A DNA stretch of 64,000 nt, taken from Clostridiales bacterium (GTDB lineage Bacteria; Bacillota; DSM-16504; Desulfitibacterales; JAICDB01). The DNA lies in assembly GCA_020063565.1 (NCBI GenBank), contig JAICDB010000001.1, positions 33,056 through 97,055 of the forward strand, in the 5' to 3' direction. The notes under the pieces are model-generated. The model saw only the letters and a list, made by a program, of their open reading frames with translations, was not told where the DNA came from and ran no database searches. Each line of letters starts with the position of its first letter. Position 1 is the stretch's first letter. A program made the position numbers and the translations under genes. Below, one piece after another: positions 1 to 64,000 of the stretch.

Positions 1-156
1 TAAGCTGGCTGCAGTAAAAAAGCTTGTTAAAGAAGCAGTAGAAACCTTTGAAATGCGTTAAACTGGATTATATTTTTATTTACAATTTGTTGATAAATAT
101 GTGATATTTAAGTTTTATCATAGTATTCAGCAAAAATTTTTCTGGGAGGAGAGAAA

Positions 157-615
157 ATGAGAAAGATATTACTTTTATTGTTTTTAGGTGCATTTCTTTT
201 AGCTGTTTCTCCGGACGCTTTTGCTCACGGTAGCGGGGCAGGTAAAGTTGATGCTCCGACATATGTACGCCAGGCTATTGCATTTCTGGAGGGAACGAAC
301 AATGCGGAAGCAGCTGAAGAGCGAGTACAGGATGCCCTTATACTCCAAAGTGATGAGGTAAACCCGGAGTTGCTTAGAAAAGCTCAGCAGGCATTAAAAA
401 ATTCCAATTTGGAAGAGGCCAAGGCACTGCTGGTAAAAGCTCTGGGCAAAGAACCTGCTGAGGCGGAAGAACTGGCGCTTCGTACTGGTTTTAAAGGTAG
501 CTTGGTAAATTATGCGGCGCTGTTCTTGGGAGCAATATTTATTGTAAGCGGAGTGTTAATAATTAGAAAGAAGACACCAGCTGTCCGGAAAGAAGGAGGG
601 ATTATTGGTGGCTAA
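157..615 (+). CDS. Small exported / C-terminally membrane-anchored helical protein, unknown function
   Basis: 152-aa ORF with a GGGAGGAG RBS just upstream of ATG 157. The N-terminus MRKILLLLFLGAFLLAVSPDAFA is signal-peptide-like, and there is a hydrophobic helix AALFLGAIFIVSGVLII near the C-terminus. The 3' end overlaps the start of the cytochrome b gene. Confidence 0.6.
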   Translation: MRKILLLLFLGAFLLAVSPDAFAHGSGAGKVDAPTYVRQAIAFLEGTNNAEAAEERVQDALILQSDEVNPELLRKAQQALKNSNLEEAKALLVKALGKEPAEAEELALRTGFKGSLVNYAALFLGAIFIVSGVLIIRKKTPAVRKEGGIIGG

Positions 616-2056
616 AGATAGAGCGTTGGAAAACTCAGACCGGGGATTAAGAACCTGGATCAGGGAACGACTTGCTATGGGAAATTTAGATTATCAAGTA
701 CCGGGGTATGCCAATACCTTAGCTTTTTCTTTGGGGGGAGTTACATTAATCAGTTTTTTAATCTTGGTAATTTCAGGGATCATATTAGCCCAGTTTTATA
801 AACCTGATCCAGCTGCTGCAAACGGCAGTCTCAGGATGCTGATGACGCAAATTAACATGGGGAACATATTGCGGGGAGTACACTTCTGGGCTGCTCAAGT
901 AGCAATGGTTACTTTAATATTACATTTACTGAGGGTTTTTATTTACGGCTCTTATAAACGTCCTAGAGAAATCAACTGGCTTATAGGAGTAGGATTATTC
1001 TTCGGTATGATAGGATTGTATTATACGGGAACTGTTCTGAAATGGGACCAGGAAGCTCTTGAGGCTTTAGCCCATACAAAGGAAGTAGCCGAGCTGGCAG
1101 GTGTTTTTGGTTTGTTTTTTACTGATAAATTTGCTCAAGGGGCTCATCTTTTAACAAGGATGTATTCTATACACATCAGTTTGTTACCGCTATTAGTAGT
1201 AGGATTACTTACAATTCACCTGCTGCTGGTAAAAGGATTAAAGATTTCACCGTTACCCTGGGATAATGTAAGCAGCGGTGATAACCAAAGTTTTTCTCAG
1301 CACCTTGTTAACTTGAGCGGTTATGGTTTTATACTGTTAGGAGTTATAACAATACTGGCAGTTTTATTGCCTCCCGAATTAGGGCCTGTTCCGGTAGAAG
1401 GAATTGAAGCTACAAAACCTCCCTGGCTCTTTTTAGGTATCTTTTCCATTGAAAATTGGACCGGCTTACAGGGGCTAATTTGGGCAAGTGTTCTTCTGGC
1501 GCTGGGGCTTGTGGCCGTTCCCTTCATTGACCGTGCTGCTACTAACAATATTAAACAACGTAAACCTATAGTTGGCGCCGGTATATTGATAGTTATTTTT
1601 GCTTTGGCTTTAACGGTTAACGGCTATGTAGCCGAGCCGGAGCAGCATTTAGATATGGGAGAAGAAGTAGAGCAAGTAAATACAGATTTAGACAACCAGT
1701 CTCCTGCTTCTGAGGATTCAGCTGAAAAAACGGCCGAAGAAGAAATAGATTCTGTACTGGCGCCTGAAATTAAAAAACTAAATAACGCTCTGGTTGTTAT
1801 GGAAGAAATTGAGAAAGCTGTAAAGGCAAATGATTTTCACGAAGCGGTGGAAAAAGCAGGGGAACTGGATGAGATACTAGACGCCATAAATGCGCAAATA
1901 GCAGCAAAGGACAAGGAAAGGGCGGCAGATCTAAAGGAACACGTTCATGAACTGGTTGAAATACTGGAAAAGCCGCAACCCGATCTTGAGGAAGTGAATG
2001 ATTTGATTGTCCATACTGAAGAAAGTGTTGAAAAGGCAGTAAGCTTATTTGAGTGA
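605..2056 (+). CDS. Di-haem cytochrome b (b6 + subunit IV-like fusion) with a long acidic C-terminal extension
   Basis: 483-aa ORF; GGAGG at 595-599; start TTG 605 or GTG 608. There are two His pairs in hydrophobic helices: VHFWAAQVAMVTLILH (i/i+14) and IHISLLPLLVVGLLTIH (i/i+15, b6-type spacing). PPWLFL sits where bc1/b6f proteins carry PEWY. The last ~130 aa are E/D/K-rich. Confidence 0.75.
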   Translation: MVAKDRALENSDRGLRTWIRERLAMGNLDYQVPGYANTLAFSLGGVTLISFLILVISGIILAQFYKPDPAAANGSLRMLMTQINMGNILRGVHFWAAQVAMVTLILHLLRVFIYGSYKRPREINWLIGVGLFFGMIGLYYTGTVLKWDQEALEALAHTKEVAELAGVFGLFFTDKFAQGAHLLTRMYSIHISLLPLLVVGLLTIHLLLVKGLKISPLPWDNVSSGDNQSFSQHLVNLSGYGFILLGVITILAVLLPPELGPVPVEGIEATKPPWLFLGIFSIENWTGLQGLIWASVLLALGLVAVPFIDRAATNNIKQRKPIVGAGILIVIFALALTVNGYVAEPEQHLDMGEEVEQVNTDLDNQSPASEDSAEKTAEEEIDSVLAPEIKKLNNALVVMEEIEKAVKANDFHEAVEKAGELDEILDAINAQIAAKDKERAADLKEHVHELVEILEKPQPDLEEVNDLIVHTEESVEKAVSLFE

Positions 2057-2070
2057 TGATAGAAATGAAA

Positions 2071-2107
2071 GAACCTTGCAGGTTGACACTGCAGGGTTCT
2101 CATTTTC
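2071..2107. terminator. Bidirectional intrinsic terminator between the cytochrome b gene and the convergent histidine kinase gene
   Basis: Inverted repeat GAACCTTGCAG (2071-2081) / CTGCAGGGTTC (2089-2099), followed by CATTTTC. Confidence 0.6.
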
Positions 2108-2141
2108 TACAGTAAAGGATGTTTCGTATATTCACTAAAAT

Positions 2142-3560
2142 TTATTTTTCATTTCGCCAGAGTGGTAGAGTGAAGTAAAAAGTACTTCCCTGGCCTAATT
2201 CACTTTTTACACCAATTGAACCTTTGTGGGCTTCAACGAGCATTTTTGTAATGGCGAGTCCGAGGCCGGCCCCTCCCTCTTCACGTTTCCTGGTTTTATC
2301 TATCTTGTAAAAGCGATCCCAGATATATTCCTGTTCTTCTTTTGCAATTCCGGGTCCGAAATCTTTAATCCAGACAGTAGCTTCTGAAAGGTCTTTTTTG
2401 ATACCTATTATTATTGCACTTTTTGGTGGGCTAAACTTAATTGCATTACCCACAAGATTTAAAATAACCTGTTTAATTCGGTACGGGTCTGCTAACACGT
2501 AAGTTTTACCCGTAAAATTCAGTTCGGGTCTTAAGTCTTTTTTTAGAAATTGAGGTTCTTTTTCTGCCAGTATTTCTAAAATTAACTCCTGTAAATCTAC
2601 CTTTTGCAATTCCAGTTTGATATCCCCGTGTTCAATTCGGGACAGTTCCAGCATATCGTTAATTAAGCCATTAACCCTCTCGATTTCTTTAATGGATAGA
2701 GAAACGTATTTTTTTTCTTCCTGTGGGTTGAAGGCTTTATCGTCAATTCCCTGCAGAACACCGCTTATAAAAGAGATAGGGGTTCTCAGTTCATGGGAGA
2801 TGTTGGCGATAAAATCTTTACGCATTTTTTCCGCTTTGGCCAATTGACCGGCCATGTGATTAAAACTTTGGGCCAATGCGCCCAGTTCATCTTTGGATTT
2901 GACAGTTACACTACCGGAAAAATCTCCTTTGGCGATTTTAGAGGCTACCCTGCTCATATCTTGAAGTGGGCGGCTAAAATATTTGCTAAGGAAATAGGTT
3001 AATATGGTAGCAATCAATGCTGCCAAAATGATGACAATGGCACTTAAACGACGCAGTTGGATGGAAGCGGCGGCCACATCATACATGGGGGAATGCAATG
3101 AAACTCCTCCGACTACTTTACCGTTTATAGTCAGTGGAACGGCAACTGACATCAAGTTAATTTTTGGTTCGGAGGTAATTTTACTAACCGTTTTTCCCTT
3201 GAGAACTTTATTAATATCTTGTTCGGTGAAATAGTCTTCAGTTAGATGTGAAGTGAAGGCCTCTAAGCTTTGGTTTACCTGTTGTTTGTCTGCCTCAACA
3301 GGAAAAATGCTAATTTCGGAATTATATCTGTGAGCTATTCCTTTAATTTCTTTTGTTAATTCTTTTTTAGGAATGTTTCTTTCTAGATATGTTTCAGTTA
3401 AAGAGTTAATTTCTTTTCCTGCTTTAATTAGTCTTTTTTCCTTTTCTGAGGTATAAAAGCTCGTATATACGTAAGAAAGAAGAAATAATAAAATAATTAC
3501 TGTAATTAAAATTACGGCTAAAGAAGATAGCAGCAGGCGGCCAAAGATTCCTTTAATCAT
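2142..3560 (-). CDS. Sensor histidine kinase (two TM helices, extracytoplasmic loop, HAMP, HisKA, HATPase_c)
   Basis: 472-aa ORF with H-box SHELRTPISFI, N-box LVGNAIKFSP and G-boxes DFGPGI and GGAGLGLAI. It overlaps the upstream response regulator gene by 8 nt. Confidence 0.9.
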   Translation of the reverse strand: MIKGIFGRLLLSSLAVILITVIILLFLLSYVYTSFYTSEKEKRLIKAGKEINSLTETYLERNIPKKELTKEIKGIAHRYNSEISIFPVEADKQQVNQSLEAFTSHLTEDYFTEQDINKVLKGKTVSKITSEPKINLMSVAVPLTINGKVVGGVSLHSPMYDVAAASIQLRRLSAIVIILAALIATILTYFLSKYFSRPLQDMSRVASKIAKGDFSGSVTVKSKDELGALAQSFNHMAGQLAKAEKMRKDFIANISHELRTPISFISGVLQGIDDKAFNPQEEKKYVSLSIKEIERVNGLINDMLELSRIEHGDIKLELQKVDLQELILEILAEKEPQFLKKDLRPELNFTGKTYVLADPYRIKQVILNLVGNAIKFSPPKSAIIIGIKKDLSEATVWIKDFGPGIAKEEQEYIWDRFYKIDKTRKREEGGAGLGLAITKMLVEAHKGSIGVKSELGQGSTFYFTLPLWRNEK

Positions 3561-4242
3561 TATTCTTCACCTCAAATTTATAACCGACACCCCAGACGGT
3601 TTTTAACTTGCCGGACTGGTTATGGGGTTTTAATTTTTTTCTAATTCGTTCAATATGAACATCCACAGTTCTGGTTGACCCCGCAAAATCATATCCCCAA
3701 ACCTGATCCAACAACTGCTGTCTGGTAAATACTTTATTTGTATTACAGGCCAGAAAGTATAAAAGTTCCAGCTCTTTAGGCGGTAAAATTATTTCCTCTT
3801 CACCAACAGTTACGGTATAGGTGTCAGCATTGATTGTTATGCCGGGAAATACTAATTTATTGAGCTCTATACCTGTAGGGCGAAAGCGCCTGAGGACTGC
3901 TCTGACTCTAGCTACCAGTTCCTTGAAATTAATAGGTTTTACTACATAATCGTCAGCGCCTAGTTCCAGTCCTAAAACCTTTTCAAATTCTTCATCTTTC
4001 GCAGTTATCATAATTATGGGGATATCGCTGATTTTCCTGATTTCACGGCATACCTGCCAGCCATCAAGTCCAGGCAACATTATATCTAGTAAAACCAAAT
4101 CAGGAGCTTCTTCCTGAAAAAGCTTTAACCCTTTTAACCCATCATGTGAAATTGATACTTCAAAACCTTCTTTTTTAAGGTAAAGCTTAATTAGGTGGCA
4201 CAGATTTTCAGAGTCTTCAATTACTAAAATCTTTTGGTTCAT
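3553..4242 (-). CDS. OmpR-family response regulator
   Basis: 229-aa ORF. Receiver motifs are KILVIEDS and DLVLLDIMLPGLDG; the winged-helix C-terminus is VWGYDFAGSTRTVDVHIERIRKKL. Confidence 0.9.
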   Translation of the reverse strand: MNQKILVIEDSENLCHLIKLYLKKEGFEVSISHDGLKGLKLFQEEAPDLVLLDIMLPGLDGWQVCREIRKISDIPIIMITAKDEEFEKVLGLELGADDYVVKPINFKELVARVRAVLRRFRPTGIELNKLVFPGITINADTYTVTVGEEEIILPPKELELLYFLACNTNKVFTRQQLLDQVWGYDFAGSTRTVDVHIERIRKKLKPHNQSGKLKTVWGVGYKFEVKNND

Positions 4243-4301
4243 GACAGCAATGCTCCCTATATTTTTTGTTAAGAGTATTGTATAATTTTTTATCTACAAA
4301 T

Positions 4302-4335
4302 AAAAGACGGCAACATTTACAAGTTGCCGTCTTTT
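4302..4335 (-). terminator. Intrinsic terminator downstream of the Met/Gly-rich peptide gene
   Basis: Perfect 13-bp inverted repeat AAAAGACGGCAAC / GTTGCCGTCTTTT with a 8-nt loop and flanking A/T runs. Confidence 0.7.
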
Positions 4336-4343
4336 AAAGGTTT

Positions 4344-4613
4344 TTACCAGCCCATCATACCGGATCCCATCATACCGGATCCCATCATTCCATATCCGCC
4401 CATCATGCCATTGCAGTAGTCATACATCTGACGGAAGAAATCCTCATCATATTCAAGTCCTCTTTTTTCTGCAATCTGTTTTTGCAGCTCGTACATCTGC
4501 TGATAGAGCGCTTTAAGCTCTTCATTTTGCGTAGTATTGTCTGCTGCAAAAACGGGTACTGCCATCACTACTAAAAGCGCTACTATCAGTAAACCAATTA
4601 ATTTTCTTTTCAT
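4344..4613 (-). CDS. Small secreted protein with a helical LxxLYQQ segment and a C-terminal Met/Gly-rich repeat tail (GMMGS x3)
   Basis: 89-aa ORF with signal peptide MKRKLIGLLIVALLVVMAVPVFA and GGAGGAA RBS. The C-terminus is NGMMGGYGMMGSGMMGSGMMGW. Confidence 0.7.
   Translation of the reverse strand: MKRKLIGLLIVALLVVMAVPVFAADNTTQNEELKALYQQMYELQKQIAEKRGLEYDEDFFRQMYDYCNGMMGGYGMMGSGMMGSGMMGW
4351..4410 (-). repeat. 15-nt in-frame tandem repeat encoding the GMMGS tail
   Basis: CCCATCATACCGGAT occurs twice perfectly (4351-4365, 4366-4380), followed by two degenerate copies. Confidence 0.8.
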
Positions 4614-4787
4614 AATTGATTCCTCCTTTGAGAAAAGTTTATGTTTATATCTTGCTTATAGTATAGCCGCGATTTTTGACAAATCTGTGAAACAAAAATG
4701 AAGATTTTTTGAACTTTTTTCCATAATGAGATTTAGTTTGAAAGTTTTAATAACAAGAAATTATTAATTAGTGAAAGGAAGAATTTT

Positions 4788-4892
4788 ATGGACCTTAACC
4801 GCTTAACTCAAAAATCTCTAGAAGCCCTGCAGCAAGCAGAAACAAAGGCTTTACGGTACGGTAAAAGAATATATAGACTGCTGGCTTTATAA
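4788..4892 (+). pseudogene. Truncated remnant of a Clp-ATPase (ClpB-like) N-terminal domain
   Basis: 34-codon ORF with a GAAAGGAAG RBS. MDLNRLTQKSLEALQQAETKALRYG matches the start of the Clp_N repeat of ClpB-type chaperones. The sequence then diverges (KRIYRLLAL) and stops, and no remainder of the roughly 860-aa protein follows. Confidence 0.5.
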
Positions 4893-4897
4893 AACTA

Positions 4898-4924
4898 AAG
4901 TGCATCTCAATGTAGATGCACTTT
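4898..4924 (-). terminator. Hairpin terminator immediately after the 717-aa gene
   Basis: AAAGTGCATCT / AGATGCACTTT inverted repeat with a 5-nt loop; there is a T-run on the minus strand. Confidence 0.55.
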
Positions 4925-7076
4925 ACTGTTTCTCTTCCAAAAGAAAAAGTGTTAATAATAATGACTTTTGCAGTAGCTCGCCCCGGTATATTGCTTCATG
5001 GGGTGTATAGAGATTCGAACTGGCAGGAGACAGGCCGCAAATCACCGGAATATCCTTAGGAACCTCTCCTGCTGCAGAGGGTAATAAGCTCGATTCAATT
5101 TCAAAGGGCAGTTTCCAGGCTTCGCTGATGGTTTTAAGTTTTGAGATTATAGCTTTATTATTACCGTTCCTGAAGAGGGGTGGGCGCTCCTCTATTTTTT
5201 CAACATAGGAACGAATGCTTTTAGAATTTGCTGTCAATATTTTTTTAATTTGACATTCTATATCGTCTGCCAGTTTTGAATCGAGATACGTTAGATATAC
5301 CATGGCGCGAACCCTGTGGGGGAGCAATATGCTGTATCTTTCCGAATGAACATCCTGCACCGCTACAGATAATTTTTTGTCTTGCTGACTCAGGTTTACA
5401 ATTTTTTCAACCCTTTGTAAAAACCATGTTAAAACATCCACCTGTCTGCTGCGAAGGCCGATTCGCAAAGGATCTCCTTCAATAAGAATACTGAACTTTC
5501 GTGACCCGCGACGTTGATTTACAATTTTTCCGCCACGGTAGCCAGGCTGAAGAACCATAACTTGTTTGGCATTTTTTGCTGCCTCACGTAAAATCGAACC
5601 GCTGTATCGCATGCCCCTGCCTTCGTCTGAATAAACAAAAACTCCCACTTTCGTGGTTCCGAGCTGCTTAACATAGCGTAGCGCGCTTAGTGCTTGGAGT
5701 ATACAGACAATACCTGCGCGGCTCGAGGCAATTCCTTCACCGTAAAGTAGTTCGGGATCCCGGCGAAAAGGAATGGGATACCCTTCCTTATCTTTGGGCA
5801 CGTCTACAGGTACCACAAGCAATGTACCACCACTAAATCCTGCCTTTGTCTCCCAGGTCCATGTTGACCTCATATTAGTGAATTCCTCTACAGGACTAAA
5901 TCCCTGTTTTTTTAAGCGTTCATCAAGTTTTCTGACGACAGCGCTTATTCCCACCGGGTCGTTAGTTCTGCTTGGTAGATTTGTCCAAAACTTTAAGTCC
6001 TTTTCCATCTTATCTCTATTTTCAGTTAAAAAATTAAAAATAGCTGCTTCTTTATTATTAAGTGAATCATTGATAGCAGGGATTTTTTTGTCGCCAAAAT
6101 AACGTTTAGCTGCAATATCAATTAATCTATTAACGAGCGCTGTATAATCTAAACCTACTTTCTCTGCTGCATAAACAAAAGATCCTGTAAGGCCGAGACT
6201 GGCCATAGAATTTACTTCTAAAATATACGGATTACCTTCTTTATCTATACGAAAATCTACCCGAGCGCTATCAAAACAGCCGAGGGCTTTGAAAGTAGTA
6301 ATTGCAAGAGATTGGATGTGTTTAGTTTCTTGCGGTGAAAGGGGCGCAGGGCAGATTTTTTCAACCCTATTTTTACTTATGCCTTTTTTATCTTCATAAG
6401 TAAAAATTTTCTCTCCTTCGCTAAAAATTAGTTCAACAGGAGGTAAAGCTTCCACGGGGTCGTTGCCCATTAAAGCCACATTTACTTCCCGTCCATCAAT
6501 ATATTCTTCTACTAAAGTAGGTTTTTGAAATTTTTCATAGATATCTTTTACTCCATTACGAAGTTCACTTTCATTATGAACAATTCTCAGTCCAAAGGAA
6601 ACAGCTTCGTCTTTTGGTTTAACAATTAAAGGATAAGTCAAATCTTCAGTTAATGGTGAATCCGGCTTATCAAGAACAGTGAATCTTGGCGTGGGTAATC
6701 CCTTTTGCATTAAAATCATTTTAGTTACAACTTTATCCAGTGCAATTGCATGGGTTGTAGGATCTGAGCCCACGTAGGGTATACCGAGCATTTCAAGTAT
6801 TCCTGGTACATGCATATAACGTCCTCGCCCTTGAATTCCATAGCTAAGGTTAAAAACAAGCCCGGGACGTTCTCCTGAGATAACGGAAGGCATAAATTCT
6901 TCCAGCTTGCGAATTATGTTTTTATCTCCTTCAAACGCTTTAACCTGATGCCCACCGACTTTTAGCGCCTCTTTGATTTTATTTATTGTTTCAAGACCAT
7001 ACTTCTCGCGATTGGGAACACCAAATAAATTGATAACTGCTTGGCTTTCACGATTGTAAATTATAGCAATTTTCAT
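4923..7076 (-). CDS. Fusion protein: D-Ala-D-Ala-ligase-like ATP-grasp domain plus C-terminal M20-peptidase-like domain with degenerate metal ligands
   Basis: 717-aa ORF. The N-terminal ~330 aa look like the Ddl/ATP-grasp family (MKIAIIYNRES..., YPLIVKPKDEAVSFGL, ILEVNSMASL). The C-terminal ~380 aa resemble M20/ArgE-type hydrolases (LYGEGIASSRAG, VYSDEGRG, YTPHEAI). Confidence 0.65.
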   Translation of the reverse strand: MKIAIIYNRESQAVINLFGVPNREKYGLETINKIKEALKVGGHQVKAFEGDKNIIRKLEEFMPSVISGERPGLVFNLSYGIQGRGRYMHVPGILEMLGIPYVGSDPTTHAIALDKVVTKMILMQKGLPTPRFTVLDKPDSPLTEDLTYPLIVKPKDEAVSFGLRIVHNESELRNGVKDIYEKFQKPTLVEEYIDGREVNVALMGNDPVEALPPVELIFSEGEKIFTYEDKKGISKNRVEKICPAPLSPQETKHIQSLAITTFKALGCFDSARVDFRIDKEGNPYILEVNSMASLGLTGSFVYAAEKVGLDYTALVNRLIDIAAKRYFGDKKIPAINDSLNNKEAAIFNFLTENRDKMEKDLKFWTNLPSRTNDPVGISAVVRKLDERLKKQGFSPVEEFTNMRSTWTWETKAGFSGGTLLVVPVDVPKDKEGYPIPFRRDPELLYGEGIASSRAGIVCILQALSALRYVKQLGTTKVGVFVYSDEGRGMRYSGSILREAAKNAKQVMVLQPGYRGGKIVNQRRGSRKFSILIEGDPLRIGLRSRQVDVLTWFLQRVEKIVNLSQQDKKLSVAVQDVHSERYSILLPHRVRAMVYLTYLDSKLADDIECQIKKILTANSKSIRSYVEKIEERPPLFRNGNNKAIISKLKTISEAWKLPFEIESSLLPSAAGEVPKDIPVICGLSPASSNLYTPHEAIYRGELLQKSLLLTLFLLEEKQ

Positions 7077-7296
7077 TCCTTCACCTCTGACATAATTTAT
7101 AAAAGTATTATTAGCAAATAAGAAGTATTCGCTAAAAGTATTTTTTCTCCTGCATTACTCAAAAATTAATATTTAATAATCAGAAACTAGGTATACTTGC
7201 AATTTTTATGAAAGAAAATAATAGTTACGAGAAGGCTAAGAATAAAAATGAGCTAGCTTAACAGTAGCTGTTAAACTAGCTCGACTTTTTTCTGTA

Positions 7297-8367
7297 TTAA
7301 AAACCAGATATAATTTCATACAGCGTATTACGCTGAGCGGGTTTTTTTCCGGCATCCCTGATTACATTAATAATCTCATCCTTAGTCATGCGGAAGGAAG
7401 CTCCTGCTGCTTGAACCACATTTTCCTCCAGCATGGTACTACCGAAATCGTTGGCGCCAAAGCTTAAAGCAATCTGCGCCACTTTGGGTCCCTGGGTAAC
7501 CCAGGATACCTGGATATTTGGGATGTTATCAAGATAGATTCTGGAGACCGCCAGCATTTTCAAGTATTCCCAGGAGGATTTTTCCGTTCCCCCAAGGGCG
7601 GTGTTAGCTGGTTGGAAACTCCAGGGGATAAATGCGGTAAAGCCACCAGTTTTATCCTGCAAGCTGCGAATAGCTTCCAGATGGGTTATTCGTTGCGTAA
7701 ATGTTTCAATGCTCCCGAACATCATGGTGGCTGTTGTTTTTAGACCAACATTATGTGCTGTTTCCATAACTTTTAGCCAGTTTTTTGCATCTACCTTTCC
7801 CGGACTTAATTTTTGTCGAACTTCATCAGCTAAAATTTCTGCTCCTCCGCCTGGGATTGAATCCAGTCCGGCTTCCACCAGCTTTTGCAATACTTCTTCT
7901 ATGGAAAGATTTGATTTCTTGCTCAAATAAAAAATTTCCACAGGAGAAAGACAATGAAGATGTATATTATATCTTTTTTTAATTGCGCGGAATAACTCTA
8001 TGAAGTAGTCTAAATCAAGATTAGGGTGAAGTCCACCCTGCATTAAAATTTGAGTGCCTCCCAAGGCAATAGTTTCCTCAATTTTTTCAAATATTTCTTC
8101 TGTTTCAAGTATATAGGATTCAGGGTGATGTACAGGACGGTAAAAAGCACAAAACGCACAGGCGGATTCACAAACATTGGTATAATTTATATTCCTGTCC
8201 ACCACAAAGGTGACAGTTTCATTTTTATGTATTCTCTGTCTGATTCGGTCGGCAGCAAATCCGAGATCCAGTAAATTTCCTTTTTCCAGTAGAAGCAAAG
8301 CCTCACCGGCTTCAATTCTTTCTCCGGCTATTGCTTTGGTTAAAATTTTTTCAAGCAATGTTTTCAC
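7297..8367 (-). CDS. mqnC: Radical SAM enzyme of the MqnC/MqnE family, probably cyclic dehypoxanthine futalosine synthase
   Basis: 356-aa ORF with cluster motif NINYTNVCESACAFCAF and a GGGAEI motif; it is translationally coupled to mqnA. The assignment of MqnC versus MqnE rests on recalled motif similarity only. Confidence 0.6.
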   Translation of the reverse strand: MKTLLEKILTKAIAGERIEAGEALLLLEKGNLLDLGFAADRIRQRIHKNETVTFVVDRNINYTNVCESACAFCAFYRPVHHPESYILETEEIFEKIEETIALGGTQILMQGGLHPNLDLDYFIELFRAIKKRYNIHLHCLSPVEIFYLSKKSNLSIEEVLQKLVEAGLDSIPGGGAEILADEVRQKLSPGKVDAKNWLKVMETAHNVGLKTTATMMFGSIETFTQRITHLEAIRSLQDKTGGFTAFIPWSFQPANTALGGTEKSSWEYLKMLAVSRIYLDNIPNIQVSWVTQGPKVAQIALSFGANDFGSTMLEENVVQAAGASFRMTKDEIINVIRDAGKKPAQRNTLYEIISGF

Positions 8368-9193
8368 CCCACAGGTTGATTTTTACAGATTCGGGAAGCA
8401 GAGCGTTTTTAAAGGACAAATTATAAAAATGCTGTAAACCTTCAAGATGGTCCCCTGTTAAATCATAGTTTAACTGATTTTGAAAATAGTGCTTTAAGCG
8501 CCTTGGGCTTAAACCTGTTTCTTTTGCTGCCGCCGCTATAATAGGTTTCAAATTTTGTTGGCTGATGGACTTGGCCTTTAGCATACTTTTCCATACCCTG
8601 ACTACCTGCTCGCGGTGGTTTTTGACATAGGATCGCCTGACCACCCAGAGGGCAAAAACCATCTTATATCCGGAAAATTCCAGCCATTCCTGACCCAAGT
8701 CGTAAATATATAATCCTTTTTTATTCTGAACTGCTGTTAAAGCTTTATCACCTATAACAAGCGCTCCCTCAGCAAGAGCAAGCATTTCATCAAGTCCTTT
8801 TCCGGACTTAAGGAATTGAGGTTTTACCCTGTAATATTCGTTAAACAGAATCTGTAATAAAGCTGCTGAAGTAGCAGATTCTGCCGTTAAAAAGACCGGT
8901 GCGCCGTTTAGTTTATGAACAGGAACTTTGCTTATCAAACAAACGCTGCCAACCTCTCCATGGGATGAGATGGAAAGCTGAGGAAGAATAAAAACCTGCT
9001 GGTGAAAACGAGCATATTCTATTGAAGATATAGCAGTGATGTCCAGTTGCCCCTGTTCAAACATCAGGTTTAATTCAGCGGGAGGGCGGGATATAAGATT
9101 GGCCGGTATATTTATGCAACCTGTTTCTATGGGATGAAAAATAGGCAGACAGTTCACGTAAGATACCCGGCCCAGTTTGGGAAAATTATTCAT
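8351..9193 (-). CDS. mqnA: Chorismate dehydratase (futalosine pathway step 1)
   Basis: The ORF was trimmed to the ATG preceded by a GGAAGGGTGGGAAG RBS. MNNFPKLGRVSYVNCLPIF and the periplasmic-binding-protein-like fold are typical of MqnA. The gene is embedded between two Mqn radical SAM genes. Confidence 0.75.
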   Translation of the reverse strand: MNNFPKLGRVSYVNCLPIFHPIETGCINIPANLISRPPAELNLMFEQGQLDITAISSIEYARFHQQVFILPQLSISSHGEVGSVCLISKVPVHKLNGAPVFLTAESATSAALLQILFNEYYRVKPQFLKSGKGLDEMLALAEGALVIGDKALTAVQNKKGLYIYDLGQEWLEFSGYKMVFALWVVRRSYVKNHREQVVRVWKSMLKAKSISQQNLKPIIAAAAKETGLSPRRLKHYFQNQLNYDLTGDHLEGLQHFYNLSFKNALLPESVKINLWGENIA

Positions 9194-10313
9194 CTTCCCA
9201 CCCTTCCTTGATGACGTTATAAAGGGTATCACGTTCTACAGGAATCCGGCCCGCTTCCTTAATTAAGTCAATAAATTGTTTCCTAGGTTGGTATTGGGGT
9301 GTTTCAGCGCCGGCATCATGGACAATTTTTTCTTCCATGACAGTGCCGTCCAGGTCGTCAACACCAAAAGCCAGGGAAATTTGAGCAACCTTTGGTGTCA
9401 CCATAATCCAAAAGGCCTTGATGTGGTCAAAATTGTCCAAAAGCAAGCGGGCGATAGCCAGTACCTTCAGGTCTAGATAACCTGTTGTACCGGTAAGAGA
9501 ACTGAATTTCGTGTTCTTAGGGTGGAAGGGCAATGGAATAAAGGTTAAGAAACCTCCGGTTTCGTCTTGTAATTCCCTCAGCTTTAGTAAGTGATCTACC
9601 CGGTCTTCCGCAGATTCGATATGCCCGTAGAGCATGGTTGCATTAGTACGTAATCCTAAATTATGTGCGATTCGGTGTACTTCCAGCCATTTTTCACCAC
9701 TGATTTTGTTGGGGCAGATCTTTTGCCTGACCTGGGAATTAAATATTTCTGCTCCTCCTCCGGGGAGAGATCCGAGGCCTGCGTCTTTTAATTTCAGCAG
9801 TGTTTCTTCTATTGATAATCGAGCAGTCCTACTCATAAACTCTATCTCTACTGCATCAAAAGCCTGGATATGTACTTGAGGCATTTCCTCTTTAACCGTT
9901 TTCAATAACTCGATATAGTAATCCAGGGAAAGGCGACTGTATAAACCACCTACGATGTGAATTTCCGAGACATTTTGCTTGCGGGCTTTTATTACTTTTT
10001 CCCTTACCTGTTCTAAAGAGAGAATATAACCCTCAGGATGACCTTCCTCTTTACCAAAGGCACAGAAGGAACACAAACATTCGCAAATATTTGTCGGGTT
10101 GATATGGGCATTATTTATAAAATAGGTCCTGTCACCGACCTTCTGTTTCCTTACATAGTCTGCCAATTGGCCAATTGCCAACAGGTCGTTACTCATCATT
10201 AATTTAATACCGTCAGCCCTGGTTAAGCGTTCTCCACGTAAAACTTTGCTGCTGATGGATTCCAGAGGACTTCCATGAAAATTCCTTTCAATCTTTTCGG
10301 CCAGACTTAGCAT
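9186..10313 (-). CDS. mqnE: Radical SAM enzyme of the MqnC/MqnE family, probably aminofutalosine synthase
   Basis: 375-aa ORF with cluster motif HINPTNICECLCSFCAF and a GGGAEIF motif. The MqnE versus MqnC call is tentative. Confidence 0.55.
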   Translation of the reverse strand: MLSLAEKIERNFHGSPLESISSKVLRGERLTRADGIKLMMSNDLLAIGQLADYVRKQKVGDRTYFINNAHINPTNICECLCSFCAFGKEEGHPEGYILSLEQVREKVIKARKQNVSEIHIVGGLYSRLSLDYYIELLKTVKEEMPQVHIQAFDAVEIEFMSRTARLSIEETLLKLKDAGLGSLPGGGAEIFNSQVRQKICPNKISGEKWLEVHRIAHNLGLRTNATMLYGHIESAEDRVDHLLKLRELQDETGGFLTFIPLPFHPKNTKFSSLTGTTGYLDLKVLAIARLLLDNFDHIKAFWIMVTPKVAQISLAFGVDDLDGTVMEEKIVHDAGAETPQYQPRKQFIDLIKEAGRIPVERDTLYNVIKEGWEDE

Positions 10314-10316
10314 ATT

Positions 10317-11162
10317 CTACCTCCTTGCAGTACCTATATTCTCTTCTCTCAAAAGGGTAGGTTTCCGTAATTCGCGACAACTACAGTCTCGGGATAAATC
10401 TACTTCTCTTAGTGCATTTAGAATTATTTGCCCGAATTTCAGGGCATCATTGAAAAAGATCTCCTTTAGCTCCTTGTGTTCCCACGGCTTTACTATCCCT
10501 TCACCGTAATTTACCACCAGATTTATGCTGGCGTAACATGCTCCTATCTCCCTTGCCAGGTATACTTCCGGCGCTAAGCTTTGCCCTACAATATCAGCTC
10601 CCCATTGGTAATAAAGATTTGTCTCGGCGGGGCTTTCGAAGTGTCTGCCGTCAGTAACCACATATGTACCACGACTAAACACCCGGTTTAAAGGATTGGC
10701 CTGTGCCTGCTCCAACAGGACCCGGTGAAGGTAAGGACAGATAGGCTGGCGCATTATGCACAGGTAATCTTCTGTTAAATGAACATTACGACGAACAGAA
10801 TGGTCAATATAATCGGTTGGTATGACGATATCCCGCAAATCAAGCAGATGGTTAACGCTACCTACACCGCCTTCTGAAATGATCTGTTTTACGCCTGCCT
10901 GCTTGAGAACCCAAAAGACTTGCTGGGAACTCTTTGCCCAGCTGACACCGCGTTGCCTTCCGTGCATCTTCATTGTTAGGATCTTATTTCCGGCAATCTC
11001 AAACAACTTAAATGGTGGACTATTCCCAAAGGGTGTATCAAAAACCAGGTTTTTTTGTAAAACGATTACATCAGAAAAATTTAAGTCTTCGGGGAAGTTA
11101 AGAGAAAAAGTACCGGACCCGCCGATAAACGCTAGGGTGGCTTCGGGTATCCTCTGTAGCAT
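10317..11162 (-). CDS. MTAP-like purine nucleoside phosphorylase family protein, first gene of the mqn operon
   Basis: 281-aa ORF. IGGSGTF phosphate-loop-like N-terminus, GTYVVTDGRHFESPAE and DIVGQSLAPE resemble the 5'-methylthioadenosine phosphorylase family. Confidence 0.65.
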   Translation of the reverse strand: MLQRIPEATLAFIGGSGTFSLNFPEDLNFSDVIVLQKNLVFDTPFGNSPPFKLFEIAGNKILTMKMHGRQRGVSWAKSSQQVFWVLKQAGVKQIISEGGVGSVNHLLDLRDIVIPTDYIDHSVRRNVHLTEDYLCIMRQPICPYLHRVLLEQAQANPLNRVFSRGTYVVTDGRHFESPAETNLYYQWGADIVGQSLAPEVYLAREIGACYASINLVVNYGEGIVKPWEHKELKEIFFNDALKFGQIILNALREVDLSRDCSCRELRKPTLLREENIGTARR

Positions 11163-11274
11163 AAATCTACTCCTTCCTTAGTGATTGATTTTTCAGTACT
11201 GATTCTTGACTTTGAAAAAAAGCTTATTAAATACCTCTGCCAAAAAATGAATAGCGATTCATAATTTCACTAGT

Positions 11275-11303
11275 ATTGTATTCCCTACCCCGGTATTTGT
11301 CAA
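11275..11303 (-). promoter_or_regulatory. Sigma-A-type promoter for the mqn operon
   Basis: On the minus strand: TTGACA (11298-11303), 17-nt spacer, TACAAT (11275-11280). Confidence 0.5.
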
Positions 11304-11357
11304 CAGTTTAAGGTATGTTAGAGCCCCGAGAAGCAGTAAGTACTATAGAAAATTGCT

Positions 11358-12527
11358 TTAGTAAATAAGACCCATTTCCTTGCCTACTTGATTAAAAGCA
11401 TGAAGCGCCAGGTCTAAATCATCTTTAGTATGAGTAGCCATGACCGTAACTCTGATTCTGCTAGTGTTTGGCGGTACCGTTGGTGGCCGGATACCGGGGG
11501 CAAATACCCCCCGCTCTAATAAAGCCTGTGTTATTTGCATTGTTTTTTGGTTATCGCCTATAAGTATGGGTATGATGGGTGATTCTTGGGCCAATAAGCG
11601 ATACCCTTGCTTTTGAAGCCCAGACCTTAAATAACGAGCATTAGCCCGGAGCTTTTCAAGAATTTCCGGGTTTTGTTCAATTATTCGGATAGCAGCTATA
11701 GCGGCACCAATTGCTGCTGGCGGGAGGGCTGTAGAAAAAATAAAGCTTCTGGCCTTATTTCTCAAATAATCAATCAATTCCCGTTGTCCCGCTACATAAG
11801 CCCCGGCACTCCCCAGGGCCTTACTCAAAGTTCCCATCTGAATCAGCATTCTTCCTTCCAGATTAAAATACTCAGCCGTACCTGCACCCCGCTTGCCCAA
11901 AACACCAGTAGCATGAGCATCATCAACCATAACCAAGGCATCATATTTTTGAGCTATAGCTATAATTTCCGGTAGCGGGGCGATGTCGCCATCCATGCTG
12001 AAAACTCCATCAGTAACAATAAGACGCCGTCGGTACTCTTGCGTTTGCTGCAATATTTTTTCCAAGTTAACCATATCTTTATGACGGTAAATTTTCTTTT
12101 CTGCCCGGCTAAGCCGACAGGCGTCAATTATACTGGCATGGTTTAGCTCATCACTAATAACAACATCTTTTTTTCCAGTCAGTGCTGTAATTACTCCTAA
12201 ATTAGCCATGTAGCCGTTGTTAAAGATAATTGCTGCTTCTGTTTTTTTAAATCGAGCAATTGCATTTTCTAGTTTCTCAAAAAGCCGAAGATTGCCAGTG
12301 GTTAGGCGTGAGCCACCGGCGCCGGTACCCCACTTGGCAACAGCCTTTCTTGCTGACGCTTTAATTTCGGGATGCTCAGTCAATCCTAGGTAGTTATTGG
12401 AAGAAAGTAGAATGCAAGGCTTTCCGTCGACAATTGTCCGGGCAGCTTGGGGACCGTCTAACCATTTTATTTGGCGGTAAAGATTATGCTTTTTAAGGTA
12501 CATTAACTCATCTTTCAAGAAGTCCAT
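11358..12527 (-). CDS. bioF: 8-amino-7-oxononanoate synthase
   Basis: 389-aa ORF with the alpha-oxoamine synthase pattern (DDAHATGVLG, GTLSKALGSAG with PLP lysine). Its start overlaps the bioW stop (TAATG). Confidence 0.85.
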   Translation of the reverse strand: MDFLKDELMYLKKHNLYRQIKWLDGPQAARTIVDGKPCILLSSNNYLGLTEHPEIKASARKAVAKWGTGAGGSRLTTGNLRLFEKLENAIARFKKTEAAIIFNNGYMANLGVITALTGKKDVVISDELNHASIIDACRLSRAEKKIYRHKDMVNLEKILQQTQEYRRRLIVTDGVFSMDGDIAPLPEIIAIAQKYDALVMVDDAHATGVLGKRGAGTAEYFNLEGRMLIQMGTLSKALGSAGAYVAGQRELIDYLRNKARSFIFSTALPPAAIGAAIAAIRIIEQNPEILEKLRANARYLRSGLQKQGYRLLAQESPIIPILIGDNQKTMQITQALLERGVFAPGIRPPTVPPNTSRIRVTVMATHTKDDLDLALHAFNQVGKEMGLIY

Positions 12528-13387
12528 TACTTAGATGCTCCTTTTAATGCAGAATGGGCAATTTGCTTAAAGTCGTCATAAGTTATTTCCCCATTAACTT
12601 TACCCAGCTTTGTTATCAAGTATGGTTCTTGCTCTAACCGATAAATAGTTTTTTCCAGCTCGGAGCAGGCAGGGTCTACAAAGAATATCCTCCCACCCCG
12701 CGCACTGCCCTTCTCTTTCAAGTGGTTAAAGCGAAGATAACCAAACTTGCTGGAAGCAACATAGCCGGCTGTATAACTGGGGTCATCGGACCAGCATAAT
12801 TCACCTACTATCGCTGGAAACAATGAAACTTTAGTGGCTAGGCAAAGCGCTTCCCGTACATGGTTGTTATTCAGGCCGTACCTGCTCAATTGATGTGCCA
12901 GTTCCCGGGCTGCCTCCGGTTTATAGTCAATTCGGGATACACGTATTCCCCGGCTTAAGTCGGGTTCCAAACGCTGCCCGGTTTTAATATCCATCAGAAT
13001 GGCGCCACGCATGTTAGCTCCATTAGGGGCAGGACCTTGCAACAGGTGGTGGAAACTTTGTTCAATTATTGTTCGATTAATTCCTAGAAGTTCAAGAATT
13101 TTCTTAGCCATTTCCCGACCTTCGAAATAATTTGTTGTTTTTATGGTATATATAGGGAGAGATGTCACTTCTCGAATGTTTTCAGTATTGAGCATTTCAA
13201 TATTTAGGTTAATATAATCGGGGTAACCGCGTTCATGTTGTTGAGCTCGATATATCAATTGTCTGATAGTATCCATAATCTCTTTTTCTTTAACTATCCG
13301 TTCCGCTCCTGAAATATGTTTACCCCCACACTCGTGAGGACCGCCTTGTGCGGCACGCATCCTAATACTATACAAATTTTTGTTCAT
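12527..13387 (-). CDS. bioW: 6-carboxyhexanoate-CoA ligase (pimeloyl-CoA synthetase)
   Basis: The ORF was trimmed to MNKNLYSIRMRAAQGGPHECGGKHISGAERI, a conserved BioW N-terminus, with an AAGGTGGGA RBS upstream of ATG 13387. Confidence 0.8.
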   Translation of the reverse strand: MNKNLYSIRMRAAQGGPHECGGKHISGAERIVKEKEIMDTIRQLIYRAQQHERGYPDYINLNIEMLNTENIREVTSLPIYTIKTTNYFEGREMAKKILELLGINRTIIEQSFHHLLQGPAPNGANMRGAILMDIKTGQRLEPDLSRGIRVSRIDYKPEAARELAHQLSRYGLNNNHVREALCLATKVSLFPAIVGELCWSDDPSYTAGYVASSKFGYLRFNHLKEKGSARGGRIFFVDPACSELEKTIYRLEQEPYLITKLGKVNGEITYDDFKQIAHSALKGASK

Positions 13388-13462
13388 CTGTCCCACCTTA
13401 CCGATAATTTGAGTATTTTTTAAACTATTAGTTAACCTATATTTCAATTATGGTTTACGTTT

Positions 13463-13491
13463 ATATTAATGTTTTAGAAATTATGTGTCAA
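13463..13491 (-). promoter_or_regulatory. Putative bioW-bioF promoter
   Basis: On the minus strand: TTGACA (13486-13491), 17-nt spacer, TAATAT (13463-13468). Confidence 0.5.
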
Positions 13492-13493
13492 CA

Positions 13494-13525
13494 TTGTTAA
13501 CCTTATTAATAAATATGGTTGACAA
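13494..13525. promoter_or_regulatory. BirA-type biotin operator (bioO) shared by the divergent bio operons
   Basis: TTGTTAACC-N14-GGTTGACAA inverted repeat, matching the Firmicutes BirA site architecture (TGTTAACC-N14/15-GGTTAACA). It abuts the -35 of the bioW promoter and overlaps the -35 of the bioB promoter. Confidence 0.75.
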
Positions 13526-13547
13526 AAAAATTACATTAATATATTAT
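13519..13547 (+). promoter_or_regulatory. Putative bioB-bioD-bioA promoter
   Basis: TTGACA (13519-13524), 17-nt spacer, TATTAT (13542-13547). Confidence 0.55.
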
Positions 13548-13628
13548 ATCCAATAAAGTATTGCCAATATTTTAAAAAGGATGCGTTGGTATACCAAAAT
13601 TACTCTTCTCCTAAAAGGGGGTTTAGCT

Positions 13629-14606
13629 ATGATAAAACTCATATCAGAAGTAACACAAAAAATATTAAAAGGAGGACAAATTACCTATAAGGAGTCAATA
13701 AAATTTATAAATATAGAAGAAAATGATAAGGATTCTTTACAGGCTTTATTCGAGGGAGCAGACGAGATAAGGAAAAAGTTTGCAGGAAAAAAAGTTGATT
13801 TATGCACGATAATGAATGCGAAGTCCGGAAAATGTTCTGAGGACTGCAAGTTTTGTGCTCAATCTGCCCATTATAAAACCGGTATAGATGAATACAAACT
13901 GCTGAATTATGAAAAGGTTTTAGAAAGGGCAAGGGAGATGGAGAGGGCAAAAGTTCACAGGTTTTCTCTTGTAACTAGTGGAAAGGGTTTAAATAATGAG
14001 GAATTTGAGAAAATAGTGAAAATTTACAGAAAATTGAGCGAGGATACCAATTTGAAGTTATGTGCCTCCCATGGAGTTATAACCTATGAACAGGCTTTAA
14101 AATTAAAAGATTCGGGAATTACCATGTATCACCATAATATAGAAACCAACAGAGATTTTTACGGCAACATTTGCACAACTCATTACTACGAAGAAAGAAT
14201 AGAAACAATTAAAAATGCAATGAAGGCAGGACTTGACATTTGTTGCGGCGGTATTATAGGTATGGGGGAAAGCAGGGAAGATAGAGTCAAAATGGCCTTC
14301 GAAATACGGGATTTAGGAGTGAAGTCCATTCCAATTAACGTATTGAATCCAATCAAAGGTACTCCTTTAGAGAATCAGGAGATATTATCTCCCTTTGAAA
14401 TATTGAAAACAATGGCTTTATATAGGTATATTCTTCCTGACAGCTACATTAGATATGCTGGAGGAAGGAAGGCATTGAGGGATAAGCAAAATATAGGATT
14501 CAGAGCCGGTGTGAATGCGGCTTTGGTTGGAGATTATCTAACGACCGTTGGAAGCAATATTGATGAAGATAAAGATATGATAATTAATGAAGGACTGGAA
14601 ATTTAA
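13629..14606 (+). CDS. bioB: Biotin synthase
   Basis: The ORF was trimmed to the ATG after an AAGGGGG RBS. It has the radical SAM motif CSEDCKFCAQS and typical BioB segments (YHHNIETN, CCGGIIGMGES). Confidence 0.9.
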   Translation: MIKLISEVTQKILKGGQITYKESIKFINIEENDKDSLQALFEGADEIRKKFAGKKVDLCTIMNAKSGKCSEDCKFCAQSAHYKTGIDEYKLLNYEKVLERAREMERAKVHRFSLVTSGKGLNNEEFEKIVKIYRKLSEDTNLKLCASHGVITYEQALKLKDSGITMYHHNIETNRDFYGNICTTHYYEERIETIKNAMKAGLDICCGGIIGMGESREDRVKMAFEIRDLGVKSIPINVLNPIKGTPLENQEILSPFEILKTMALYRYILPDSYIRYAGGRKALRDKQNIGFRAGVNAALVGDYLTTVGSNIDEDKDMIINEGLEI

Positions 14607-14639
14607 CAGAAATATATAATTTTTCAAGAGGTGTTAATT

Positions 14640-15365
14640 TTGAACAGAGGGGTATTTATTGTAGGTACCGATACGGAAGTTGGTAAGACTATCATCACTG
14701 CAGGAATAGTTTATGTATTAAAAAAGAATGGAATAAATGCATGTAGTTTTAAAGCCGTACAGAGTGGAGGTATTGTAAAGAATGGAAAACTGGTTTCGGG
14801 TGACACACAACTGGTTAAAAGAGTATGCAATATCGAAGAAAATGAAAATTTAATGAATCCTTACTGCTTAAAAGCTCCAGTATCCCCTCATCTTGCGGCA
14901 AGATTAGAAAAAGTTACGATCAATAGAGAGAAAATATTAAGCGCATACAAAAAGTTATCCCAAAAATATGATTACATAATTGCTGAAGGAGCCGGCGGAT
15001 TAATTGTTCCAATAATAGAAGATAAGTATTTTATGTATGATTTAATTAAGGATTTAGATCTTCCGATTATTATTGTTGCGCATGCAGGTGTAGGTATGAT
15101 AAATCACACAGCTTTAACCGTAAAGGTTGCCGAAAGTATCGGTTTAGATGTAAAGGGAATCATTATTAACAAGTTTACAAACAAACTGCATGAAAAAGAT
15201 AATATTGAAGTTATTAAAAATATTACAGGTAAAAAAATAATAGCTGTAATAGATGAAATAGAAAAATTTGAATATGACGGCGGCGATTTTAGAAGACTTA
15301 AGTCTGAATTTAAAAAGAAAATAAAAATCGATATATTATTAAATTCAATGAAGAGGGAGTTTTAA
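14640..15365 (+). CDS. bioD: Dethiobiotin synthetase
   Basis: P-loop GTDTEVGKT and EGAGGLIVP. Start TTG 14640 is preferred because the AGAGGTG RBS (14627-14633) overlaps the alternative GTG at 14631. Confidence 0.85.
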   Translation: MNRGVFIVGTDTEVGKTIITAGIVYVLKKNGINACSFKAVQSGGIVKNGKLVSGDTQLVKRVCNIEENENLMNPYCLKAPVSPHLAARLEKVTINREKILSAYKKLSQKYDYIIAEGAGGLIVPIIEDKYFMYDLIKDLDLPIIIVAHAGVGMINHTALTVKVAESIGLDVKGIIINKFTNKLHEKDNIEVIKNITGKKIIAVIDEIEKFEYDGGDFRRLKSEFKKKIKIDILLNSMKREF

Positions 15366-15366
15366 T

Positions 15367-16713
15367 ATGAATTCACTACAAACTAAAGACTTAAACTATA
15401 TCTGGCATCCTTGTTCTCAAATGAAGGATTATGAAGATTTCCCTCCTATAGTTATTGACAGAGGTAAGGGCGTATTTTTATACGATGTAGACGGAAATAA
15501 ATATTTAGATGCTGTATCTTCATGGTGGGTAAATCTTTTTGGACATAGCAATAAAAGAATAAATAAAGCAATAGCCAGTCAGCTTGAAAAATTAGAACAT
15601 GTTATCTTTGTGAATTTCTCCCATGAACCCGCAATAGAATTATCCGAAAGAATAGTAGGTATGACACCTGAAGGCTTGAATAAGGTTTTTTTTGCTGATA
15701 ACGGTTCTTCAGCGGTAGAAGCAGCTTTAAAGCTAAGTTTCCAGTATTTCCAGCAAACAGGTAAACTCAAAAAGACAAAATTTGCGGCTATAACAGACTC
15801 GTACCACGGAGAAACAACAGGAGCTCTGTCTGTAAACAATATAGACTTATATAGTAAGATATATAAACCAATACTTTTAAATACATTTAAGGTTGAAGGC
15901 CCTGATTGTTTCAGATGTAAATACAGCTTAAACAGAGATATCTGCAATGCAGAATGTTTTGAACATATGGAAGAAACCATAAAAGAACATCACGAAGAGA
16001 TAGCCGGAGTAATAATTGAACCAATGGTTCAGGGAGCAGCTGGAATGAAAATTTACTCTCCTATTTATCTGAAAAAGCTAAGAAAACTATGTGATGATTA
16101 CGATGTTCATTTAATAGCAGACGAAATAGCTGTTGGATTTGGAAGAACTGGAAAAATGTTTGCTTGTGAACATGCTGGAATATCCCCCGATATTATGTGT
16201 CTTTCAAAGGGATTAACTGCAGGCTATCTACCGCTAGCACTTATGCTGACAACTGATGAAATATACAAAGCATTTTATGACGAATACACTTCTCTCAAGG
16301 CGTTTCTACATAGCCATAGTTATACAGGAAATCCGATAGGTTGTGCAGTGGCCAATGAAACTTTGAATATATTCGAAGACGAAAAAGTACTTGAAAAAAA
16401 TATGGTGAAGTCAAGGTTTCTAAAAGAAAAGGCAGTGGAATTGCTTTTAGATCATCCCAATGTAGGGGAATTCAGACAGCTTGGAATGATAGCAGCTGTA
16501 GAACTTGTAAAAAACAAAGAAACAAGGGAAACTTTTGATTGGAAAAAAAGAGTAGGATACAAAATTTATAGAATTGCACTAAAACACGGTGTATTGCTGC
16601 GTCCTTTAGGAAACGTTATTTATTTCATGCCTCCTTATGTAATAAGCGAGGAAGAAATAGACTTAATGATTAGCGTGGCTAGAAAATCAATAAATGAGTA
16701 CTTTGAAACGTAA
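15367..16713 (+). CDS. bioA: Adenosylmethionine-8-amino-7-oxononanoate aminotransferase
   Basis: 448-aa class III aminotransferase (WHPCSQMKD, DEIAVGFGRTGKMF, LSKGLTAGYLP). Confidence 0.9.
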   Translation: MNSLQTKDLNYIWHPCSQMKDYEDFPPIVIDRGKGVFLYDVDGNKYLDAVSSWWVNLFGHSNKRINKAIASQLEKLEHVIFVNFSHEPAIELSERIVGMTPEGLNKVFFADNGSSAVEAALKLSFQYFQQTGKLKKTKFAAITDSYHGETTGALSVNNIDLYSKIYKPILLNTFKVEGPDCFRCKYSLNRDICNAECFEHMEETIKEHHEEIAGVIIEPMVQGAAGMKIYSPIYLKKLRKLCDDYDVHLIADEIAVGFGRTGKMFACEHAGISPDIMCLSKGLTAGYLPLALMLTTDEIYKAFYDEYTSLKAFLHSHSYTGNPIGCAVANETLNIFEDEKVLEKNMVKSRFLKEKAVELLLDHPNVGEFRQLGMIAAVELVKNKETRETFDWKKRVGYKIYRIALKHGVLLRPLGNVIYFMPPYVISEEEIDLMISVARKSINEYFET

Positions 16714-16872
16714 AATGCTTTCAGCTAAAATGGAAGTATATATTAATATCAGAAACAGGATGGCTCTAGATATAATTGCTGGCTTGTTTTTTTATTGATA
16801 ATATCCGAAAAAGTATACATTTAAAATTGAACTGAAAAAAGTAAAAATAAAAAAAATAAAGAAAATAATTCC

Positions 16873-16901
16873 TTGATTATTTTTTCTGATGAGATTATAA
16901 T
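16873..16901 (+). promoter_or_regulatory. Putative promoter of the riboswitch-bza transcript
   Basis: TTGATT (16873-16878), 17-nt spacer, TATAAT (16896-16901). Confidence 0.5.
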
Positions 16902-16922
16902 TTAAATAGAAAATCAAAGATG

Positions 16923-17174
16923 CAAATAGGTGCCTCCACCGGAGGGTAAAAGGGAATCGGGTGAAAATCCCGAACGGTCCCGCCACTGTAACCGTGGAGC
17001 TGCTTTGCATAATCCACTGTTTGGCACTTAACCCGGTACTAACTTAAAGGTTAATCATTACTAACATTAAAGTCTGAAAGCATTGAGTAAACCAATAAGT
17101 TAGCATTGGGTTAAGTGCCGGATGGGAAGGGGTAAAGCAAGCAATGATGCGGAAGTCAGGAAACCTGCCTGTTT
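16923..17174 (+). promoter_or_regulatory. Cobalamin (AdoCbl) riboswitch aptamer
   Basis: The conserved core is GGTGCC...AAAAGGGAATCGGGTGAAAATCCCGAACGGTCCCGCCACTGTAA (B12 box GCCACTG) with a 3' part GGGAAGG...GAAGTCAGGAAACCTGCC. P1 is closed by CAAATAGG (16923-16930) and CCTGTTTG (17167-17174). A long variable hairpin is closed by GGCACTTAACCC (17022-17033) and GGGTTAAGTGCC (17108-17119). Confidence 0.85.
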
Positions 17175-17221
17175 GTGAGCTGGTCTCTCAATGCAAGAGG
17201 CTATAGCTTGAGGATGATGGT

Positions 17222-17272
17222 AAAGTCCTCAGCCATAGGATTTTTATGGCTGAGGACTTTTTTTATTTATAA
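17222..17272 (+). terminator. Riboswitch expression-platform terminator
   Basis: AAAGTCCTCAGCCATA / TATGGCTGAGGACTTT 16-bp stem followed by a TTTTTTATTT tract, about 20 nt before the bzaA RBS. Confidence 0.8.
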
Positions 17273-17291
17273 AAATAGGGAGGGGAAAATA

Positions 17292-18596
17292 ATGGCATTA
17301 TTAAGAAACAGTGCTCTACAAGGTACTATTACACCTGAAATGGAGCAAGTAGCTCAAAAGGAGGGAGTTAGCCCGGAATTTATCAGACAGAAGGTTGCAG
17401 AGGGGAAAATTGTCATACTCCGCAATACTAACCACCACAATGTTGTTCCGGTAGCAATAGGTGATGGACTGCAAACCAAGGTAAGTGCCAGCGTTGGTTT
17501 ATACGGCAGAAATACAAGTATCAGTGAAGAGATAGCTAAAATCAAGGTAGCTGCTGAAGCGGGAACCGATGCCATCATGGATTTAAGTGTAAGCGGCGAT
17601 ATCGATACCATGCGCAAAGAAGCACTTGCCGCCACATCCAAACCGCTGGGAACATTACCCTTGTATCAGGCGCTGGCAGAAGCAAGCCAAAAATATGGCT
17701 CATCTTTGAAGATGAAAGTTGAAGACCTTTTTGAAGTTATTGAACGTCAAGCAGCAGATGGAGTAGACTTTCTGGCGCTTCACTGCGGTACTACCATGGA
17801 TGTTATAGAACGTGCCAAAAGGGAAGGTAGAATAGATCCGCTTGTCAGTTACGGGGGATCACACCTTATAGGCTGGATGGTACATAATGGGAAGGAAAAT
17901 CCTCTTTATGAAAATTTCGACAGGGTTTTGGAGATTGCCGCCAAGTATGATGTAACAGTCAGTTTTGCCGATGGTATGAGACCGGGTTGCCTAGCTGATT
18001 CTTTAGACGGTGCCCAGGTTCAAGAGTTGGTGATTCTGGGAGAATTAGTTCAACGTACTAGAGAGGCCGGAGTTCAGGTAATGGTTAAAGGGCCGGGCCA
18101 TGTTCCCCTTGATCAACTTAAGGCAACTATCACGTTACAAAAGAGTCTTTGTAAAGGCGCCCCTTACTTTGTCTTTGGTCCCCTTGTAACGGATACTGCT
18201 GCAGGTTATGACCATATCAGCGCTGCCATCGGGGGAGCAATAAGTTCATGGGCGGGAGCAGAGTTTTTATGCTATGTAACTCCTGCCGAACATATCGGGC
18301 TTCCGGATAAAGATCAGGTACGGCAAGGTGTAGTGGCTGCCCGGATTGCTGCCCATTGTGGTGATCTGGCTAAAGGAATGCCGGAAGCAGTGAAATGGGA
18401 CCTGGAAATGTCACTGGCAAGAAGAGAGCTTGACTGGGAAAAGCAGATTTCACTGGCTATAGATCCTGTTACTACCGAAAGGGTATGGAAAGAGAGAAGT
18501 GGAGATTTTTCATCGAAATGTTCAATGTGCGGACAATATTGTGCAATGGAGATAGTTTCCCAGTATTTGGGTAATGACAAAAAACACGTTTGTTAA
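17292..18596 (+). CDS. bzaA: ThiC-family radical SAM enzyme, 5-hydroxybenzimidazole synthase subunit
   Basis: The ORF was trimmed to ATG 17292, after a GGGAGGGGAAAA RBS and downstream of the terminator. ThiC-like sequence runs throughout, with a C-terminal CSMCGQYC cluster motif. Its context matches the bza operon: cobalamin riboswitch, second ThiC paralogue, cobT, methyltransferases. Confidence 0.8.
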   Translation: MALLRNSALQGTITPEMEQVAQKEGVSPEFIRQKVAEGKIVILRNTNHHNVVPVAIGDGLQTKVSASVGLYGRNTSISEEIAKIKVAAEAGTDAIMDLSVSGDIDTMRKEALAATSKPLGTLPLYQALAEASQKYGSSLKMKVEDLFEVIERQAADGVDFLALHCGTTMDVIERAKREGRIDPLVSYGGSHLIGWMVHNGKENPLYENFDRVLEIAAKYDVTVSFADGMRPGCLADSLDGAQVQELVILGELVQRTREAGVQVMVKGPGHVPLDQLKATITLQKSLCKGAPYFVFGPLVTDTAAGYDHISAAIGGAISSWAGAEFLCYVTPAEHIGLPDKDQVRQGVVAARIAAHCGDLAKGMPEAVKWDLEMSLARRELDWEKQISLAIDPVTTERVWKERSGDFSSKCSMCGQYCAMEIVSQYLGNDKKHVC

Positions 18597-18613
18597 AGGA
18601 AGGGTGATAAATT

Positions 18614-19894
18614 ATGACTCAGGTTTTAGCCGCTCGTGCCGGAAAAATAACTGAAGAGATGGAAATTGTTGCTGCCCAGGAAAATGTGGATGTGGAATTT
18701 ATCAGACAGGGAGTTGCTGAAGGAACAATTGTTATTCCAAAGAATAAAAAACGCGACCGTTCCAAGATTTGCGGCATCGGGAAAGGTTTAGACATTAAGG
18801 TAAACGCTCTAATCGGTACTTCAAGTGACCGGGACCAGATGGAAATGGAAGCCAGAAAGTTAAAAGCTGCAGAAGAGGCAGGCTGTCACTCCTTCATGGA
18901 TTTAAGCACGGGAGGAGACATTGACGGTATGAGAAGGCAAACGCTGTCCCTGGCATCTGTTGCTGTAGGAAGTGTGCCCCTTTACCAGGCCGGAGTTGAA
19001 GCCATTCGAAAAAGAGGAAGCATTGTAGAGATGACACCTGATGATATGTTTGAAACTATAGAAAAACAGGCGGCGGATGGTCTGGATTTTATGGCTATCC
19101 ACAGCGCCTTGAATTTTGATGTTCTCAAAACCCTGCAGAAGACAGGCAGGGTTACCGATGTTGTGAGTCGCGGCGGTTCCTTCATGACAGGTTGGATGTT
19201 TCACAACCAGAAAGAAAATCCGCTTTATGAACAATTTGACCGTTTACTGGCCATTATGAAGGAATACGATGTTGTTCTGAGCGTTGGTGATGCCATTCGC
19301 CCCGGTTCTACTGCCGACTCATTAGATCAGGCACAGTTAAAAGGGTTAATGGTTGCAGGTGAACTGGTAAAAAAAGCTTTAGAAGCAGGGGTACAGGTTA
19401 TGGTAGAAGGCCCGGGGCATGTTCCGTTAAATCACATTGAAACTACCATGCTTCTCCAAAAAAGATTGTGCTACAATGTACCTTACTATATTTTGGGCTT
19501 TTTGGCCACCGATATAGCCCCGGGCTATGACCACATAACCGGTGCCATTGGTGGAGCGTATGCCGGCATGTGCGGGGCGGACTTTTTGTGCTATCTGACT
19601 CCCGCCGAACATTTGGGATTACCCACTGAAGAAGATGTTAGAGCAGGTGTTGTAGCAACAAGGATTGCTGCCCATGCAGCCAATATTTCTAGGAGAAGGC
19701 AGGGGGCTTGGGAAAAGGATCTAGAAATGGCAAAAGCCCGGGTTGCGCTTGACATGGATAGGCAGATTGAACTTGCTTTAAGCTCCGACAAATTACTGGA
19801 AGCAAAAGCTAAAAGTTATGATGTTCATACATGTGCAGTATGCGGGGATAAATGCGCAGCGCAAGTTGCTGCAGAATATTTTGGCATTGCCTAA
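18614..19894 (+). CDS. bzaB: ThiC-family radical SAM enzyme, 5-hydroxybenzimidazole synthase subunit (second paralogue)
   Basis: 426-aa ThiC paralogue with a C-terminal CAVCGDKC motif, located directly between bzaA and cobT. Confidence 0.8.
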   Translation: MTQVLAARAGKITEEMEIVAAQENVDVEFIRQGVAEGTIVIPKNKKRDRSKICGIGKGLDIKVNALIGTSSDRDQMEMEARKLKAAEEAGCHSFMDLSTGGDIDGMRRQTLSLASVAVGSVPLYQAGVEAIRKRGSIVEMTPDDMFETIEKQAADGLDFMAIHSALNFDVLKTLQKTGRVTDVVSRGGSFMTGWMFHNQKENPLYEQFDRLLAIMKEYDVVLSVGDAIRPGSTADSLDQAQLKGLMVAGELVKKALEAGVQVMVEGPGHVPLNHIETTMLLQKRLCYNVPYYILGFLATDIAPGYDHITGAIGGAYAGMCGADFLCYLTPAEHLGLPTEEDVRAGVVATRIAAHAANISRRRQGAWEKDLEMAKARVALDMDRQIELALSSDKLLEAKAKSYDVHTCAVCGDKCAAQVAAEYFGIA

Positions 19895-19966
19895 ACGGGA
19901 GCAGATGGCCCTATTTATGTGCCATGCTCTAGATTTGTATTATTAAGTTGTGAAGGGGGTATCAAA

Positions 19967-21034
19967 ATGGAGTTGAAACTGGAAACAGTAACGAAAGGTA
20001 TTGAGCCGGTAAGTCAGGAATGGCGCATGAAGGCAAGGGACTATTTAAAAAACCTGGCAATTCCCCAGGGAAGCCTGGGGGAACTTCTCAACCTGGCAGA
20101 ACAGCTGGCTGCCATTAAAGAGACTTTAAAGCCCTCCGTCAAAAAGAAAATAGTAGTTACCATGGCCGGAGACCACGGTGTAGTTGAAGAGGGGGTAAGT
20201 GCCTTTCCTCAAGAAGTAACCCCTCAGATGGTAGCCAATTTTGTTGCAGGGGGGGCAGCCATCAATGTACTGTCAGAGGTAGCCGGTACCCGGGTGATTG
20301 TTGTGGATATGGGAGTTGCTGCTGATTTAAGTGAATTGGTTGAAAAAGGAGATATCCTTTCCTATAAGGTTGATTATGGTACCAAAAATATGACCCAAGG
20401 TCCTGCCATGACAAGGGAGCAGGCCAAAAAAGCTCTGGAGGCAGGAATAGAAATTGCCGGCAAACTGGTTGAAGAAGGGGTTGAACTACTTGGAACCGGG
20501 GATATGGGGATCGGAAATACAACTCCGAGCAGTGCAATTCTAGCCGCAATGACGGGATGTTCTGTTCGTGAAGCAACCGGAAGAGGAACAGGACTGGATG
20601 ATGTAGCTTTGGAGAATAAGGTACGTGTTATCCAAAAAGCGCTGGAAGTTAACCAGCCTGATCCGAATGATGCCATGGATGTGCTTGCCAAGGTAGGAGG
20701 GTTTGAAATCGGCGGAATTGCTGGATTGATATTGGGTGCAGCGTATCATAAAGTGCCTGTAGTAGTAGACGGTTTCATATCAACAGCCGGAGCGCTTATT
20801 GCCAGAGGGCTGGCACCAAACTCTGTGGACTATATGATTGCTTCGCACAAATCTGTTGAAGCTGGTCATAAATATATGTGGAAAGAGCTGGGCCTGCGAC
20901 CTTTGCTTGACTTGAATTTCCGCCTGGGAGAAGGAACCGGGGCGGCTGTGGCAATGAATATTGTGGAATCTGCCGCCCAGGTGATAAGTAAAATGCTTAC
21001 CTTTGAGGATGCCGGGGTAAGCAGAAATGTTTAA
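19967..21034 (+). CDS. cobT: Nicotinate-nucleotide:benzimidazole phosphoribosyltransferase
   Basis: The ORF was trimmed to MELKLE after a GAAGGGGG RBS. GDMGIGNTTPSSA and the DGFISTAGAL segments are typical of CobT. Confidence 0.9.
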   Translation: MELKLETVTKGIEPVSQEWRMKARDYLKNLAIPQGSLGELLNLAEQLAAIKETLKPSVKKKIVVTMAGDHGVVEEGVSAFPQEVTPQMVANFVAGGAAINVLSEVAGTRVIVVDMGVAADLSELVEKGDILSYKVDYGTKNMTQGPAMTREQAKKALEAGIEIAGKLVEEGVELLGTGDMGIGNTTPSSAILAAMTGCSVREATGRGTGLDDVALENKVRVIQKALEVNQPDPNDAMDVLAKVGGFEIGGIAGLILGAAYHKVPVVVDGFISTAGALIARGLAPNSVDYMIASHKSVEAGHKYMWKELGLRPLLDLNFRLGEGTGAAVAMNIVESAAQVISKMLTFEDAGVSRNV

Positions 21035-22565
21035 CCATGATCCTCAGGCCTCCGGCCCCCAGTATCTTGAAGACCTGGCTACCGGCTACTGGTTTTCGGA
21101 AGTGCTCTTTACAGCGGTTGAAATGGAGATTTTTACCTTTCTCGATCCTGCCGGCAAAAGTCTTGACGAGATTACAAAAGAACTGAACTGTGATTGTAAA
21201 GCCATGGAGCGTTACCTGCATGCACTTTGTGCCCTGGGACTCCTGACCTGCTACGATAATTTCTTTTACAACACAAAAATCTCTTCAGAATACCTTGTAA
21301 AAGGTAAAGAAGACTACCAGGGGGATTCTATTCTCTGGCGGAAATACCTGGCTTCTTACTGGGGGGATCTCAGGGCTTGCCTTGAAGCAGGCGGAAGGGT
21401 GAAATTTGCCCCACCCGGGGAAGATTCTGAAAGTTTAGTAGCACGTATTCGCAGGTATATTAGTGCAATGGATCGTGTGGCGCGGACAAAGGTTAAGGAA
21501 ATTACCCCCATATTTGCTGGTTTAGCGCTGGAAGGAAATATCCTTGATGTGGGGGCAGGCTCCGGTGCTTTTGCGGCAGGCTTTTTAGAAATTTTCCCAG
21601 AGATGAGGGCTACCCTCATGGATATTCCCGAAGTTCTGGATTATTCCCAGGAGCTAATGAGGGAAAGGGGACTGGCTAACAGAATATCCTTTTGTCAGGC
21701 AAATATCCTGGAACCCTGGCCTGCGGGTAAAGGGCAGTTCGATTTAATTTTACTTTCCAACATCGTCCATGCTTATTCTGAAAGAGAGGTTCCCCATATT
21801 TTAAAAAGTGCTGCGGAGTGTCTGAAACCGGAAGGCTTTTTGCTGGTACATGATTTCTTTTTGGAACATTTTCCGCAAAAAGCTGCCCTTTTTGATTTGA
21901 ATATGTTTATCAACACCTACAACGGCAAGGTTTTTGCGGGGAAATGGATTCGAGAACAAATAAAAAATTATAACTTGTATGCTACTGAGCTGATTCCCTT
22001 GGAGACGGATACAGCTGTTATTATAGCTGCAAAAAATGAGAAAAGTTTGGAAAGCCTTTTAGTGGATCTTACATCTCGTTTGGTTGCCAGGATTAAGGCT
22101 TTAGGATTTCACAAGGTTTGCCCTATTTCGGTAGAAAATATTCATGTTTCTGACTGGACGGATGTACGCTGCCGGTTCGGGTGTGAATACTATGAAAAAC
22201 CCCATTGCCCGCCAAACAGTCCTTCGCCTGAGAAAACAAAAAATATGCTGAAGGATTATACCCGGGCACTTCTTTTGGAAGGGGAACCTCCCACAAGGAA
22301 CTTCCAAAAAATTGTCCTGCAGGCTGAAAAAGAGGCTTTTAAGGCAGGTTTTTATAAAGCTTTTGCTTATTGGGCAGGGCCTTGCTCCCTCTGTGATAAC
22401 TGTGCTACGGATGGTGTATGCAAAAGACCCGGGGATACCAGGCCTTCCATGGAAGGGTCCGGTATCGATGTCTTTGAAACGGTCAGGCGTTCCGGAATAA
22501 ACTTGCGGACGCTTAATTGTAAGGATGACTTTGTCAAGTATTTTGGCCTCGTGCTATTGGAGTGA
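21027..22565 (+). CDS. bzaC: SAM-dependent O-methyltransferase fused to a Cys-rich metal-binding C-terminal domain (BzaC-type)
   Basis: 512-aa ORF. The methyltransferase glycine loop is ILDVGAGSGAF. The C-terminal ~170 aa carry CRFGCEYYEKPHCPP and GPCSLCDNC (DUF2284-like). The gene overlaps the cobT stop. Confidence 0.75.
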   Translation: MFNHDPQASGPQYLEDLATGYWFSEVLFTAVEMEIFTFLDPAGKSLDEITKELNCDCKAMERYLHALCALGLLTCYDNFFYNTKISSEYLVKGKEDYQGDSILWRKYLASYWGDLRACLEAGGRVKFAPPGEDSESLVARIRRYISAMDRVARTKVKEITPIFAGLALEGNILDVGAGSGAFAAGFLEIFPEMRATLMDIPEVLDYSQELMRERGLANRISFCQANILEPWPAGKGQFDLILLSNIVHAYSEREVPHILKSAAECLKPEGFLLVHDFFLEHFPQKAALFDLNMFINTYNGKVFAGKWIREQIKNYNLYATELIPLETDTAVIIAAKNEKSLESLLVDLTSRLVARIKALGFHKVCPISVENIHVSDWTDVRCRFGCEYYEKPHCPPNSPSPEKTKNMLKDYTRALLLEGEPPTRNFQKIVLQAEKEAFKAGFYKAFAYWAGPCSLCDNCATDGVCKRPGDTRPSMEGSGIDVFETVRRSGINLRTLNCKDDFVKYFGLVLLE

Positions 22566-22570
22566 TTATT

Positions 22571-23896
22571 ATGCGTGTTTTACTGGTTCAAGCGCTGTCT
22601 ATGGAGGAAGCGGCTCCCGAAAGGGTTTATCCAATCGGAATTGTCACTCTCGCCACCCATATTCAGGATAAAGGCTATGAGGTGGAAATTTTGGACATGA
22701 ATCTTGCAGCAGACCCCTATGGGGCATTAAAAGAGAAACTTATAAGTTTCCGGCCGGAGGTGGTGGGTTTATCCCTCCGAAACATTGATCCCCTGGCCAA
22801 TAAGACCAGCTCCCTTATACCGCCTTTTGTTGTAGCGGTTCGTATGGTTTCCAAAATCCTACCCGAAGCCTGGATTATTGTAGGAGGTACCGGTTTTTCC
22901 CTTTTCCCGGAAAGAATAATGCTTGAGCTACCTGAAATTCATTATGGAATCGTGGGGGAGGCCGAAATATCCTTCCCGGCCCTGCTTTCTTCCCTGGAGA
23001 ATCCTCCCGCCCTGAAAGGTCTCTGCCTGCGGGAAGGTAACGGGGTAAAAGTTATACCGCCTTCTCAAGAGTTTGATATGACTCATAATTATCTACCTCC
23101 TTCCAGGAATTTGCTGGACCCATCCCCTTACCTGAAAATCAACAGCTATGTTCCGTCTATAGGAATTGAAACAAAGAGGGGATGTCCTTTTCAGTGTGCA
23201 TACTGTGTCTACCCTGACCTCCAGGGGAAAAAGTTGCGCTACCGCCCACCAGCCGGGGTTGTGGACGAGCTGGAGTTTTTACATAAAGAGTATGGTATTG
23301 AGAGATTTCACTTTAATGACCCGGTAGTAAACATCCCCCACGGGCACCTGGAAGCAATTTGTCAGGAAATACACCGCAGGGGGCTGAAAGTCAAGTGGGG
23401 TGGCTTTTTCCGGGAAGATCACCTGAATGAAGATAATGTTGCCCTCTTTGAAAAGGCAGGTTGTGAATGTTTTGCTTTTTCTCCTGACGGTCTCTGCCAG
23501 GAATCACTGGATATACTGGGCAAAAATCTTGCTGAAGGGGACATTTTAAAGGCTGCTGACCTTGTTGCCAAAACTGACGTAATCAGTATCTACCATTTTA
23601 TGGTCAATGTACCCGGTGAGACGGAAAGGACCATCGAGAAGGGGATTCGACTCCTGGAACGTATCTATGAACTGCATAGTAAAAAGAGGAACCTGGGAAC
23701 GGTTATTCTGAATAATATTCGGATTTTACCCGGTACACCTATAGAAACTATTGCCAGGGAAAAAGGGGTTATAGGACCGGAAACGGACCTTTTGTATCCA
23801 ACTTACTATAACCCCAAACCCTTTGATACCTTGAGATACCGTCTGGAAACCCTTCATCTTTGTAAAAACGTATTTATGTGGCAGGGGGTGAAATAG
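22571..23896 (+). CDS. bzaD: B12-binding-domain radical SAM methyltransferase (BzaD-type)
   Basis: The N-terminal B12-binding-like domain is followed by GIETKRGCPFQCAYCVY. ATG 22571 is preferred because GGAG lies at 22558-22561. Confidence 0.7.
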   Translation: MRVLLVQALSMEEAAPERVYPIGIVTLATHIQDKGYEVEILDMNLAADPYGALKEKLISFRPEVVGLSLRNIDPLANKTSSLIPPFVVAVRMVSKILPEAWIIVGGTGFSLFPERIMLELPEIHYGIVGEAEISFPALLSSLENPPALKGLCLREGNGVKVIPPSQEFDMTHNYLPPSRNLLDPSPYLKINSYVPSIGIETKRGCPFQCAYCVYPDLQGKKLRYRPPAGVVDELEFLHKEYGIERFHFNDPVVNIPHGHLEAICQEIHRRGLKVKWGGFFREDHLNEDNVALFEKAGCECFAFSPDGLCQESLDILGKNLAEGDILKAADLVAKTDVISIYHFMVNVPGETERTIEKGIRLLERIYELHSKKRNLGTVILNNIRILPGTPIETIAREKGVIGPETDLLYPTYYNPKPFDTLRYRLETLHLCKNVFMWQGVK

Positions 23897-23900
23897 TAAA

Positions 23901-25403
23901 ATGAAGATACTTTTACTGGAGCACCCGCGGAGCATCAGTGCGGAACGATGTAATGACATAGCCAATGCTCCCCTTTCGGCATGCCTGCTTAGCGGTTATG
24001 CAGCCGGCATGTTGAAGAGTCAGGGATATGAAGTGGAAATTGTGGAAGGTTACCTTGAAAAACTCTCCTATAAAGAAATTCTGGAGCGGGTCAGGACAGT
24101 AAAACCAGATGTTCTGGGAGTTCACATGGTTTATCACTGGAAGAGTGACAGTAAACTTTATGATTTTTTGGAGAATATTAAAAATGAGGGAATTGCCCCG
24201 TATATTACGGCTTATGGTTTTTACCCCACCTTTGCATATCAAGGAATTTTACAAGAATGCCCAGTGATTGATTCCGTTATCCTGGGAGAGCCGGAGCTGA
24301 CTTTTGCCGAGCTGGCTGAGGCACTTTCCTGCCATGCATCCCCGGAGGATGTCAGGGGGCTTGCTTATAGGGATGAACAGGCGAAAATTGTTTACAGCCG
24401 GCGGGAGCTTGTGGAAGATCTGGATAGCCTTCCTTTTCCAGTGCGAACAGATGTCTCGTTCAGTATTGGTGAGGTAAACATTCTGGGAAGCCGGGGATGC
24501 TACGGAGCGTGTACCTTTTGCTATATTAACCCGTTCTACGGCCGGGGTTCCAAATGGCGGGCGCGAAGTCCCGAGAATATTGTTGCCGAGATAGATGAGA
24601 TTATTTCGGAACGTAATATGAGATATTTCTACTTTACAGATCCTAACTTTTTCGGTCCCGGTGGAAGGGGGCAGGAAAGGGCTTTACGCCTGGCTTCACT
24701 TCTCAAATCACGAAACATTCGCTTTGGAATTGAAGCCAGGGTCAATGACATCCATGATCAAACCATTGCTGCACTGGTGGAGGCAGGCCTTCGCCACATT
24801 CTAATTGGTCTGGAGAGCGGCAAGGACGAATCCCTGAAAAGGTTGAATAAAATGACCACAGTAGCCCAGAATGAAAGCGCTCTAAAGATTCTTCGCAAAA
24901 ACGGCATAGAACCGAATATAGGGTTTATAATGTTTGAGCCTGATTCTACTTTGGAGGATATTCGAATTAACTTTGAGTTCCTTAAGAGAAACCACCTTCT
25001 TAAAAATCTTGAGACTACGGTCAACGTGCTTTATCACCACCAGATTATCCTGCAGGGAACTAAAGCTTATAAAATGCTTCAAGAGGAAGGACGTTTGGAA
25101 ATTTCACCCTATTCAATCTATGAGGCAAGTACGGCATATGCTAACTCGCAGGTGGCTACTTTGGCACGGATCATGAGAGATATCACCAACTATATTTTCT
25201 CTCGTCTGGAAGAAATCTGGAACGGAAAGGTAGCGGAACCGGAAGAGGCTTCCGAAAAATATGCTAAAATTAATAGGCTGCTGGTGGAATGGTTCGAAAA
25301 TATATTAACAGATCTAGAAAACGGGAAAAATTTTTCGGATGAAGAAAAAAATGTCTATGTACGTGATGCTGAAAAAGCGATAGATGAAGTGTTAAATTGT
25401 TGA
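23901..25403 (+). CDS. bzaE: B12-binding-domain radical SAM methyltransferase (BzaE-type)
   Basis: 500-aa ORF with an N-terminal B12-binding-like domain and the radical SAM motif GSRGCYGACTFCYI; it is the last methyltransferase of the bza gene order. Confidence 0.7.
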   Translation: MKILLLEHPRSISAERCNDIANAPLSACLLSGYAAGMLKSQGYEVEIVEGYLEKLSYKEILERVRTVKPDVLGVHMVYHWKSDSKLYDFLENIKNEGIAPYITAYGFYPTFAYQGILQECPVIDSVILGEPELTFAELAEALSCHASPEDVRGLAYRDEQAKIVYSRRELVEDLDSLPFPVRTDVSFSIGEVNILGSRGCYGACTFCYINPFYGRGSKWRARSPENIVAEIDEIISERNMRYFYFTDPNFFGPGGRGQERALRLASLLKSRNIRFGIEARVNDIHDQTIAALVEAGLRHILIGLESGKDESLKRLNKMTTVAQNESALKILRKNGIEPNIGFIMFEPDSTLEDIRINFEFLKRNHLLKNLETTVNVLYHHQIILQGTKAYKMLQEEGRLEISPYSIYEASTAYANSQVATLARIMRDITNYIFSRLEEIWNGKVAEPEEASEKYAKINRLLVEWFENILTDLENGKNFSDEEKNVYVRDAEKAIDEVLNC

Positions 25404-25450
25404 TTTACAATATTGAGTTTTATTTTAATACTAGAGGGGAAGCAAAACAT

Positions 25451-25825
25451 ATGCACTCAAAAGTTTTTGTCTACGGTACCTTAATGCAGGGTAGATGCAA
25501 TCACTATTTATTAAAGAATAGTACTTTTATCGGCAAAGGAATGGCAAAAGGGGTAGGTCTATATACAGTAAGCTCTGACTATCCTGGCGCTGTGTTGGAA
25601 AAGGGAGAAACGGTACTCGGTGAAATCTACCAAGTAAATTCCAGTACTTTACAAGCTTTAGATGAACTTGAGGATAATGAAATTCTTTATAAAAGAGAGC
25701 TATTGCCTATTGAATTGGAAAAGGGTGGTAAAATTATAATAGCATGGATTTATCTCTGGTTAGGAAAAATTTCTCCGGATTGCAAAATTCCGTTAAAAGA
25801 ACAGCCCTGGAAAAAAGCTACTTAA
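25451..25825 (+). CDS. Gamma-glutamylcyclotransferase-like (AIG2/GGACT family) protein
   Basis: The ORF was trimmed to MHSKVFVYGTLMQG (YGTL motif) after an AGAGGGGAAG RBS. A conserved Glu sits in VLGEIYQV. The gene starts 48 nt after bzaE with no terminator between. Confidence 0.7.
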   Translation: MHSKVFVYGTLMQGRCNHYLLKNSTFIGKGMAKGVGLYTVSSDYPGAVLEKGETVLGEIYQVNSSTLQALDELEDNEILYKRELLPIELEKGGKIIIAWIYLWLGKISPDCKIPLKEQPWKKAT

Positions 25826-25933
25826 ATAAAAATATATTAAAAGCGCAGGATTTTTTATATTGGGCAAGAAATTAAATCATCAATGGTACAATATAAATAT
25901 AGACAAATTAAATTATATTTTAGGGTGAGTATT

Positions 25934-26614
25934 ATGCAAAAAATTCTTATTGTAGATGATGAAGAAAATATTGTCGAATTAATTGAATATAATCTTAAAA
26001 ATGCTGGATTTAAGACCATATGTGCCATGAATGGCGAAGATGCACTGGAATTAGCAGGCAAGGAAAATCCCGATTTAATAATACTGGATGTAATGATGCC
26101 TTCTATGGATGGTTTTGATGTAGTTCGAGCCTTGAGACGGGAAAGTAAGGTTCCTGTGCTAATGTTAACTGCACGCACTGATGAATTTGATCGCGTTTTG
26201 GGGCTGGAGCTGGGGGCAGATGACTATTTGACAAAGCCATTTAGTATGCGAGAATTGATTGCTCGAGTTAAAGCAATATTACGCAGGACGGAAAAGGAAC
26301 AAAAAGAAGAGAAAAATCAGATCAAAGCAGGTCCAATCTTTATGGATATAGACAGCCATAAAGTTTTTGTTAACGAAGAAGAAATACAACTCACAGCTAA
26401 AGAGTATGAACTTCTTAAGCTTTTTATAACTAATAAAGGACGGGTTTTCACAAGGGAAGAGTTGCTGGACAAGTTATGGGGCTATGATTATTATGGCGAT
26501 ACACGTACCATCGATGTTCATGTCAGGCATCTGAGAGAAAAACTTGAAACTGATTCGAAAAAACCAGAATATATAAAAACTGTCAGAGGAGTAGGTTATA
26601 AATTTGAGGAGTGA
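25934..26614 (+). CDS. phoP: Phosphate-regulon response regulator (OmpR family)
   Basis: MQKILIVDDEENIV, DLIILDVMMPSMDG and the wHTH TRTIDVHVRHLREKL. It is followed by a PhoR-type kinase and pstB-phoU. Confidence 0.8.
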   Translation: MQKILIVDDEENIVELIEYNLKNAGFKTICAMNGEDALELAGKENPDLIILDVMMPSMDGFDVVRALRRESKVPVLMLTARTDEFDRVLGLELGADDYLTKPFSMRELIARVKAILRRTEKEQKEEKNQIKAGPIFMDIDSHKVFVNEEEIQLTAKEYELLKLFITNKGRVFTREELLDKLWGYDYYGDTRTIDVHVRHLREKLETDSKKPEYIKTVRGVGYKFEE

Positions 26615-26618
26615 CATA

Positions 26619-28388
26619 ATGTTTCAAAGTATTCGAGGTCGCATTTTATCAACCAATTTATTTTTAATTTTAACAGCTATGATTGTATTAGGAATTGCCT
26701 TAATTTGGCCGTTACAAAATTATTTTTTATCCAATTTGAAGGATGATATGGTTAATCGATCTCAATTGGTATCCCGTTTACTGGAACAAGAAGTAATTAA
26801 CGGTAATTATAGCAATGTTGATAAACAGGCCAAGCTAATAGGTGAAAAAATAAATACAAGAATAACCATTATACTACCCGATGGTAAAGTAATTGCAGAT
26901 TCTGAATCTAACCCTCAAGATATGGACAACCATAGTAACAGGCCGGAAATTAAAAAAGCCTTTTCCGGTGAAGTTGCCTCACGAAGCAGGTATAGTACGA
27001 CACTTGATACTGAAATGATGTATGTGGCACTTCCTATAAAAAAAGATGGTGAAATAGTAGCGGTTACGAGGTTAGCTTTGCCTTTAACCGAAATCGCTAA
27101 AATATTTTTTAGATTAAGAACTATCCTCATTACAGGAATATTAATTGCGGCAGCTATAGCAATCTTTTTAAGCATAAAATTAACTAGAGGCCTAACTGAA
27201 CCTATAGAAGCTATCAGTGACGGAACCCGTAAAATCGCTGCAGGAAACCTGGAGACTAAGGTTTATTCAGGTACAAACGATGAAATAGGTGAATTGGGAA
27301 AATACATCAACATTATGACAGCTACCCTTAGGGAAAAAATAGATGAAATTTCTCAACAAAAGAGTAGACTTGAAAATATTCTTAATACCATGGTCAGTGG
27401 TGTTATTGTCCTTGATTACCATGGAATGGTTAAAATAATAAACCCTGCAGCCGAAGAGATTTTTGGAATAAGTGGATTGATTTCTGAAGGGAAACATAAC
27501 CTGGAGGTAATAAGACATTATGGCCTCAATGAAAAGATAAAACAGTGTCTAAAGGAAGAAAAGACTATAGATTACGAATTTACTATATTTCACCCCGAAG
27601 AAAAAATCTTACAATGCTACCTTGCTCCAGTATACAGGGATAAAGAAATTGCAGGGGCTACCCTTGTTTTTCATGATATTACTACTTTAAGAAGGCTTGA
27701 AAAGATGAGGGCTGACTTTGTTGCTAATGCCTCTCATGAATTAAGAACTCCATTAACTGCCATAAAGGGTTACGCTGAGACTTTATTGGATGGAGCCCTA
27801 GAAGACGAAAAAATTAGCAGAAAGTTTGTTACTATCATCAATAAAGAAGCAGATAGGTTAATGAAATTAGTTGAAGAGCTCCTGACCTTATCTCGGGTTG
27901 AATCAAACGGTTCAGAAATTAATTTAGAATCGGTAGATATCCGGGCAGTTATAAAAGCGGTTTCTGAAGAAATGAAACAGAGGTTCTCAGATAAAAACAT
28001 TTCCCTCTCTTTGGGTTTGCCGGAAAAGCTGGCAGCGGTTAAAGCAAATTCTAACCGCATTAAGCAAGTAATGGTTAATTTGCTTGATAATGCCTTAAAA
28101 TATACTCCTGAAGGCGGAAGTGTAACAGTTAGGGCATATGAAGAAGATGAAGATGTTATGATTAGTGTGAAGGACACAGGTATTGGAATACCTCCCAAAG
28201 ATATTCCCAGGCTTTTTGAACGGTTTTATCGCGTCGATAAAGGGCGATCAAGGCAGCTAGGAGGTTTTGGTTTAGGGCTTTCAATCGTAAAGCACATTGT
28301 ACACTCTTTTGGCGGTGAAATTGGTGTAGAAAGTACCGTAAATGAAGGTAGTACTTTTTGGTTTAGATTACCAAAATATAGTAAATAA
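26619..28388 (+). CDS. phoR: Phosphate-sensing histidine kinase (TM, HAMP, PAS, HisKA, HATPase_c)
   Basis: H-box SHELRTPLTAIKGY, then LLDNALKYTP, DTGIGI and GGFGLGLSIV. ATG 26619 is preferred because GAGGAG lies at 26606-26611. Confidence 0.8.
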   Translation: MFQSIRGRILSTNLFLILTAMIVLGIALIWPLQNYFLSNLKDDMVNRSQLVSRLLEQEVINGNYSNVDKQAKLIGEKINTRITIILPDGKVIADSESNPQDMDNHSNRPEIKKAFSGEVASRSRYSTTLDTEMMYVALPIKKDGEIVAVTRLALPLTEIAKIFFRLRTILITGILIAAAIAIFLSIKLTRGLTEPIEAISDGTRKIAAGNLETKVYSGTNDEIGELGKYINIMTATLREKIDEISQQKSRLENILNTMVSGVIVLDYHGMVKIINPAAEEIFGISGLISEGKHNLEVIRHYGLNEKIKQCLKEEKTIDYEFTIFHPEEKILQCYLAPVYRDKEIAGATLVFHDITTLRRLEKMRADFVANASHELRTPLTAIKGYAETLLDGALEDEKISRKFVTIINKEADRLMKLVEELLTLSRVESNGSEINLESVDIRAVIKAVSEEMKQRFSDKNISLSLGLPEKLAAVKANSNRIKQVMVNLLDNALKYTPEGGSVTVRAYEEDEDVMISVKDTGIGIPPKDIPRLFERFYRVDKGRSRQLGGFGLGLSIVKHIVHSFGGEIGVESTVNEGSTFWFRLPKYSK

Positions 28389-28416
28389 CACCCAAAAAAG
28401 TTTTGGGTGTTTTTTC
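28388..28416 (+). terminator. Intrinsic terminator after phoR
   Basis: ACACCCAAAA / TTTTGGGTGT stem followed by TTTTT. Confidence 0.8.
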
Positions 28417-28455
28417 TTAACAAAATCTTAACATTAGATTAATTAAGTCATAACA
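28417..28455 (+). promoter_or_regulatory. Pho-box array (PhoP binding site) in front of pstB
   Basis: Four hexamers spaced 11 bp apart: TTAACA (28417), TTAACA (28428), TTAATT (28439), ATAACA (28450). They match the Bacillus-type TT(A/T/C)ACA-N5 repeat and are followed by a -10-like TATACA at 28463-28468. Confidence 0.7.
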
Positions 28456-28535
28456 CTGAAGCTATACACTGGAAATAGTCCCATCAACACTGGATGTATT
28501 GTTTTTAGACGGGTAGTTAATACGGAGGTGCCATA

Positions 28536-29291
28536 ATGAACAAAAAAATTGATGTACGAAATCTCGACTTATTTTATGGGAATTTTCAAGCTTTAAAAGA
28601 CATAAATATTGACATAAAAGAGAAGGACATTACTGCGTTAATTGGTCCTTCAGGCTGCGGAAAATCTACTTTTTTAAGGGTTTTAAACCGTATGAATGAT
28701 TTGATACCTGATGTCACTATAAAAGGTCAGGTACTTATGGATGGAAAAAATATTTATGATAAGCATATAGATGTGGTAGAATTAAGAAAAAAAGTAGGTA
28801 TGGTTTTTCAAAAGCCGAATCCATTTCCAATGAGTATCTATGATAATGTTGCTTATGGTCCCCGTATCCACGGTATAAAGGATAAAAAAAAGCTGGATGA
28901 GATAGTAGAACGTAGCTTAAAACAGGCAGCCTTATGGGACGAGGTTAAAGACAGATTAAATAGCGGAGCATTAGGGATTTCCGGTGGTCAACAGCAGAGA
29001 TTATGTATTGCAAGGGTACTGGCTGTTGAACCTGAAGTATTGTTAATGGATGAACCAACATCCGCACTAGATCCTATCTCTACATTAAGAGTAGAAGAAC
29101 TGGCCCAGGAACTGAAAAAGGATTACACAATTGTTATTGTAACCCATAATATGCAGCAGGCTGCAAGGATATCAGATCATACTGCATTTTTCTTAAATGG
29201 TGAAATGATAGAATTTGGTGAAACAGAGGTAATCTTTACTAAGCCCAAGAATAAGAAAACTGAAGACTACATTACAGGTAGGTTCGGCTAA
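28536..29291 (+). CDS. pstB: Phosphate ABC transporter ATP-binding protein
   Basis: 251-aa ORF with Walker [10 protein letters not shown], signature SGGQQQRL, Walker [12 protein letters not shown] and the PstB-typical N-terminus. Confidence 0.9.
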
Positions 29292-29306
29292 GGAAGGAGG
29301 TTAAAA

Positions 29307-29963
29307 ATGCCGCGTTTAAATTTTCATAACAGCCTTAAAGAATTACAACAACAAATTTTAGCCATGGGCGGACTAGTAGAAGAATCAATCGCAAATTCGA
29401 TTAAATCTCTCGCTGAGCAAAATGTAGAGTTGGCGCAAAAAGTTATAGACGGTGATGATAAAATAGATGAGCTGGAACTTGAAATAGAAGACCAATGCTT
29501 AAAATTAATTGCTACACAGCAGCCAATTGCAAAAGATTTACGAAAAATAGCAACAGGTTTAAAAATAATTTCAGATTTGGAACGGATGGCAGACCATGCA
29601 GTTGATATATCAAGGGTAGCAAAAAGATTGGCCGATGAACCATTGATTAAGCCATTAATAGATATACCCCGCATGGCGGATTTGGCTCAAAAAATGGTCA
29701 AGGACTCATTGGATGCTTATGTTAATGAAGATTTAGATACAGCACGCAGTCTAGCAAATGATGATGATCAGGTAGATCATTTACATTCTCAAATTTTCCG
29801 TGAACTTTTAACCTTTATGATGGAAGATCCTAAAACCATAAAACAGGCTACCCAGTTATTATTTGTTAGCAGGTATTTGGAGAGAATTGCCGATCTTTCC
29901 ACTAATATTGGAGAAGCGGTAATTTATTTGGTGACCGGAGAACGACAGGATTTGAATGATTAA
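29307..29963 (+). CDS. phoU: Phosphate signalling complex protein PhoU
   Basis: 218-aa ORF with two PhoU repeats (ERMADHAVDI and ERIADLSTNI). Confidence 0.9.
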   Translation: MPRLNFHNSLKELQQQILAMGGLVEESIANSIKSLAEQNVELAQKVIDGDDKIDELELEIEDQCLKLIATQQPIAKDLRKIATGLKIISDLERMADHAVDISRVAKRLADEPLIKPLIDIPRMADLAQKMVKDSLDAYVNEDLDTARSLANDDDQVDHLHSQIFRELLTFMMEDPKTIKQATQLLFVSRYLERIADLSTNIGEAVIYLVTGERQDLND

Positions 29964-29999
29964 ACTTGTGTAAAAATTTAATAGACAAGGAAGTGAATG

Positions 30000-30036
30000 C
30001 CCCGGTTAGACTCGTTGAACCGGGATTATTTTTTTA
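30000..30036 (+). terminator. Intrinsic terminator after phoU
   Basis: CCCGGTT / AACCGGG stem followed by ATTATTTTTTT. Confidence 0.6.
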
Positions 30037-30101
30037 AAAAATTCGTATATCCCCTTGGGTATATGTAAACTCTAATACAAACACCCAAGGGAGGTATAAT
30101 T

Positions 30102-30356
30102 ATGGATAAATGGTTTTGGGTTTTTCTTTCCCTTTTATTGTATACGGGGATTTGTTTTATTGGAGGTTTAAAAATAACAGTGGGATTAGGAATATTTTTC
30201 GGAGGAGCCGTAGCCTGGGCTATTATTATAAATGAATTTCTAGAAGTAAGTAACAAACGTAAAATAGAATATCTTAAGATGTTTACTTTAATTAAACCCA
30301 ATACCTTCAAAGCATTTACTCCTCTTCTGAAAAAATTGGAAGAAAAAGAGAAATAA
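30102..30356 (+). CDS. Small two-TM membrane protein, unknown function
   Basis: 84-aa ORF with a strong RBS (AAGGGAGG) 7 nt upstream. It has two hydrophobic helices and a K/E-rich tail. Confidence 0.55.
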   Translation: MDKWFWVFLSLLLYTGICFIGGLKITVGLGIFFGGAVAWAIIINEFLEVSNKRKIEYLKMFTLIKPNTFKAFTPLLKKLEEKEK

Positions 30357-30510
30357 AGGTAGAATAAAAGCGATGCAACGAAATGTAGTTGCTGAAACAG
30401 GTATGGATTGAAGAAAGTTTTCAAGAGCTGGATGAAAATTCTCGAAAGGGTTCTACAAGAAGAATCCTGTTGAAGTATCTCAAGAAGATATGGAGGTAAT
30501 GCTGAAAAGA

Positions 30511-30535
30511 AATCCCCCACTTCAAATGGGGGATT
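30511..30535 (-). terminator. Hairpin terminator after the hydrogenase-like gene
   Basis: AATCCCCCA / TGGGGGATT stem; on the minus strand it is followed by TCTTTT. Confidence 0.6.
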
Positions 30536-30541
30536 GAAAAG

Positions 30542-32050
30542 TTATTTGTAATTTCTGTGGACTTTAAAATCATTCTGCAGTTTCTTCGCATTTTCTATAG
30601 TATCTGTTTTAGCGCTTTTACCGTATTTATCAACAAGCACCCTGGCTTTATTTGGCCTTACCAGTACGGCTGGACCGCCCACACATCCTTCCTGACACGC
30701 CATTCCTTCAATAAAGTTTCCTTCAAACTTACCGGCCTTTAAAGCTTTCAAAGCTTTGATGCATTCATCAATTCCGTTACATATTACAGGTTTTATATCT
30801 AATTCAGCATTTAATTCTTTAACCGTATTTACAATTGCCTGTGTAACGCCTCCGCTTCTGGCAAAACATCTTCCAAGCTCACTTGCGTTTTCTTCTTCAG
30901 AGTCTTCACAGTCCTGAGGATTTATTTCTGCCCCTTCCAGCATGGCGCAGATTTCTTCAAATGTCAGCACGTGATCTATTGAGCCGGCTAATTCTTCATC
31001 TATAATTTCTTCTTTTTTAGCTATACACGGCCCGATAAAGACAACTTTTTTATCGGGACAATCATTTTTAAGTTTTCTTCCCAGTGCCACCATGGGAGAA
31101 ACTATTGTTGATAAATTTGCTACTAGCTCAGGGTAGTTTTTACGTACCAGGTTTACAAAGGCAGGACAGCAGGAACTCATCATGAAATCTGCTTCATTAT
31201 CTTTAGTTTTTTCTATAAATTCCATAGCCTCGTTATAAGCAACCAAATCGGCGCCTGCAGCAACCTCGTAAACTTCTGAAAAGCCCAGTTTCTTTAAAGC
31301 ATTTTTAATTTGAGCAGGACTAACTTTCGCACCAAATTGGCCGGCAAAGGCGGGAGCAATTATTGCTGTAATATTTTTACCGCTTGTTAATTCCTCTAGA
31401 ACGTTTATAAGGCTTGATTTTGAAGTTATTGCACCAAAGGGACATGCATTAACACAAGCTCCGCAGCTTATGCATTTTTCGTAATCTATAGTAGCTTTTC
31501 TGTCTTCGCTTATTGATACTGCACTTACGGGACATACTCCCCTGCAGGGGCGCATAACATCAGAAATGGCGTTATAAGGACAAACATTTTTACATTTTCC
31601 GCATTCTATACACAGTTTTTGATTAATGTAGGCCTGTCTGCCGATAAAGCTAATGGCACCTTTCGGACATGCCTCCATACACTTGTGGGCAACACAGCCC
31701 CTACATGCTTCGGTGACTGTGAAACGGTTTATGGGACATTCATCGCAGGCCACATCTATCACCTGAACAATAGGGCCTTCTAAATTATTACTGCTATGTT
31801 TATAGTCATCTCCCAACCTTGAATGTTGATCTCCGGTTGTGGGTTCTATACCCATTGCAAGCCTGATTCTTTCAGTTATTACAGCTCTTTCTTTATATAC
31901 ACAGCAGCGGTGCCTTGCTTTATTTCCTTTAATTATAAGGTGCGGCAAGTCGTTTATTTGATCTTTAAACTTACCTTTAATAAATAAGCGAGTTATTTCC
32001 CTGGTCACCTCGTGGTTTATTTTTTGGACTTCTGTTTCAAATTTACGCAT
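30542..32050 (-). CDS. [FeFe]-hydrogenase-like protein (multiple N-terminal 4Fe-4S motifs plus H-cluster-type domain with variant motifs)
   Basis: 502-aa ORF with several CxxCxxCxxxCP ferredoxin motifs (CIECGKCKNVCP, CISCGACVNACP). H-cluster-like motifs are SSCCPAF (L1), GPCIAKKEE (L2) and EGMACQEGCVGGP (L3). Confidence 0.7.
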   Translation of the reverse strand: MRKFETEVQKINHEVTREITRLFIKGKFKDQINDLPHLIIKGNKARHRCCVYKERAVITERIRLAMGIEPTTGDQHSRLGDDYKHSSNNLEGPIVQVIDVACDECPINRFTVTEACRGCVAHKCMEACPKGAISFIGRQAYINQKLCIECGKCKNVCPYNAISDVMRPCRGVCPVSAVSISEDRKATIDYEKCISCGACVNACPFGAITSKSSLINVLEELTSGKNITAIIAPAFAGQFGAKVSPAQIKNALKKLGFSEVYEVAAGADLVAYNEAMEFIEKTKDNEADFMMSSCCPAFVNLVRKNYPELVANLSTIVSPMVALGRKLKNDCPDKKVVFIGPCIAKKEEIIDEELAGSIDHVLTFEEICAMLEGAEINPQDCEDSEEENASELGRCFARSGGVTQAIVNTVKELNAELDIKPVICNGIDECIKALKALKAGKFEGNFIEGMACQEGCVGGPAVLVRPNKARVLVDKYGKSAKTDTIENAKKLQNDFKVHRNYK

Positions 32051-32441
32051 ATACTACACCTCCCTTGAGAACAGCTCTAAGAATAACATATACCAATATT
32101 AAATTTCAATAGAAAAATTAGGTACAAAGTAAAATTCCTGGCTCCTTGAATAGAACCATGGTTAATAGTATTACTTTAATTTATTATTCTCCGTCAGTTC
32201 CGGGCAAATTTTATCAACGTTATGGCAGCAGTCATTTCCCTAATCTCATATGAGGGCCCCTCGTCCTTTTTCAAATAATATATGTATAAAATTTCTTTTA
32301 GGTTAATATATCTTTGAAGGCAAAATGCTTTTATTCTCTTTTTTATAGGATATGTTTTGTAGTTAGTAACTGCGCAAGCCACCGTGCAATATTATTTCGG
32401 ATTTGATAAACTGGTAATGGGAAGGAGGGTGTAGTTCTGTA

Positions 32442-34187
32442 ATGAAAGAATTTATGACCTTAAAACCATTTTTCCAGGATAACAAGTTAAGCTATGCCAT
32501 CGGGGCCACATGGCTTGTAATCACAGATCTTTTACAGCTTGTAATTCCTAAATTGCTTGGCATAATTACAGATAGCATAGAAAAGTCTGCATCTCCCAAA
32601 GTCCTTTTTAAATATGCACTTTTAATTTTGATTATTGCTTTGGCAACTGCCTTTTCGCGTTATTTCTGGAGAATTTATGTTTTGGGCACGGCACGTAGAC
32701 TGGAATACTTTTTACGAAACAAGCTATTTTCACATCTCCAGACATTAGATCCCAAATTTTATGATAATCATAAAACCGGAGATTTAATGGCTTTGGCCAC
32801 AAACGATATAGGCGCCATCCGGATGACATTTGCAGGTGGACTTATAATGACTGTTGATGCATTATTTATAACAGTGTTTGCAGTAATAATTATGTTAACC
32901 ACCATTAACGTAAAGTTGACTTTGATTGCTCTTTTACCAATGCCTTTGATAGCTTTAATTGTTACCAGGTTTAACAGGGTCGTACATAACCGTTTTAAAA
33001 AGGTGCAAAAAGCCTTTGCTTCGCTAACCGATATGATGCATGAAAATGTTTCTGCTGTGAGGGTTATTAAGACTTTTGTTCAGGAAAAAAATCAAGTCAA
33101 AAAGTTTAATAGCTACAGTCAAAAAGTTGTGGATACGAATTTACATTTAGTTAGAGTTACGGGTATTTTTTACCCGCTGGTTCAATACCTGTCGGCATTA
33201 AGTTTATTAATAGTTTTGGGTTATGGGAGCGTTTTAGTTATAATCGGGGAAATCTCCTTAGGGGATTTCATATCATTTAACGGTTATCTTGCAATGCTCA
33301 CCTGGCCGATGATGGCTATGGGATGGGTTATAAATATTGTCCAGCGTGGCGCCGCTTCAATGTCCAGGATTAATGATATTTTAAATGAGAAACCCGAAAT
33401 TTATGAATACCCGGAAGCAGATCAAAATATTAAAGAGTTAAAGGGAAAAATTGAATTTTGCAACCTAAATTTTTCCTATGATCATAAAAATTTAGTACTT
33501 AAAAATTTTTCACTAACTATAAACCCTGGAGAAACAGTTGCAATTTTGGGGCGAACCGGAAGCGGAAAGTCAACTATTGTTGATGTTATTCTTAGGCTGT
33601 ATGATGTGGGCAGGGGAGAACTATTTATTGATGACCGCGAAATTCATGAAATTCCTTTAAAAACATTAAGGAAGAATATAGGCTATGTTCCCCAGGACAG
33701 CTTTTTATTTTCCACTACAATAGAAGAAAATATTGCCCTGGCAGATAACTATGTATCTCGAGAAAAAATCATAGCTGCTGCAAAGGTTGCCGGTATATAT
33801 GAGGAGATAGTCGATATGCCGGATGGGTTCGAGACAGTTGTTGGCGAGCGGGGAATTACGCTTTCGGGTGGTCAAAAACAAAGAATTGCCATAGCAAGGG
33901 CTGTAATTAAAGATCCACCAATTTTAATACTTGACGATAGTTTATCTGCAGTTGATACAAATACTGAAGAGAAAATACTAAAAGAACTGGCAAGAATCAG
34001 AAAAAACCGCACTACAATTATAATTTCTAACCGCATATCTACCATTAAAGATGCTGATAAGATAGTTGTTTTAGAGGGAGGACAAATAGTACAGGAAGGA
34101 ATTCATCAAGAACTGCTGGATAACAAGAAAGGTCAATATTATCGTCTTTATCAAAAGCAGCTTTTAGAAGATGAAAATTCAGCTTAG
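32442..34187 (+). CDS. ABC exporter, fused permease/ATPase (heterodimer partner 1)
   Basis: 581-aa ORF with six TM helices, then Walker A GRTGSGKST, signature LSGGQKQR and Walker B LILDDSLSAVD. Confidence 0.85.
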   Translation: MKEFMTLKPFFQDNKLSYAIGATWLVITDLLQLVIPKLLGIITDSIEKSASPKVLFKYALLILIIALATAFSRYFWRIYVLGTARRLEYFLRNKLFSHLQTLDPKFYDNHKTGDLMALATNDIGAIRMTFAGGLIMTVDALFITVFAVIIMLTTINVKLTLIALLPMPLIALIVTRFNRVVHNRFKKVQKAFASLTDMMHENVSAVRVIKTFVQEKNQVKKFNSYSQKVVDTNLHLVRVTGIFYPLVQYLSALSLLIVLGYGSVLVIIGEISLGDFISFNGYLAMLTWPMMAMGWVINIVQRGAASMSRINDILNEKPEIYEYPEADQNIKELKGKIEFCNLNFSYDHKNLVLKNFSLTINPGETVAILGRTGSGKSTIVDVILRLYDVGRGELFIDDREIHEIPLKTLRKNIGYVPQDSFLFSTTIEENIALADNYVSREKIIAAAKVAGIYEEIVDMPDGFETVVGERGITLSGGQKQRIAIARAVIKDPPILILDDSLSAVDTNTEEKILKELARIRKNRTTIIISNRISTIKDADKIVVLEGGQIVQEGIHQELLDNKKGQYYRLYQKQLLEDENSA

Positions 34188-36259
34188 TGGGTGATATTTT
34201 GAGTAAAAATAGATCTTTTCAAGAAAAAGAGATAGAGGGAAAAGTTTATGACTTGCAACTACTAAGAAGAATACTGTCATATGCCAAACCGTACTGGCTG
34301 TTGATTGTAATTTCCGTAATACTTGTTTTCATTATAACAGCCGTAGATTTGGCCAGGCCCTATTTAATTAAAATTGCAATTGATGAACATATTAAAGGTT
34401 ATACTGCTCCCATGGTTTCCTTTTTACCTGAAGAATCCCCTGTCAAGGGAGTTCATTATAAAGGTAGAATTTATGTGAGGGAGACGGAGCTTTCACAAGA
34501 ATTTCCAGAAAAAGCTAGATTCCAGTTAATAAAGTACCAGGGAAAATACTTCCTGATTCAGGGAGTGATAAACCCTGATAAAGATTATGGAGTTATGGAG
34601 AAAAACGGGCAAACCTTTCTAAAACAAGGAAAATCTATTTATCAGGCAAGGCCCCTTTCTAGAAGTGAAGCGCGTATCTTTAGGGAAAAAGATATAAAAG
34701 ATGTTACCAGACTGGGGTTAATATATTTTGTAATAGTTACGGCAGCTTTATTTATTAATTATGGCCAAAATTACCTTCTACAATTTACAAGTCAAAAAAT
34801 TGTTTACGACCTCAGGGAAGACGTTTTTACCCACCTGCAAAAATTATCCCTTGCTTTTTTTGATAAAAATCCCGTGGGCAGGCTTGTAACGAGGGTAACG
34901 AACGATACTGCTACTCTTAATGAACTATTTACTGAAGTTTTAATCAATATGGTGAAGGATTTCTTTATAGTCCTGGGAATCATAATTATCATGCTCAAAT
35001 TGAATTGGAAGCTTGCTATAATCAGTTATATTTCTATCCCTCTGACTTTATTGTCAACTTATATCTATAAAAAGGTAGCCCAGGATGCATACAGAAAGGT
35101 ACGGGTTAAACTGGCTGAGTTAAACTCTACTTTACAGGAAAATATCTCCGGTATGCGCATAGTTCAGATTTTCGGCCAGCAGTACAATAAATTTAAGGAG
35201 TTTGATAGTATAAATTTACAAAATCTGCAGGCAGAAATCAAAGCCTTAAAAGCAGAGGCTTTTTTCAGACCTTCCATGGATCTCATTTATTCTTTTGTAC
35301 TTGCCTTGCTGGTCTGGTATGGGGGAAGGGACGTTCTACAAGGGACTATCCAATTTGGGGTATTGTATGCATTTATAAATTATACTGAAAAATTGTTTAG
35401 ACCCATCAATGATATGACGCAAAAATTTACCCTCATGCAAAATGCTGTGGTTGCATCAGAAAGGATTTTTATGCTCTTGGATGAAGAAGAAACCATCACA
35501 GATCCGCTGCACCCTAAGAAATTTGCTGACTTTAAAGGAGAAATTGTCTTTAAGGATGTTTGGTTTGCCTATGAAGATGAAGAATGGGTTTTAAAGGATG
35601 TCAGCTTTGAGATTAAACCGGGAGAGACTGTGGCATTTGTAGGGCCTACAGGTTCAGGAAAGACAACAATTACAAACTTAATTACCAGGCTTTATAATAT
35701 TCAAAAGGGTGAAATTTTAATTGATGGCATAAATATTAAGGATTTAAAGCAGAATGATATTAGAAAAATGGTAGCCGTTGTGATGCAGGATGTTTTTCTC
35801 TTCTCTGGAAATATTTTGTCAAATATAACGCTGGATTCACCTGAAATAAGTGAAGAAAAGGCAAAAAAAGCTGCAAGATACGTTAATGCAGAAGAGTTTA
35901 TTAAGAAATTACCAGGCGGATATTATTACGAGGTTAAAGAACGTGGCGCCACACTTTCGGCCGGGCAAAGGCAACTGATAGCATTTGCAAGGGCCCTGGC
36001 ATTTGATCCCAAGGTACTGATTTTAGATGAGGCCACTGCAAGCATCGATACCCAGTCTGAAATTTTAATACAGGATGCATTAAATAAATTAACTGCTTAT
36101 AGAACAACAATTGTAATTGCCCACAGGCTTTCAACAATTAAAAATGCAGATAAAATAATAGTTCTTCATAAAGGAAGAATAAAAGAGATGGGAACACACC
36201 ATGAGCTACTAGCTGAAAGGGGAATGTATTACAGGCTTTACAAGCTGCAATGGACATAA
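34187..36259 (+). CDS. ABC exporter, fused permease/ATPase (heterodimer partner 2) with a ~100-aa insertion between TM1 and TM2
   Basis: 690-aa ORF with Walker A GPTGSGKTT, signature LSAGQRQL and Walker B LILDEATASID. Its start overlaps the partner's stop. The sizes (581/690 aa) recall YheI/YheH-type pairs. Confidence 0.85.
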   Translation: MGDILSKNRSFQEKEIEGKVYDLQLLRRILSYAKPYWLLIVISVILVFIITAVDLARPYLIKIAIDEHIKGYTAPMVSFLPEESPVKGVHYKGRIYVRETELSQEFPEKARFQLIKYQGKYFLIQGVINPDKDYGVMEKNGQTFLKQGKSIYQARPLSRSEARIFREKDIKDVTRLGLIYFVIVTAALFINYGQNYLLQFTSQKIVYDLREDVFTHLQKLSLAFFDKNPVGRLVTRVTNDTATLNELFTEVLINMVKDFFIVLGIIIIMLKLNWKLAIISYISIPLTLLSTYIYKKVAQDAYRKVRVKLAELNSTLQENISGMRIVQIFGQQYNKFKEFDSINLQNLQAEIKALKAEAFFRPSMDLIYSFVLALLVWYGGRDVLQGTIQFGVLYAFINYTEKLFRPINDMTQKFTLMQNAVVASERIFMLLDEEETITDPLHPKKFADFKGEIVFKDVWFAYEDEEWVLKDVSFEIKPGETVAFVGPTGSGKTTITNLITRLYNIQKGEILIDGINIKDLKQNDIRKMVAVVMQDVFLFSGNILSNITLDSPEISEEKAKKAARYVNAEEFIKKLPGGYYYEVKERGATLSAGQRQLIAFARALAFDPKVLILDEATASIDTQSEILIQDALNKLTAYRTTIVIAHRLSTIKNADKIIVLHKGRIKEMGTHHELLAERGMYYRLYKLQWT

Positions 36260-36310
36260 ATTTTTTTTAGTATTGATTAAATTCGCTGCTGATACTAAAA
36301 TTATAGATAA

Positions 36311-36337
36311 CAAATATATAATATTGCAAACTTACAA
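36311..36337 (+). promoter_or_regulatory. Promoter/operator element upstream of yihQ, shared with the pfk-operon leader
   Basis: CAAATATATAATATTGCAAACTTACAA contains a TATAAT (36317-36322). It shares 18 of 19 nt with 43114-43132, and AATATTGCAAA.TTACAAA with 43251-43269. Confidence 0.55.
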
Positions 36338-36358
36338 AAAATTGTCAGGGGGTCCAAA

Positions 36359-38368
36359 ATGATTAAAGTAAAAGAAGATGGTAAGCTGCTGGTTATTGAT
36401 TTTAATGGATTTGAAATTGTAAAACATTCAAATGAGATTCCTTTCCTGCACGTTGGAAGCGGTACTGCAAATTATGACATGCTTAATGGAAACTTTGAAA
36501 TTGAAGAACATTTAAATGAAAAAATTGCCTTAACCGATTACACTGTTTTGGAAGAAAAAGCTACTTCAGTTAAAGTGAAATTTTCAAGAAACGAAGTGTA
36601 CGCGGTAACTGTAAACTTTACAGAAGTTGATGGAAGGCTACATATTGATTTCCAAGAAAAACCGAAAGGCCTGAATAGAAGCTGGATAAAAATAGCTGCA
36701 CAGGAAAATGAACATATATACGGGTGCGGTGAACAGTTTTCTGAGCTTGACCTCAAGGGCAAAAAGGTTCCCTTATGGGTATCGGAGCAGGGGGTGGGCA
36801 GAAATAAAAAGGATTACCTGACCTTCCAGGCAGATGTACATGCCGGGGCAGGTGGTGACTGGTATACTACCTATTATCCCCAGCCTACTTTTGTGTCCTC
36901 TAAAAACTACTGGTGCCATGTAGAAGACTCCCACTATATGGAATTTGACTTTAGAAATGATTTGTACCATGAGCTATGTGTCTGGAGCATTCCTTCAAAG
37001 GTTATCATATCTAAAAAAAATACTGCCCTGGAAGTTCTTGAAGATTTAACAGCTTACCTGGGAAGGCAGCCTGAACTTCCTGACTGGTCCTATGATGGAG
37101 TATGGCTGGGATTACAGGGTGGTACGGAAACTGTACTTAAAAAACTTGAAAATGCTCAAAATCACGGCCTGAAGGTTGTTGCCTTATGGTGTCAAGACTG
37201 GGAAGGTAAGCGCATAACTGACTTTGGAAAACGACTTTTCTGGAATTGGGAATACCACAAAGAAATGTATCCGGATCTACCACAAACGATTAAAGAGCTC
37301 AATGAAAAGGGGATTAAGTTTTTAGGCTATATCAACACCTTCCTTGCTACTGATGGTGAAATGTATAAGGAAGCCACTAAAAAAGGTTATATAGTAAAAG
37401 ATAATGAAGGCAAAGATTATGAGGGAGCCAAGGATATGCCTGCTGTACTAATGGACTTTACTAATCCGGAAGCAGTTAATTGGATTAAAAATATAATTAA
37501 AGAAAATATGATAGGGATTGGTTTATCAGGCTGGATGTGTGATTTTGGGGAGTACCTGCCAACCGATGCTGTATTATACTCCGGTGAAAGTGCAGAAAGT
37601 TATCATAACAAGTATCCTGCAGAGTGGGCAAAGATAAATAGGGAAGCTGTCGAAGAAGCAGGCAAATTGGGCGAGGTAGTTTTCTTTACCAGGGCCGGTT
37701 ATACCGGTACTTCCAGATATTCACTTTTAATGTGGGCAGGTGACCAAACTGTTAACTGGAGTTTAGATGATGGTCTTGCCTCTGTAATACCTGCTGCTCT
37801 CTCCTTGGGAATGAGTGGCTTTGGAATATCCCATTCTGATATTGGTGGTTACACCTCACTTTACGGTGTAAAAAGGACCAAGGAACTGTTTATGAGATGG
37901 GCCGAAATGGCAGCATTCACACCTGTTATGAGAACCCATGAAGGAAACAGGCCTGATGACTGCTGGCAGTTTGACTCAGATGAAGAGACCTTATTACATT
38001 TTGCAAAGATGAGCAAAATCTATACCCATCTCAAGCCATACATTAAAGACGTAGTAAAAGAAAATGCGGAAAAGGGAATTCCCGCACAACGCCATCCGTA
38101 TATCCATTATGAAAATGATGAGGAACTTCACAAGTTGAAATACCAGTACCTCTTCGGCAGGGATTTGATGGTAGCCCCTGTTTATGAGGAAAATAAAACT
38201 AGCCGCAAGCTGTATCTGCCGGAAGATAATTGGATCCATGTTTGGACAGGAAAAGAATATGGTAAAGGGTATCATGAAGTTGAAGCTCCCTTAGGAGAAA
38301 TTCCCGTATTCTATAGGAAGGGCTCACAGTATGAAGACCTCTTTAAGCAAATTGCTGATATAAAGTAG
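36359..38368 (+). CDS. yihQ: GH31 sulfoquinovosidase (YihQ-type)
   Basis: The 669-aa ORF is colinear with my recollection of E. coli YihQ over the whole length: HIYGCGEQFS, PLWVSEQGVGRNK, LGRQPELPDW, QDWEGKRITDFGKRLFWNW (R-x-x-W sulfonate-pocket pair), GWMCDFGEYLPTD (nucleophile Asp), MWAGDQTVNWSLDDGLASV (acid/base Asp), HSDIGGYTS (pocket Tyr), THEGNRP. Confidence 0.8.
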   Translation: MIKVKEDGKLLVIDFNGFEIVKHSNEIPFLHVGSGTANYDMLNGNFEIEEHLNEKIALTDYTVLEEKATSVKVKFSRNEVYAVTVNFTEVDGRLHIDFQEKPKGLNRSWIKIAAQENEHIYGCGEQFSELDLKGKKVPLWVSEQGVGRNKKDYLTFQADVHAGAGGDWYTTYYPQPTFVSSKNYWCHVEDSHYMEFDFRNDLYHELCVWSIPSKVIISKKNTALEVLEDLTAYLGRQPELPDWSYDGVWLGLQGGTETVLKKLENAQNHGLKVVALWCQDWEGKRITDFGKRLFWNWEYHKEMYPDLPQTIKELNEKGIKFLGYINTFLATDGEMYKEATKKGYIVKDNEGKDYEGAKDMPAVLMDFTNPEAVNWIKNIIKENMIGIGLSGWMCDFGEYLPTDAVLYSGESAESYHNKYPAEWAKINREAVEEAGKLGEVVFFTRAGYTGTSRYSLLMWAGDQTVNWSLDDGLASVIPAALSLGMSGFGISHSDIGGYTSLYGVKRTKELFMRWAEMAAFTPVMRTHEGNRPDDCWQFDSDEETLLHFAKMSKIYTHLKPYIKDVVKENAEKGIPAQRHPYIHYENDEELHKLKYQYLFGRDLMVAPVYEENKTSRKLYLPEDNWIHVWTGKEYGKGYHEVEAPLGEIPVFYRKGSQYEDLFKQIADIK

Positions 38369-38382
38369 TTTTTATAACATGA

Positions 38383-38416
38383 AAAGCCAACTCACGCCTG
38401 TGTGGGTTGGCTTTTA
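38383..38416. terminator. Bidirectional terminator between yihQ and the convergent transglycosylase gene
   Basis: AAAAGCCAACTCAC / GTGGGTTGGCTTTT stem with flanking A/T runs. Confidence 0.75.
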
Positions 38417-38428
38417 ATATTGAGTTTT

Positions 38429-39085
38429 TTAATTTTGCTTTTGTTTTTCTACAGATTTTAAAATCGTTCTGGAATAAGCGCTTCTGCTGGTACCATGATA
38501 TTCCTTATATTTTTTTAGACCGTACATTCCCCTGTTATAGGCTGTTAAAGCATCATGCCAGTTATGATATTTTTGATATAAATAGTTTAAATACCAGAGT
38601 CCCATTTTCATATTTAATTCAATGTTGTATGCCATATCATAAGTAAAATCTTTTATGCCAATTTTTTCGGCAAGCCAGGGGCTTGTATTGTCGTTAAGCT
38701 GGAAAAGTCCGCGATCGTATGTATCGTTCCATTCATTATAACAAGTTAATTTAGGATCAAAGTTACTTTCCAGCCTAACAACCTCATATGCCAGTTCCAA
38801 AGGTATATTATACGATGCCGCAATATTTTGTAGTGTCCGGATAAGCTCAACGGAAGTACCAGCTTTTTCAGCCAGTTGCTTTTGTTTTTCTGTGATATAA
38901 GTATAAGTTTCCAAGGTGTTTTTTTCTATGTTTTTTAATTGTGTATCCAGCATGCTTACCTTCTCTTCTATTTTTTGTAAGCTGCCTTCAATAACTTGTG
39001 GTGACCTATTAAATGCCAGGTTTGCAATTGGAAAAAATAAGATCAATGTTACAAAGACGGTCACCAAAAGCCACACTTTTTTCAT
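38429..39085 (-). CDS. Membrane-anchored lytic transglycosylase (SLT domain) with coiled-coil linker
   Basis: 218-aa ORF with an N-terminal TM helix and the SLT motifs VRLESNFDP (catalytic Glu-Ser) and GLFQLN. Confidence 0.8.
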   Translation of the reverse strand: MKKVWLLVTVFVTLILFFPIANLAFNRSPQVIEGSLQKIEEKVSMLDTQLKNIEKNTLETYTYITEKQKQLAEKAGTSVELIRTLQNIAASYNIPLELAYEVVRLESNFDPKLTCYNEWNDTYDRGLFQLNDNTSPWLAEKIGIKDFTYDMAYNIELNMKMGLWYLNYLYQKYHNWHDALTAYNRGMYGLKKYKEYHGTSRSAYSRTILKSVEKQKQN

Positions 39086-39369
39086 TTTAGTTAACCTCCT
39101 TAATTTTCCATATAAGGTAATTTTTTATTATTAACAAAGACGCATATCAGTTTAACATAATTTACTACTACTGGCAATGGATAAATCTTGCAGAATTTTT
39201 AGCATAAATTTAATAAAAAAACAAGGAGCAAAAAAATCTAAAGATATTTCCAATTGTTCCAAAATGCTATACTCCGACGTGTAATATTTATTGTAAACCT
39301 TGATTTTATAAGGAATAATTTATACAATATGGAATTGTAATTTAGATGTATTAGGGAGGCGTATTTTAA

Positions 39370-40440
39370 TTGACTAAAGTTTGGTTTACTTCTGTAAAAG
39401 AAAATGCTTCTACACATGAAATTTCGGAAAAGGTACTTAAATTATATAATGAAGCGGATTTTCAGAAGATATTTACCAAAGATGAGTTTACTGCTGTAAA
39501 AATACATTTTGGAGAGAAAAACAATACAGGCCATATCAAACCTGAGTGGATTAAGGCTTTATTAGAAAAAATCAAAGAAAGCGGCTGCAAACCTTTTTTA
39601 ACCGATACAAATACTTTGTATAAGGGTCAGCGTCAAAATTCGGTTGATCATTTAATGCAAGCCTATGAACACGGTTTTACCATAGAAAATGTAGGAGTAC
39701 CTGTGATTATCGCTGACGGACTTCTTTCTAAAAATTTTTCCGAAGTGACAATTGAGGGGAAACACTTTAACTCTGTCAAAATTGCAAATGATATTTTACA
39801 CAGCGAATCACTCGTTGTTTTAAGCCATATGACCGGACATGTCTTAAGCGGACTTGGTGCAGCCATTAAAAACCTGGCCATGGGTGCTGCTCCTCGAAGT
39901 GGTAAACAAGTGCAGCATGCTGATGTAAGACCGGAGGTTAAAGGAGAAAAATGTAAAGCGTGTAGAAAGTGTATCGAGTGGTGTCCAAAGGATGCAATAG
40001 AAATCTATGACGGTGTTGCAGTTATTGATGTTGAGAAATGTTATGGCTGTGGAGAGTGTATTGCTACCTGCCGTTATGAAGCAATAGATTTTTCCTTTAA
40101 ATCATCAAGCGGACTTTTACAGGAAAAAATGGCCGAATATGCTTTCGGTGCTGTAAGGGATAAAGAGGGGAAAGTCTGCTATTTCAATTTTTTAACCCAT
40201 TTTACCAAAGAATGTGACTGTTATGGGAAAGCCCAGGACAAGGAAACTGAGGACATCGGTATTTTAGCTTCATACGATCCTGTGGCTATCGACCAGGCTT
40301 CAGTTGACCTCTTGAAGGATAGAGCAGGAGAGGACCTCCTGAGAAAACTCTGGCCGGAAAATGATTATAATATCCAACTTGGTCATGCAGAAAAAATTGG
40401 ACTGGGAACTAGAGACTATGAACTTATACAAATAAATTAA
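39370..40440 (+). CDS. DUF362-family protein with inserted 2x[4Fe-4S] ferredoxin domain
   Basis: 356-aa ORF with TTG start after a GGGAGG RBS. CKACRKCIEWCPKDAI and CYGCGECIATCRYEAI are embedded in a DUF362-like scaffold. Confidence 0.65.
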   Translation: MTKVWFTSVKENASTHEISEKVLKLYNEADFQKIFTKDEFTAVKIHFGEKNNTGHIKPEWIKALLEKIKESGCKPFLTDTNTLYKGQRQNSVDHLMQAYEHGFTIENVGVPVIIADGLLSKNFSEVTIEGKHFNSVKIANDILHSESLVVLSHMTGHVLSGLGAAIKNLAMGAAPRSGKQVQHADVRPEVKGEKCKACRKCIEWCPKDAIEIYDGVAVIDVEKCYGCGECIATCRYEAIDFSFKSSSGLLQEKMAEYAFGAVRDKEGKVCYFNFLTHFTKECDCYGKAQDKETEDIGILASYDPVAIDQASVDLLKDRAGEDLLRKLWPENDYNIQLGHAEKIGLGTRDYELIQIN

Positions 40441-40443
40441 CTA

Positions 40444-40472
40444 AAAAGCGCCGAAAAGCCCGGCGCTTTTTG
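40444..40472. terminator. Bidirectional terminator
   Basis: AAAAGCGCCG / CGGCGCTTTT stem with a 7-nt loop, flanked by A and T runs. Confidence 0.75.
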
Positions 40473-40482
40473 ATTGTTTAAC

Positions 40483-41100
40483 TTATAAGCAAAATTCTTT
40501 AATTCTTTTTTTCTGTAATTCGCCATCTAAATAAATACTAAACATATCATCTTTTTTTTCAATTTTTTGGAGAGCTTCTTTTGCTTCAGGTGTACCAATG
40601 CTATGTAAAGCAAAGGCAGCAAATCCTTTGATGGTTTGATCTTTAGAATTTAAAAACTGTTCTATTTCAGGGATATACTCTTCGATTAACTCCGGAGCTT
40701 TTAAAGCTATTCTTCCTAAAGCCCAGAGGACGTACCCTCTGATGTTTTCATCTTCCAAAAAACAGGCTAAATTAGAAATAAAGTTTTGATATTCCTTTGG
40801 ATTATGGCGAATAATCTCTCCAATAACCTGAGCTGAACTCCAGGGAGTACCACCTGATTCATCATTAAGGCTCCAAAAAAATCTCCGTATTATATCTCTG
40901 ACCAATTCCGGTTTTTGCTGAGATATACTACCACAAACCAGCCCCAGCGCTTCAATAGCTCGCCAGGTAAGAACCGAATTTAAGTCGTATAGAAATACCT
41001 GCAGGTATTTCAAGGTAGATCTTTTTTGAATTCCTAATTGTACGATTCCGGCAAAGTCTTTTTCTTCTAGCATTTTCTTGAGGGTATTTTTTAAACTCAT
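40483..41100 (-). CDS. HEAT/ARM-like repeat protein, unknown function
   Basis: 205-aa ORF, all-helical, with repeated WRAIEALG / LWALGRIA / AAFALHSIG HEAT-type signatures. Confidence 0.5.
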   Translation of the reverse strand: MSLKNTLKKMLEEKDFAGIVQLGIQKRSTLKYLQVFLYDLNSVLTWRAIEALGLVCGSISQQKPELVRDIIRRFFWSLNDESGGTPWSSAQVIGEIIRHNPKEYQNFISNLACFLEDENIRGYVLWALGRIALKAPELIEEYIPEIEQFLNSKDQTIKGFAAFALHSIGTPEAKEALQKIEKKDDMFSIYLDGELQKKRIKEFCL

Positions 41101-41189
41101 CCTAGAATCACCCTTTAATGATAGTAATAGTAACTTATACTATTACTATTCTTCAAAAGTTTAAAAATACCTGCTTTATTGATATTATC

Positions 41190-42029
41190 TTAATCGTTTT
41201 CTATGTTTTTTATAATTTCACCATATATTTCTGGACGGCGAGACTCTAGATAAAATCTATTTCGCATTAAGTCGGATTTATTCTTGCGTATGGAGTCTAA
41301 CTTGCTGCTTTTCAGAGTAACAACCAGCATTTCTTCGTCTTTATCTGAAGTTTCAGCAATTAAATTTCCTAAAGGATCAAATACCATACACCCTCCTTGG
41401 TAATTGATACCTTCGCCGTTATCTCCATAATGATTACAGGTAACAAGATATAATGAATTGTCATAGGCCCTGGCAGGTAAATATTTTAGCCAACTTTCTT
41501 TTCTTTTTTCTAAAGACATAGGAGTGGCATGGGGCAAAAAAACAACCTCTGCACCTTGAAGTGCTTGGATAGTGGTTACTTCAGGAAAGTGGCAGTCGAA
41601 ACATAATTGAATTCCAAATTTAGCCTTTGAATATGAAAAAGTTTTTACTTTGTCTGCTGGTCTGAAATAATGTTGTTCCGTAACTCCAAGGTGTGTTTTA
41701 CGGTATTTATCTATTCTTCCATCAGGATAAATAACTGCTTGAGTAATAAAAGGCTTGCTTTCAGATTTCTCTATTAAACCTGCTAAAATGATGATATTGT
41801 GTTTTTCAGATAATCCTTGCAGGTAGTTGCAACTTTGACCGTGAAGGGGTTCAGCCAGATCCTTGGCTTTTTTTAAAGTATAGCCTTGAATACTTAATTC
41901 CGGAAAGCAGATAATATCTACAGTTTGAGCGTGAGCTTTCTTAATAAATTCTTCCATTTTTTTAAGATTTTTAGAAATTTCCCCTACAGATGACTGCATC
42001 TGTACTGCCGCAATCCTAACATCTTCCAT
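41190..42029 (-). CDS. Carbon-nitrogen hydrolase (nitrilase superfamily)
   Basis: 279-aa ORF. The Glu-Lys-Cys triad contexts are CFPELSIQGY, YRKTHL and GIQLCFDCHFPE. Confidence 0.8.
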   Translation of the reverse strand: MEDVRIAAVQMQSSVGEISKNLKKMEEFIKKAHAQTVDIICFPELSIQGYTLKKAKDLAEPLHGQSCNYLQGLSEKHNIIILAGLIEKSESKPFITQAVIYPDGRIDKYRKTHLGVTEQHYFRPADKVKTFSYSKAKFGIQLCFDCHFPEVTTIQALQGAEVVFLPHATPMSLEKRKESWLKYLPARAYDNSLYLVTCNHYGDNGEGINYQGGCMVFDPLGNLIAETSDKDEEMLVVTLKSSKLDSIRKNKSDLMRNRFYLESRRPEIYGEIIKNIEND

Positions 42030-42184
42030 AACTTTACGCTCCCAACATAAAGATGTGATAATCTTAGTTTATAATAAAGTAGAAAGTTAAGCAAAAAAAA
42101 GAGAAATTATATTTACCAGGATAATTAAAAAAATGAGAACCTTAAAAAAAATTCAAATTGGAATTAAATGGTTGCAAAATTTTC

Positions 42185-42237
42185 TTGAAATATGTGTTCT
42201 TTACATTATAATAAAAGTAAAGTTTGTAATATTACAA
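42185..42237 (+). promoter_or_regulatory. gntR promoter with a perfect palindromic operator just downstream of the -10
   Basis: TTGAAA (42185-42190), 16-nt spacer, TATAAT (42207-42212), then the 14-bp perfect palindrome TTGTAATATTACAA (42224-42237), which fits the GntR-type GT..AC architecture. Confidence 0.65.
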
Positions 42238-42258
42238 AAAATTGGGGAGCGGGAGACC

Positions 42259-43035
42259 ATGCAAAATAGTATTCAGAATTTAGATGCTATGCCATTACAC
42301 TACCGTATTGCATATGAATTGAGAAATAAGCTCCAGAAGGGCTATTGGAAGCCCGGTGACCTGTTTCCTACTGATAAGCAGCTTATGGAACAGTATAATG
42401 TGAGCAGTACTACAGTGCGCAGAGCTATATACGAATTAGTACAGGAAGGATGGCTTGAAAGAAAGCCTGGTAAAGGAACATTTGTAAGAAATCAAATGGT
42501 GGAAAACCTTCGTAAGCTGACAGGTTTCTTTGAAGAAATTCAATCTAAAGGTATGGTTCCGAGTGCAGAAATTATCAAAAGTGAGATTGTAACGGTAGAT
42601 AATAATTTATTGCAGGAAATTCCTCTTTTGCAGGATTTCAATGTTTCTAAGGTATATTTAATTAAAAAAATTCATAAAATGAACAATACACCTGTTGTTT
42701 ATGTGAAAAGTTTTTGGCCTGTTGATATAGGAACTGAAATTGCAAAATATGATCTAACTAAGCAAGGTGTATATAGCATTGTTCAAGATGAATTGGGGAT
42801 TTTACTGAGAGAGGCGTCCCAGACAATTTCAGCCGGTTTAGCTGATAAAGAAGAAGCTGAGGCGTTAAATATAGCGGAAAAGGCTCCAATTTTAGTTATG
42901 AACAGGGCTACCTACAGCAATGAAAGGCTTTTAGAGGTTGCTGTAAACTCCTACAGGGCGGATTTATATAGTTATAAAATTATCTTAAGTCGTAATGATA
43001 TCAAAAAGAATGCAGGCATGGTATTAAATGCCTAA
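42259..43035 (+). CDS. GntR-family (HutC/UTRA subfamily) transcriptional regulator
   Basis: The ORF was trimmed to ATG 42259 (GGGGAGCGGGAG RBS), because the longer ORF would include its own promoter and operator. The wHTH is LFPTDKQLMEQYNVSSTTVRRAIYELVQEGWLERKPGKGTFV, followed by a UTRA-like C-terminal domain. Confidence 0.85.
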   Translation: MQNSIQNLDAMPLHYRIAYELRNKLQKGYWKPGDLFPTDKQLMEQYNVSSTTVRRAIYELVQEGWLERKPGKGTFVRNQMVENLRKLTGFFEEIQSKGMVPSAEIIKSEIVTVDNNLLQEIPLLQDFNVSKVYLIKKIHKMNNTPVVYVKSFWPVDIGTEIAKYDLTKQGVYSIVQDELGILLREASQTISAGLADKEEAEALNIAEKAPILVMNRATYSNERLLEVAVNSYRADLYSYKIILSRNDIKKNAGMVLNA

Positions 43036-43075
43036 AATAAATTTTTTTGTATTGTCCAAAAATTACAGAAATGCA

Positions 43076-43105
43076 TTGACAGTACAATCAATTCAACTTT
43101 ATAAT
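43076..43105 (+). promoter_or_regulatory. Candidate promoter of the pfk-aldolase-ABC-isomerase operon
   Basis: TTGACA (43076-43081), 18-nt spacer, TATAAT (43100-43105). A second TATAAT at 43120-43125 lies inside the element shared with yihQ. Confidence 0.5.
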
Positions 43106-43201
43106 TATGTTAGCAAATATATAATATTACAATATTTCATTTTAATTAAAAATATGGTGTTATAATTACTTTAAGGGTTTATTAATTTTTTTAATTAAAT
43201 A

Positions 43202-43268
43202 TTGTAATATTACAAATTGTAATATTACAAAAGAATTTTTGCAATAATTAAATATTGCAAAATTACAA
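43202..43268 (+). promoter_or_regulatory. Operator array: two tandem perfect TTGTAATATTACAA palindromes plus a degenerate third copy and a 10-bp-arm inverted repeat
   Basis: The perfect copies are at 43202-43215 and 43217-43230, a 15-bp period. TTGCAAAATTACAA lies at 43255-43268. TTTTGCAATA / TATTGCAAAA is an inverted repeat at 43237-43262. Confidence 0.7.
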
Positions 43269-43327
43269 ATGTACAAATTTACAACTTACAACTTTAATTA
43301 AAATTTTTCTGCATGAGGTGATTCACT

Positions 43328-44524
43328 TTGGTTAAAGCAATTGAAGGAAACCTTCTGGTAGGTCAATCAGGAGGGCCCACACCGGTAATTAATGCTAGTT
43401 TAGCGGGAGTTATCTCTGAAGCACAAAGACATAGTAACGTCAAAACTATCTATGGAATGGAGAATGGAATTGAAGGTTTGCTACAAGGCAAGCTTAAAAA
43501 GATTCCAGAAATGTCAGAAAAAAATATCCAATTGCTGGCATCCACACCTGCCTCTGCTTTGGGAAGCTGTAGATATAAGGTGCAGGATGACGATTACCCT
43601 AAGCTTTTGCAAATATTTAAAGAAAATAATATCAGGTACTTCTTTTACATTGGTGGAAACGACTCCATGGATACATGCAACAAAATAGCCAAGCTCGCAG
43701 AGGCTGAGGGCTATGAAATGTATGTTATGGGAGTGCCTAAAACAATTGATAATGACTTGCCTCTCACTGATCACTGCCCCGGATTTGGAAGTGCAGCTCG
43801 TTTTACTGCAGTTAGTACTCTAGGAACAGGTCGCGATCTTGAAGCAATGAAAACATTTGATGATGTAACCATTGTGGAAATTATGGGTCGCCATGCTGGC
43901 TGGCTGGCTGCTTCCTCAGCGCTTTTGAAAAGGGATGTCAAAGATGCGCCACACTTAATTTACTTACCTGAAAGAACCTTTAAAATGGATAAATTCATAG
44001 AAGATGTAAAGACAGTTCATAAGGAATTAGGATATGTATTTGTAGCAATAGGAGAAGGCATTAGAGATGAAAGTGGAGAGTTTATTGGAGCAAAGAATGC
44101 TGTAAAAGATGCCTTCGGACATATTGCAATAGCCCTTAGTGAAGGACCTGCAGCTTATCTGGCAAGGACAGTAAACAAAGAACTTGGCCTGCAAGCTCGC
44201 TACAATCGAAGTGGTACAATTCAGCGAGCTTATTCAGAATCTGTCTCTGATGCTGATAGAAATGAAGCATTTATGGTTGGACAAAAGGCAGTAGAGCTTG
44301 CAGTAAAAGGTGAAACAGGAAAGATGGTAACCCTGGTTAGGGGAGAGGGAACGGAGTATAAGTGTACAACAGGAACAGCTTCCCTTGAGAAGGTGGCTAA
44401 TGTTGAAAAAGTAGTTCCAGACGAATTTATTAACGCTGAAGGCAATTTTGTAACTGAAGCATTTAAGGAATACGCATTGCCACTACTTGGAAGTAATTTG
44501 CCGGAGTATTATAGATTTAAGTAA
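43328..44524 (+). CDS. PfkA-family sugar-phosphate/sulfosugar 1-kinase with PPi-type signature residues
   Basis: 398-aa ORF with TTG start 8 nt after GAGGTG. PFK motifs are SGGPTPVINA, IGGNDS (E. coli IGGDGS), GVPKTIDND (E. coli GLPGTIDND) and EIMGRHAGW. Confidence 0.75.
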   Translation: MVKAIEGNLLVGQSGGPTPVINASLAGVISEAQRHSNVKTIYGMENGIEGLLQGKLKKIPEMSEKNIQLLASTPASALGSCRYKVQDDDYPKLLQIFKENNIRYFFYIGGNDSMDTCNKIAKLAEAEGYEMYVMGVPKTIDNDLPLTDHCPGFGSAARFTAVSTLGTGRDLEAMKTFDDVTIVEIMGRHAGWLAASSALLKRDVKDAPHLIYLPERTFKMDKFIEDVKTVHKELGYVFVAIGEGIRDESGEFIGAKNAVKDAFGHIAIALSEGPAAYLARTVNKELGLQARYNRSGTIQRAYSESVSDADRNEAFMVGQKAVELAVKGETGKMVTLVRGEGTEYKCTTGTASLEKVANVEKVVPDEFINAEGNFVTEAFKEYALPLLGSNLPEYYRFK

Positions 44525-44560
44525 TAGCAACTAGATAAAATTTTTGGGAGAGGTGTTAGT

Positions 44561-45412
44561 ATGAGTTTAGTGACATTAAAAGAAGTAATGGAGCCAAAAG
44601 ACGAAGCATTTGCTGTTGGAGCATTTAGTACTTATGACTTAAGCAGCGCTCTGGGCATAGTAGAAGGAGCTGAAGCAGTTAACCTGCCTGTTATTGCAAT
44701 GATGGGTGCACCGGTTCTTAATGTACCTGGTAATGAGAAAGTTGCTGAAACATTGATTTCATTAGCTAAAATGTCAAGTGTACCTGTTGTTGTGCATTTG
44801 GACCATGCCAAAGATTTTGCAACTTGCATGAAAGCTATTAAGTTAGGATTCAGTTCGGTTATGATTGATGGTTCGACATTAAGTCTGGAAGAAAATATTG
44901 CAGTTACCAATAAAGTAACTGAGGCTGCAAAAGCAGTAGGTGTTTCAGTAGAAGCAGAACTGGGAGCGCTTGCCGGAATTGAAGACGGAGAAGAGGTTAA
45001 GGCTCAAAAAATGACAAATCCCGAGCACATGAAAACATTTTTAGAAGCAACGGATGTTGACGGGTTAGCTGTTTCAATCGGTAATGCCCATGGATTGTAC
45101 AAGGGTGAACCTAACCTGAACTTTGAATTACTTGAAAAGCTGAACGACTTAAGTGATGTTCCCCTCATAATGCATGGTGGAACCGGTCTTACTCAAGAAC
45201 AGTTTGCCAAGGGAATTCAACTGGGAATTAAAAAGATCAATATTGGAACTGAGATCAAAAAGACAACAATTGAAACCTTTATAGAAACACACGGCAAAAA
45301 TGAAAGCGCCTGGGATATGATTGGTATTCCGAAGGCGTGCAGGGAAGCTATTTCTAAAGTTGTTGCTGACAAATTGAAATTTTATAGAAGCGGTTGGAAG
45401 GAACTGGTTTAG
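44561..45412 (+). CDS. Class II (metal-dependent) ketose-bisphosphate aldolase, FbaA/GatY/KbaY family
   Basis: 283-aa ORF with VVHLDHAKD, EAELG, IGNAHG and MHGGTG, which are characteristic of class II FBP/tagatose-bisphosphate aldolases. Confidence 0.8.
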   Translation: MSLVTLKEVMEPKDEAFAVGAFSTYDLSSALGIVEGAEAVNLPVIAMMGAPVLNVPGNEKVAETLISLAKMSSVPVVVHLDHAKDFATCMKAIKLGFSSVMIDGSTLSLEENIAVTNKVTEAAKAVGVSVEAELGALAGIEDGEEVKAQKMTNPEHMKTFLEATDVDGLAVSIGNAHGLYKGEPNLNFELLEKLNDLSDVPLIMHGGTGLTQEQFAKGIQLGIKKINIGTEIKKTTIETFIETHGKNESAWDMIGIPKACREAISKVVADKLKFYRSGWKELV

Positions 45413-45463
45413 TTGGTTGTTGACCAGTAATTGGTTGTGCCAAGCATGAAAGGGAGTGTAAAT

Positions 45464-46570
45464 ATGGCAGAAGTTAAGCTTCAGGGGATATACAAGAGGT
45501 TTAAGGATACAGTTGCAGTATCAAACTTTAACCTGGAAATCAAAGACGGTGAATTCATAGTTCTGGTAGGACCTTCCGGATGTGGGAAAAGTACAACCCT
45601 GAGAATGGTTGCCGGTTTGGAACAACCTTCAGAAGGTAAAATTTATATTGGTGATAAGGACGTAACCTATGCTGAACCCAAAAACAGAGATATAGCAATG
45701 GTATTTCAGGATTATGCGCTATATCCTCATATGAACGTATTTAAGAATATGGCATTTGGATTGCAGTTAAGAAAAATGCCCAAGGACGAAATAAAGAAGA
45801 GGGTGGAGACTGCAGCAGAACGCTTGGGAATTTCACATCTGTTGCATAGAACTCCGAGACAGCTATCAGGTGGTCAGCGTCAGAGGGTAGCTTTGGGAAG
45901 ATCGATTGTAAGGGATCCCCAGGTATTCTTGATGGACGAGCCGCTTTCTAACCTTGACGCTAAATTAAGGGTGCAAATGAGGGCTGAAATAGTTAAGCTC
46001 CAGAAAGGTTTAAATACAACTACTATCTATGTAACTCATGATCAGGTAGAAGCCATGACAATGGGTGATAGGATAGTTGTAATGAAGGATGGCTTTATGC
46101 AGCAAGTAGGTACTCCTTCAGAGATTTATCATGAACCTGCCAACATGTTTGTAGCTGGCTTTGTAGGTTCTCCTAGCATGAACTTTATTGAGGGAGAATT
46201 TGTTCAAAAGGACGGTAAATGCTTCTTTACAGCTCAAGGTATCGAAGTAGAATTACCCGGAAAGCTTTCCGACAAATCATTGTCTTCTAAGTCAGTAGTG
46301 CTTGGCATTCGTCCTGAGGATATTAGGGTAGATGTGGAAAAAACAGACAACTTAACATCTCCTGTGGAATGTAAAGTTGAATTAATTGAAGATCTAGGCG
46401 CCGAAGAAATTGTCTTTCTAAAAACAAAGGGTGGCCAAGAATTTAAAGCACGTATTTCAAGCGACCTTAGTAAAGCTCAAGCTGGTAATAATGTAAATGC
46501 ATATTTCAAGCTTAATAAGATTCATATCTTTGATGCTGAAGAAGGCAGTAAGGTACCCCTTTCTGCTTAA
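45464..46570 (+). CDS. Sugar ABC importer ATPase (MsmX/UgpC/MalK type)
   Basis: The ORF was trimmed to MAEVKLQGIYKRF after an AAAGGGAG RBS. It has Walker [10 protein letters not shown], signature LSGGQRQR, Walker B FLMDEPLSNLD and a C-terminal regulatory (TOBE-like) domain. Confidence 0.9.
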   Translation: MAEVKLQGIYKRFKDTVAVSNFNLEIKDGEFIVLVGPSGCGKSTTLRMVAGLEQPSEGKIYIGDKDVTYAEPKNRDIAMVFQDYALYPHMNVFKNMAFGLQLRKMPKDEIKKRVETAAERLGISHLLHRTPRQLSGGQRQRVALGRSIVRDPQVFLMDEPLSNLDAKLRVQMRAEIVKLQKGLNTTTIYVTHDQVEAMTMGDRIVVMKDGFMQQVGTPSEIYHEPANMFVAGFVGSPSMNFIEGEFVQKDGKCFFTAQGIEVELPGKLSDKSLSSKSVVLGIRPEDIRVDVEKTDNLTSPVECKVELIEDLGAEEIVFLKTKGGQEFKARISSDLSKAQAGNNVNAYFKLNKIHIFDAEEGSKVPLSA

Positions 46571-46696
46571 AAATCTTTAGACTTCATAAAGGGGGTGGGG
46601 TAAAGAGTAAAAGATAACAAGTCAGTCTTAATAAAATTCTAGGAATGTAAATTACGGGACGATTTAATCTATTTAATTTATGGGAGGGTGAACAAT

Positions 46697-47962
46697 TTGA
46701 ACTTCAAGAAGCTGAGTGTGTTGGCAATTGTAGTATTGTTGGTTGGTGCATTTGTTGTAGGTTGTGGTGGAGGAAATGATGAACCTGCAGATCAAGGCGC
46801 AGATTCCGGTGAAAAACAAGTAACAATTAGATTTGCTCACTGGCGTGGAGAAGATAAGGAAGCATTTGAAAAAGTAATTGCTAAGTTCAATGAAGAATAT
46901 CCAAACATCAAAGTTCAGCAGGATATTAGTGGCTCAGAGCAGTACAGAGCAAAAATACAAGCAGAATTGCAATCAGATGCCGGACCTGACGTTTTCACTA
47001 CTTTCCCCGGTGCACATTTTGCTACTTTACAGGAAGCAGGAGTATATGCCGATCTTTCAGGCGCTGAATTCCTGGATCGTTTCTCCCCTCACCTGTTACT
47101 GGCAGGACAGGCTGATGGAAAACAATATGCAGTTCCATACCAGCTGGTATTCAATATCCCCGTATACAATAAAGGGTTATTTGAAAAAGCAGGTGTAGAG
47201 CCTGCAGACAGTTGGGAAGGATTCTTGGAAATGTGTCAGACTTTAAAGGATAACGGTATTACACCTATCATCTTTGACAGTGAAATTGGCCCCGGCCAAT
47301 TTATGAACCCAATGTTAATGAACAATATGCCTACCGATGATGCCTTAACCAGGGTAGAAAAAGGCGAGCTTAAGTTGACAGATGACTGGTTCGTTAAAAC
47401 TCTTGCTCAATTTAAAGAACTTAAGGACAAAGGATTTATGCAGGATGACGTACTTGGAACCAGAAAAGCTGGCGCTGCTGCGTTATTTGCTCAGGAACAA
47501 GGCGCCATGTTAGCTCAAGGGTCATATATGATGGCATCTAACAAACAGCAAAACCCCGATATCAAGCAGGGACTACTTGCACCAATAACAGTACCGGCAG
47601 ATCAAGCAAAGTATGAAGGTATCCATACTTCAACATTTATGATTGGTATTAATGCAAAATCCGAAAAACAAGAAGCTGCTAAGAAGTTTATGGAATTCTT
47701 GTTTAGACCGGAAATTTCCGCAATGTATGCTAATGTAACAGGACAAATGTTGACAGTTAATGGTGTTGAATATGAATCGCCTGAATTAAATGAACAGGCT
47801 AAGTGGCTAGAGAAGAAGACATTATTCCAGCCTAGATACACTTTGACAGTTCAAGAAGTTGAGGATGCAATAGTAAACTCAATTAAAGACGTATTAGGTG
47901 GTATGTCGCCTGAAGAAGCTGCTGCTAAGGCTCAGGAAGAAGTTGAAAGATCTATTAAATAA
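46697..47962 (+). CDS. Extracellular solute-binding lipoprotein (carbohydrate family 1)
   Basis: TTG 46697 lies 9 nt after GGGAGG. The lipoprotein signal has the lipobox FVVGC, and the body is a typical sugar SBP. Confidence 0.85.
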   Translation: MNFKKLSVLAIVVLLVGAFVVGCGGGNDEPADQGADSGEKQVTIRFAHWRGEDKEAFEKVIAKFNEEYPNIKVQQDISGSEQYRAKIQAELQSDAGPDVFTTFPGAHFATLQEAGVYADLSGAEFLDRFSPHLLLAGQADGKQYAVPYQLVFNIPVYNKGLFEKAGVEPADSWEGFLEMCQTLKDNGITPIIFDSEIGPGQFMNPMLMNNMPTDDALTRVEKGELKLTDDWFVKTLAQFKELKDKGFMQDDVLGTRKAGAAALFAQEQGAMLAQGSYMMASNKQQNPDIKQGLLAPITVPADQAKYEGIHTSTFMIGINAKSEKQEAAKKFMEFLFRPEISAMYANVTGQMLTVNGVEYESPELNEQAKWLEKKTLFQPRYTLTVQEVEDAIVNSIKDVLGGMSPEEAAAKAQEEVERSIK

Positions 47963-48040
47963 GGTTTAGAGGGATACTTTCAGCGACAAGAGAGAGGGCA
48001 TGTACCTCTCTCTTATCCTGATAACTAAGGAGGAAAAAAT

Positions 48041-48919
48041 ATGAAAAAGTACTGGGGGCTCTTACCATTTATCATACCAGGGGTCATATTATATACAATC
48101 TTTTTTGCCATACCCTTAGTTTCCTCACTGGCTCTTAGTTTTACAGACTGGAACGGTATATCCCCTGATTATAATTTTGTTGGCTTAAGCAATTATGTTG
48201 AGATGATTACAGATGACCCTATTTTCCATCAAACATTTGGTAACAACCTAAAATACATGTTTTTTGTAGTTATCTTCCAGACATTATTTGCACTTATTTT
48301 TGCCATGTTTTTGGCTAAAAACAGTAAACTCAATGTTTTCTACAGGGCGCTATTCTTTTTCCCCACTGTTATCGCTTCAGTTTCGGTGGCTTTTATCTGG
48401 ATCTTTGTTTATGATCCAAGCATCGGTTCATTAAATACAATCCTTAAATTATTTGGCCTGGACTTTTTGAAACAGTCCTGGTTGGGGGACAAAAACATTG
48501 CAATTTACAGCCTTGCTATAACACAGGTTTGGATGCATACTGGACAGGTGATGATAATCTTTATAGCAGGTTTACAATCTATACCAAAATCACTGTATGA
48601 GGTTGCCAGAATAGAAGGAGCATCAAGGTGGCAGACCTTCCGTAATGTAACATGGCCGCTTTTAGCTCCTGCTGCAACAATTGTTGTAGCATATACCACA
48701 TTGCAGTCATTCAAGGCATTTGACCTCATTCTGGCAATGACCGATGGTGGACCATCCTATGCAACTGAAATATTATCACTCTTTATTTACCACGAAGCAT
48801 TTAGAAACTTCAAATTTGGCTATGCTGCAGCATCAGCGGTGATCTTCTTAATTATCGTATCATTGATTACAATAATTCAATTTAGAATTTTAAATGCCAA
48901 TAAGGTAACCTACAATTAA
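48041..48919 (+). CDS. Sugar ABC permease (UgpA/MalF type)
   Basis: 292-aa ORF with six TM helices and the EAA-loop sequence EVARIEGASRWQTFRNVTWPLL. Confidence 0.9.
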   Translation: MKKYWGLLPFIIPGVILYTIFFAIPLVSSLALSFTDWNGISPDYNFVGLSNYVEMITDDPIFHQTFGNNLKYMFFVVIFQTLFALIFAMFLAKNSKLNVFYRALFFFPTVIASVSVAFIWIFVYDPSIGSLNTILKLFGLDFLKQSWLGDKNIAIYSLAITQVWMHTGQVMIIFIAGLQSIPKSLYEVARIEGASRWQTFRNVTWPLLAPAATIVVAYTTLQSFKAFDLILAMTDGGPSYATEILSLFIYHEAFRNFKFGYAAASAVIFLIIVSLITIIQFRILNANKVTYN

Positions 48920-48933
48920 GGGGTGTATATCAA

Positions 48934-49806
48934 GTGAGTAATTCAAAATTAGATTTACAAAAAGCAGACAAAAAACCAAAAGAAAATATTACGAAGGTTG
49001 ATATTTGGAGACAGTTTCCTCTCCTCATTTATGCAATAATTATCATTACACCTCTTTCACTGGTATTTTTTGCAACTTTTAAAAACCTTAAGCAGCTATA
49101 TTCAGATCCTTTGGGGGTACCTGAAAGTTGGAGCCTTGCCAACTATAAAGCGCTCTTTGCAAATGAGAATATGTTGATATACTTTAAAAACAGTGTAATA
49201 GTAACGTGTATTTCTGTTTTCAGTATTCTTTTACTTGCAAGTATGATTGCCTATGCAATAGTAAGATTACCGAAGTGGATAGGAAATATAGTCTTTGGGT
49301 TTGTAGTAGTGGGAATGATGGTACCTACTCAGGTGAATATGATACCACAGTATCTTTTACTGGATAGACTTAATCTATTGGATAAGCATCTGGGGTTAAT
49401 CTGCGTAACGGTGGCTACATTTTTACCTATTGCAGTATTTATTTTAACAGGATTTATGAAAACTTTGCCGAAAGGTTTAATTGAAGCCGCAAGCATCGAT
49501 GGCGCCTCACACTGGCAAATTTACTCAAGGGTGATGTTGCCTTTATCCGGTCCGTCTCTTGCTACGACAGCTATTTTCTGCTTTGTTATTGTCTGGAACG
49601 ATCTTCTTTATCCGCTGTTGTTCATAAAGTCGGACAGCTTAAAGACAATGCCCCTGGCGCTGCTAGAATTCCAGGGTCAGTATTTGACAAACTACCCAAT
49701 GATTTTCTCGGGAGTAGTGGTAGCTTCTATTCCGATGATTATAATTTATGTTTTCCTTCAGCGCTACTTTATTGCCGGTATGACAGCAGGATCTATGAAA
49801 GGATAA
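48934..49806 (+). CDS. Sugar ABC permease (UgpE/MalG type)
   Basis: 290-aa ORF with the EAA-loop sequence EAASIDGASHWQIYSRVMLPL. Confidence 0.9.
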   Translation: MSNSKLDLQKADKKPKENITKVDIWRQFPLLIYAIIIITPLSLVFFATFKNLKQLYSDPLGVPESWSLANYKALFANENMLIYFKNSVIVTCISVFSILLLASMIAYAIVRLPKWIGNIVFGFVVVGMMVPTQVNMIPQYLLLDRLNLLDKHLGLICVTVATFLPIAVFILTGFMKTLPKGLIEAASIDGASHWQIYSRVMLPLSGPSLATTAIFCFVIVWNDLLYPLLFIKSDSLKTMPLALLEFQGQYLTNYPMIFSGVVVASIPMIIIYVFLQRYFIAGMTAGSMKG

Positions 49807-49932
49807 GTAGAAGTATATTTATATTATGTAAGATTAATGTAATGTCCGGGAACTGTGGAGGGTTTCACTGTTTCTGGAGCTGTGTTAAATGCAAAGTTTG
49901 TAATAATACAAGATTTCTTAGGAGGGCAGTTT

Positions 49933-51273
49933 ATGGAAACCTTAAAACCTGTATACCTGCCAATGGGTAGAACTACATTCCATATGGAAAGTGCCACTGA
50001 TTACTACAACCGTTCCTGTAAAGTAATCAAAGAACTTGCCCCGGGGGCAGAAATGCCGCAAGAATTACTTACTGATTTAGATATGTTAAACAACTATCTT
50101 GATGAAATCAAAAATAAGGATATAGATATTGCAGTTGTTCAAAGTACTACCTTTGTAGATGCTACCTTTACAATAGAAATCGTCAGAAAGCTTTCCTGTC
50201 CCGTATTAGTATGGTGTGTGCGAGAACCCGTTATTGATGGTAGTCGCCTCAGATTAAACTCTCTAACCGGTGGTTTTGCTGCCGGCAATACTTTAAGTAC
50301 CTTTGGCAGAACATTTGATTTTGTATTCGGTAATCCCGAAGAGGAACAAGTGCAGAAAAAATTATCTGCATACTTCAAAGCTGCATCTGTTGTAAAGGGA
50401 TTGAAGAACTTGACTTTAGGGGTAGTAGGAAATGTACCTCCGGGCTTTTTCTTTGGAGAAGAACTCAGTATGAATCTCTTAAATGTCATAGGTGCAAAAT
50501 TGGAACGCTTAGACCTTAACAGTCTGATTCAAGAGGCGAAAGAATTGAAAACCGGTGAGTATGAAGAGGCACTTGCAGAATTGAAGGAGAAAATCTTCGG
50601 CATTGAAGAAATTGAAGAGGAACAAGTAGATAAAAACGCTCGCTTTAGAACAGTTCTTAAAAAACATGTGGAAGAAAAAGGAATTAAGGCAATTGCTAGT
50701 CGTTGCTGGCCTACAGTATTCCAGGAGTATAATGCTGCAATTTGTGCCACCCTTTCTTTATTTACTGAAGAAGGAATTGTATCTTCCTGTGAAGCTGATA
50801 TTGGCGGCGCAATCAGCATGTATATCCAGAAACAAATTACAGGAGAACCTCCATATTTCGGAGACCCTGTTTCATTAGATGAAGAAAAGAATTCTATTAT
50901 TTACTGGCATTGTGGTGCAGGAGCTTGTTCACTTGCTAGAACCGATACAGGCGCCCGCGCAGGAAGACATCCTAACCGTAAGCTTGGGCTGTCATTGGAA
51001 TTTGGTCTTAAGGACGGCAGGGTTACAGTTTGCCGCTTCGGTAAGGGGCCAAACGGTTACCGTCTTTTTATCATGGCTGGTGAAGCGCTGGATGAACCTC
51101 AAAAGTTTCTTGGAACATCTGTTGAAGTACGCCCTGACGGAAATGCAGCTGAAATTGTAAATTCAGCAATTAATGAAGGTTGGGAACCTCACTTTTCAGT
51201 GGTTTACGGAGATATAACCGAGGAGTTAAAGGCTGTAGCCAAACTATTAAACATTGAAGTTGTAGAGTATTAA
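49933..51273 (+). CDS. L-fucose/L-arabinose isomerase-family aldose-ketose isomerase (short form)
   Basis: The ORF was trimmed to METLKPVYLP after an AGGAGGG RBS. The family resemblance (SSCEADIGGA, YWHCGAG, GWEPHFSVVYGD) is recalled by eye and not verified. Confidence 0.6.
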   Translation: METLKPVYLPMGRTTFHMESATDYYNRSCKVIKELAPGAEMPQELLTDLDMLNNYLDEIKNKDIDIAVVQSTTFVDATFTIEIVRKLSCPVLVWCVREPVIDGSRLRLNSLTGGFAAGNTLSTFGRTFDFVFGNPEEEQVQKKLSAYFKAASVVKGLKNLTLGVVGNVPPGFFFGEELSMNLLNVIGAKLERLDLNSLIQEAKELKTGEYEEALAELKEKIFGIEEIEEEQVDKNARFRTVLKKHVEEKGIKAIASRCWPTVFQEYNAAICATLSLFTEEGIVSSCEADIGGAISMYIQKQITGEPPYFGDPVSLDEEKNSIIYWHCGAGACSLARTDTGARAGRHPNRKLGLSLEFGLKDGRVTVCRFGKGPNGYRLFIMAGEALDEPQKFLGTSVEVRPDGNAAEIVNSAINEGWEPHFSVVYGDITEELKAVAKLLNIEVVEY

Positions 51274-51288
51274 GAGAGGGGACCTGTG

Positions 51289-52401
51289 ATGCTTGCCGCC
51301 GATTTGCAAAAGGAGATAGCAGTAAAAGAAGAACGAGTGAACAAGCTAATAAAAGAAAAAGGTTTAGACGGTATTTGCCTTTTTAAGGCTGCTAACTTTC
51401 ACTGGTTTACAGCCGGTGGAACCAACAGGGTTGTGACAGGTTCTGAAAAGGGATGTGCCGTAATATTAATTATGGAAGGTAAGAAGTATTTAATTTCACC
51501 TTCCAATGAAATCGACAGGCTCCTTGCAGAACAACTCCCCGATCAAGGTTTTGAGAGATGTACTTTCTACTGGTATGAAACTCCCATGAAAGTAATCAAA
51601 GAACTAGCCGGAGATAAGAGGCTAGGTAGTGATATAGCAGTTCCGGGAATGACTGAGATCGGAGTTGATATAGACAGGTTGCGCTTTTCCCTGACATCGC
51701 AGGAAGTGGAAAAGGCAAGAAAAATTGCGGAAATCTCCTCTCGTGAAACAGCAGCATTATGTGCTAGTCTCAAACCAGGCATGACCGAATATGAGATAAC
51801 GGCTTTACTTTCTGAAACACTTTTAAGAGAAGGGATAAATCCTGCAGTACTACTTGTTGGTACTGATGAGAGGGTGTTTACCTGCAGGCACCCGGTACCT
51901 GTAGAAAAGAAACTTCAAAAGTATGCACTCATCAGTCTGGTAGGGGAAAAGTGGGGATTGCACGTTACACTGACTCGTGCAGTATATTTTGGCAGCCTGC
52001 CGGAAGATTTGAAGAAAAAACAGGAACTTGTCAATCGGGTGGATGCCACATTTATAGCAAATACCATTGCAGGAAAGATGAGTGATGATGTATTTAATGC
52101 AGGTAAAGAAGAATATGCTTGTGTTGGCTATCCTGATGAATGGAAAATGCATCACCAGGGTGGAGCCATAGGATATGCTCCCCGTGAATATCGTGGCGGG
52201 GAAGGCAGAAATGAAAAAGTTATAGTAAATCAAATGTTTGGGTGGAACCCAACACTGCAGGGAACAAAAAGTGAAGATACAATTTTAGTTAATGCTAAAG
52301 GAATTCCAACTATAATAACGAATGTACCCGGGTGGTGGCCTACCCAGGAAATTAACGTAAATGATTCAATTATAAATCGTCCCATGATTTTAGAAATATA
52401 G
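51289..52401 (+). CDS. M24 (creatinase/prolidase, pita-bread fold)-like protein lacking most metal ligands
   Basis: 370-aa ORF with a creatinase/prolidase-type N-domain and a pita-bread C-domain. By-eye alignment to PepP/prolidase motifs shows D->L, D->T, H->G and E->N at four of the five metal-ligand positions. Confidence 0.6.
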   Translation: MLAADLQKEIAVKEERVNKLIKEKGLDGICLFKAANFHWFTAGGTNRVVTGSEKGCAVILIMEGKKYLISPSNEIDRLLAEQLPDQGFERCTFYWYETPMKVIKELAGDKRLGSDIAVPGMTEIGVDIDRLRFSLTSQEVEKARKIAEISSRETAALCASLKPGMTEYEITALLSETLLREGINPAVLLVGTDERVFTCRHPVPVEKKLQKYALISLVGEKWGLHVTLTRAVYFGSLPEDLKKKQELVNRVDATFIANTIAGKMSDDVFNAGKEEYACVGYPDEWKMHHQGGAIGYAPREYRGGEGRNEKVIVNQMFGWNPTLQGTKSEDTILVNAKGIPTIITNVPGWWPTQEINVNDSIINRPMILEI

Positions 52402-52410
52402 GTTATTTTC

Positions 52411-52468
52411 AGGCCGCCCCCTTTCCTCCTAATCCTCCTCCCGGGATTGGGGGCTGGCTGTTTTTTTA
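52411..52468 (+). terminator. Strong intrinsic terminator inside the operon, between the M24-like gene and the moaD-like gene
   Basis: CAGGCCGCCCCC ... GGGGGCTGGCTG stem enclosing a C/T-rich loop, followed by TTTTTTT. Confidence 0.65.
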
Positions 52469-52497
52469 ATTTCACTTTTTCATTGGGGGTTTTTTTG

Positions 52498-52722
52498 ATG
52501 ATTACCGTTAAATTTAGCCCTGGAACAAAAGCCTATAAAAAACACGGTTCCCGGATTGAAATGACTTGGCAAGACGGAACTATTGATGATTTACTTGCCA
52601 AATTGGCAGTTGACAAAAGGGAAGTAGGTAGTGTTCTTGTCAATAATTCTCCCAAAAATTTAGATGAAAAATTGCAGGATAACTGTGAAGTTTATATCCT
52701 CCCTGTAATTTGCGGTGGTTAA
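52498..52722 (+). CDS. ThiS/MoaD-like beta-grasp protein ending in Gly-Gly
   Basis: 74-aa ORF trimmed to MITVKF. The C-terminus is ...LPVICGG. It lies immediately upstream of the ferredoxin and AOR genes, as in AOR maturation/accessory arrangements. Confidence 0.6.
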   Translation: MITVKFSPGTKAYKKHGSRIEMTWQDGTIDDLLAKLAVDKREVGSVLVNNSPKNLDEKLQDNCEVYILPVICGG

Positions 52723-52752
52723 TAGAAACTGGAAGATTAGGGTGGTGAAATA

Positions 52753-53235
52753 ATGTCCAGAAAAGTATTGACAGTTGAAAAAAGCAAGTGTATTGGTTGC
52801 AGAATTTGTGAACAGTGGTGTAGCTTGACCCATCACGGTGTAATAAACCCTGCCAAAGCAAGGGTAAAGGTAACTCGAATTGAAGAATCCGGTGTTGATG
52901 TGCCTGTTATTTGTACCCAGTGCAGCAAGGCTGCATGTATAGCAGCATGTCCTGAAGGCGCTTTATCCAAAAATTCTAAAACAGGTGCAATAAAGGTAGA
53001 TAAGGAAAAATGTACTGCGTGCAGAAAATGTGTAACTGCTTGCCCTAATGCTGCAATATCAGTCCACCCGGAAGATGAGTATGTTTTAATCTGTGATTTG
53101 TGTAACGGCAAGCCCAAATGTGTGGAAAACTGTCCTGAAAAAGCTCTGCAGTATCTCCCCATTGAAACCAGTGAACGAATTTATAGAAGCAAAGTAGTCA
53201 GGGATACTGCAAAAGGGGGTAAGCGCTGTGGCTAA
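52753..53235 (+). CDS. 4x[4Fe-4S]-type polyferredoxin (AOR electron-transfer subunit)
   Basis: 160-aa ORF with four Cys clusters (CIGCRICEQWC, CTQCSKAACIAACP, CTACRKCVTACP, CDLCNGKPKCVENCP). It overlaps the AOR start. Confidence 0.85.
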   Translation: MSRKVLTVEKSKCIGCRICEQWCSLTHHGVINPAKARVKVTRIEESGVDVPVICTQCSKAACIAACPEGALSKNSKTGAIKVDKEKCTACRKCVTACPNAAISVHPEDEYVLICDLCNGKPKCVENCPEKALQYLPIETSERIYRSKVVRDTAKGGKRCG

Positions 53236-55030
53236 TCTAGGAGCAGTCAACGGAAAACTTTTAAGGGTTAACCTAACAACTGGTAACGCTATAGTAGAGG
53301 ATATACCTCAAGAAATATATACAAAATATTTTGGCGGCAGGGGTGCCGGGACCAGGTATCTCTTCGATGAAGTGCCTACAGATACTGATCCTTTAAGTGA
53401 AAATAACAAGCTGATATTTTTAAACGGCCCTATGGCCGGTACCATGGCTCCCGGAAGCAACAAAATAGCAGTGACTTTTAAATCCCCTGCTACAAACGGT
53501 ATTGCTTCATCACTATGTGGTGGTCATTTTGGTCCTGAGTTGAAGTTTGCAGGTTATGATGCTTTGATAATTGAAGGAAAATCTGAAAAGCCTGTTTACC
53601 TCTGGATTCAAAATGATGAAGTTCAAATTAAAGATGCTTCTTCATACTGGGGCAAAAATATTCCTGAAACAGGAGAAGGAATTAAGAAGGAACTTGGTGG
53701 AGACGAAAACATTCATGTAGCTTGTATCGGCCCGGCAGGAGAAAACTTAAATGTAATAGCCTGCATTACAGCCGAAAGACACAGGGAATTTGGACGCCCC
53801 GGTGCCGGAGCTGTTATGGGTTCTAAGAACTTAAAAGCAATAGCTATCAAGGGAACTCAAGATGTTAAGCCTGCTAAAGCAGGAAAAATGGCTAATTATG
53901 TTAAGGAACTGTATAAAGAGTTTGCAAACAATCCCAAGGCAAACGCCAGAAGAAACTATGGAACAGTTGAAATGGTAGACGGTATCAATAAGCTCGGATT
54001 TTGGTCCACAAGAAACTTCAGCCAGGGGCAGTTTGAAGGTGCCGACAAATTAACAGGTCCAATGATGAGGCAGGAGATAGTTGTAGAAGACACTTCCTGT
54101 TATGCATGTCCTATTGCCTGCGGTAAAGTTTCCTGTGTAGAATCCGAAAAATACGGTACAGTTCATATCGAAGGGCCTGAATTTGAGACATTGGGGCTTT
54201 TAGGGCCAAACTGCGGCATAGGTGATTGGGAATATATCCTGAAAGCCGCAGAAGTATGTGACTATAACGGTATGGATACGATTTCTGCCGGGGCAACAGT
54301 ATCCATGGCTATGGAATGCTATGAAAAAGGAATAATTACAAAAGAAGATACCGGTGGTATAGAATTAAAATTCGGAAACGGTGAAGCATTGATTGCAATC
54401 CTGGAGAAAATGGCAAAAAGAGAAGGAATCGGCGATATTTTGGCTCAAGGGTTAAAGGTAGCTGCAGAGAAGTTTGGTGCGCCTGAACTGGCAATGCACA
54501 GCAAGGGAGTTTCGCCTGCAACCTATGACCCAAGAGGCAGCAAGGGGATGGCAGTAACCTATGCCACTTCACCTAAGGGTGCCCATCATATGATATCACC
54601 GACTATGGGGGCAGAAATTGCAGGTGACCGTTTTGCAGAAACAGGAAAGGCAGCTATGATCAAGGATACCCAGATCCAAATGGCGCTTGTCGATTCACTT
54701 GGTTACTGTTCAAGTATGAGATTTGTAATGCAGGTCGACCATCAGCTTGAACTCTTCAAGCTTTCCACAGGTTTGGAAATGACTAAGGAAGACTTTTATA
54801 CTGTGGGAGAACGGGTGCTCAACCTTGAAAGGCAGTATAACGTAAACTGCGGCATGACCAGAAAAGACGACAGCCTCCCCAAGAGATTCCTCAAGGAAGC
54901 AATGGAGGACGGTCCTAGCAAAGGACAAACAATAAACCTGGATTTAATGCTCGATGAGTTTTATGCGGAAATGGGCTGGGATAAAGACGGTAAACCAACA
55001 GAAGAAAAATTGGCAAGCCTTGGATTATAA
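53228..55030 (+). CDS. Tungsten-type aldehyde:ferredoxin oxidoreductase (AOR family)
   Basis: 600-aa ORF with the AOR N-terminal domain (GKLLRVNLTTG...YFGGRGAG), the cluster-binding context CYACPIACGK, and full-length resemblance to the AOR family. Confidence 0.85.
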   Translation: MANLGAVNGKLLRVNLTTGNAIVEDIPQEIYTKYFGGRGAGTRYLFDEVPTDTDPLSENNKLIFLNGPMAGTMAPGSNKIAVTFKSPATNGIASSLCGGHFGPELKFAGYDALIIEGKSEKPVYLWIQNDEVQIKDASSYWGKNIPETGEGIKKELGGDENIHVACIGPAGENLNVIACITAERHREFGRPGAGAVMGSKNLKAIAIKGTQDVKPAKAGKMANYVKELYKEFANNPKANARRNYGTVEMVDGINKLGFWSTRNFSQGQFEGADKLTGPMMRQEIVVEDTSCYACPIACGKVSCVESEKYGTVHIEGPEFETLGLLGPNCGIGDWEYILKAAEVCDYNGMDTISAGATVSMAMECYEKGIITKEDTGGIELKFGNGEALIAILEKMAKREGIGDILAQGLKVAAEKFGAPELAMHSKGVSPATYDPRGSKGMAVTYATSPKGAHHMISPTMGAEIAGDRFAETGKAAMIKDTQIQMALVDSLGYCSSMRFVMQVDHQLELFKLSTGLEMTKEDFYTVGERVLNLERQYNVNCGMTRKDDSLPKRFLKEAMEDGPSKGQTINLDLMLDEFYAEMGWDKDGKPTEEKLASLGL

Positions 55031-55096
55031 TATAATATCGGCCGGTAGCCCTTTTATGGGCACCGGCTGTAATTATGGTAGAAAAGAAGGGTTAAA

Positions 55097-55993
55097 ATGC
55101 CAGGATTGGTAAGTGTTTTAGTGGCTGCAACGGGTAATGGACTCTATCTAACTTTAAGTAAGCTTGTATTAGCTTCAAACTCCCCGGTACTCTTTGGTTT
55201 TTTTGTAATGGGCCTTACGGTACTTGTGATAGGAAGCTATATTGTCTATAAATTCGGTTTTAAAAAAGCTGTAGAAATCATTTTAAATTACTGGGTATTT
55301 CTGGTTATAGTGGGGTGTTTCAGTTCTTTATTAAATTTTCTTAATTTTGCAGGTTTAATATACAGCAGTGCCATTAACTCGGCAATTATTAACAGGCTCG
55401 ATGTCTTTTTTACTGCCTTACTTGGAGGAATATTTTTTGGTGAAAGACTTCAAAAGAATGATTGGCTAGCAGTACTTTTTATGATGCTAGGTGTATTTTT
55501 GGTATTAAGGATTGATTTTTCGCAGTTAACATTAAATACTGGAGATATTTTCTTTCTTATAAGCACTTTTTTGCAGGCGGTTAATGCCCAGTTCATACGT
55601 TATAAACTTACAGAAGTCCCCGGGCCTATCATAGCATTTTGTAACACAGGTATTTGCACAACTGTATATTTGTTTTCAAGTATCTTTTTGGAATACTGGG
55701 TTCAAATACAAGGTTTTGCCGGTTTTAGATTAATAACAATTATCTGCGGTTTACTCTTTGTTTTACAATTACTCTTGTATTATGGCGGGCTGAAAAAATT
55801 ACCTACCTGGCTGGCAAGAGCTTTGTATCTAGTAGCTCCGGTAGTTGGTACTGTCAGCAGCATTCTGTTATTAAACGAAAATTTTTATATAGAACAACTC
55901 TATGGAATGCTGCTTGTAGGAATTGGTGTTATCATTATATCTCTAGGACAGAAGAAAGTTAAAAAAAATCAAATATTGAAAGAAAGTATATAA
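55097..55993 (+). CDS. EamA/DMT-family transporter (10 TM)
   Basis: 298-aa hydrophobic ORF with duplicated 5-TM EamA-like halves. Confidence 0.75.
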   Translation: MPGLVSVLVAATGNGLYLTLSKLVLASNSPVLFGFFVMGLTVLVIGSYIVYKFGFKKAVEIILNYWVFLVIVGCFSSLLNFLNFAGLIYSSAINSAIINRLDVFFTALLGGIFFGERLQKNDWLAVLFMMLGVFLVLRIDFSQLTLNTGDIFFLISTFLQAVNAQFIRYKLTEVPGPIIAFCNTGICTTVYLFSSIFLEYWVQIQGFAGFRLITIICGLLFVLQLLLYYGGLKKLPTWLARALYLVAPVVGTVSSILLLNENFYIEQLYGMLLVGIGVIIISLGQKKVKKNQILKESI

Positions 55994-56070
55994 TTTTATA
56001 TATAACATTCCCTGCAATCCCTTAGTATCATTAGTAGTACCGGTTTTTATTATGGGTAAGTTGGGAACAA

Positions 56071-56112
56071 CGCAATTTGATATTGCTGTGCAATATTATA
56101 TTGCGTTTCTTG
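56071..56112 (+). promoter_or_regulatory. Long AT-rich hairpin / double palindrome in the glpK upstream region (terminator-like or operator)
   Basis: CGCAATTTGATATTGC-TGT-GCAATATTATATTGCG is a 16-bp stem with one mismatch and one G-T pair, followed by TTTCTT. It contains two GCAAT-N5-ATTGC palindromes (56072-56086, 56090-56104); a third copy lies at 56165-56179. Confidence 0.5.
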
Positions 56113-56323
56113 GATCTTAATAGTATTTAGACATAGTTGTGGTTTTTAATTCATATATTAAACTGCAATTATATATTGCATTAATTTTAGTTACTAAGAA
56201 GTTAGTCATATAAGTTGATGTTTATGATGTATATAGTATAGACTCACTAACTTACCTGTTTTGGCATAAATTTTGCGTTATTTATTTTTATATTAATGAA
56301 ATAAATCGGGGAGGGTTTAAAAA

Positions 56324-57814
56324 ATGGCAAAATATCTTTTGGCACTTGACCAGGGGACAACCAGTTCCAGGGCAATTCTTTTCAACCGCAAGGGAGAAAT
56401 TATTAAACAGTATAACCAGGAATTTAAACAGATTTACCCTCAACCTGGTTGGGTGGAACATGACCCGGAAGAAATCTGGGAAACACAACTGGCAGTAGCA
56501 CAGAAGGTATTAAAGGAAACCGGTGTGCAACCTGAAGAGGTTGCTGCCATAGGAATTACAAATCAAAGGGAAACCACCGTTATTTGGGATAAAAACACTG
56601 GTAAACCACTCTACAATGCCATAGTTTGGCAGTGCCGCAGAACAGCTGCAATCTGTAATGAATTAAGAGAAAAGGGTTTGGCCGAACCAATCCGAAAGAA
56701 GACAGGCCTCGTTTTGGATGCTTATTTTTCAGGTACCAAAATTAAGTGGCTTCTGGATAACGTTGAAGGCTTAAGAAAAAAGGCAGAAAATGGTGAAGTT
56801 TTTTGCGGAACGATAGATTCCTGGCTAATTTACAAGCTTACAGGTGGAAAGGTCCATGCAACCGATTACTCAAATGCCTCCAGAACAATGCTCTATAACA
56901 TTCATGAATTAAAATGGGATGAGGGGATACTTAAAAAACTAGATATTCCCGCAAAAATTTTACCTGAAGTTAGACCTTCCAGTGGCGATTTTGGTGTTAC
57001 TGTAAAAGAACTTTTTGGAGCCCAAATCCCAATTGCAGGTGTAGCAGGCGACCAGCAGGCGGCTTTATTCGGACAATGTTGTTTTGAAGAAGGTATGGCT
57101 AAAAACACCTATGGAACAGGTTGCTTTATGCTTAAAAATACAGGTACAGAACCTGTTCAGTCTCAAAACGGGCTGTTGACCACAATTGCTTGGGGGATGG
57201 GAGATAAAGTATATTATGCCCTGGAGGGAAGCATCTTTATTGCAGGTGCCGTTGTGCAGTGGCTTCGTGATGAACTGGGAATGATTAAAGATGCCGCGGA
57301 ATCTGAAGAGCTGGCTTTAAAGGTAGAAGATACCGGAGGCGTGTACCTTGTACCGGCTTTTGTAGGTTTGGGAGCGCCCCACTGGGATATGTACGCCAGG
57401 GGTACAATGGTTGGCATAACAAGGGGAACCAATAAAAATCATATTGTACGTGCAGCGCTAGAGGCAATTACGTATCAAGTTAAAGATGTTGTGCAGGTAA
57501 TGCTTGAAGATTCCGGTCTTGATCTCAAGAAACTTCGTGTAGACGGTGGAGCTGTAAAAAATAACTTCCTCATGCAGTTCCAATCTGATATGTTACAGGT
57601 TCCTGTAGAAAGACCGCAAGTAAATGAAACAACTGCCCTGGGAGCAGCATTTTTAGCAGGCCTGGGGATTGGTTTTTACAGCGACATTAGAGAAGTGGAA
57701 GAAACCTGGCAGTTGGATAAGACCTTTGAGCCCCAAATGGATGAATTACAAATGGAAGAAAAATACCAGGGCTGGAAAAAGGCAGTAGATAGGGCAAAAG
57801 GTTGGGTATCGTAG
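56324..57814 (+). CDS. glpK: Glycerol kinase
   Basis: 496-aa ORF; [18 protein letters not shown] and the rest are typical of the FGGY family and GlpK. The RBS is GGGGAGGG. Confidence 0.95.
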
Positions 57815-57830
57815 AAGGAGGAATGACTCC

Positions 57831-59354
57831 ATGGGAAACTGGTTTAAAGTTATTATCATCGGGGGAGGCGCGACAGGTACCGGTATTCTCCGTGATCTGG
57901 CACTGAGGGGAGTAGATTGCCTGCTTCTTGAAAAAGAAGACTTTGCGACCGGTACAAGCGGCCGTTTTCACGGACTTTTGCACAGCGGTGCCCGTTATGC
58001 GGTTAAAGATCCCCATTCCGCCGAAGAATGCATCCAGGAAAACAAAATTTTAAAACAAATTGCTCCCGGTTGTGTGGAAGATACAGGAGGCTTGTTTGTC
58101 GCTACAGGTGAGGATGACCTTGCATACAGTGAAAAATGGCTTGAGGGTTGTAAAAATGCAGGGATAGAAGTGCAAGAAATATCTCCTCAGGAAGCGCTCT
58201 TGGAAGAACCTCGCCTGGCTAAGAATATAAAAAAGGTTTACCGCGTACCGGATGCTGCAATAGACGGTTTTCGCCTTTGTGCGGCTAATGTACGTTCTGC
58301 CGAAAAGAAAGGCGCTCAGGCCAGGAATTATACTGAAGTTATAGATATTATAAAAGAAGGTAACAAAGTAAAAGGAGTCATAGCCAAAGATTTGGTAACG
58401 GGAAAAGAAGAAGAAATTTACTGTGACATGATAATAAATGCAGCAGGGGCCTGGGCAGGGAAAATAGCTGCCATGGCCGGAGTGGATGTAAATATCGTGC
58501 CTGATAAAGGTGTTCTAGTTGTCTTCAATCATAGATTTACAAAAAATGTAATAAACAGGCTTAGGCCTCCCGGTGATGGTGATATTTTCGTTCCCCATGG
58601 CAGTGTAACTATTTTTGGAACAACCTCCAGAGAAACAACCGACCCTGAAGATAACGGAGCTACTAAAGAGGATGTATTAGCATTACTTGGAGAAGGTAGA
58701 AAGCTCATACCTGATTTAGATGAAATAAGGCTTATCAGAGCCTTTGCAGGGGTCCGCCCCCTCTACCAGCCGGATGGCGGGGGAACCGGGAGAAATGCAA
58801 CCAGAGATTTTTCTTTAATCGACCATGAAAAAGAGGCTGGGATTACAGGCATGGTCTCAGTAGTTGGCGGAAAACTTACCACATTTCGCCTGATGGCAAA
58901 TGCAGTTTCTGATTATGTCTGTACTATTCTCAAGATACCCGGTGAAAGTGTTACCGACCAAGAACCTTTAGTTGATGATTTTTGTAGACTAAAGCCCAAT
59001 TCGAAGAAGGAATTCCTTTGCCAGTGCGAGCAGGTAACTGAAGATATGCTTTTAGAAGCTGTAGAAGGCAAAAAGCGTATCTCATTAAGCGATGTCAGGC
59101 GTCTGACACGCCTGGGAATGGGACCCTGTCAGGGGACATTCTGTACCTTTAGGGCGGCCGGATTTTATCAAAAACAGAAGAAACTATCAGTTTCTCAAGT
59201 GAATGCTATGTTAGAAGAACATGTGCAGGAGCGCTGGAAAGGGAATCATCCTGTTCTTTGGGGAGGCCAGGCCCAGGAAGCTGAGATTACACGCGGAGTT
59301 TATTTAAGTCTTCTTAACCTGGATAAGCTGGAGAGGTGTGATGGTAATGTATGA
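57831..59354 (+). CDS. glpA: Anaerobic glycerol-3-phosphate dehydrogenase subunit A
   Basis: 507-aa ORF with the FAD fold IIIGGGATGTG and a C-terminal BFD-like [2Fe-2S] segment (CQCEQVT...GMGPCQGTFC). Confidence 0.85.
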   Translation: MGNWFKVIIIGGGATGTGILRDLALRGVDCLLLEKEDFATGTSGRFHGLLHSGARYAVKDPHSAEECIQENKILKQIAPGCVEDTGGLFVATGEDDLAYSEKWLEGCKNAGIEVQEISPQEALLEEPRLAKNIKKVYRVPDAAIDGFRLCAANVRSAEKKGAQARNYTEVIDIIKEGNKVKGVIAKDLVTGKEEEIYCDMIINAAGAWAGKIAAMAGVDVNIVPDKGVLVVFNHRFTKNVINRLRPPGDGDIFVPHGSVTIFGTTSRETTDPEDNGATKEDVLALLGEGRKLIPDLDEIRLIRAFAGVRPLYQPDGGGTGRNATRDFSLIDHEKEAGITGMVSVVGGKLTTFRLMANAVSDYVCTILKIPGESVTDQEPLVDDFCRLKPNSKKEFLCQCEQVTEDMLLEAVEGKKRISLSDVRRLTRLGMGPCQGTFCTFRAAGFYQKQKKLSVSQVNAMLEEHVQERWKGNHPVLWGGQAQEAEITRGVYLSLLNLDKLERCDGNV

Positions 59355-60621
59355 TGTTATAGTAATAGGTTCCGGTCTTTCAGGTTTAATATCTGCTTCT
59401 GTTTCCTCAAAGGCAGGTAAAAGTGTACTGGTAATTTCTAAAGGTCTCGGTAATATTTATTCTTCATCGGGATTTATAGATATTCTGGGATATTATCCTC
59501 CTGAAAGAAAACTGCCCCGTAAAAATATCAAAGAAGGCATGAAAGAATTATGTGCTTTTGGATCCCAGCACCCGTATAAAATTATCGGGCAAGAAGCTGT
59601 AGATGAGGCATGTGACTTTTTTATTAATTTAACTGAAATAATCGGCTACCCTTATTCAGGAAATAGTGAAGAAAACAAATTGCTTCCTACTGCTGCGGGA
59701 GCGCTTGCGCCTACTGCACTTGTTCCGCCTACTGCAACCTGTAATATTGCTGACTTTGAAAAGATTCTAGTGGTTGGTTTTGAAGAATATATAGACTTTT
59801 ACCCTTCCTATGTGGCAGAAAATCTGAAATGTGAATTTAAAAAACACAATTTAAATGCAGATGTGGAAAGTAAAACCGTGAAACTGGGTCTAGATACAAC
59901 AAGGGAACTTAATAGTTATGATATAGCTGTTCAAATGGAAAATTCCCAAATTTTTAACAGAGTTGTTGACGTATTAAAGGGTAAAGTGGGTAAAAATACA
60001 CTGGTGGCTATGCCCGCAGTCCTAGGGGTCACAAAATGGCAGCAGGTGTACTATGGCTTGAAAGAAGAACTAAACTGTGAAATTCTGGAGATTCCCACTT
60101 TGCCCCCTTCAATAACAGGTATGCGACTGGCTGAGGGTATAAAAGATTATCTTTCATCCCTTGAGGTAGAATTTCATATGGGCTATCAGGCTAAGGGAAT
60201 AACAGGGGATGGAACCTGCCAGGGAATTACAGTGGAATCTGCCGGAGGAAAAATTAAAACCTATAAAGCTGAAAGTTATGTCCTGGCCACCGGGGGGATA
60301 CTTGGAGGTGGAATTAACTCCACTCAAAGAACTTTTGAAGAAATGGTTTTCGGTATTCCGGTAGCAGCGCCTGACGGGAACTGGTCCGTAAATGACTTTT
60401 TTGCACCTGGCGGGCAGCCATATGCTTACAGCGGGATTAAGGTTAACGAAAAGCTTAATCCCCTTGATGAAAAGGGAAATGTTTTATTAGCAAATGTATA
60501 TTGCGCCGGAAAAAATTTAGCAGGTTATGACCCCTTTGTAGAAAAAAGCGGTAACGGGGTAGCTCTCACAACTGGTTATCAAGCTGGAGTGGCTGCCGTT
60601 AAAGGATGTGATCGCAAGTGA
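59341..60621 (+). CDS. glpB: Anaerobic glycerol-3-phosphate dehydrogenase subunit B
   Basis: MYDVIVIGSGLSG flavoprotein N-terminus. The start is ambiguous (GTG 59338, ATG 59341 or ATG 59347) and overlaps the glpA stop. Confidence 0.8.
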   Translation: MVMYDVIVIGSGLSGLISASVSSKAGKSVLVISKGLGNIYSSSGFIDILGYYPPERKLPRKNIKEGMKELCAFGSQHPYKIIGQEAVDEACDFFINLTEIIGYPYSGNSEENKLLPTAAGALAPTALVPPTATCNIADFEKILVVGFEEYIDFYPSYVAENLKCEFKKHNLNADVESKTVKLGLDTTRELNSYDIAVQMENSQIFNRVVDVLKGKVGKNTLVAMPAVLGVTKWQQVYYGLKEELNCEILEIPTLPPSITGMRLAEGIKDYLSSLEVEFHMGYQAKGITGDGTCQGITVESAGGKIKTYKAESYVLATGGILGGGINSTQRTFEEMVFGIPVAAPDGNWSVNDFFAPGGQPYAYSGIKVNEKLNPLDEKGNVLLANVYCAGKNLAGYDPFVEKSGNGVALTTGYQAGVAAVKGCDRK

Positions 60622-61802
60622 GTGATAACAGAAAAGAAATGCTGGACTTCTGCCTTAAGTGCAGTATTTGTCATACCCAATGTCCTATGGTTGCCAAAAA
60701 CCCCTCATACCCGGGGCCAAAACACCTTGGTCCCGAGGCAGAAAGGCTAAGACTGACAGGGAAAAATCCTTCTCGTGATGAGCAGAATAAATACCTGTCA
60801 TATTGCCTGAACTGCAAGCGCTGTGATGAGGCTTGCCCTCATGGAGTTAAACCCTCTGTCTATAATGTGAAAAACAAAACTTCTATAAATAATGCAGGCC
60901 AGGAAAGCTTAAGGGACTGGATTTTGGCTCACAATGACTGGTGGGGAAGAATAGCAGGTAAAATGCCGGGAGTAAGTAACTTCTTTCTTAAGAACCCCTT
61001 TATCAAAACGGGTATGAGCCTTCTTGGTATTGCACCGCAAAGAAGCTTTCCTGCCTATAAATCTAAAAAGTTAAAAATAGCAAGGGATACGAAAGATAAA
61101 AAAGCTGTCTATTTCCGCGGCTGCTATGCACGTTCCAATGAACCTGATATCGCCCAGTCTGTCATAAAATTGCTAGAATATGCGGGCTACCAGGTGGAAA
61201 TAGCGCCTCTGGGCTGCTGCGGAACTCCTGTGATAAGTAACGGTCTAATGACCGAAGCGAAAAAAATAGCGGAGAAAAATATTCAGACCCTATGCCAATA
61301 TGTGGAGAAAGGCTATAAAATTGTCAGCAGCTGCCCGAGCTGTACGCTGACTTTGAAAGAAGAATACGATGAATTTTTTGATATTCCAGGTAGCAAAAAA
61401 GTGTCTCAAAGTGTGTGGGATATCTTTGAACTGCTTCTACACGACAATGTAGAATTTCCTGGTTCGAATAAAAAATTTTCAAGGGTAATTTATCATGTTC
61501 CCTGCCACTTAAAAGCGCAGGGTATAGGAACACCGGCAGCTAACCTTATAAGAAAATATGTGGTTAACTCATTAAAGGTTATGGACAAGTATTGCTGCGG
61601 AATCTCAGGAACATTTGGATTCAAGAAGGAAAAATACGACTTGTCAATGAAAATAGGAAATGACCTTTTTGAAGAAATTAAAAAAGAGCCTTATTCGCTG
61701 GTATTAACCGACTGCGGTACTTGTAAGCTGCAGATCGAACAGGGGACGGGATTACATGTGATTCATCCCGTTGTTATACTGGCAGAAACAATTGAAAAAT
61801 AA
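60618..61802 (+). CDS. glpC: Anaerobic glycerol-3-phosphate dehydrogenase subunit C (Fe-S/CCG domain)
   Basis: 394-aa ORF with CLKCSICHTQCP and CLNCKRCDEACP clusters and two CCG-type Cys motifs (GCCGTP, YCCGISG). Confidence 0.85.
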   Translation: MSDNRKEMLDFCLKCSICHTQCPMVAKNPSYPGPKHLGPEAERLRLTGKNPSRDEQNKYLSYCLNCKRCDEACPHGVKPSVYNVKNKTSINNAGQESLRDWILAHNDWWGRIAGKMPGVSNFFLKNPFIKTGMSLLGIAPQRSFPAYKSKKLKIARDTKDKKAVYFRGCYARSNEPDIAQSVIKLLEYAGYQVEIAPLGCCGTPVISNGLMTEAKKIAEKNIQTLCQYVEKGYKIVSSCPSCTLTLKEEYDEFFDIPGSKKVSQSVWDIFELLLHDNVEFPGSNKKFSRVIYHVPCHLKAQGIGTPAANLIRKYVVNSLKVMDKYCCGISGTFGFKKEKYDLSMKIGNDLFEEIKKEPYSLVLTDCGTCKLQIEQGTGLHVIHPVVILAETIEK

Positions 61803-61908
61803 CGTAAGATTCTATTTATTAATAGCTTGAAAATCAAGGAAGAATGTTGATAAATGCTTTAAGTTAGTATATACTATGTATATACTTTAAAATGAGAGGA
61901 AGAATAGC

Positions 61909-62145
61909 GTGAAATCTCAAGTTAGAAAATGGGGCAATAGCCTCGGAATTCGAATACCTAAATTACTTGCAAAACAGGTAGGAATTGATGAAGGGACTCC
62001 CGTAGACATAGAGATAGCAGGTGAAAAAATTGAAATAAAACCCAGTGCAAAAATTACTTTAAAAGAACTCGTCTACCGCATTACTCCGGAGAACATGCAC
62101 GGTGAAGTGGATTGCGGTGAACCTAAGGGGCGAGAGGAATGGTAG
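61909..62145 (+). CDS. mazE: MazE/PemI-type antitoxin (SpoVT/AbrB fold)
   Basis: 78-aa ORF; VRKWGNSLGIRIPK is the typical swapped-hairpin motif. It overlaps the mazF start. Confidence 0.85.
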   Translation: MKSQVRKWGNSLGIRIPKLLAKQVGIDEGTPVDIEIAGEKIEIKPSAKITLKELVYRITPENMHGEVDCGEPKGREEW

Positions 62146-62477
62146 GAGAATATACTCCCGAACGTGGAGACATTGTATGGCTTCAGTTCAATCCACAGGC
62201 AGGGCATGAGCAAGCTGGAAGAAGACCTGCGCTGGTAATATCCCCTGCACTTTATAATGGGAAGGTAGGTTTAGCGTTATTATGCCCTATAACATCAAAA
62301 GAGAAAGGATACCCGTTTGAAGTAAAGCTTCCGGATAACCTGGAAATCAATGGAGTAGTATTAGCAGACCAGGTAAAAAGCCTTGATTGGCGAATAAGAT
62401 ATGCAGAATTTATTTGTAAAACCCCGGAGGAAATAACAGAAGAAGTACAGGAGAAAATCAGGTTACTAATAGACTAA
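62139..62477 (+). CDS. mazF: MazF/PemK-type endoribonuclease toxin
   Basis: 112-aa ORF with GDIVWLQFNPQAGHEQAGRRPALVISP and ADQVKSLDW, typical of the PemK family. Confidence 0.9.
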   Translation: MVGEYTPERGDIVWLQFNPQAGHEQAGRRPALVISPALYNGKVGLALLCPITSKEKGYPFEVKLPDNLEINGVVLADQVKSLDWRIRYAEFICKTPEEITEEVQEKIRLLID

Positions 62478-62478
62478 C

Positions 62479-62505
62479 TCCCCAGCAAAAACTGGGGAAT
62501 TTTTA
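62479..62505 (+). terminator. Intrinsic terminator after mazF
   Basis: TCCCCAG / CTGGGGA stem followed by ATTTTT. Confidence 0.7.
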
Positions 62506-62600
62506 TGTGCGCTCAGCATGGGCGTTGTCTATAGGGTGAAAGATAACTGCTATATACCGACGTACAGTGAACCTACTGTTTTTTTATGAAGTGGTATCAA

Positions 62601-62717
62601 TTAATCTTGCTGGTTAATGATATTTTTATCTTTAAATTCACACTTACCGTTAGTGCAAATTCCACCAACATAGAATAAACATGTTACAACTTTGCACTCA
62701 CTACAGTTCTTTGTCAT
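62601..62717 (-). CDS. Unannotated 38-aa Cys-rich small ORF
   Basis: This ORF is not in the supplied track because it is under 60 aa. It has an ATG 5 nt after a GGGGGTG RBS and translates to MTKNCSECKVVTCLFYVGGICTNGKCEFKDKNIINQQD (five Cys). Confidence 0.35.
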   Translation of the reverse strand: MTKNCSECKVVTCLFYVGGICTNGKCEFKDKNIINQQD

Positions 62718-62789
62718 GTTCGCACCCCCATATATTCGCATTACTGTATACAATTATACCACTGTTGTTGGTAAATAGCAAGCCTTTTC

Positions 62790-63638
62790 TTATGTTTCTA
62801 TTGAGGATTTCACGGAAGATATTATTTCACCATCCTTATTCCACTTAATTGCCCGGTAAAAGGCATCATGATAAAATATAAACCAAGCTTCTTCCTGCAT
62901 ACTTTCCTTAACCCATTTCTCCTTGATATAAATTGAATCCATTGGATAATCATCATAAGCTGTCACCCAGAGGGATGACCTGTGGGCATGTGTGGGCAGC
63001 AAGTCTCCCATATGAATACACTTTTCGCCTTCTTTCTCAATTACAACTATGCTGTGACCGTCACTGTGCCCGCCGGTATGTACTATTGTTAAACCTGGCA
63101 ATACTTCCAGAGACTTTTCGAAAGTCACTACCTGTTCGGAAATAGCTTCCCAGTTTTTTCTCCAGTATGTATTTTGGGAACGGATGTTGGGATTTCTCAT
63201 TTCATTCCATTCCTTCCGGGAGGTTATGATTTGCGCTTTTGGAAATGTTGAAACAAACTGATCACCTGCTAACTTTGTGAGGCCGCAGGCGTGGTCAAAG
63301 TGCAGATGTGTCATCAAGACGTAATCTATTTCTTCAGGATTTGTTCCCAATTCTTTGAGGGATGCTTCAATCCGAGACTCCTCAGTGCAACCAAAATTTC
63401 TTTTCTGTTTTTCGGTCAGTTTTTCGTTTCCTATCCCCGAATCTACAATCACTTTTTTACAGTTAATTTCAAAATATATTGGGTCATTAACATGTTTAAC
63501 CTGATTGTTTTCATTGGCAGGATAGCGCTTGCTCCATAATGGCTTTGGGACCACACCAAACATAGCGCCGCCGTCAAGATGAACGATACCTCCCTTTAGC
63601 CAGGTTAGTGTTAGATTTTTTAATTGAAGTTGGTCCAT
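62790..63638 (-). CDS. Metallo-beta-lactamase-fold hydrolase
   Basis: 282-aa ORF with the HxHxDH motif THLHFDHACG and downstream His/Asp ligands (HTGGHSDGH). Confidence 0.8.
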   Translation of the reverse strand: MDQLQLKNLTLTWLKGGIVHLDGGAMFGVVPKPLWSKRYPANENNQVKHVNDPIYFEINCKKVIVDSGIGNEKLTEKQKRNFGCTEESRIEASLKELGTNPEEIDYVLMTHLHFDHACGLTKLAGDQFVSTFPKAQIITSRKEWNEMRNPNIRSQNTYWRKNWEAISEQVVTFEKSLEVLPGLTIVHTGGHSDGHSIVVIEKEGEKCIHMGDLLPTHAHRSSLWVTAYDDYPMDSIYIKEKWVKESMQEEAWFIFYHDAFYRAIKWNKDGEIISSVKSSIET

Positions 63639-63784
63639 GCAAATCCCTCCATATTGGTAATATTATTTACATTATAAAATAATATCGGATCTATAGCTAT
63701 CTTTATAAAATTTTATGATATAATTAAAAATATAAACGAGAATGCTGTTTAGTTATATCAACATATATAGTGGGAGGTTTCTCC

Positions 63785-64000
63785 ATGAAAAATGGTAAAA
63801 ACGGGATAAAGTCAATAGATAAAGCATTAGATGTTCTTGAAACTTTGGCTTCCGAAAATAGAGCCATTGGGGTAACCGAATTAAGTAAAATTCTTAATAC
63901 AAACAAAAGTACTCTCCATGGAACTTTATCGACGTTACTGAATAGGGGATATCTCGATCAAGATCCGGAAACAGGCAAATACAAACTAGGCCTTGCTATA
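63785..64000 (+). CDS. IclR-family transcriptional regulator, N-terminal part (runs off the window)
   Basis: ATG 63785 lies 7 nt after GGGAGG. IKSIDKALDVLETLASENRAIGVTELSKILNTNKSTLHGTLSTLLNRGYL is a typical IclR wHTH. The frame stays open to position 64000. Confidence 0.75.
   Translation, partial: MKNGKNGIKSIDKALDVLETLASENRAIGVTELSKILNTNKSTLHGTLSTLLNRGYLDQDPETGKYKLGLAI

Follow-up and report, generated by a model that had tools for sequence, protein, structure and literature searches.

We propose that a PF00365-family gene in the window (the whole stretch of 64,000 nucleotides analysed here) encodes a pyrophosphate (PPi)-dependent sulfofructose 1-kinase, a reading to which we assign a probability of about 0.58. 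All of the evidence is computational, and from it we infer which phosphoryl donor and which sugar the enzyme uses, as well as what positions 162 and 246 do. No PPi-dependent sulfofructose kinase was found in the searched literature. The preliminary description of this DNA had suggested that the phosphorylation step may be PPi-driven; this suggestion gained support from the residues at three donor-specificity positions, the placement of the kinase in a clade with Asp at position 104, the Gly104 of SqiK-type kinases, and the presence of an H+-PPase and PPDK in the genome, all of which point to PPi as the probable donor.

A Sulfoquinovose Operon Contains the Kinase Gene

The kinase gene belongs to a sulfo-EMP2-type operon with which an anaerobe would consume sulfoquinovose, a sulfo-sugar from plants, in the order GntR regulator, kinase, class II aldolase, ABC importer, and SqvD isomerase, with a YihQ-like gene nearby (table 1). 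The company kept by SqiK-type genes, that is, a PF00365 kinase together with SqvD, SqiA, and YihQ, was found at this locus and is conserved in L004–L009, G133, G051, and G072. In particular, the aldolase gene adjoins the kinase gene in all six of the related genome loci L004–L009, and a GH31 YihQ-like homologue with 67% identity adjoins the kinase in G072, with homologues also found in Bacilli loci. All of the kinase homologues with at least 60% identity, which come from these same loci and genomes, are accompanied by combinations of SqiA, SqvD, GntR, YihQ, an M24-like gene, or AOR; for 17 homologues at 47–52% identity, none of these genes was observed within 10 kb on either side. The database gene call for the isomerase is 446 aa, equivalent to a start at 49933. 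Among the top PDB matches of the aldolase were the sulfofructose-phosphate aldolases 8Q58 and 8Q57 (173–175 bits); ordinary class II fructose-bisphosphate aldolases score about the same, and likeness to the solved SqiA structures was thus rejected as a discriminator.

Table 1. Features of the kinase gene and its operon in the window
Feature	Position	Strand	Description and basis
GH31 YihQ-like putative sulfoquinovosidase	36359..38368	+	about 5 kb upstream; context marker
GntR/HutC-family regulator	42133..43035	+	5' of kinase; PF00392 and PF07702; adjoins the kinase in related loci
Shine-Dalgarno AGGTGA	43316..43321	+	6 nt 5' of the kinase TTG; sequence inspection
Kinase ORF	43328..44524	+	TTG start, 398 aa, PF00365; predicted PPi-dependent sulfofructose 1-kinase
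Donor-specificity block N111-D112-S-M-D-T116	43658..43675	+	equivalent to E. coli D103-G104...G108; PfkA alignment, PMC12203962 Table S3
K138-T-I-D141 of PKTIDND	43739..43750	+	Lys at the G124 position, Asp141 equivalent to general base D127; motif role from PMC12203962
Asp178-Asp179	43859..43864	+	Q161/R162 positions; Asp replaces the inter-subunit 6-phosphate Arg; roles from PMC12203962
Loop R291-Y-N-R294-S-G-T297-I-Q-R300	44198..44227	+	equivalent to R243...V246...H249...R252; PfkA alignment
Class II ketose-bisphosphate aldolase (SqiA-like)	44561..45412	+	directly 3' of kinase; PF01116, 272 bits
Sugar ABC importer: ATPase, substrate-binding protein, two permeases	45431..49806	+	profile matches
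SqvD/SftI-type sulfoquinovose isomerase	49855..51273	+	NF048012, 536 bits, under equivalog cut-off 700; homologues found

Phosphoryl-Donor Positions of the Kinase

Residue equivalences were determined by aligning the kinase, which includes FYIGGNDSMDTC and MGVPKTIDNDLP, with E. coli K-12 PfkA from NC_000913.3, in which the reference motifs VIGGDGSYMGA and IGLPGTIDNDI were verified. The alignment bore out the earlier observation that the kinase has IGGNDS and GVPKTIDND in place of the IGGDGS and GLPGTIDND of PfkA. In profile searches, PF00365 matched residues 9–324 of the kinase with 196 bits (profile positions 2–276 of 277), and NF010675 (PRK14072) matched with 494.8 bits, above its curated cut-off of 273. 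NCBI gives Gly104 kinases of Bacilli the same NF010675 product name as the subfamily of this kinase; thus, the name is uninformative on the donor, and we rejected it as support for PPi use.

A 2025 review tabulates the donor signatures of PFKs, with Asp at 104 (fourth residue of GGDD), Lys at 124 (in PKTIDXD), and a residue other than Gly, and larger, at 108 (N181 in B. burgdorferi) as the PPi state (PMC12203962). By these criteria (Table S3), all three positions of the kinase are in the PPi state: E. coli G104 corresponds to Asp112 (codon 43661–43663), G124 to Lys138 (codon 43739–43741), and G108 to Thr116 (codon 43673–43675). Hence both members of the Asp/Lys pair that had been put forward as discriminators of PPi use are present, although Lys124 by itself is not diagnostic, because the ATP-dependent PFK of T. 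brucei has Lys there too (PMC12203962). The Asp/Lys/Thr motif is no chance feature, being fixed across the sulfoquinovose clade described below, save for Gly104 in one member; nonetheless, donor motifs are correlates, not proof.

The first Asp of the GGDD motif, a Mg2+ ligand at the D103 position, is replaced in the kinase by Asn111 (codon 43658–43660), which had been read as a further deviation. This reading did not survive comparison: every Bacillota subfamily member examined has Asn here, including the Caldicellulosiruptor PFK (GGNDS), and the proteobacterial proteins 3HNO and 3K2Q have Gly (GGGDS). Asn103 is therefore the subfamily norm rather than a special feature, and Asp at this position cannot serve as a defining trait for this branch.

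The donor positions also bear on the possibility, which we consider unlikely, that the enzyme is functionally equivalent to SqiK and phosphorylates sulfofructose with ATP or another nucleotide, with Asp, Lys, and Thr merely inherited from a PPi-PFK ancestor. Such an enzyme would agree with the ATP-dependent scheme that reviews give for the sulfofructose kinases of sulfo-EMP pathways, SqiK included (PMC9594981, PMC10665668), and with the limited diagnostic value of Lys124; PFK-A enzymes that use an unexpected donor, for example ADP, also exist. However, Asp104 sits in and physically fills the ATP alpha-phosphate site, and the solved ATP-dependent PFKs all have Gly at both 104 and 108 (Table S3, PMC12203962), neither of which is found in the kinase. 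Within the sulfoquinovose clade, P0076 alone has Gly104, which suggests that the donor may be labile and favors nucleotide use, yet Asp104 is present in every other member.

Phylogeny of the Asp104 Group

A PFK phylogeny, which the preliminary description had proposed as a check, placed the kinase in the Asp104 group, next to ordinary Bacillota PPi-PFKs, the Caldicellulosiruptor enzyme among them. In a 131-row tree, the Asp104 sequences all fell into one clade (SH-aLRT 95), with one Gly104 row, P0076, nested within it. Another tree, of 63 rows and built with PMSF, grouped all Asp104 rows with a lone long branch (L138) at a support of 97; the sulfoquinovose-context clade, to which the kinase belongs, had a support of 98 and nested in the Asp104 group beside ordinary Bacillota PPi-PFKs. 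These supports are SH-aLRT values, and the rooting hangs on one long outgroup branch. Among the ordinary Asp104 members, ABP67944.1 from the PFK cluster of Caldicellulosiruptor saccharolyticus, a species reported to have a PPi-PFK (PMC3003633), carries GGNDSMDTA and PKTIDND.

Two positions outside the donor motifs were characteristic of the sulfoquinovose clade, which combines Asp162 with Arg246. In most ordinary members, residue 162 is Lys, Arg, Asn, or Thr; it is Ile in the Caldicellulosiruptor enzyme, and one ordinary homologue that lacks a sulfoquinovose context (L092) also has Asp162. The combination of Asp162 and Arg246 was also observed in a sister "DRRLGR" clade, the kinase genes of which are flanked in L156 and L157 by ComA (phosphosulfolactate synthase family) on one side and, on the other, by a gene that its Pfam family identifies as a Cgl0159-like aldolase fold; in L158, the kinase gene adjoins a gene of the latter type.

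Sugar-Binding Residues and the Predicted Substrate

The catalytic set of PfkA is retained in the kinase (D127 as Asp141, R72 as Arg82, M169 and R171 as Met186 and Arg188, E222 as Glu243), and the sugar-binding and catalytic checklist of D127, R72, T125, M169-G-R171, E222, and R252 is complete. A comparison of the arginines that bind the 6-phosphate, which had also been suggested, gave a divided result: R243 and R252 are kept as Arg291 and Arg300, but the cationic ligand at the Arg162 position is missing, with Asp179 in its place and Asp178 before it. In PFKs, Arg162 is an inter-subunit residue that salt-bridges the 6-phosphate of fructose-6-phosphate (F6P), and a negative side chain at this position lowers F6P affinity (PMC12203962). 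In the loop between R243 and R252, the kinase has gained the clade-specific Arg294 at position 246 and has Thr297 at position 249.

The kinase is not the housekeeping PFK, as the same genome has its own ATP-type PfkA with GGDGS, encoded separately, with a ROK glucokinase gene on one side and the PGI gene on the other. Likewise, G133, G051, and G072 have one or two canonical PfkA genes. Furthermore, transaldolase is missing from the operon, and the single TAL_FSA gene of the genome is located on another contig; therefore, no F6P is made within the pathway.

These observations weigh on a further alternative, which we regard as rather improbable, namely that the enzyme is an ordinary PPi-dependent F6P kinase, perhaps acting also on sedoheptulose-7-phosphate (S7P), that is only co-regulated with the sulfoquinovose genes, for instance to process hexose phosphate or, by running reversibly, to serve gluconeogenesis from DHAP. 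The score above the NF010675 cut-off, the resemblance of the relatives at 46–52% identity to ordinary PPi-PFKs, the use of F6P and S7P by C. thermocellum-type PPi-PFKs (PMC7029132), and the reversibility of the PPi-PFK reaction are consistent with such a role. It is opposed by the lack of pathway-derived F6P, the housekeeping PfkA elsewhere in the genome, the invariant pairing of kinase and aldolase in L004–L009, the confinement of the sulfoquinovose context to the clade of this kinase, and the replacement of the Arg162 6-phosphate ligand by Asp. Finally, it is very improbable that the kinase acts, with PPi or ATP, on another sugar of the operon (another 6-sulfo-ketose, tagatose-6-phosphate, or a compound made by the M24-like protein, which is catalytically altered), as might be read from the nearly equal scores of the aldolase on tagatose- and fructose-bisphosphate aldolase models, the sub-equivalog SqvD match (536 against 700), and the extra unusual genes in the operon, given that the kinase is accompanied across lineages by an SqvD homologue and a YihQ-like sulfoquinovosidase and that the sulfo-EMP2 set, as published, consists of precisely SqvD, a PF00365 kinase, and a PF01116 aldolase (PMC9594981, PMC10665668).

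Proposed Mechanism and Energetic Implications

On the preferred reading of a PPi-dependent sulfofructose 1-kinase, sulfoquinovose would be released by YihQ and converted by SqvD to 6-deoxy-6-sulfofructose, the O1 of which would receive a phosphoryl group from PPi rather than ATP through the kinase; the resulting sulfofructose-1-phosphate would then be cleaved by the adjoining class II aldolase to DHAP and sulfolactaldehyde. In the active site, Asp112 (G104) would occupy the ATP alpha-phosphate pocket and set the register of PPi, Lys138 (G124) would pair with a phosphate of PPi, Thr116 (G108) would obstruct the adenine site, and Asp141 (D127) would be the general base. The exchange of Arg162 for Asp179, together with the new Arg294, may have retuned the distal pocket, so that it accepts a sulfonate with one negative charge instead of a phosphate with two. 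An Asp would be an unusual ligand for an anionic group of this kind.

The kinase carries every donor-signature mark of a PPi-PFK, and the pathway thus probably spares one ATP per sugar. Because the conversion of DHAP to pyruvate gives two ATP and the priming ATP would be spared, PPi-driven phosphorylation would raise the substrate-level yield of the C3 half from one to two ATP per sulfoquinovose, that is, roughly double it. This gain would depend on PPi that is free from biosynthesis or cheaply made by an H+-PPase. Profile searches of the genome identified an H+-PPase (949 bits) and PPDK (1426 bits); no match to the soluble PPase profiles PF00719 or PF02833 was obtained, although, with this MAG 81% complete, such a gene may have been missed. 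As no more than half of its carbon can be used, sulfoquinovose offers a marginal ATP yield to fermenting or sulfite-respiring anaerobes, and PPi priming, if true, could help to explain the growth of subsurface and gut anaerobes on this sugar.

If the prediction is correct, the PPi-PFK family also gains a new substrate class. We tentatively propose a broader scenario, at slightly less than even odds, in which this enzyme is the first PPi-dependent sulfosugar kinase, and in which an Asp162/Arg246 clade of PPi-type PFKs, comprising Peptococcales/Clostridia and metagenomic ComA-linked groups, moved from phosphosugars to sulfosugars and gave rise to a PPi-economised anaerobic sulfoglycolysis independent of SqiK. 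The annotation of these genes is a practical problem: Gly104 kinases in sulfoquinovose clusters are named "diphosphate--fructose-6-phosphate 1-phosphotransferase" by NCBI, and many Asp104 kinases are named "6-phosphofructokinase."

Comparison with Known Systems

The kinase shares its predicted reaction and pathway position with YihV of the E. coli sulfo-EMP pathway, but YihV is an ATP-dependent member of the PfkB/ribokinase family (PF00294) with an unrelated fold (PMC9594981, PMC10665668). The best PDB matches were 3HNO from Nitrosospira multiformis (300 bits) and 3K2Q from Marinobacter aquaeolei (293 bits), both of which matched over the full length and are titled "pyrophosphate-dependent phosphofructokinase"; they are structural-genomics apo structures listed without a publication in the review table (PMC12203962). 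Their Asp/Lys/Thr donor triad is identical to that of the kinase, whereas they differ from it in having GGGDS, Lys at 162, and another loop at 243–252, KYHWGVADYLQR.

Closer likeness was found to the Bacillota PPi-PFKs of the NF010675/PRK14072 type, represented by Caldicellulosiruptor saccharolyticus and, by kind, C. thermocellum Clo1313_1876 (PMC7029132). These proteins are 46–52% identical to the kinase, have about 400–415 aa with a C-terminal extension, carry GGNDSMDT and PKTIDND, and share a tree clade with it. Unlike the kinase, they stand alone, with no sulfoquinovose gene in the surrounding 10 kb, and act on F6P and S7P; residue 162 is in most cases Lys, Arg, Asn, or Thr, and the conserved Arg at 246 is lacking. 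The published cloning primer of the assayed C. thermocellum PPi-PFK was not matched in any of the 401 sampled genomes.

With SqiK of the Bacillus urumqiensis sulfo-EMP2 pathway (Liu et al. 2021, ACS Catal., as summarized in PMC9594981 and PMC10665668), the kinase shares PF00365 and the same NCBIfam subfamily match. The company of SqvD, SqiA, YihQ, and GntR is also common to both, as is the predicted product, sulfofructose-1-phosphate. The B. urumqiensis protein was absent from the best 80 SqvD loci and from the best 120 homologues of a Bacilli kinase, among which only a Halalkalibacter relative (P0283) was observed; the comparison was therefore made with the Gly104 kinases encoded after SqvD in Fictibacillus, B. 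taeanensis, Lederbergia, and Thalassobacillus. From these relatives, we take the SqvD-adjacent Gly104 kinases of Bacilli to be the putative ATP-using SqiK group. Judged on them, the kinase is not an ortholog of Bacillus-type SqiK: the kinases of aerobic Bacilli are only 35–40% identical to it, lie outside the Asp104 clade, and have GGNGT, in which residue 104 is Gly; they also carry Gln162 and Met249 and lack Arg246. A simple rule of Asp104 in anaerobes and Gly104 in aerobes was rejected, and there is no clean split of this kind, because the anaerobes Moorella and Desulforamulus ruminis have Gly104 kinases in SqvD-like clusters. On the basis of these differences in identity, clade, and residues 104, 162, 246, and 249, the kinase was probably recruited separately from SqiK, with a different phosphoryl donor, and the Asp104 and Gly104 kinases of one pathway would form a natural pair for the study of donor switching.

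The Operon Kinase Carries the Residues Expected of PPi-Dependent Enzymes

We propose, with a probability of roughly 0.58, that the kinase of the sulfoquinovose operon would be a PPi-dependent sulfofructose 1-kinase, drawn from the PPi-PFK lineage in a recruitment separate from that of the Gly104 kinases of the SqiK type. The protein matched PF00365 at 196 bits and contained both FYIGGNDSMDTC and MGVPKTIDNDLP. Alignment with the E. coli K-12 pfkA product, whose numbering is used here, bore out the PfkA motifs quoted in the preliminary description (VIGGDGSYMGA and IGLPGTIDNDI) and placed Asn, Asp, Thr, and Lys at positions 103, 104, 108, and 124 of the kinase, respectively. Because the catalytic and sugar-binding set (D127, R72, T125, M169/R171, E222, R243, and R252) was fully conserved, the kinase looks active, as predicted from its sequence.

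Three structural signatures of donor choice were set out in a 2025 review of the PFK superfamily: at position 104, ATP enzymes have Gly and PPi enzymes have Asp, which occupies the ATP alpha-phosphate site and fixes the PPi register; at position 124, ATP enzymes usually have Gly and PPi enzymes Lys; and at position 108, all solved ATP enzymes have Gly, which PPi enzymes replace with Asn, Thr, or Ser (PMC12203962). The operon kinase had D/K/T at 104/124/108, identical to the triad of its best solved relatives, 3HNO and 3K2Q (300 and 293 bits). Lys124 is not decisive, because the T. brucei PFK is ATP-dependent yet has Lys there (PMC12203962); an ATP-dependent sulfofructose kinase in spite of the whole triad appears unlikely. 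Asn103, previously regarded as a further deviation, is not special, since GGNDS occurred in every Bacillota subfamily member extracted, whereas the proteobacterial 3HNO and 3K2Q read GGGDS.

The kinase also matched NF010675, "diphosphate--fructose-6-phosphate 1-phosphotransferase" (494.8 bits, cut-off 273). This product name was rejected as donor evidence, because NCBI also gives it to Gly104 Bacilli kinases and labels many Asp104 proteins plain 6-phosphofructokinase.

Coordinates of the kinase gene and of related features
Feature	Position	Strand	Remarks
Kinase ORF	43328-44524	+	398 aa, TTG start
Shine-Dalgarno AGGTGA	6 nt 5' of kinase TTG start	+	read from window sequence
M24/creatinase-fold protein	51286-52401		weak Pfam scores only
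Polyferredoxin-like Fe-S protein and aldehyde:ferredoxin oxidoreductase (AOR)	52753-55030		operon end
ROK glucokinase - PfkA - PGI	L001:10-3280		contig C1 of the same genome; tight housekeeping cluster
Gly104 kinase, Moorella sp. Hama-1	L145:9390-10562		GGNGT
Gly104 kinase, Neomoorella humiferrea	L146:9339-10487		GGNGT
Gly104 kinase, Desulforamulus ruminis	L147:9396-10520		GGNGT; Desru_3861
"DRRLGR" kinase locus	L156:1593-8854		metagenome contig
"DRRLGR" kinase locus	L157:65-4058		metagenome contig
"DRRLGR" kinase locus	L158:135-2631		metagenome contig

Distribution and Phylogeny

Alignment of SqvD homologues yielded the best 80 named genome loci, 15 of which had a PFK-family kinase within 10 kb. 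Six were Peptococcales/Clostridia MAGs (L004-L009) whose kinases (60-65% identity to the operon kinase) all read GGNDS/PKTIDND and all adjoined an aldolase. The other nine were aerobic Bacilli (Fictibacillus, B. taeanensis, Lederbergia, Thalassobacillus, and two MAGs; 35-38% identity) with GGNGT (one GGDGT) and PKTVDND; there, SqvD was directly followed by the kinase, then GntR, then SqiA where the contig was long enough, and YihQ was present in two loci. Among 401 sampled genomes of the phylum, 87 had a homologue of the operon kinase. Three homologues (63-69% identity) lay amid combinations of AOR, GntR, SqvD, YihQ, SqiA, M24-like, EamA, and substrate-binding protein genes, in genomes also encoding one or two canonical PfkA genes; 17 at 47-52% identity had none of these sulfoquinovose genes within 10 kb on either side.

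Exact look-ups found one ordinary GGNDS protein in the Caldicellulosiruptor PFK cluster (GGNDSMDTA/PKTIDND) that includes ABP67944.1 of C. saccharolyticus. The C. saccharolyticus gene of this cluster is presumably the PPi-PFK reportedly assayed in that species by Bielen et al. 2010. C. saccharolyticus was reported to have a PPi-PFK besides ATP-PFK, H+-PPase, and PPDK, and to lack a cytosolic PPase (PMC3003633).

Moorella species had two paralogues, GGNDS without sulfoquinovose context and GGNGT; NCBI annotates the Asp104 copy as "6-phosphofructokinase" and gives the diphosphate name to the Gly104 copy. The GGNGT kinases of Moorella and D. ruminis were clustered with an aldolase and an SqvD homologue, the latter within ~8 kb in all three genomes and distant (32-33% identity to that of the window) in Moorella, clear (45%) in D. 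ruminis; in both Moorella genomes the kinase adjoined a GntR regulator and a class II aldolase.

In an IQ-TREE phylogeny (131 rows, LG+G4, SH-aLRT support, housekeeping PfkA as root), all Asp104 sequences formed one clade (support 95). Of its two branches, one held 41 rows of ordinary PPi-PFK-like proteins; the other was an Asp162/Arg246 group of 51 rows (support 97), to which both the sulfoquinovose-context clade of the operon kinase (27 rows) and a "DRRLGR" clade belonged. The operon kinase lay inside the Asp104 clade beside ordinary PPi-PFK-like proteins, with the Gly104 kinases of Bacilli, Moorella, and D. ruminis outside; a single Gly104 row, P0076, fell within. A 63-row PMSF tree agreed (sulfoquinovose clade support 98); the Asp104 rows had support 74 by themselves and 97 when joined by a single long branch, L138, with a minimum of two changes at position 104. 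Since one long branch set the root, only the unrooted split was relied on.

P0076, a metagenome protein from a 16.8-kb contig also carrying the SqvD homologue P0128, read GGNGSMGIC (Gly104, Ile108), the sole such member of its sulfoquinovose-context clade, and may represent a donor type that has naturally reverted.

Operon and Genome Context

A GntR/HutC regulator gene preceded the kinase gene, which was followed by genes for a class II aldolase, a sugar ABC importer, an SqvD/SftI-type sulfoquinovose isomerase (NF048012 at 536 bits, under the equivalog cut-off of 700), an M24-like protein, and an Fe-S/AOR pair. AOR homologues (64-68% identity) lay beside or near the kinase in three other genomes or loci (G133, G051, and L007), and the M24-like protein accompanied SqvD in nearly all related loci, Bacilli included (31-61% identity).

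The genome, a 2.36-Mb MAG that is 81% complete, contained exactly one other PFK, a 323-aa PfkA with GGDGS/GVPATIDND, which has Ala instead of Gly at position 124. Because this separate PfkA stands between ROK glucokinase and PGI, the operon kinase is an extra, dedicated enzyme; an ordinary F6P PPi-PFK co-regulated with the sulfoquinovose operon seems quite improbable. Membrane H+-PPase (949 bits) and PPDK (1426 bits) were encoded; provisionally, at 81% completeness, no soluble PPase of family I or II was found, and the sole transaldolase-family gene was on a different contig from the window.

The Sugar Pocket

Arg162 contacts the 6-phosphate of F6P by a salt bridge across the subunit interface; in the T state, Glu161 replaces it and F6P affinity is lowered (PMC12203962). 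When the 6-phosphate-binding arginines were compared with those of PfkA, as had been recommended, R243 and R252 were retained but position 162 was Asp, in an Asp-Asp pair at 161-162, with Thr at 249 and a new Arg at 246. D162/R246 occurred in nearly the whole sulfoquinovose clade (two metagenomic members had Asn at 162); in ordinary members, 162 was mostly Lys, Arg, Asn, or Thr and 246 was variable, with the exceptions of Asp162 in one ordinary homologue (L092) and Ile162 in the Caldicellulosiruptor enzyme. In class II sulfofructose-phosphate aldolases, the 6-phosphate pocket has also lost its inter-subunit Arg; this is a parallel to kinase position 162, but no proof.

The "DRRLGR" kinases (56% identity to the operon kinase) had Asp104, Asp162, and Arg246 too, yet Leu249/Gly251. 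In L156 and L157, the gene immediately before the kinase was of the ComA (phosphosulfolactate synthase) family; downstream of the kinase, all three loci had a Cgl0159-like aldolase-fold gene (per Pfam family), and L156 also had GH4, LarA-like, and Ldh_2 genes further along. Together these genes resemble a distinct EMP-style locus linked to sulfonates. That the operon kinase, encoded with an SqvD-type isomerase, acts on another sugar is highly improbable.

Comparison with the Sulfo-EMP2 Pathway

No description of a PPi-dependent sulfosugar kinase was found in the literature searched, and the PPi-dependent sulfofructose 1-kinase activity, proposed here from sequence evidence, is directly testable. 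The published sulfo-EMP2 enzyme set consists of SqvD, a PF00365 kinase, and a PF01116 aldolase (PMC9594981, PMC10665668), and the operon has the same trio of SqvD-type isomerase, PF00365 kinase, and class II aldolase.

What the first reader, a model, noticed from the sequence alone, without database searches (positions are those of the whole stretch)
52498..55030. MoaD-like / polyferredoxin / tungsten-type AOR module at the end of a sugar operon: possible ferredoxin-dependent sulfolactaldehyde (or other sugar-derived aldehyde) oxidase
Seen in sequence: a 74-aa beta-grasp protein ending in GG, a four-cluster ferredoxin and a 600-aa AOR-family protein are translationally coupled (the ferredoxin and AOR genes overlap). 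They follow the catabolic genes on the same strand, and an EamA exporter comes next.

Established knowledge: AOR enzymes oxidise aldehydes to acids with ferredoxin as acceptor. MoaD-like and ferredoxin-like genes accompany bacterial AOR operons. The known fates of SLA are NAD(P)H-dependent reduction (YihU type) or NAD(P)+-dependent oxidation (SlaB type).

Inference: the aldolase product here would be oxidised by a W-pterin enzyme, conserving the low-potential electrons as reduced ferredoxin. That is attractive for a fermenter or acetogen, and I do not know it to have been described for sulfoglycolysis. No FAD/NAD subunit (AorC type) is present.
Basis: partly seen in the sequence, partly recalled or inferred. 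Interest (0 to 1): 0.7.

Follow-up and report, generated by a model that had tools for sequence, protein, structure and literature searches.

The report
Tungsten-type aldehyde oxidoreductase inside sulfoquinovose operon
A subsurface anaerobe's gene cluster for eating the plant sulfo-sugar sulfoquinovose lacks the usual NAD-dependent enzyme for its aldehyde by-product and carries a tungsten-type, iron-sulfur-linked aldehyde oxidoreductase instead, an arrangement conserved in six related lineages and not found in the searched literature.

Summary
A 74-aa ThiS/MoaD-like protein ending in GG (52498-52722), a 16-Cys polyferredoxin (52753-53235) and a 600-aa AOR (53228-55030, 8-nt overlap) lie in a same-strand array, between a sulfo-EMP2 sulfoquinovose (SQ) gene set and an EamA exporter plus glpK-glpABC.

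The 15 nearest AORs (64-74% identical) form one clade (95/100 NJ bootstraps). All 8 members whose context was read (about 6 lineages) follow the SQ isomerase and an M24-like gene, despite rearranged gene order.

AOR-type loci lack YihU-, ALDH- and Fe-ADH-type enzymes. Related sulfo-EMP2 loci that have those enzymes lack AOR. A sister-clade AOR replaces an ALDH next to a YihU-like dehydrogenase and TRAP transporter.

Sulfolactaldehyde (SLA) is the pathway's only free aldehyde. The best reading is therefore a two-subunit (WorSL/AorAB-type) SLA-oxidising enzyme that makes sulfolactate for export.

Caveats:
- No clade-specific sulfonate-binding residues were found.
- A hairpin plus T7 run precedes the module in this window only.
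- One syntenic locus (L024) has a transporter in place of the module.
- The "ferredoxin" is an enzyme subunit; the final electron acceptor is unknown.

No paper in the library links SQ or SLA with AOR or tungsten.

The parts
52412..52467 (+). Hairpin (GGCCGCCCCC ... GGGGGCTGGCT) followed by a T7 run, between the M24-like gene and the module. It could be a partial terminator/attenuator or an mRNA-stability element.
   Evidence: Sequence and fold (whole-region z-score -0.33, so it is judged by shape plus T-run only). The terminator scan missed it because of its large loop. It is not conserved: the gaps in relatives are 20-49 nt in L013, L016 and L021, and 118 nt without a T-run in L015/L017/L020. 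No Rfam family matches, Moco riboswitch included.
52498..52722 (+). ThiS/MoaD-family beta-grasp protein, 74 aa, C-terminus CGG. It is presumably a sulfur carrier or maturation factor for the pyranopterin cofactor (inferred).
   Evidence: Pfam ThiS 29 bits against a cutoff of 22.5. Orthologues at 41-42% identity occupy the same position in L015, L016, L017 and L020, and all end in CGG. The gene is absent from L013, L018 and L021. MoaD-like aorD/aorE genes accompany aorABC (PMC6365974).
52753..53235 (+). Polyferredoxin small subunit (WorS/AorA type), 160 aa, 4 x [4Fe-4S].
   Evidence: 16 Cys in four motifs. Best solved relatives are AOR-associated small subunits: 9mqx_E 124 bits, WOR5 small subunit 6x6u_B 117 bits, AorA 8c0z_C 113 bits. 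It is 61-74% identical in the SQ-linked loci and 47-48% in the sister-clade loci.
53228..55030 (+). AOR-family large subunit (tungsto-bispyranopterin plus [4Fe-4S]), 600 aa. Proposed sulfolactaldehyde-oxidising enzyme.
   Evidence: AFOR_N and AFOR_C domains. 1aor_A 491 bits, 9mqx_D 481 bits, AorB 8c0z_A 423 bits. Cys291/294/298/494, Glu320, His454 and Tyr433 are conserved. Clade and synteny evidence.
55097..55993 (+). EamA-family transporter, candidate sulfolactate exporter.
   Evidence: Pfam EamA. Homologues at 41-46% identity are in the AOR-type loci L013 and L018/L023. In L024 an MFS transporter occupies this position.
49933..51273 (+). Sulfoquinovose isomerase (SftI/SqvD type). The likely true start is ATG 49933, after an AGGAGGG ribosome-binding site.
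   Evidence: NF048012 536 bits, matching residues 33-472 of the longer ORF; sequence.
51286..52401 (+). M24/creatinase-fold protein of unknown role, always next to the SQ isomerase.
   Evidence: Weak Pfam hits (Peptidase_M24 31 bits, Creatinase_N 28 bits). It is present in all AOR-type loci and also in L024 and L026. The Asp/Asp/His metal ligands are not conserved in the alignment with 2zsg.
43328..45412 (+). PFK-family kinase (sulfofructose kinase candidate, PPi-type signature) and class II aldolase (SqiA-like), which would release DHAP plus sulfolactaldehyde.
   Evidence: NF010675 495 bits; F_bP_aldolase 272 bits. The aldolase scores 175 bits to the characterised SFP aldolase HpSqiA 8q58.
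45431..49806 (+). ABC importer: ATPase, solute-binding protein and two permeases.
   Evidence: Translations. Orthologues at 60-77% identity are in the related loci.
36359..38368 (+). GH31 sulfoquinovosidase (YihQ type).
   Evidence: PRK10426 983 bits against a cutoff of 553. 829 bits to E. coli YihQ 5aed 'Sulfoquinovosidase'.
42259..43035 (+). GntR/UTRA (HutC-type) regulator. The likely true start is 42259.
   Evidence: Pfam GntR plus UTRA. Homologues in the related loci are 254-271 aa.
43202..43230 (.). Two tandem copies of the palindrome TTGTAATATTACAA before the kinase gene. Further copies are at 42224-42237 (before the regulator gene) and 49898-49911 (one mismatch, before the isomerase gene). 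This is the putative operator of the GntR regulator.
   Evidence: 4 matches against 0.04 expected. The same 13-mer lies directly in front of the separately promoted Fdx-AOR unit of L018.
56324..61802 (+). glpK and glpABC: disposal of the glycerol released from sulfoquinovosyl glycerol.
   Evidence: Translations. The same genes follow the AOR in L015, L016, L017 and L020.

Best explanation
The module encodes a two-subunit tungsten-type aldehyde oxidoreductase. It consists of the AOR large subunit and a four-cluster WorS/AorA-type polyferredoxin subunit, with a MoaD/ThiS-like helper for the pterin cofactor.

The enzyme would serve as the sulfolactaldehyde-oxidising step of a sulfo-EMP2 sulfoquinovose pathway. 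The proposed route is:
1. YihQ releases SQ and glycerol from sulfoquinovosyl glycerol.
2. The isomerase makes sulfofructose.
3. The PFK-family kinase phosphorylates it.
4. The class II aldolase gives DHAP plus sulfolactaldehyde (SLA).
5. The AOR oxidises SLA to sulfolactate and passes two low-potential electrons through its iron-sulfur chain to a ferredoxin-level acceptor.
6. The EamA transporter exports sulfolactate.

Shown here: the genes, their cofactor-binding residues, the SQ identity of the locus, the clade-wide linkage, and the absence of the usual enzymes. Inferred: the substrate, the direction of the reaction, tungsten as the metal, the final electron acceptor, and the exported product.
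For: (1) The locus is a sulfo-EMP2 locus. It has a YihQ (983 bits), an SftI-type isomerase (536 bits), a PFK-family kinase and a class II aldolase. These are the Pfam families that define sulfo-EMP2 in PMC10665668.

(2) SLA is the only free aldehyde of that pathway (established pathway knowledge). The 64-kb window has no YihU-family, ALDH or Fe-ADH homologue.

(3) AORs P0001-P0015 form one clade (95/100 NJ bootstraps). All 8 contexts read (window, L013, L015, L016, L017 = Thermanaerosceptrum fracticalcis, L018, L020, L021) place Fdx-AOR beside the SQ isomerase and M24-like genes, with the kinase, aldolase, GH31 and ABC genes nearby. This holds although gene order differs between lineages.

(4) Complementary distribution. 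L026 has ALDH plus a YihU-like gene and no AOR. The gut-type loci L029-L037, L055 and L056 have YihU-like plus Fe-ADH and no AOR. The AOR-type loci have none of these enzymes.

(5) An independent swap. The sister-clade locus L022 reads YihU-like, DUF3870, TRAP, Fdx, AOR. L026 reads TRAP, YihU-like, ALDH, with 68% (dehydrogenase) and 54% (DctP, DctM) identity between the shared parts.

(6) A further relative, L104, has Fdx-AOR among an SsuA-family ABC transporter, two YihU-family dehydrogenases, a LarA-like gene and an Ldh_2 protein whose best hit is L-sulfolactate dehydrogenase.

(7) L013 and L015 add a LarA-family racemase (above the cutoff of the 'malate racemase' model; malate is isosteric with sulfolactate) and a split SAF plus GD_AH enzyme with the two-subunit layout of SuyAB. 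Both would need sulfolactate as substrate.

(8) Co-regulation. Gaps of 20-49 nt between the M24-like gene and the module in L013, L016 and L021 leave no room for separate transcription. Where the module has its own promoter (L018), the SQ-locus palindrome lies in front of it.

(9) All AOR catalytic and cluster residues are intact.
Against: - There is no biochemical, transcript or growth evidence. No RNA runs hold this sequence.
- No clade-specific residue suggests a sulfonate pocket. Only I569 is strictly clade-specific, and the active-site columns match about 100 AORs from other contexts.
- The AOR is 53-59% identical to more than a hundred AORs beyond its own and sister clades, and characterised AORs are broad-spectrum (PMC12318220).
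- L024 has the same synteny but an MFS transporter where the module sits, and no SLA enzyme within 10 kb. The pathway can therefore be encoded without an in-locus AOR.
- In the window, a hairpin plus T7 run separates the module from the upstream genes.
- The SuyAB-like proteins are named only 'altronate dehydratase/UxaA family' by all sources.
- The L104 sulfolactate dehydrogenase and SsuA hits are below their curated cutoffs.
Confidence: 0.65

Rival explanations
1. The enzyme is a generic, broad-spectrum aldehyde-detoxifying AOR. It travels with the locus as a safeguard against any reactive aldehyde, and the physiological SLA enzyme is encoded elsewhere in the genome.
For: The active-site columns cannot be told apart from about 100 AORs of other contexts. 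Characterised AORs take many aldehydes (PMC12318220; PMC6365974). L024 shows a syntenic locus without any in-locus SLA enzyme.
Against: Linkage in 8 of 8 clade members across rearranged loci, and mutual exclusion with YihU/ALDH, are not expected for an accessory detox gene. SLA would in any case be the main aldehyde present when the locus is expressed.
Confidence: 0.17
2. The AOR oxidises another sugar-derived aldehyde, such as glyceraldehyde or lactaldehyde, because the locus handles a non-sulfonated 6-deoxy or related sugar.
For: The isomerase scores below the equivalog cutoff (536 against 700). The aldolase scores equally well against FBP aldolases (177 bits to 7ncc) and SFP aldolases (175 bits to 8q58).
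Against: The GH31 is far above the YihQ equivalog cutoff and scores 829 bits to the E. coli sulfoquinovosidase. The gene set equals the published sulfo-EMP2 Pfam set. Glycerol is handled by glpK/glpABC without a free aldehyde.
Confidence: 0.08
3. The AOR runs in reverse. It would reduce sulfolactate or another acid to the aldehyde with reduced ferredoxin, using it as an electron sink.
For: AOR-family enzymes can reduce acids under strongly reducing conditions (PMC6365974; PMC10816221, title and abstract).
Against: No alcohol-forming reductase (YihU or Fe-ADH type) is in any AOR-type locus to pull the reaction. The pathway produces the aldehyde, not the acid. An exporter follows the gene.
Confidence: 0.04

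Closest known systems
Sulfo-EMP2 pathway of Bacillota (SqvD/SftI isomerase, SqiK kinase, SqiA class II aldolase, YihQ; Liu et al. 2021 as summarised in PMC12890257 and PMC10665668)
   Same: Same Pfam set (PF02952, PF00365, PF01116, GH31), same intermediates, same phylum.
   Different: The described pathway ends with YihU (reduction to DHPS) or SlaB (NAD(P)+-dependent oxidation). Here neither is present, and an AOR module occupies the operon. Extra features are an M24-like partner of the isomerase and a kinase with the PPi-PFK signature.
SlaB/GabD-type sulfolactaldehyde dehydrogenase (ALDH superfamily)
   Same: It would catalyse the same net conversion, SLA to sulfolactate, at the same pathway position. 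L026 carries ALDH genes where L022 carries Fdx-AOR.
   Different: Unrelated fold and cofactors: pyranopterin metal centre and iron-sulfur clusters instead of NAD(P)+. The electrons leave at about ferredoxin potential rather than as NAD(P)H.
AOR sensu stricto: P. furiosus AOR (1AOR), Acetomicrobium mobile WorSL within WorABCSL (9MQX), Aromatoleum aromaticum AorABC (8C0Z)
   Same: 491, 481 and 423 bits to the large subunits. The small subunit is closest to 9mqx_E, WOR5-S and AorA. All cluster and catalytic residues are present, and a MoaD-like gene sits in the operon as in aorABCDE.
   Different: There is no AorC (FAD/NAD) subunit and no BfuABC module, so the layout is a plain WorSL within the AOR branch. 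PMC12318220 says its AOR clade 87 contains no heterodimeric WorSL enzymes; whether this protein falls in that clade was not tested. Unlike those enzymes, this one sits in a defined catabolic operon that points to one substrate.
GAPOR of the archaeal modified Embden-Meyerhof pathway
   Same: Same logic: ferredoxin-linked, non-phosphorylating oxidation of the C3 aldehyde left by aldolase cleavage. SLA is the sulfonate analogue of glyceraldehyde-3-phosphate (established pathway knowledge).
   Different: It is a different AOR subfamily. The window protein scores 43 bits against the GAPOR model, whose cutoff is 1300.
P. furiosus WOR5 (6X6U), crystallised with taurine in the active site
   Same: It is a precedent for a sulfonate bound at a tungstopterin site and for a WorSL two-subunit layout (PMC12318220).
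   Different: It is a distant clade (239 bits). The proposed chemistry on taurine is different, and WOR5 has no link to sugar catabolism.

Membership tests
AOR family (tungsten aldehyde:ferredoxin oxidoreductases) | Full-length AFOR_N plus AFOR_C domains | tested here: met
   268 and 461 bits, residues 9-210 and 224-600.
AOR family (tungsten aldehyde:ferredoxin oxidoreductases) | Four Cys ligands of the [4Fe-4S] cluster (CxxCxxxC plus a distal Cys) | tested here: met
   C291, C294, C298 and C494 align with the 1AOR motifs CYACPIGCG and DSAGLC. C494 is invariant in all 117 aligned homologues tallied; the columns for C291, C294 and C298 were not tallied.
AOR family (tungsten aldehyde:ferredoxin oxidoreductases) | Catalytic Glu and His, and the conserved Tyr near the metal (Glu311, His444 and Tyr423 in A. 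mobile WorL; PMC12318220) | tested here: met
   E320, H454 and Y433 are conserved. The neighbouring Tyr310 equivalent is Phe here, as in nearly all close bacterial homologues.
AOR family (tungsten aldehyde:ferredoxin oxidoreductases) | Tungsten bis-pyranopterin content and aldehyde-oxidising activity | not testable with these tools
   Needs metal analysis and an enzyme assay.
AOR sensu stricto branch (as against FOR, WOR5, BamB, GAPOR) | Closest to characterised AORs rather than to the other branches | tested here: met
   1aor 491, 9mqx_D 481, 8c0z_A 423 bits, against FOR 335, WOR5 239 and BamB 233 bits. GAPOR model 43 bits against a cutoff of 1300.
WorS/AorA polyferredoxin subunit | Four [4Fe-4S] motifs, and a gene adjacent to or overlapping the large-subunit gene | tested here: met
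   16 Cys in four groups; 8-nt overlap; best solved relatives are AOR small subunits.
AorABC (NAD-reducing, N type) | FAD-containing AorC subunit gene in the operon | tested here: not met
   No such gene lies between 42 and 62 kb, nor in any of the 8 related loci.
WorABCSL (electron-bifurcating, BF type) | BfuABC-type genes next to worSL | tested here: not met
   None in the locus or in the related loci (same calls).
MoaD/ThiS sulfur-carrier family | Beta-grasp family match and C-terminal Gly-Gly | tested here: met
   Pfam ThiS 29 bits against a cutoff of 22.5. The C-terminus is CGG in the window and in four orthologues. No partner MoaE/MoeB-type gene is adjacent. No NCBIfam equivalog cutoff is reached.
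Sulfo-EMP2 locus | YihQ-type sulfoquinovosidase | tested here: met
   983 bits against a cutoff of 553; 829 bits to 5aed.
Sulfo-EMP2 locus | PF02952 SQ isomerase, PF00365 kinase, PF01116 class II aldolase | tested here: met
   The isomerase scores 536 bits, below the 700-bit equivalog cutoff, so it is met at family level only.
Sulfo-EMP2 locus | NAD(P)-dependent SLA reductase (YihU) or dehydrogenase (SlaB) | tested here: not met
   No tblastn hit in the 64 kb or in the AOR-type loci.
SlaB-type SLA dehydrogenase | ALDH superfamily fold (PF00171) | tested here: not met
   The candidate enzyme is an AOR. It may work like SlaB but is not a member of that family.

The most novel reading that the evidence does not exclude
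A whole sub-branch of bacterial two-subunit AORs may be dedicated sulfolactaldehyde:ferredoxin oxidoreductases. This branch comprises the SQ-linked clade and its neighbours, which sit in loci with YihU-like dehydrogenases, TRAP or SsuA-type transporters, DUF3870, a LarA-like racemase and a sulfolactate-dehydrogenase-like gene.

If so, tungsten would be a required element for anaerobic C3-sulfonate and sulfoquinovose cycling in subsurface Bacillota. The route would be a 'sulfo-GAPOR' glycolysis. Combined with a PPi-type kinase, it would be an energy-thrifty variant of sulfoglycolysis.
Probability: 0.3. Interest if true: 0.78.

Novelty: new variant of a known kind. Interest (0 to 1): 0.66.

Why it matters
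Sulfoquinovose is produced on a gigatonne scale. All described routes dispose of sulfolactaldehyde with NAD(P)-dependent enzymes. A pterin and iron-sulfur enzyme at this step would have several consequences:
- It would add a third enzymology for the fate of SLA.
- It would release the electrons at ferredoxin potential, usable for H2 formation or ion-gradient coupling.
- It would make SQ degradation in some anaerobes depend on tungsten.

It would also give a bacterial AOR a defined physiological substrate. That is rare in a family known mostly for broad in-vitro specificity.

A cultured carrier, Thermanaerosceptrum fracticalcis DRI-13 (locus L017, CP045798.1), makes the hypothesis directly testable.

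Tried and rejected
- The genome-contig scan with the AOR returned only distant AORs (32-42% identity, L001-L012) with no SQ genes. It gave no information about the clade.
- Public runs holding the sequence are all DNA metagenomes (subsurface, soil, oil facility). No RNA run was found, so co-transcription could not be checked.
- Rfam found no riboswitch, Moco/Wco included, in front of the module. The only hit in the window is a cobalamin riboswitch at 16911-17186.
- The search for clade-specific residues found no conserved basic pocket residue. Only I569 is strict, and the looser hits are conservative changes.
- I tried to confirm the SuyAB identity of the split SAF plus GD_AH proteins from database names. 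All sources say altronate dehydratase or UxaA family, so this stays a lead.
- The window's DUF362-Fer4 protein (39370-40440) resembles the NPN-isomerase-like protein of L015 only weakly: 25% identity over 147 aa.
- P0007 could not be looked up. In the tree it sits on near-zero branches with P0008-P0010, so it is probably another start-site version of the same T. fracticalcis gene rather than a paralogue.
- No structure prediction was run. The tool returns no coordinates, so pocket geometry could not have been analysed.


Full report
**What is in the sequence**

On the + strand, 52498-52722 encodes a 74-aa protein ending in CGG. It matches Pfam ThiS above the gathering score. 52753-53235 encodes a 160-aa protein with 16 cysteines in four [4Fe-4S] motifs. 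53228-55030 encodes a 600-aa protein with complete AFOR_N and AFOR_C domains.

The last two genes overlap by 8 nt (GTGGCTAA). The first two are 30 nt apart. An EamA transporter follows at 55097-55993, then glpK and glpABC at 56324-61802.

**The surroundings are a sulfoquinovose locus**

Upstream on the same strand lie these genes:
- a GntR/UTRA regulator;
- a PFK-family kinase;
- a class II aldolase;
- an ABC importer;
- an isomerase that scores 536 bits on NCBIfam's sulfoquinovose isomerase SftI model;
- a divergent M24/creatinase-fold gene.

A GH31 at 36359-38368 scores 983 bits on the YihQ model (cutoff 553). It also scores 829 bits against the E. coli sulfoquinovosidase structure 5aed.

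This is the Pfam set that defines the sulfo-EMP2 pathway of Firmicutes (PMC10665668 and PMC12890257). The glycerol genes fit the glycerol released from sulfoquinovosyl glycerol.

The published pathway ends with a YihU-type reductase or a SlaB-type dehydrogenase. tblastn with YihU-like, ALDH and Fe-ADH seeds taken from related loci finds nothing in the whole 64 kb.

**What kind of AOR it is**

The large subunit is closest to the following solved structures:

| Structure | Bits |
|---|---|
| P. furiosus AOR (1aor) | 491 |
| WorL of Acetomicrobium mobile WorABCSL (9mqx_D) | 481 |
| AorB (8c0z_A) | 423 |
| FOR | 335 |
| WOR5 | 239 |
| BamB | 233 |

It scores 43 bits on the GAPOR model, whose cutoff is 1300. 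The [4Fe-4S] cysteines (C291, C294, C298, C494) and the catalytic Glu320, His454 and Tyr433 are conserved.

The small protein is closest to the AOR-associated small subunits 9mqx_E, WOR5-S and AorA. It is therefore an enzyme subunit forming an internal electron wire, not the free ferredoxin acceptor. No AorC (FAD/NAD) gene and no Bfu-type genes are present.

MoaD-like genes are known from the aorABCDE operon (PMC6365974).

The protein search returned 15 sequences at 64-100% identity, then an abrupt continuum at 63% and below. In an NJ tree these 15 form one clade, with 95/100 bootstraps.

Eight of them could be placed on contigs: the window, L013, L015, L016, L017 (the isolate Thermanaerosceptrum fracticalcis, CP045798.1), L018, L020 and L021. 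In all eight, Fdx-AOR lies beside the SQ isomerase and the M24-like gene. The PFK-family kinase, class II aldolase, GH31, ABC importer and often glpK-glpABC are in the same array.

Gene order differs between lineages:
- L013: isomerase, M24, Fdx, AOR, LarA, GntR, aldolase, kinase.
- L021: aldolase, kinase, ABC, isomerase, M24, Fdx, AOR, GH31.
- L018: M24, EamA, a gap, Fdx, AOR, kinase, GntR.

The linkage has therefore survived rearrangement in about six lineages. Their isomerases are only 32-58% identical to the window's.

**Complementary distribution**

A metagenome scan with an SQ-isomerase alignment gave 80 further loci. Among those with kinase plus aldolase plus isomerase:
- L023 (the L018 type) has Fdx-AOR.
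- L026 has the M24-like gene plus a TRAP transporter, a YihU-like dehydrogenase and two ALDHs, and no AOR.
- Eleven human-gut loci (L029-L037, L055, L056) lack AOR. In ten of them a YihU-like gene was detected; L029, a contig that ends just past the isomerase, showed none. An Fe-ADH was identified in L030, the one gut locus that was annotated.
- L024 has the window's exact synteny but an MFS transporter where ThiS-Fdx-AOR-EamA sits, and no SLA enzyme within 10 kb.

So AOR and the NAD(P) enzymes exclude each other. L024 shows that an in-locus SLA enzyme is not obligatory.

**Neighbouring clades**

The sister pair is not in SQ loci.

L022 reads YihU-like dehydrogenase, DUF3870, TRAP, Fdx, AOR. 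Its dehydrogenase is 68% identical to the one in L026, and its DctP and DctM are each 54% identical. In L026 the same module ends with an ALDH instead of Fdx-AOR. This is a second, independent ALDH-to-AOR replacement, in what looks like a DHPS-oxidising module.

L104 (AOR 57% identical) places Fdx-AOR among the following genes:
- an SsuA-family ABC transporter;
- two YihU-family dehydrogenases;
- a LarA-like protein;
- DUF3870;
- an Ldh_2 protein whose best NCBIfam hit is L-sulfolactate dehydrogenase (318 bits, below the cutoff of 500).

L019 and L103 give no information on this point.

**Hints that sulfolactate is the product**

L013 carries a LarA homologue that passes the cutoff of the 'malate racemase LarAH5' model (525 bits against 462). 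L013 also carries a split SAF (101 aa) plus GD_AH (389 aa) enzyme. L015 has the same split enzyme plus another nickel-pincer isomerase.

From my own knowledge, not tested here:
- Sulfolactate is isosteric with malate.
- SuyAB, the (2R)-sulfolactate sulfo-lyase, is a two-subunit UxaA-family enzyme.
- SQ-derived SLA should give the (S)-acid, so a racemase would be needed.

Database names do not confirm SuyAB identity, so this remains a lead. The window has none of these genes. With the EamA gene next to the AOR, export of sulfolactate is the likely fate here.

**Transcription and regulation**

In the window, a 96-nt gap before the ThiS-like gene holds a GC-rich hairpin followed by T7 (52412-52467). 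No promoter-like site follows it. The module is therefore probably expressed by read-through, possibly attenuated.

The hairpin is not conserved. The corresponding gaps are 20-49 nt in L013, L016 and L021.

The palindrome TTGTAATATTACAA occurs four times in the window at one mismatch or fewer, against 0.04 expected. All four copies are in the SQ locus: before the regulator gene, twice before the kinase gene, and before the isomerase gene.

In L018 the Fdx-AOR pair has its own TTGACA-17-TATAAT promoter-like site. The 13-mer TGTAATAATACAA lies between that site and the start codon, and this is its only occurrence in 21.8 kb. This suggests, but does not prove, control by the same regulator.

**Weak points**

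- Everything rests on gene context.
- No residue pattern sets the clade apart. Only I569 is strictly specific, and the active-site columns equal those of about 100 homologues from other contexts.
- That fits a broad-spectrum enzyme recruited by co-expression, but it equally fits a general detoxifying role.
- The metal, the direction of the reaction, the acceptor and the product are all inferred. An [FeFe]-hydrogenase-like gene lies at 30542-32050, but nothing links it to the module.

**Novelty**

Full-text searches combining sulfoquinovose, sulfolactaldehyde or sulfolactate with tungsten, AOR or ferredoxin found nothing relevant. Two 2026 reviews appeared in these searches. The one checked for these terms (PMC12890257) does not mention ferredoxin, tungsten or AOR and lists only YihU and SlaB for this step.

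The finding is a non-orthologous replacement within a known pathway by a known enzyme family. It is a new variant, not a new kind. Its closest analogy is GAPOR in the archaeal Embden-Meyerhof variant.

Noticed in passing
window 42224-42237, 43202-43215, 43217-43230, 49898-49911; L018 9487-9499: The 14-bp palindrome TTGTAATATTACAA occurs four times at one mismatch or fewer, against 0.04 expected. All copies are in promoter-proximal gaps of the SQ locus. It is probably the operator of the GntR/UTRA regulator. Variants lie before SQ genes in L015, L016, L017, L024 and L026, and before the Fdx-AOR unit of L018.
   Followed up: partly
window 43328-44524: The PFK-family kinase carries GGNDS and PKTIDND, the Asp/Lys signature of PPi-dependent phosphofructokinases. 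It passes the PPi-PFK subfamily model NF010675 (495 bits against a cutoff of 273). It could be a PPi-dependent sulfofructose kinase. It is only 37-39% identical to the kinase of the gut sulfo-EMP2 loci.
   Followed up: partly
window 51286-52401: An M24/creatinase-fold protein always follows the SQ isomerase: in the window, L013, L015-L018, L020, L021, L023, L024 and L026. The gut-type loci lack it. In the alignment with aminopeptidase P (2zsg), the two Asp and the His metal ligands are replaced, so it is probably not a metallopeptidase. Its role in SQ catabolism is unknown.
   Followed up: partly
L022 4861-11803; L104 344-15255; L019 9008-11800: Fdx-AOR pairs of neighbouring clades sit with DUF3870, YihU-family dehydrogenases, TRAP or SsuA-type transporters, a LarA-like gene and a sulfolactate-dehydrogenase-like gene. 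These look like DHPS/sulfolactate loci. DUF3870 recurs in all three.
   Followed up: partly
L013 4958-6223 and 9279-10758; L015 17774-20670: A LarA-family racemase (above the cutoff of the 'malate racemase' model) or an NPN isomerase of group 22 lies next to a split SAF plus GD_AH (UxaA-family) enzyme inside SQ loci. They are candidates for a sulfolactate racemase and a SuyAB-like sulfo-lyase. Database names do not confirm this.
   Followed up: partly
L024 12749-13906: This locus has the same gene order as the window, but a 385-aa MFS transporter occupies the place of ThiS-Fdx-AOR-EamA. No SLA-converting enzyme lies within 10 kb.
   Followed up: yes
window 42133 and 49855 (ORF starts): The mechanical ORF starts of the regulator and the isomerase are probably too far upstream. 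The likely true starts are ATG 42259 and ATG 49933 (AGGAGGG ribosome-binding site), which leaves the operator-like palindromes in intergenic DNA.
   Followed up: yes
window 39370-40440 and 30542-32050 (-): A DUF362 protein with two [4Fe-4S] motifs lies between the yihQ-like gene and the rest of the locus. An [FeFe]-hydrogenase-like gene (Fe_hyd_lg_C plus ferredoxin domains) lies about 20 kb upstream of the AOR. No link to the module was shown.
   Followed up: partly
window 16911-17186: A cobalamin riboswitch (99 bits) sits in front of a long + strand gene array. Further upstream are futalosine-type menaquinone synthesis genes (7297-10313, - strand) and a cytochrome b gene (605-2056).
   Followed up: no
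L015 17430-17696: An 88-aa ORF with an AFOR_C hit lies after glpC. It is probably the remnant of a second AOR gene.
   Followed up: no
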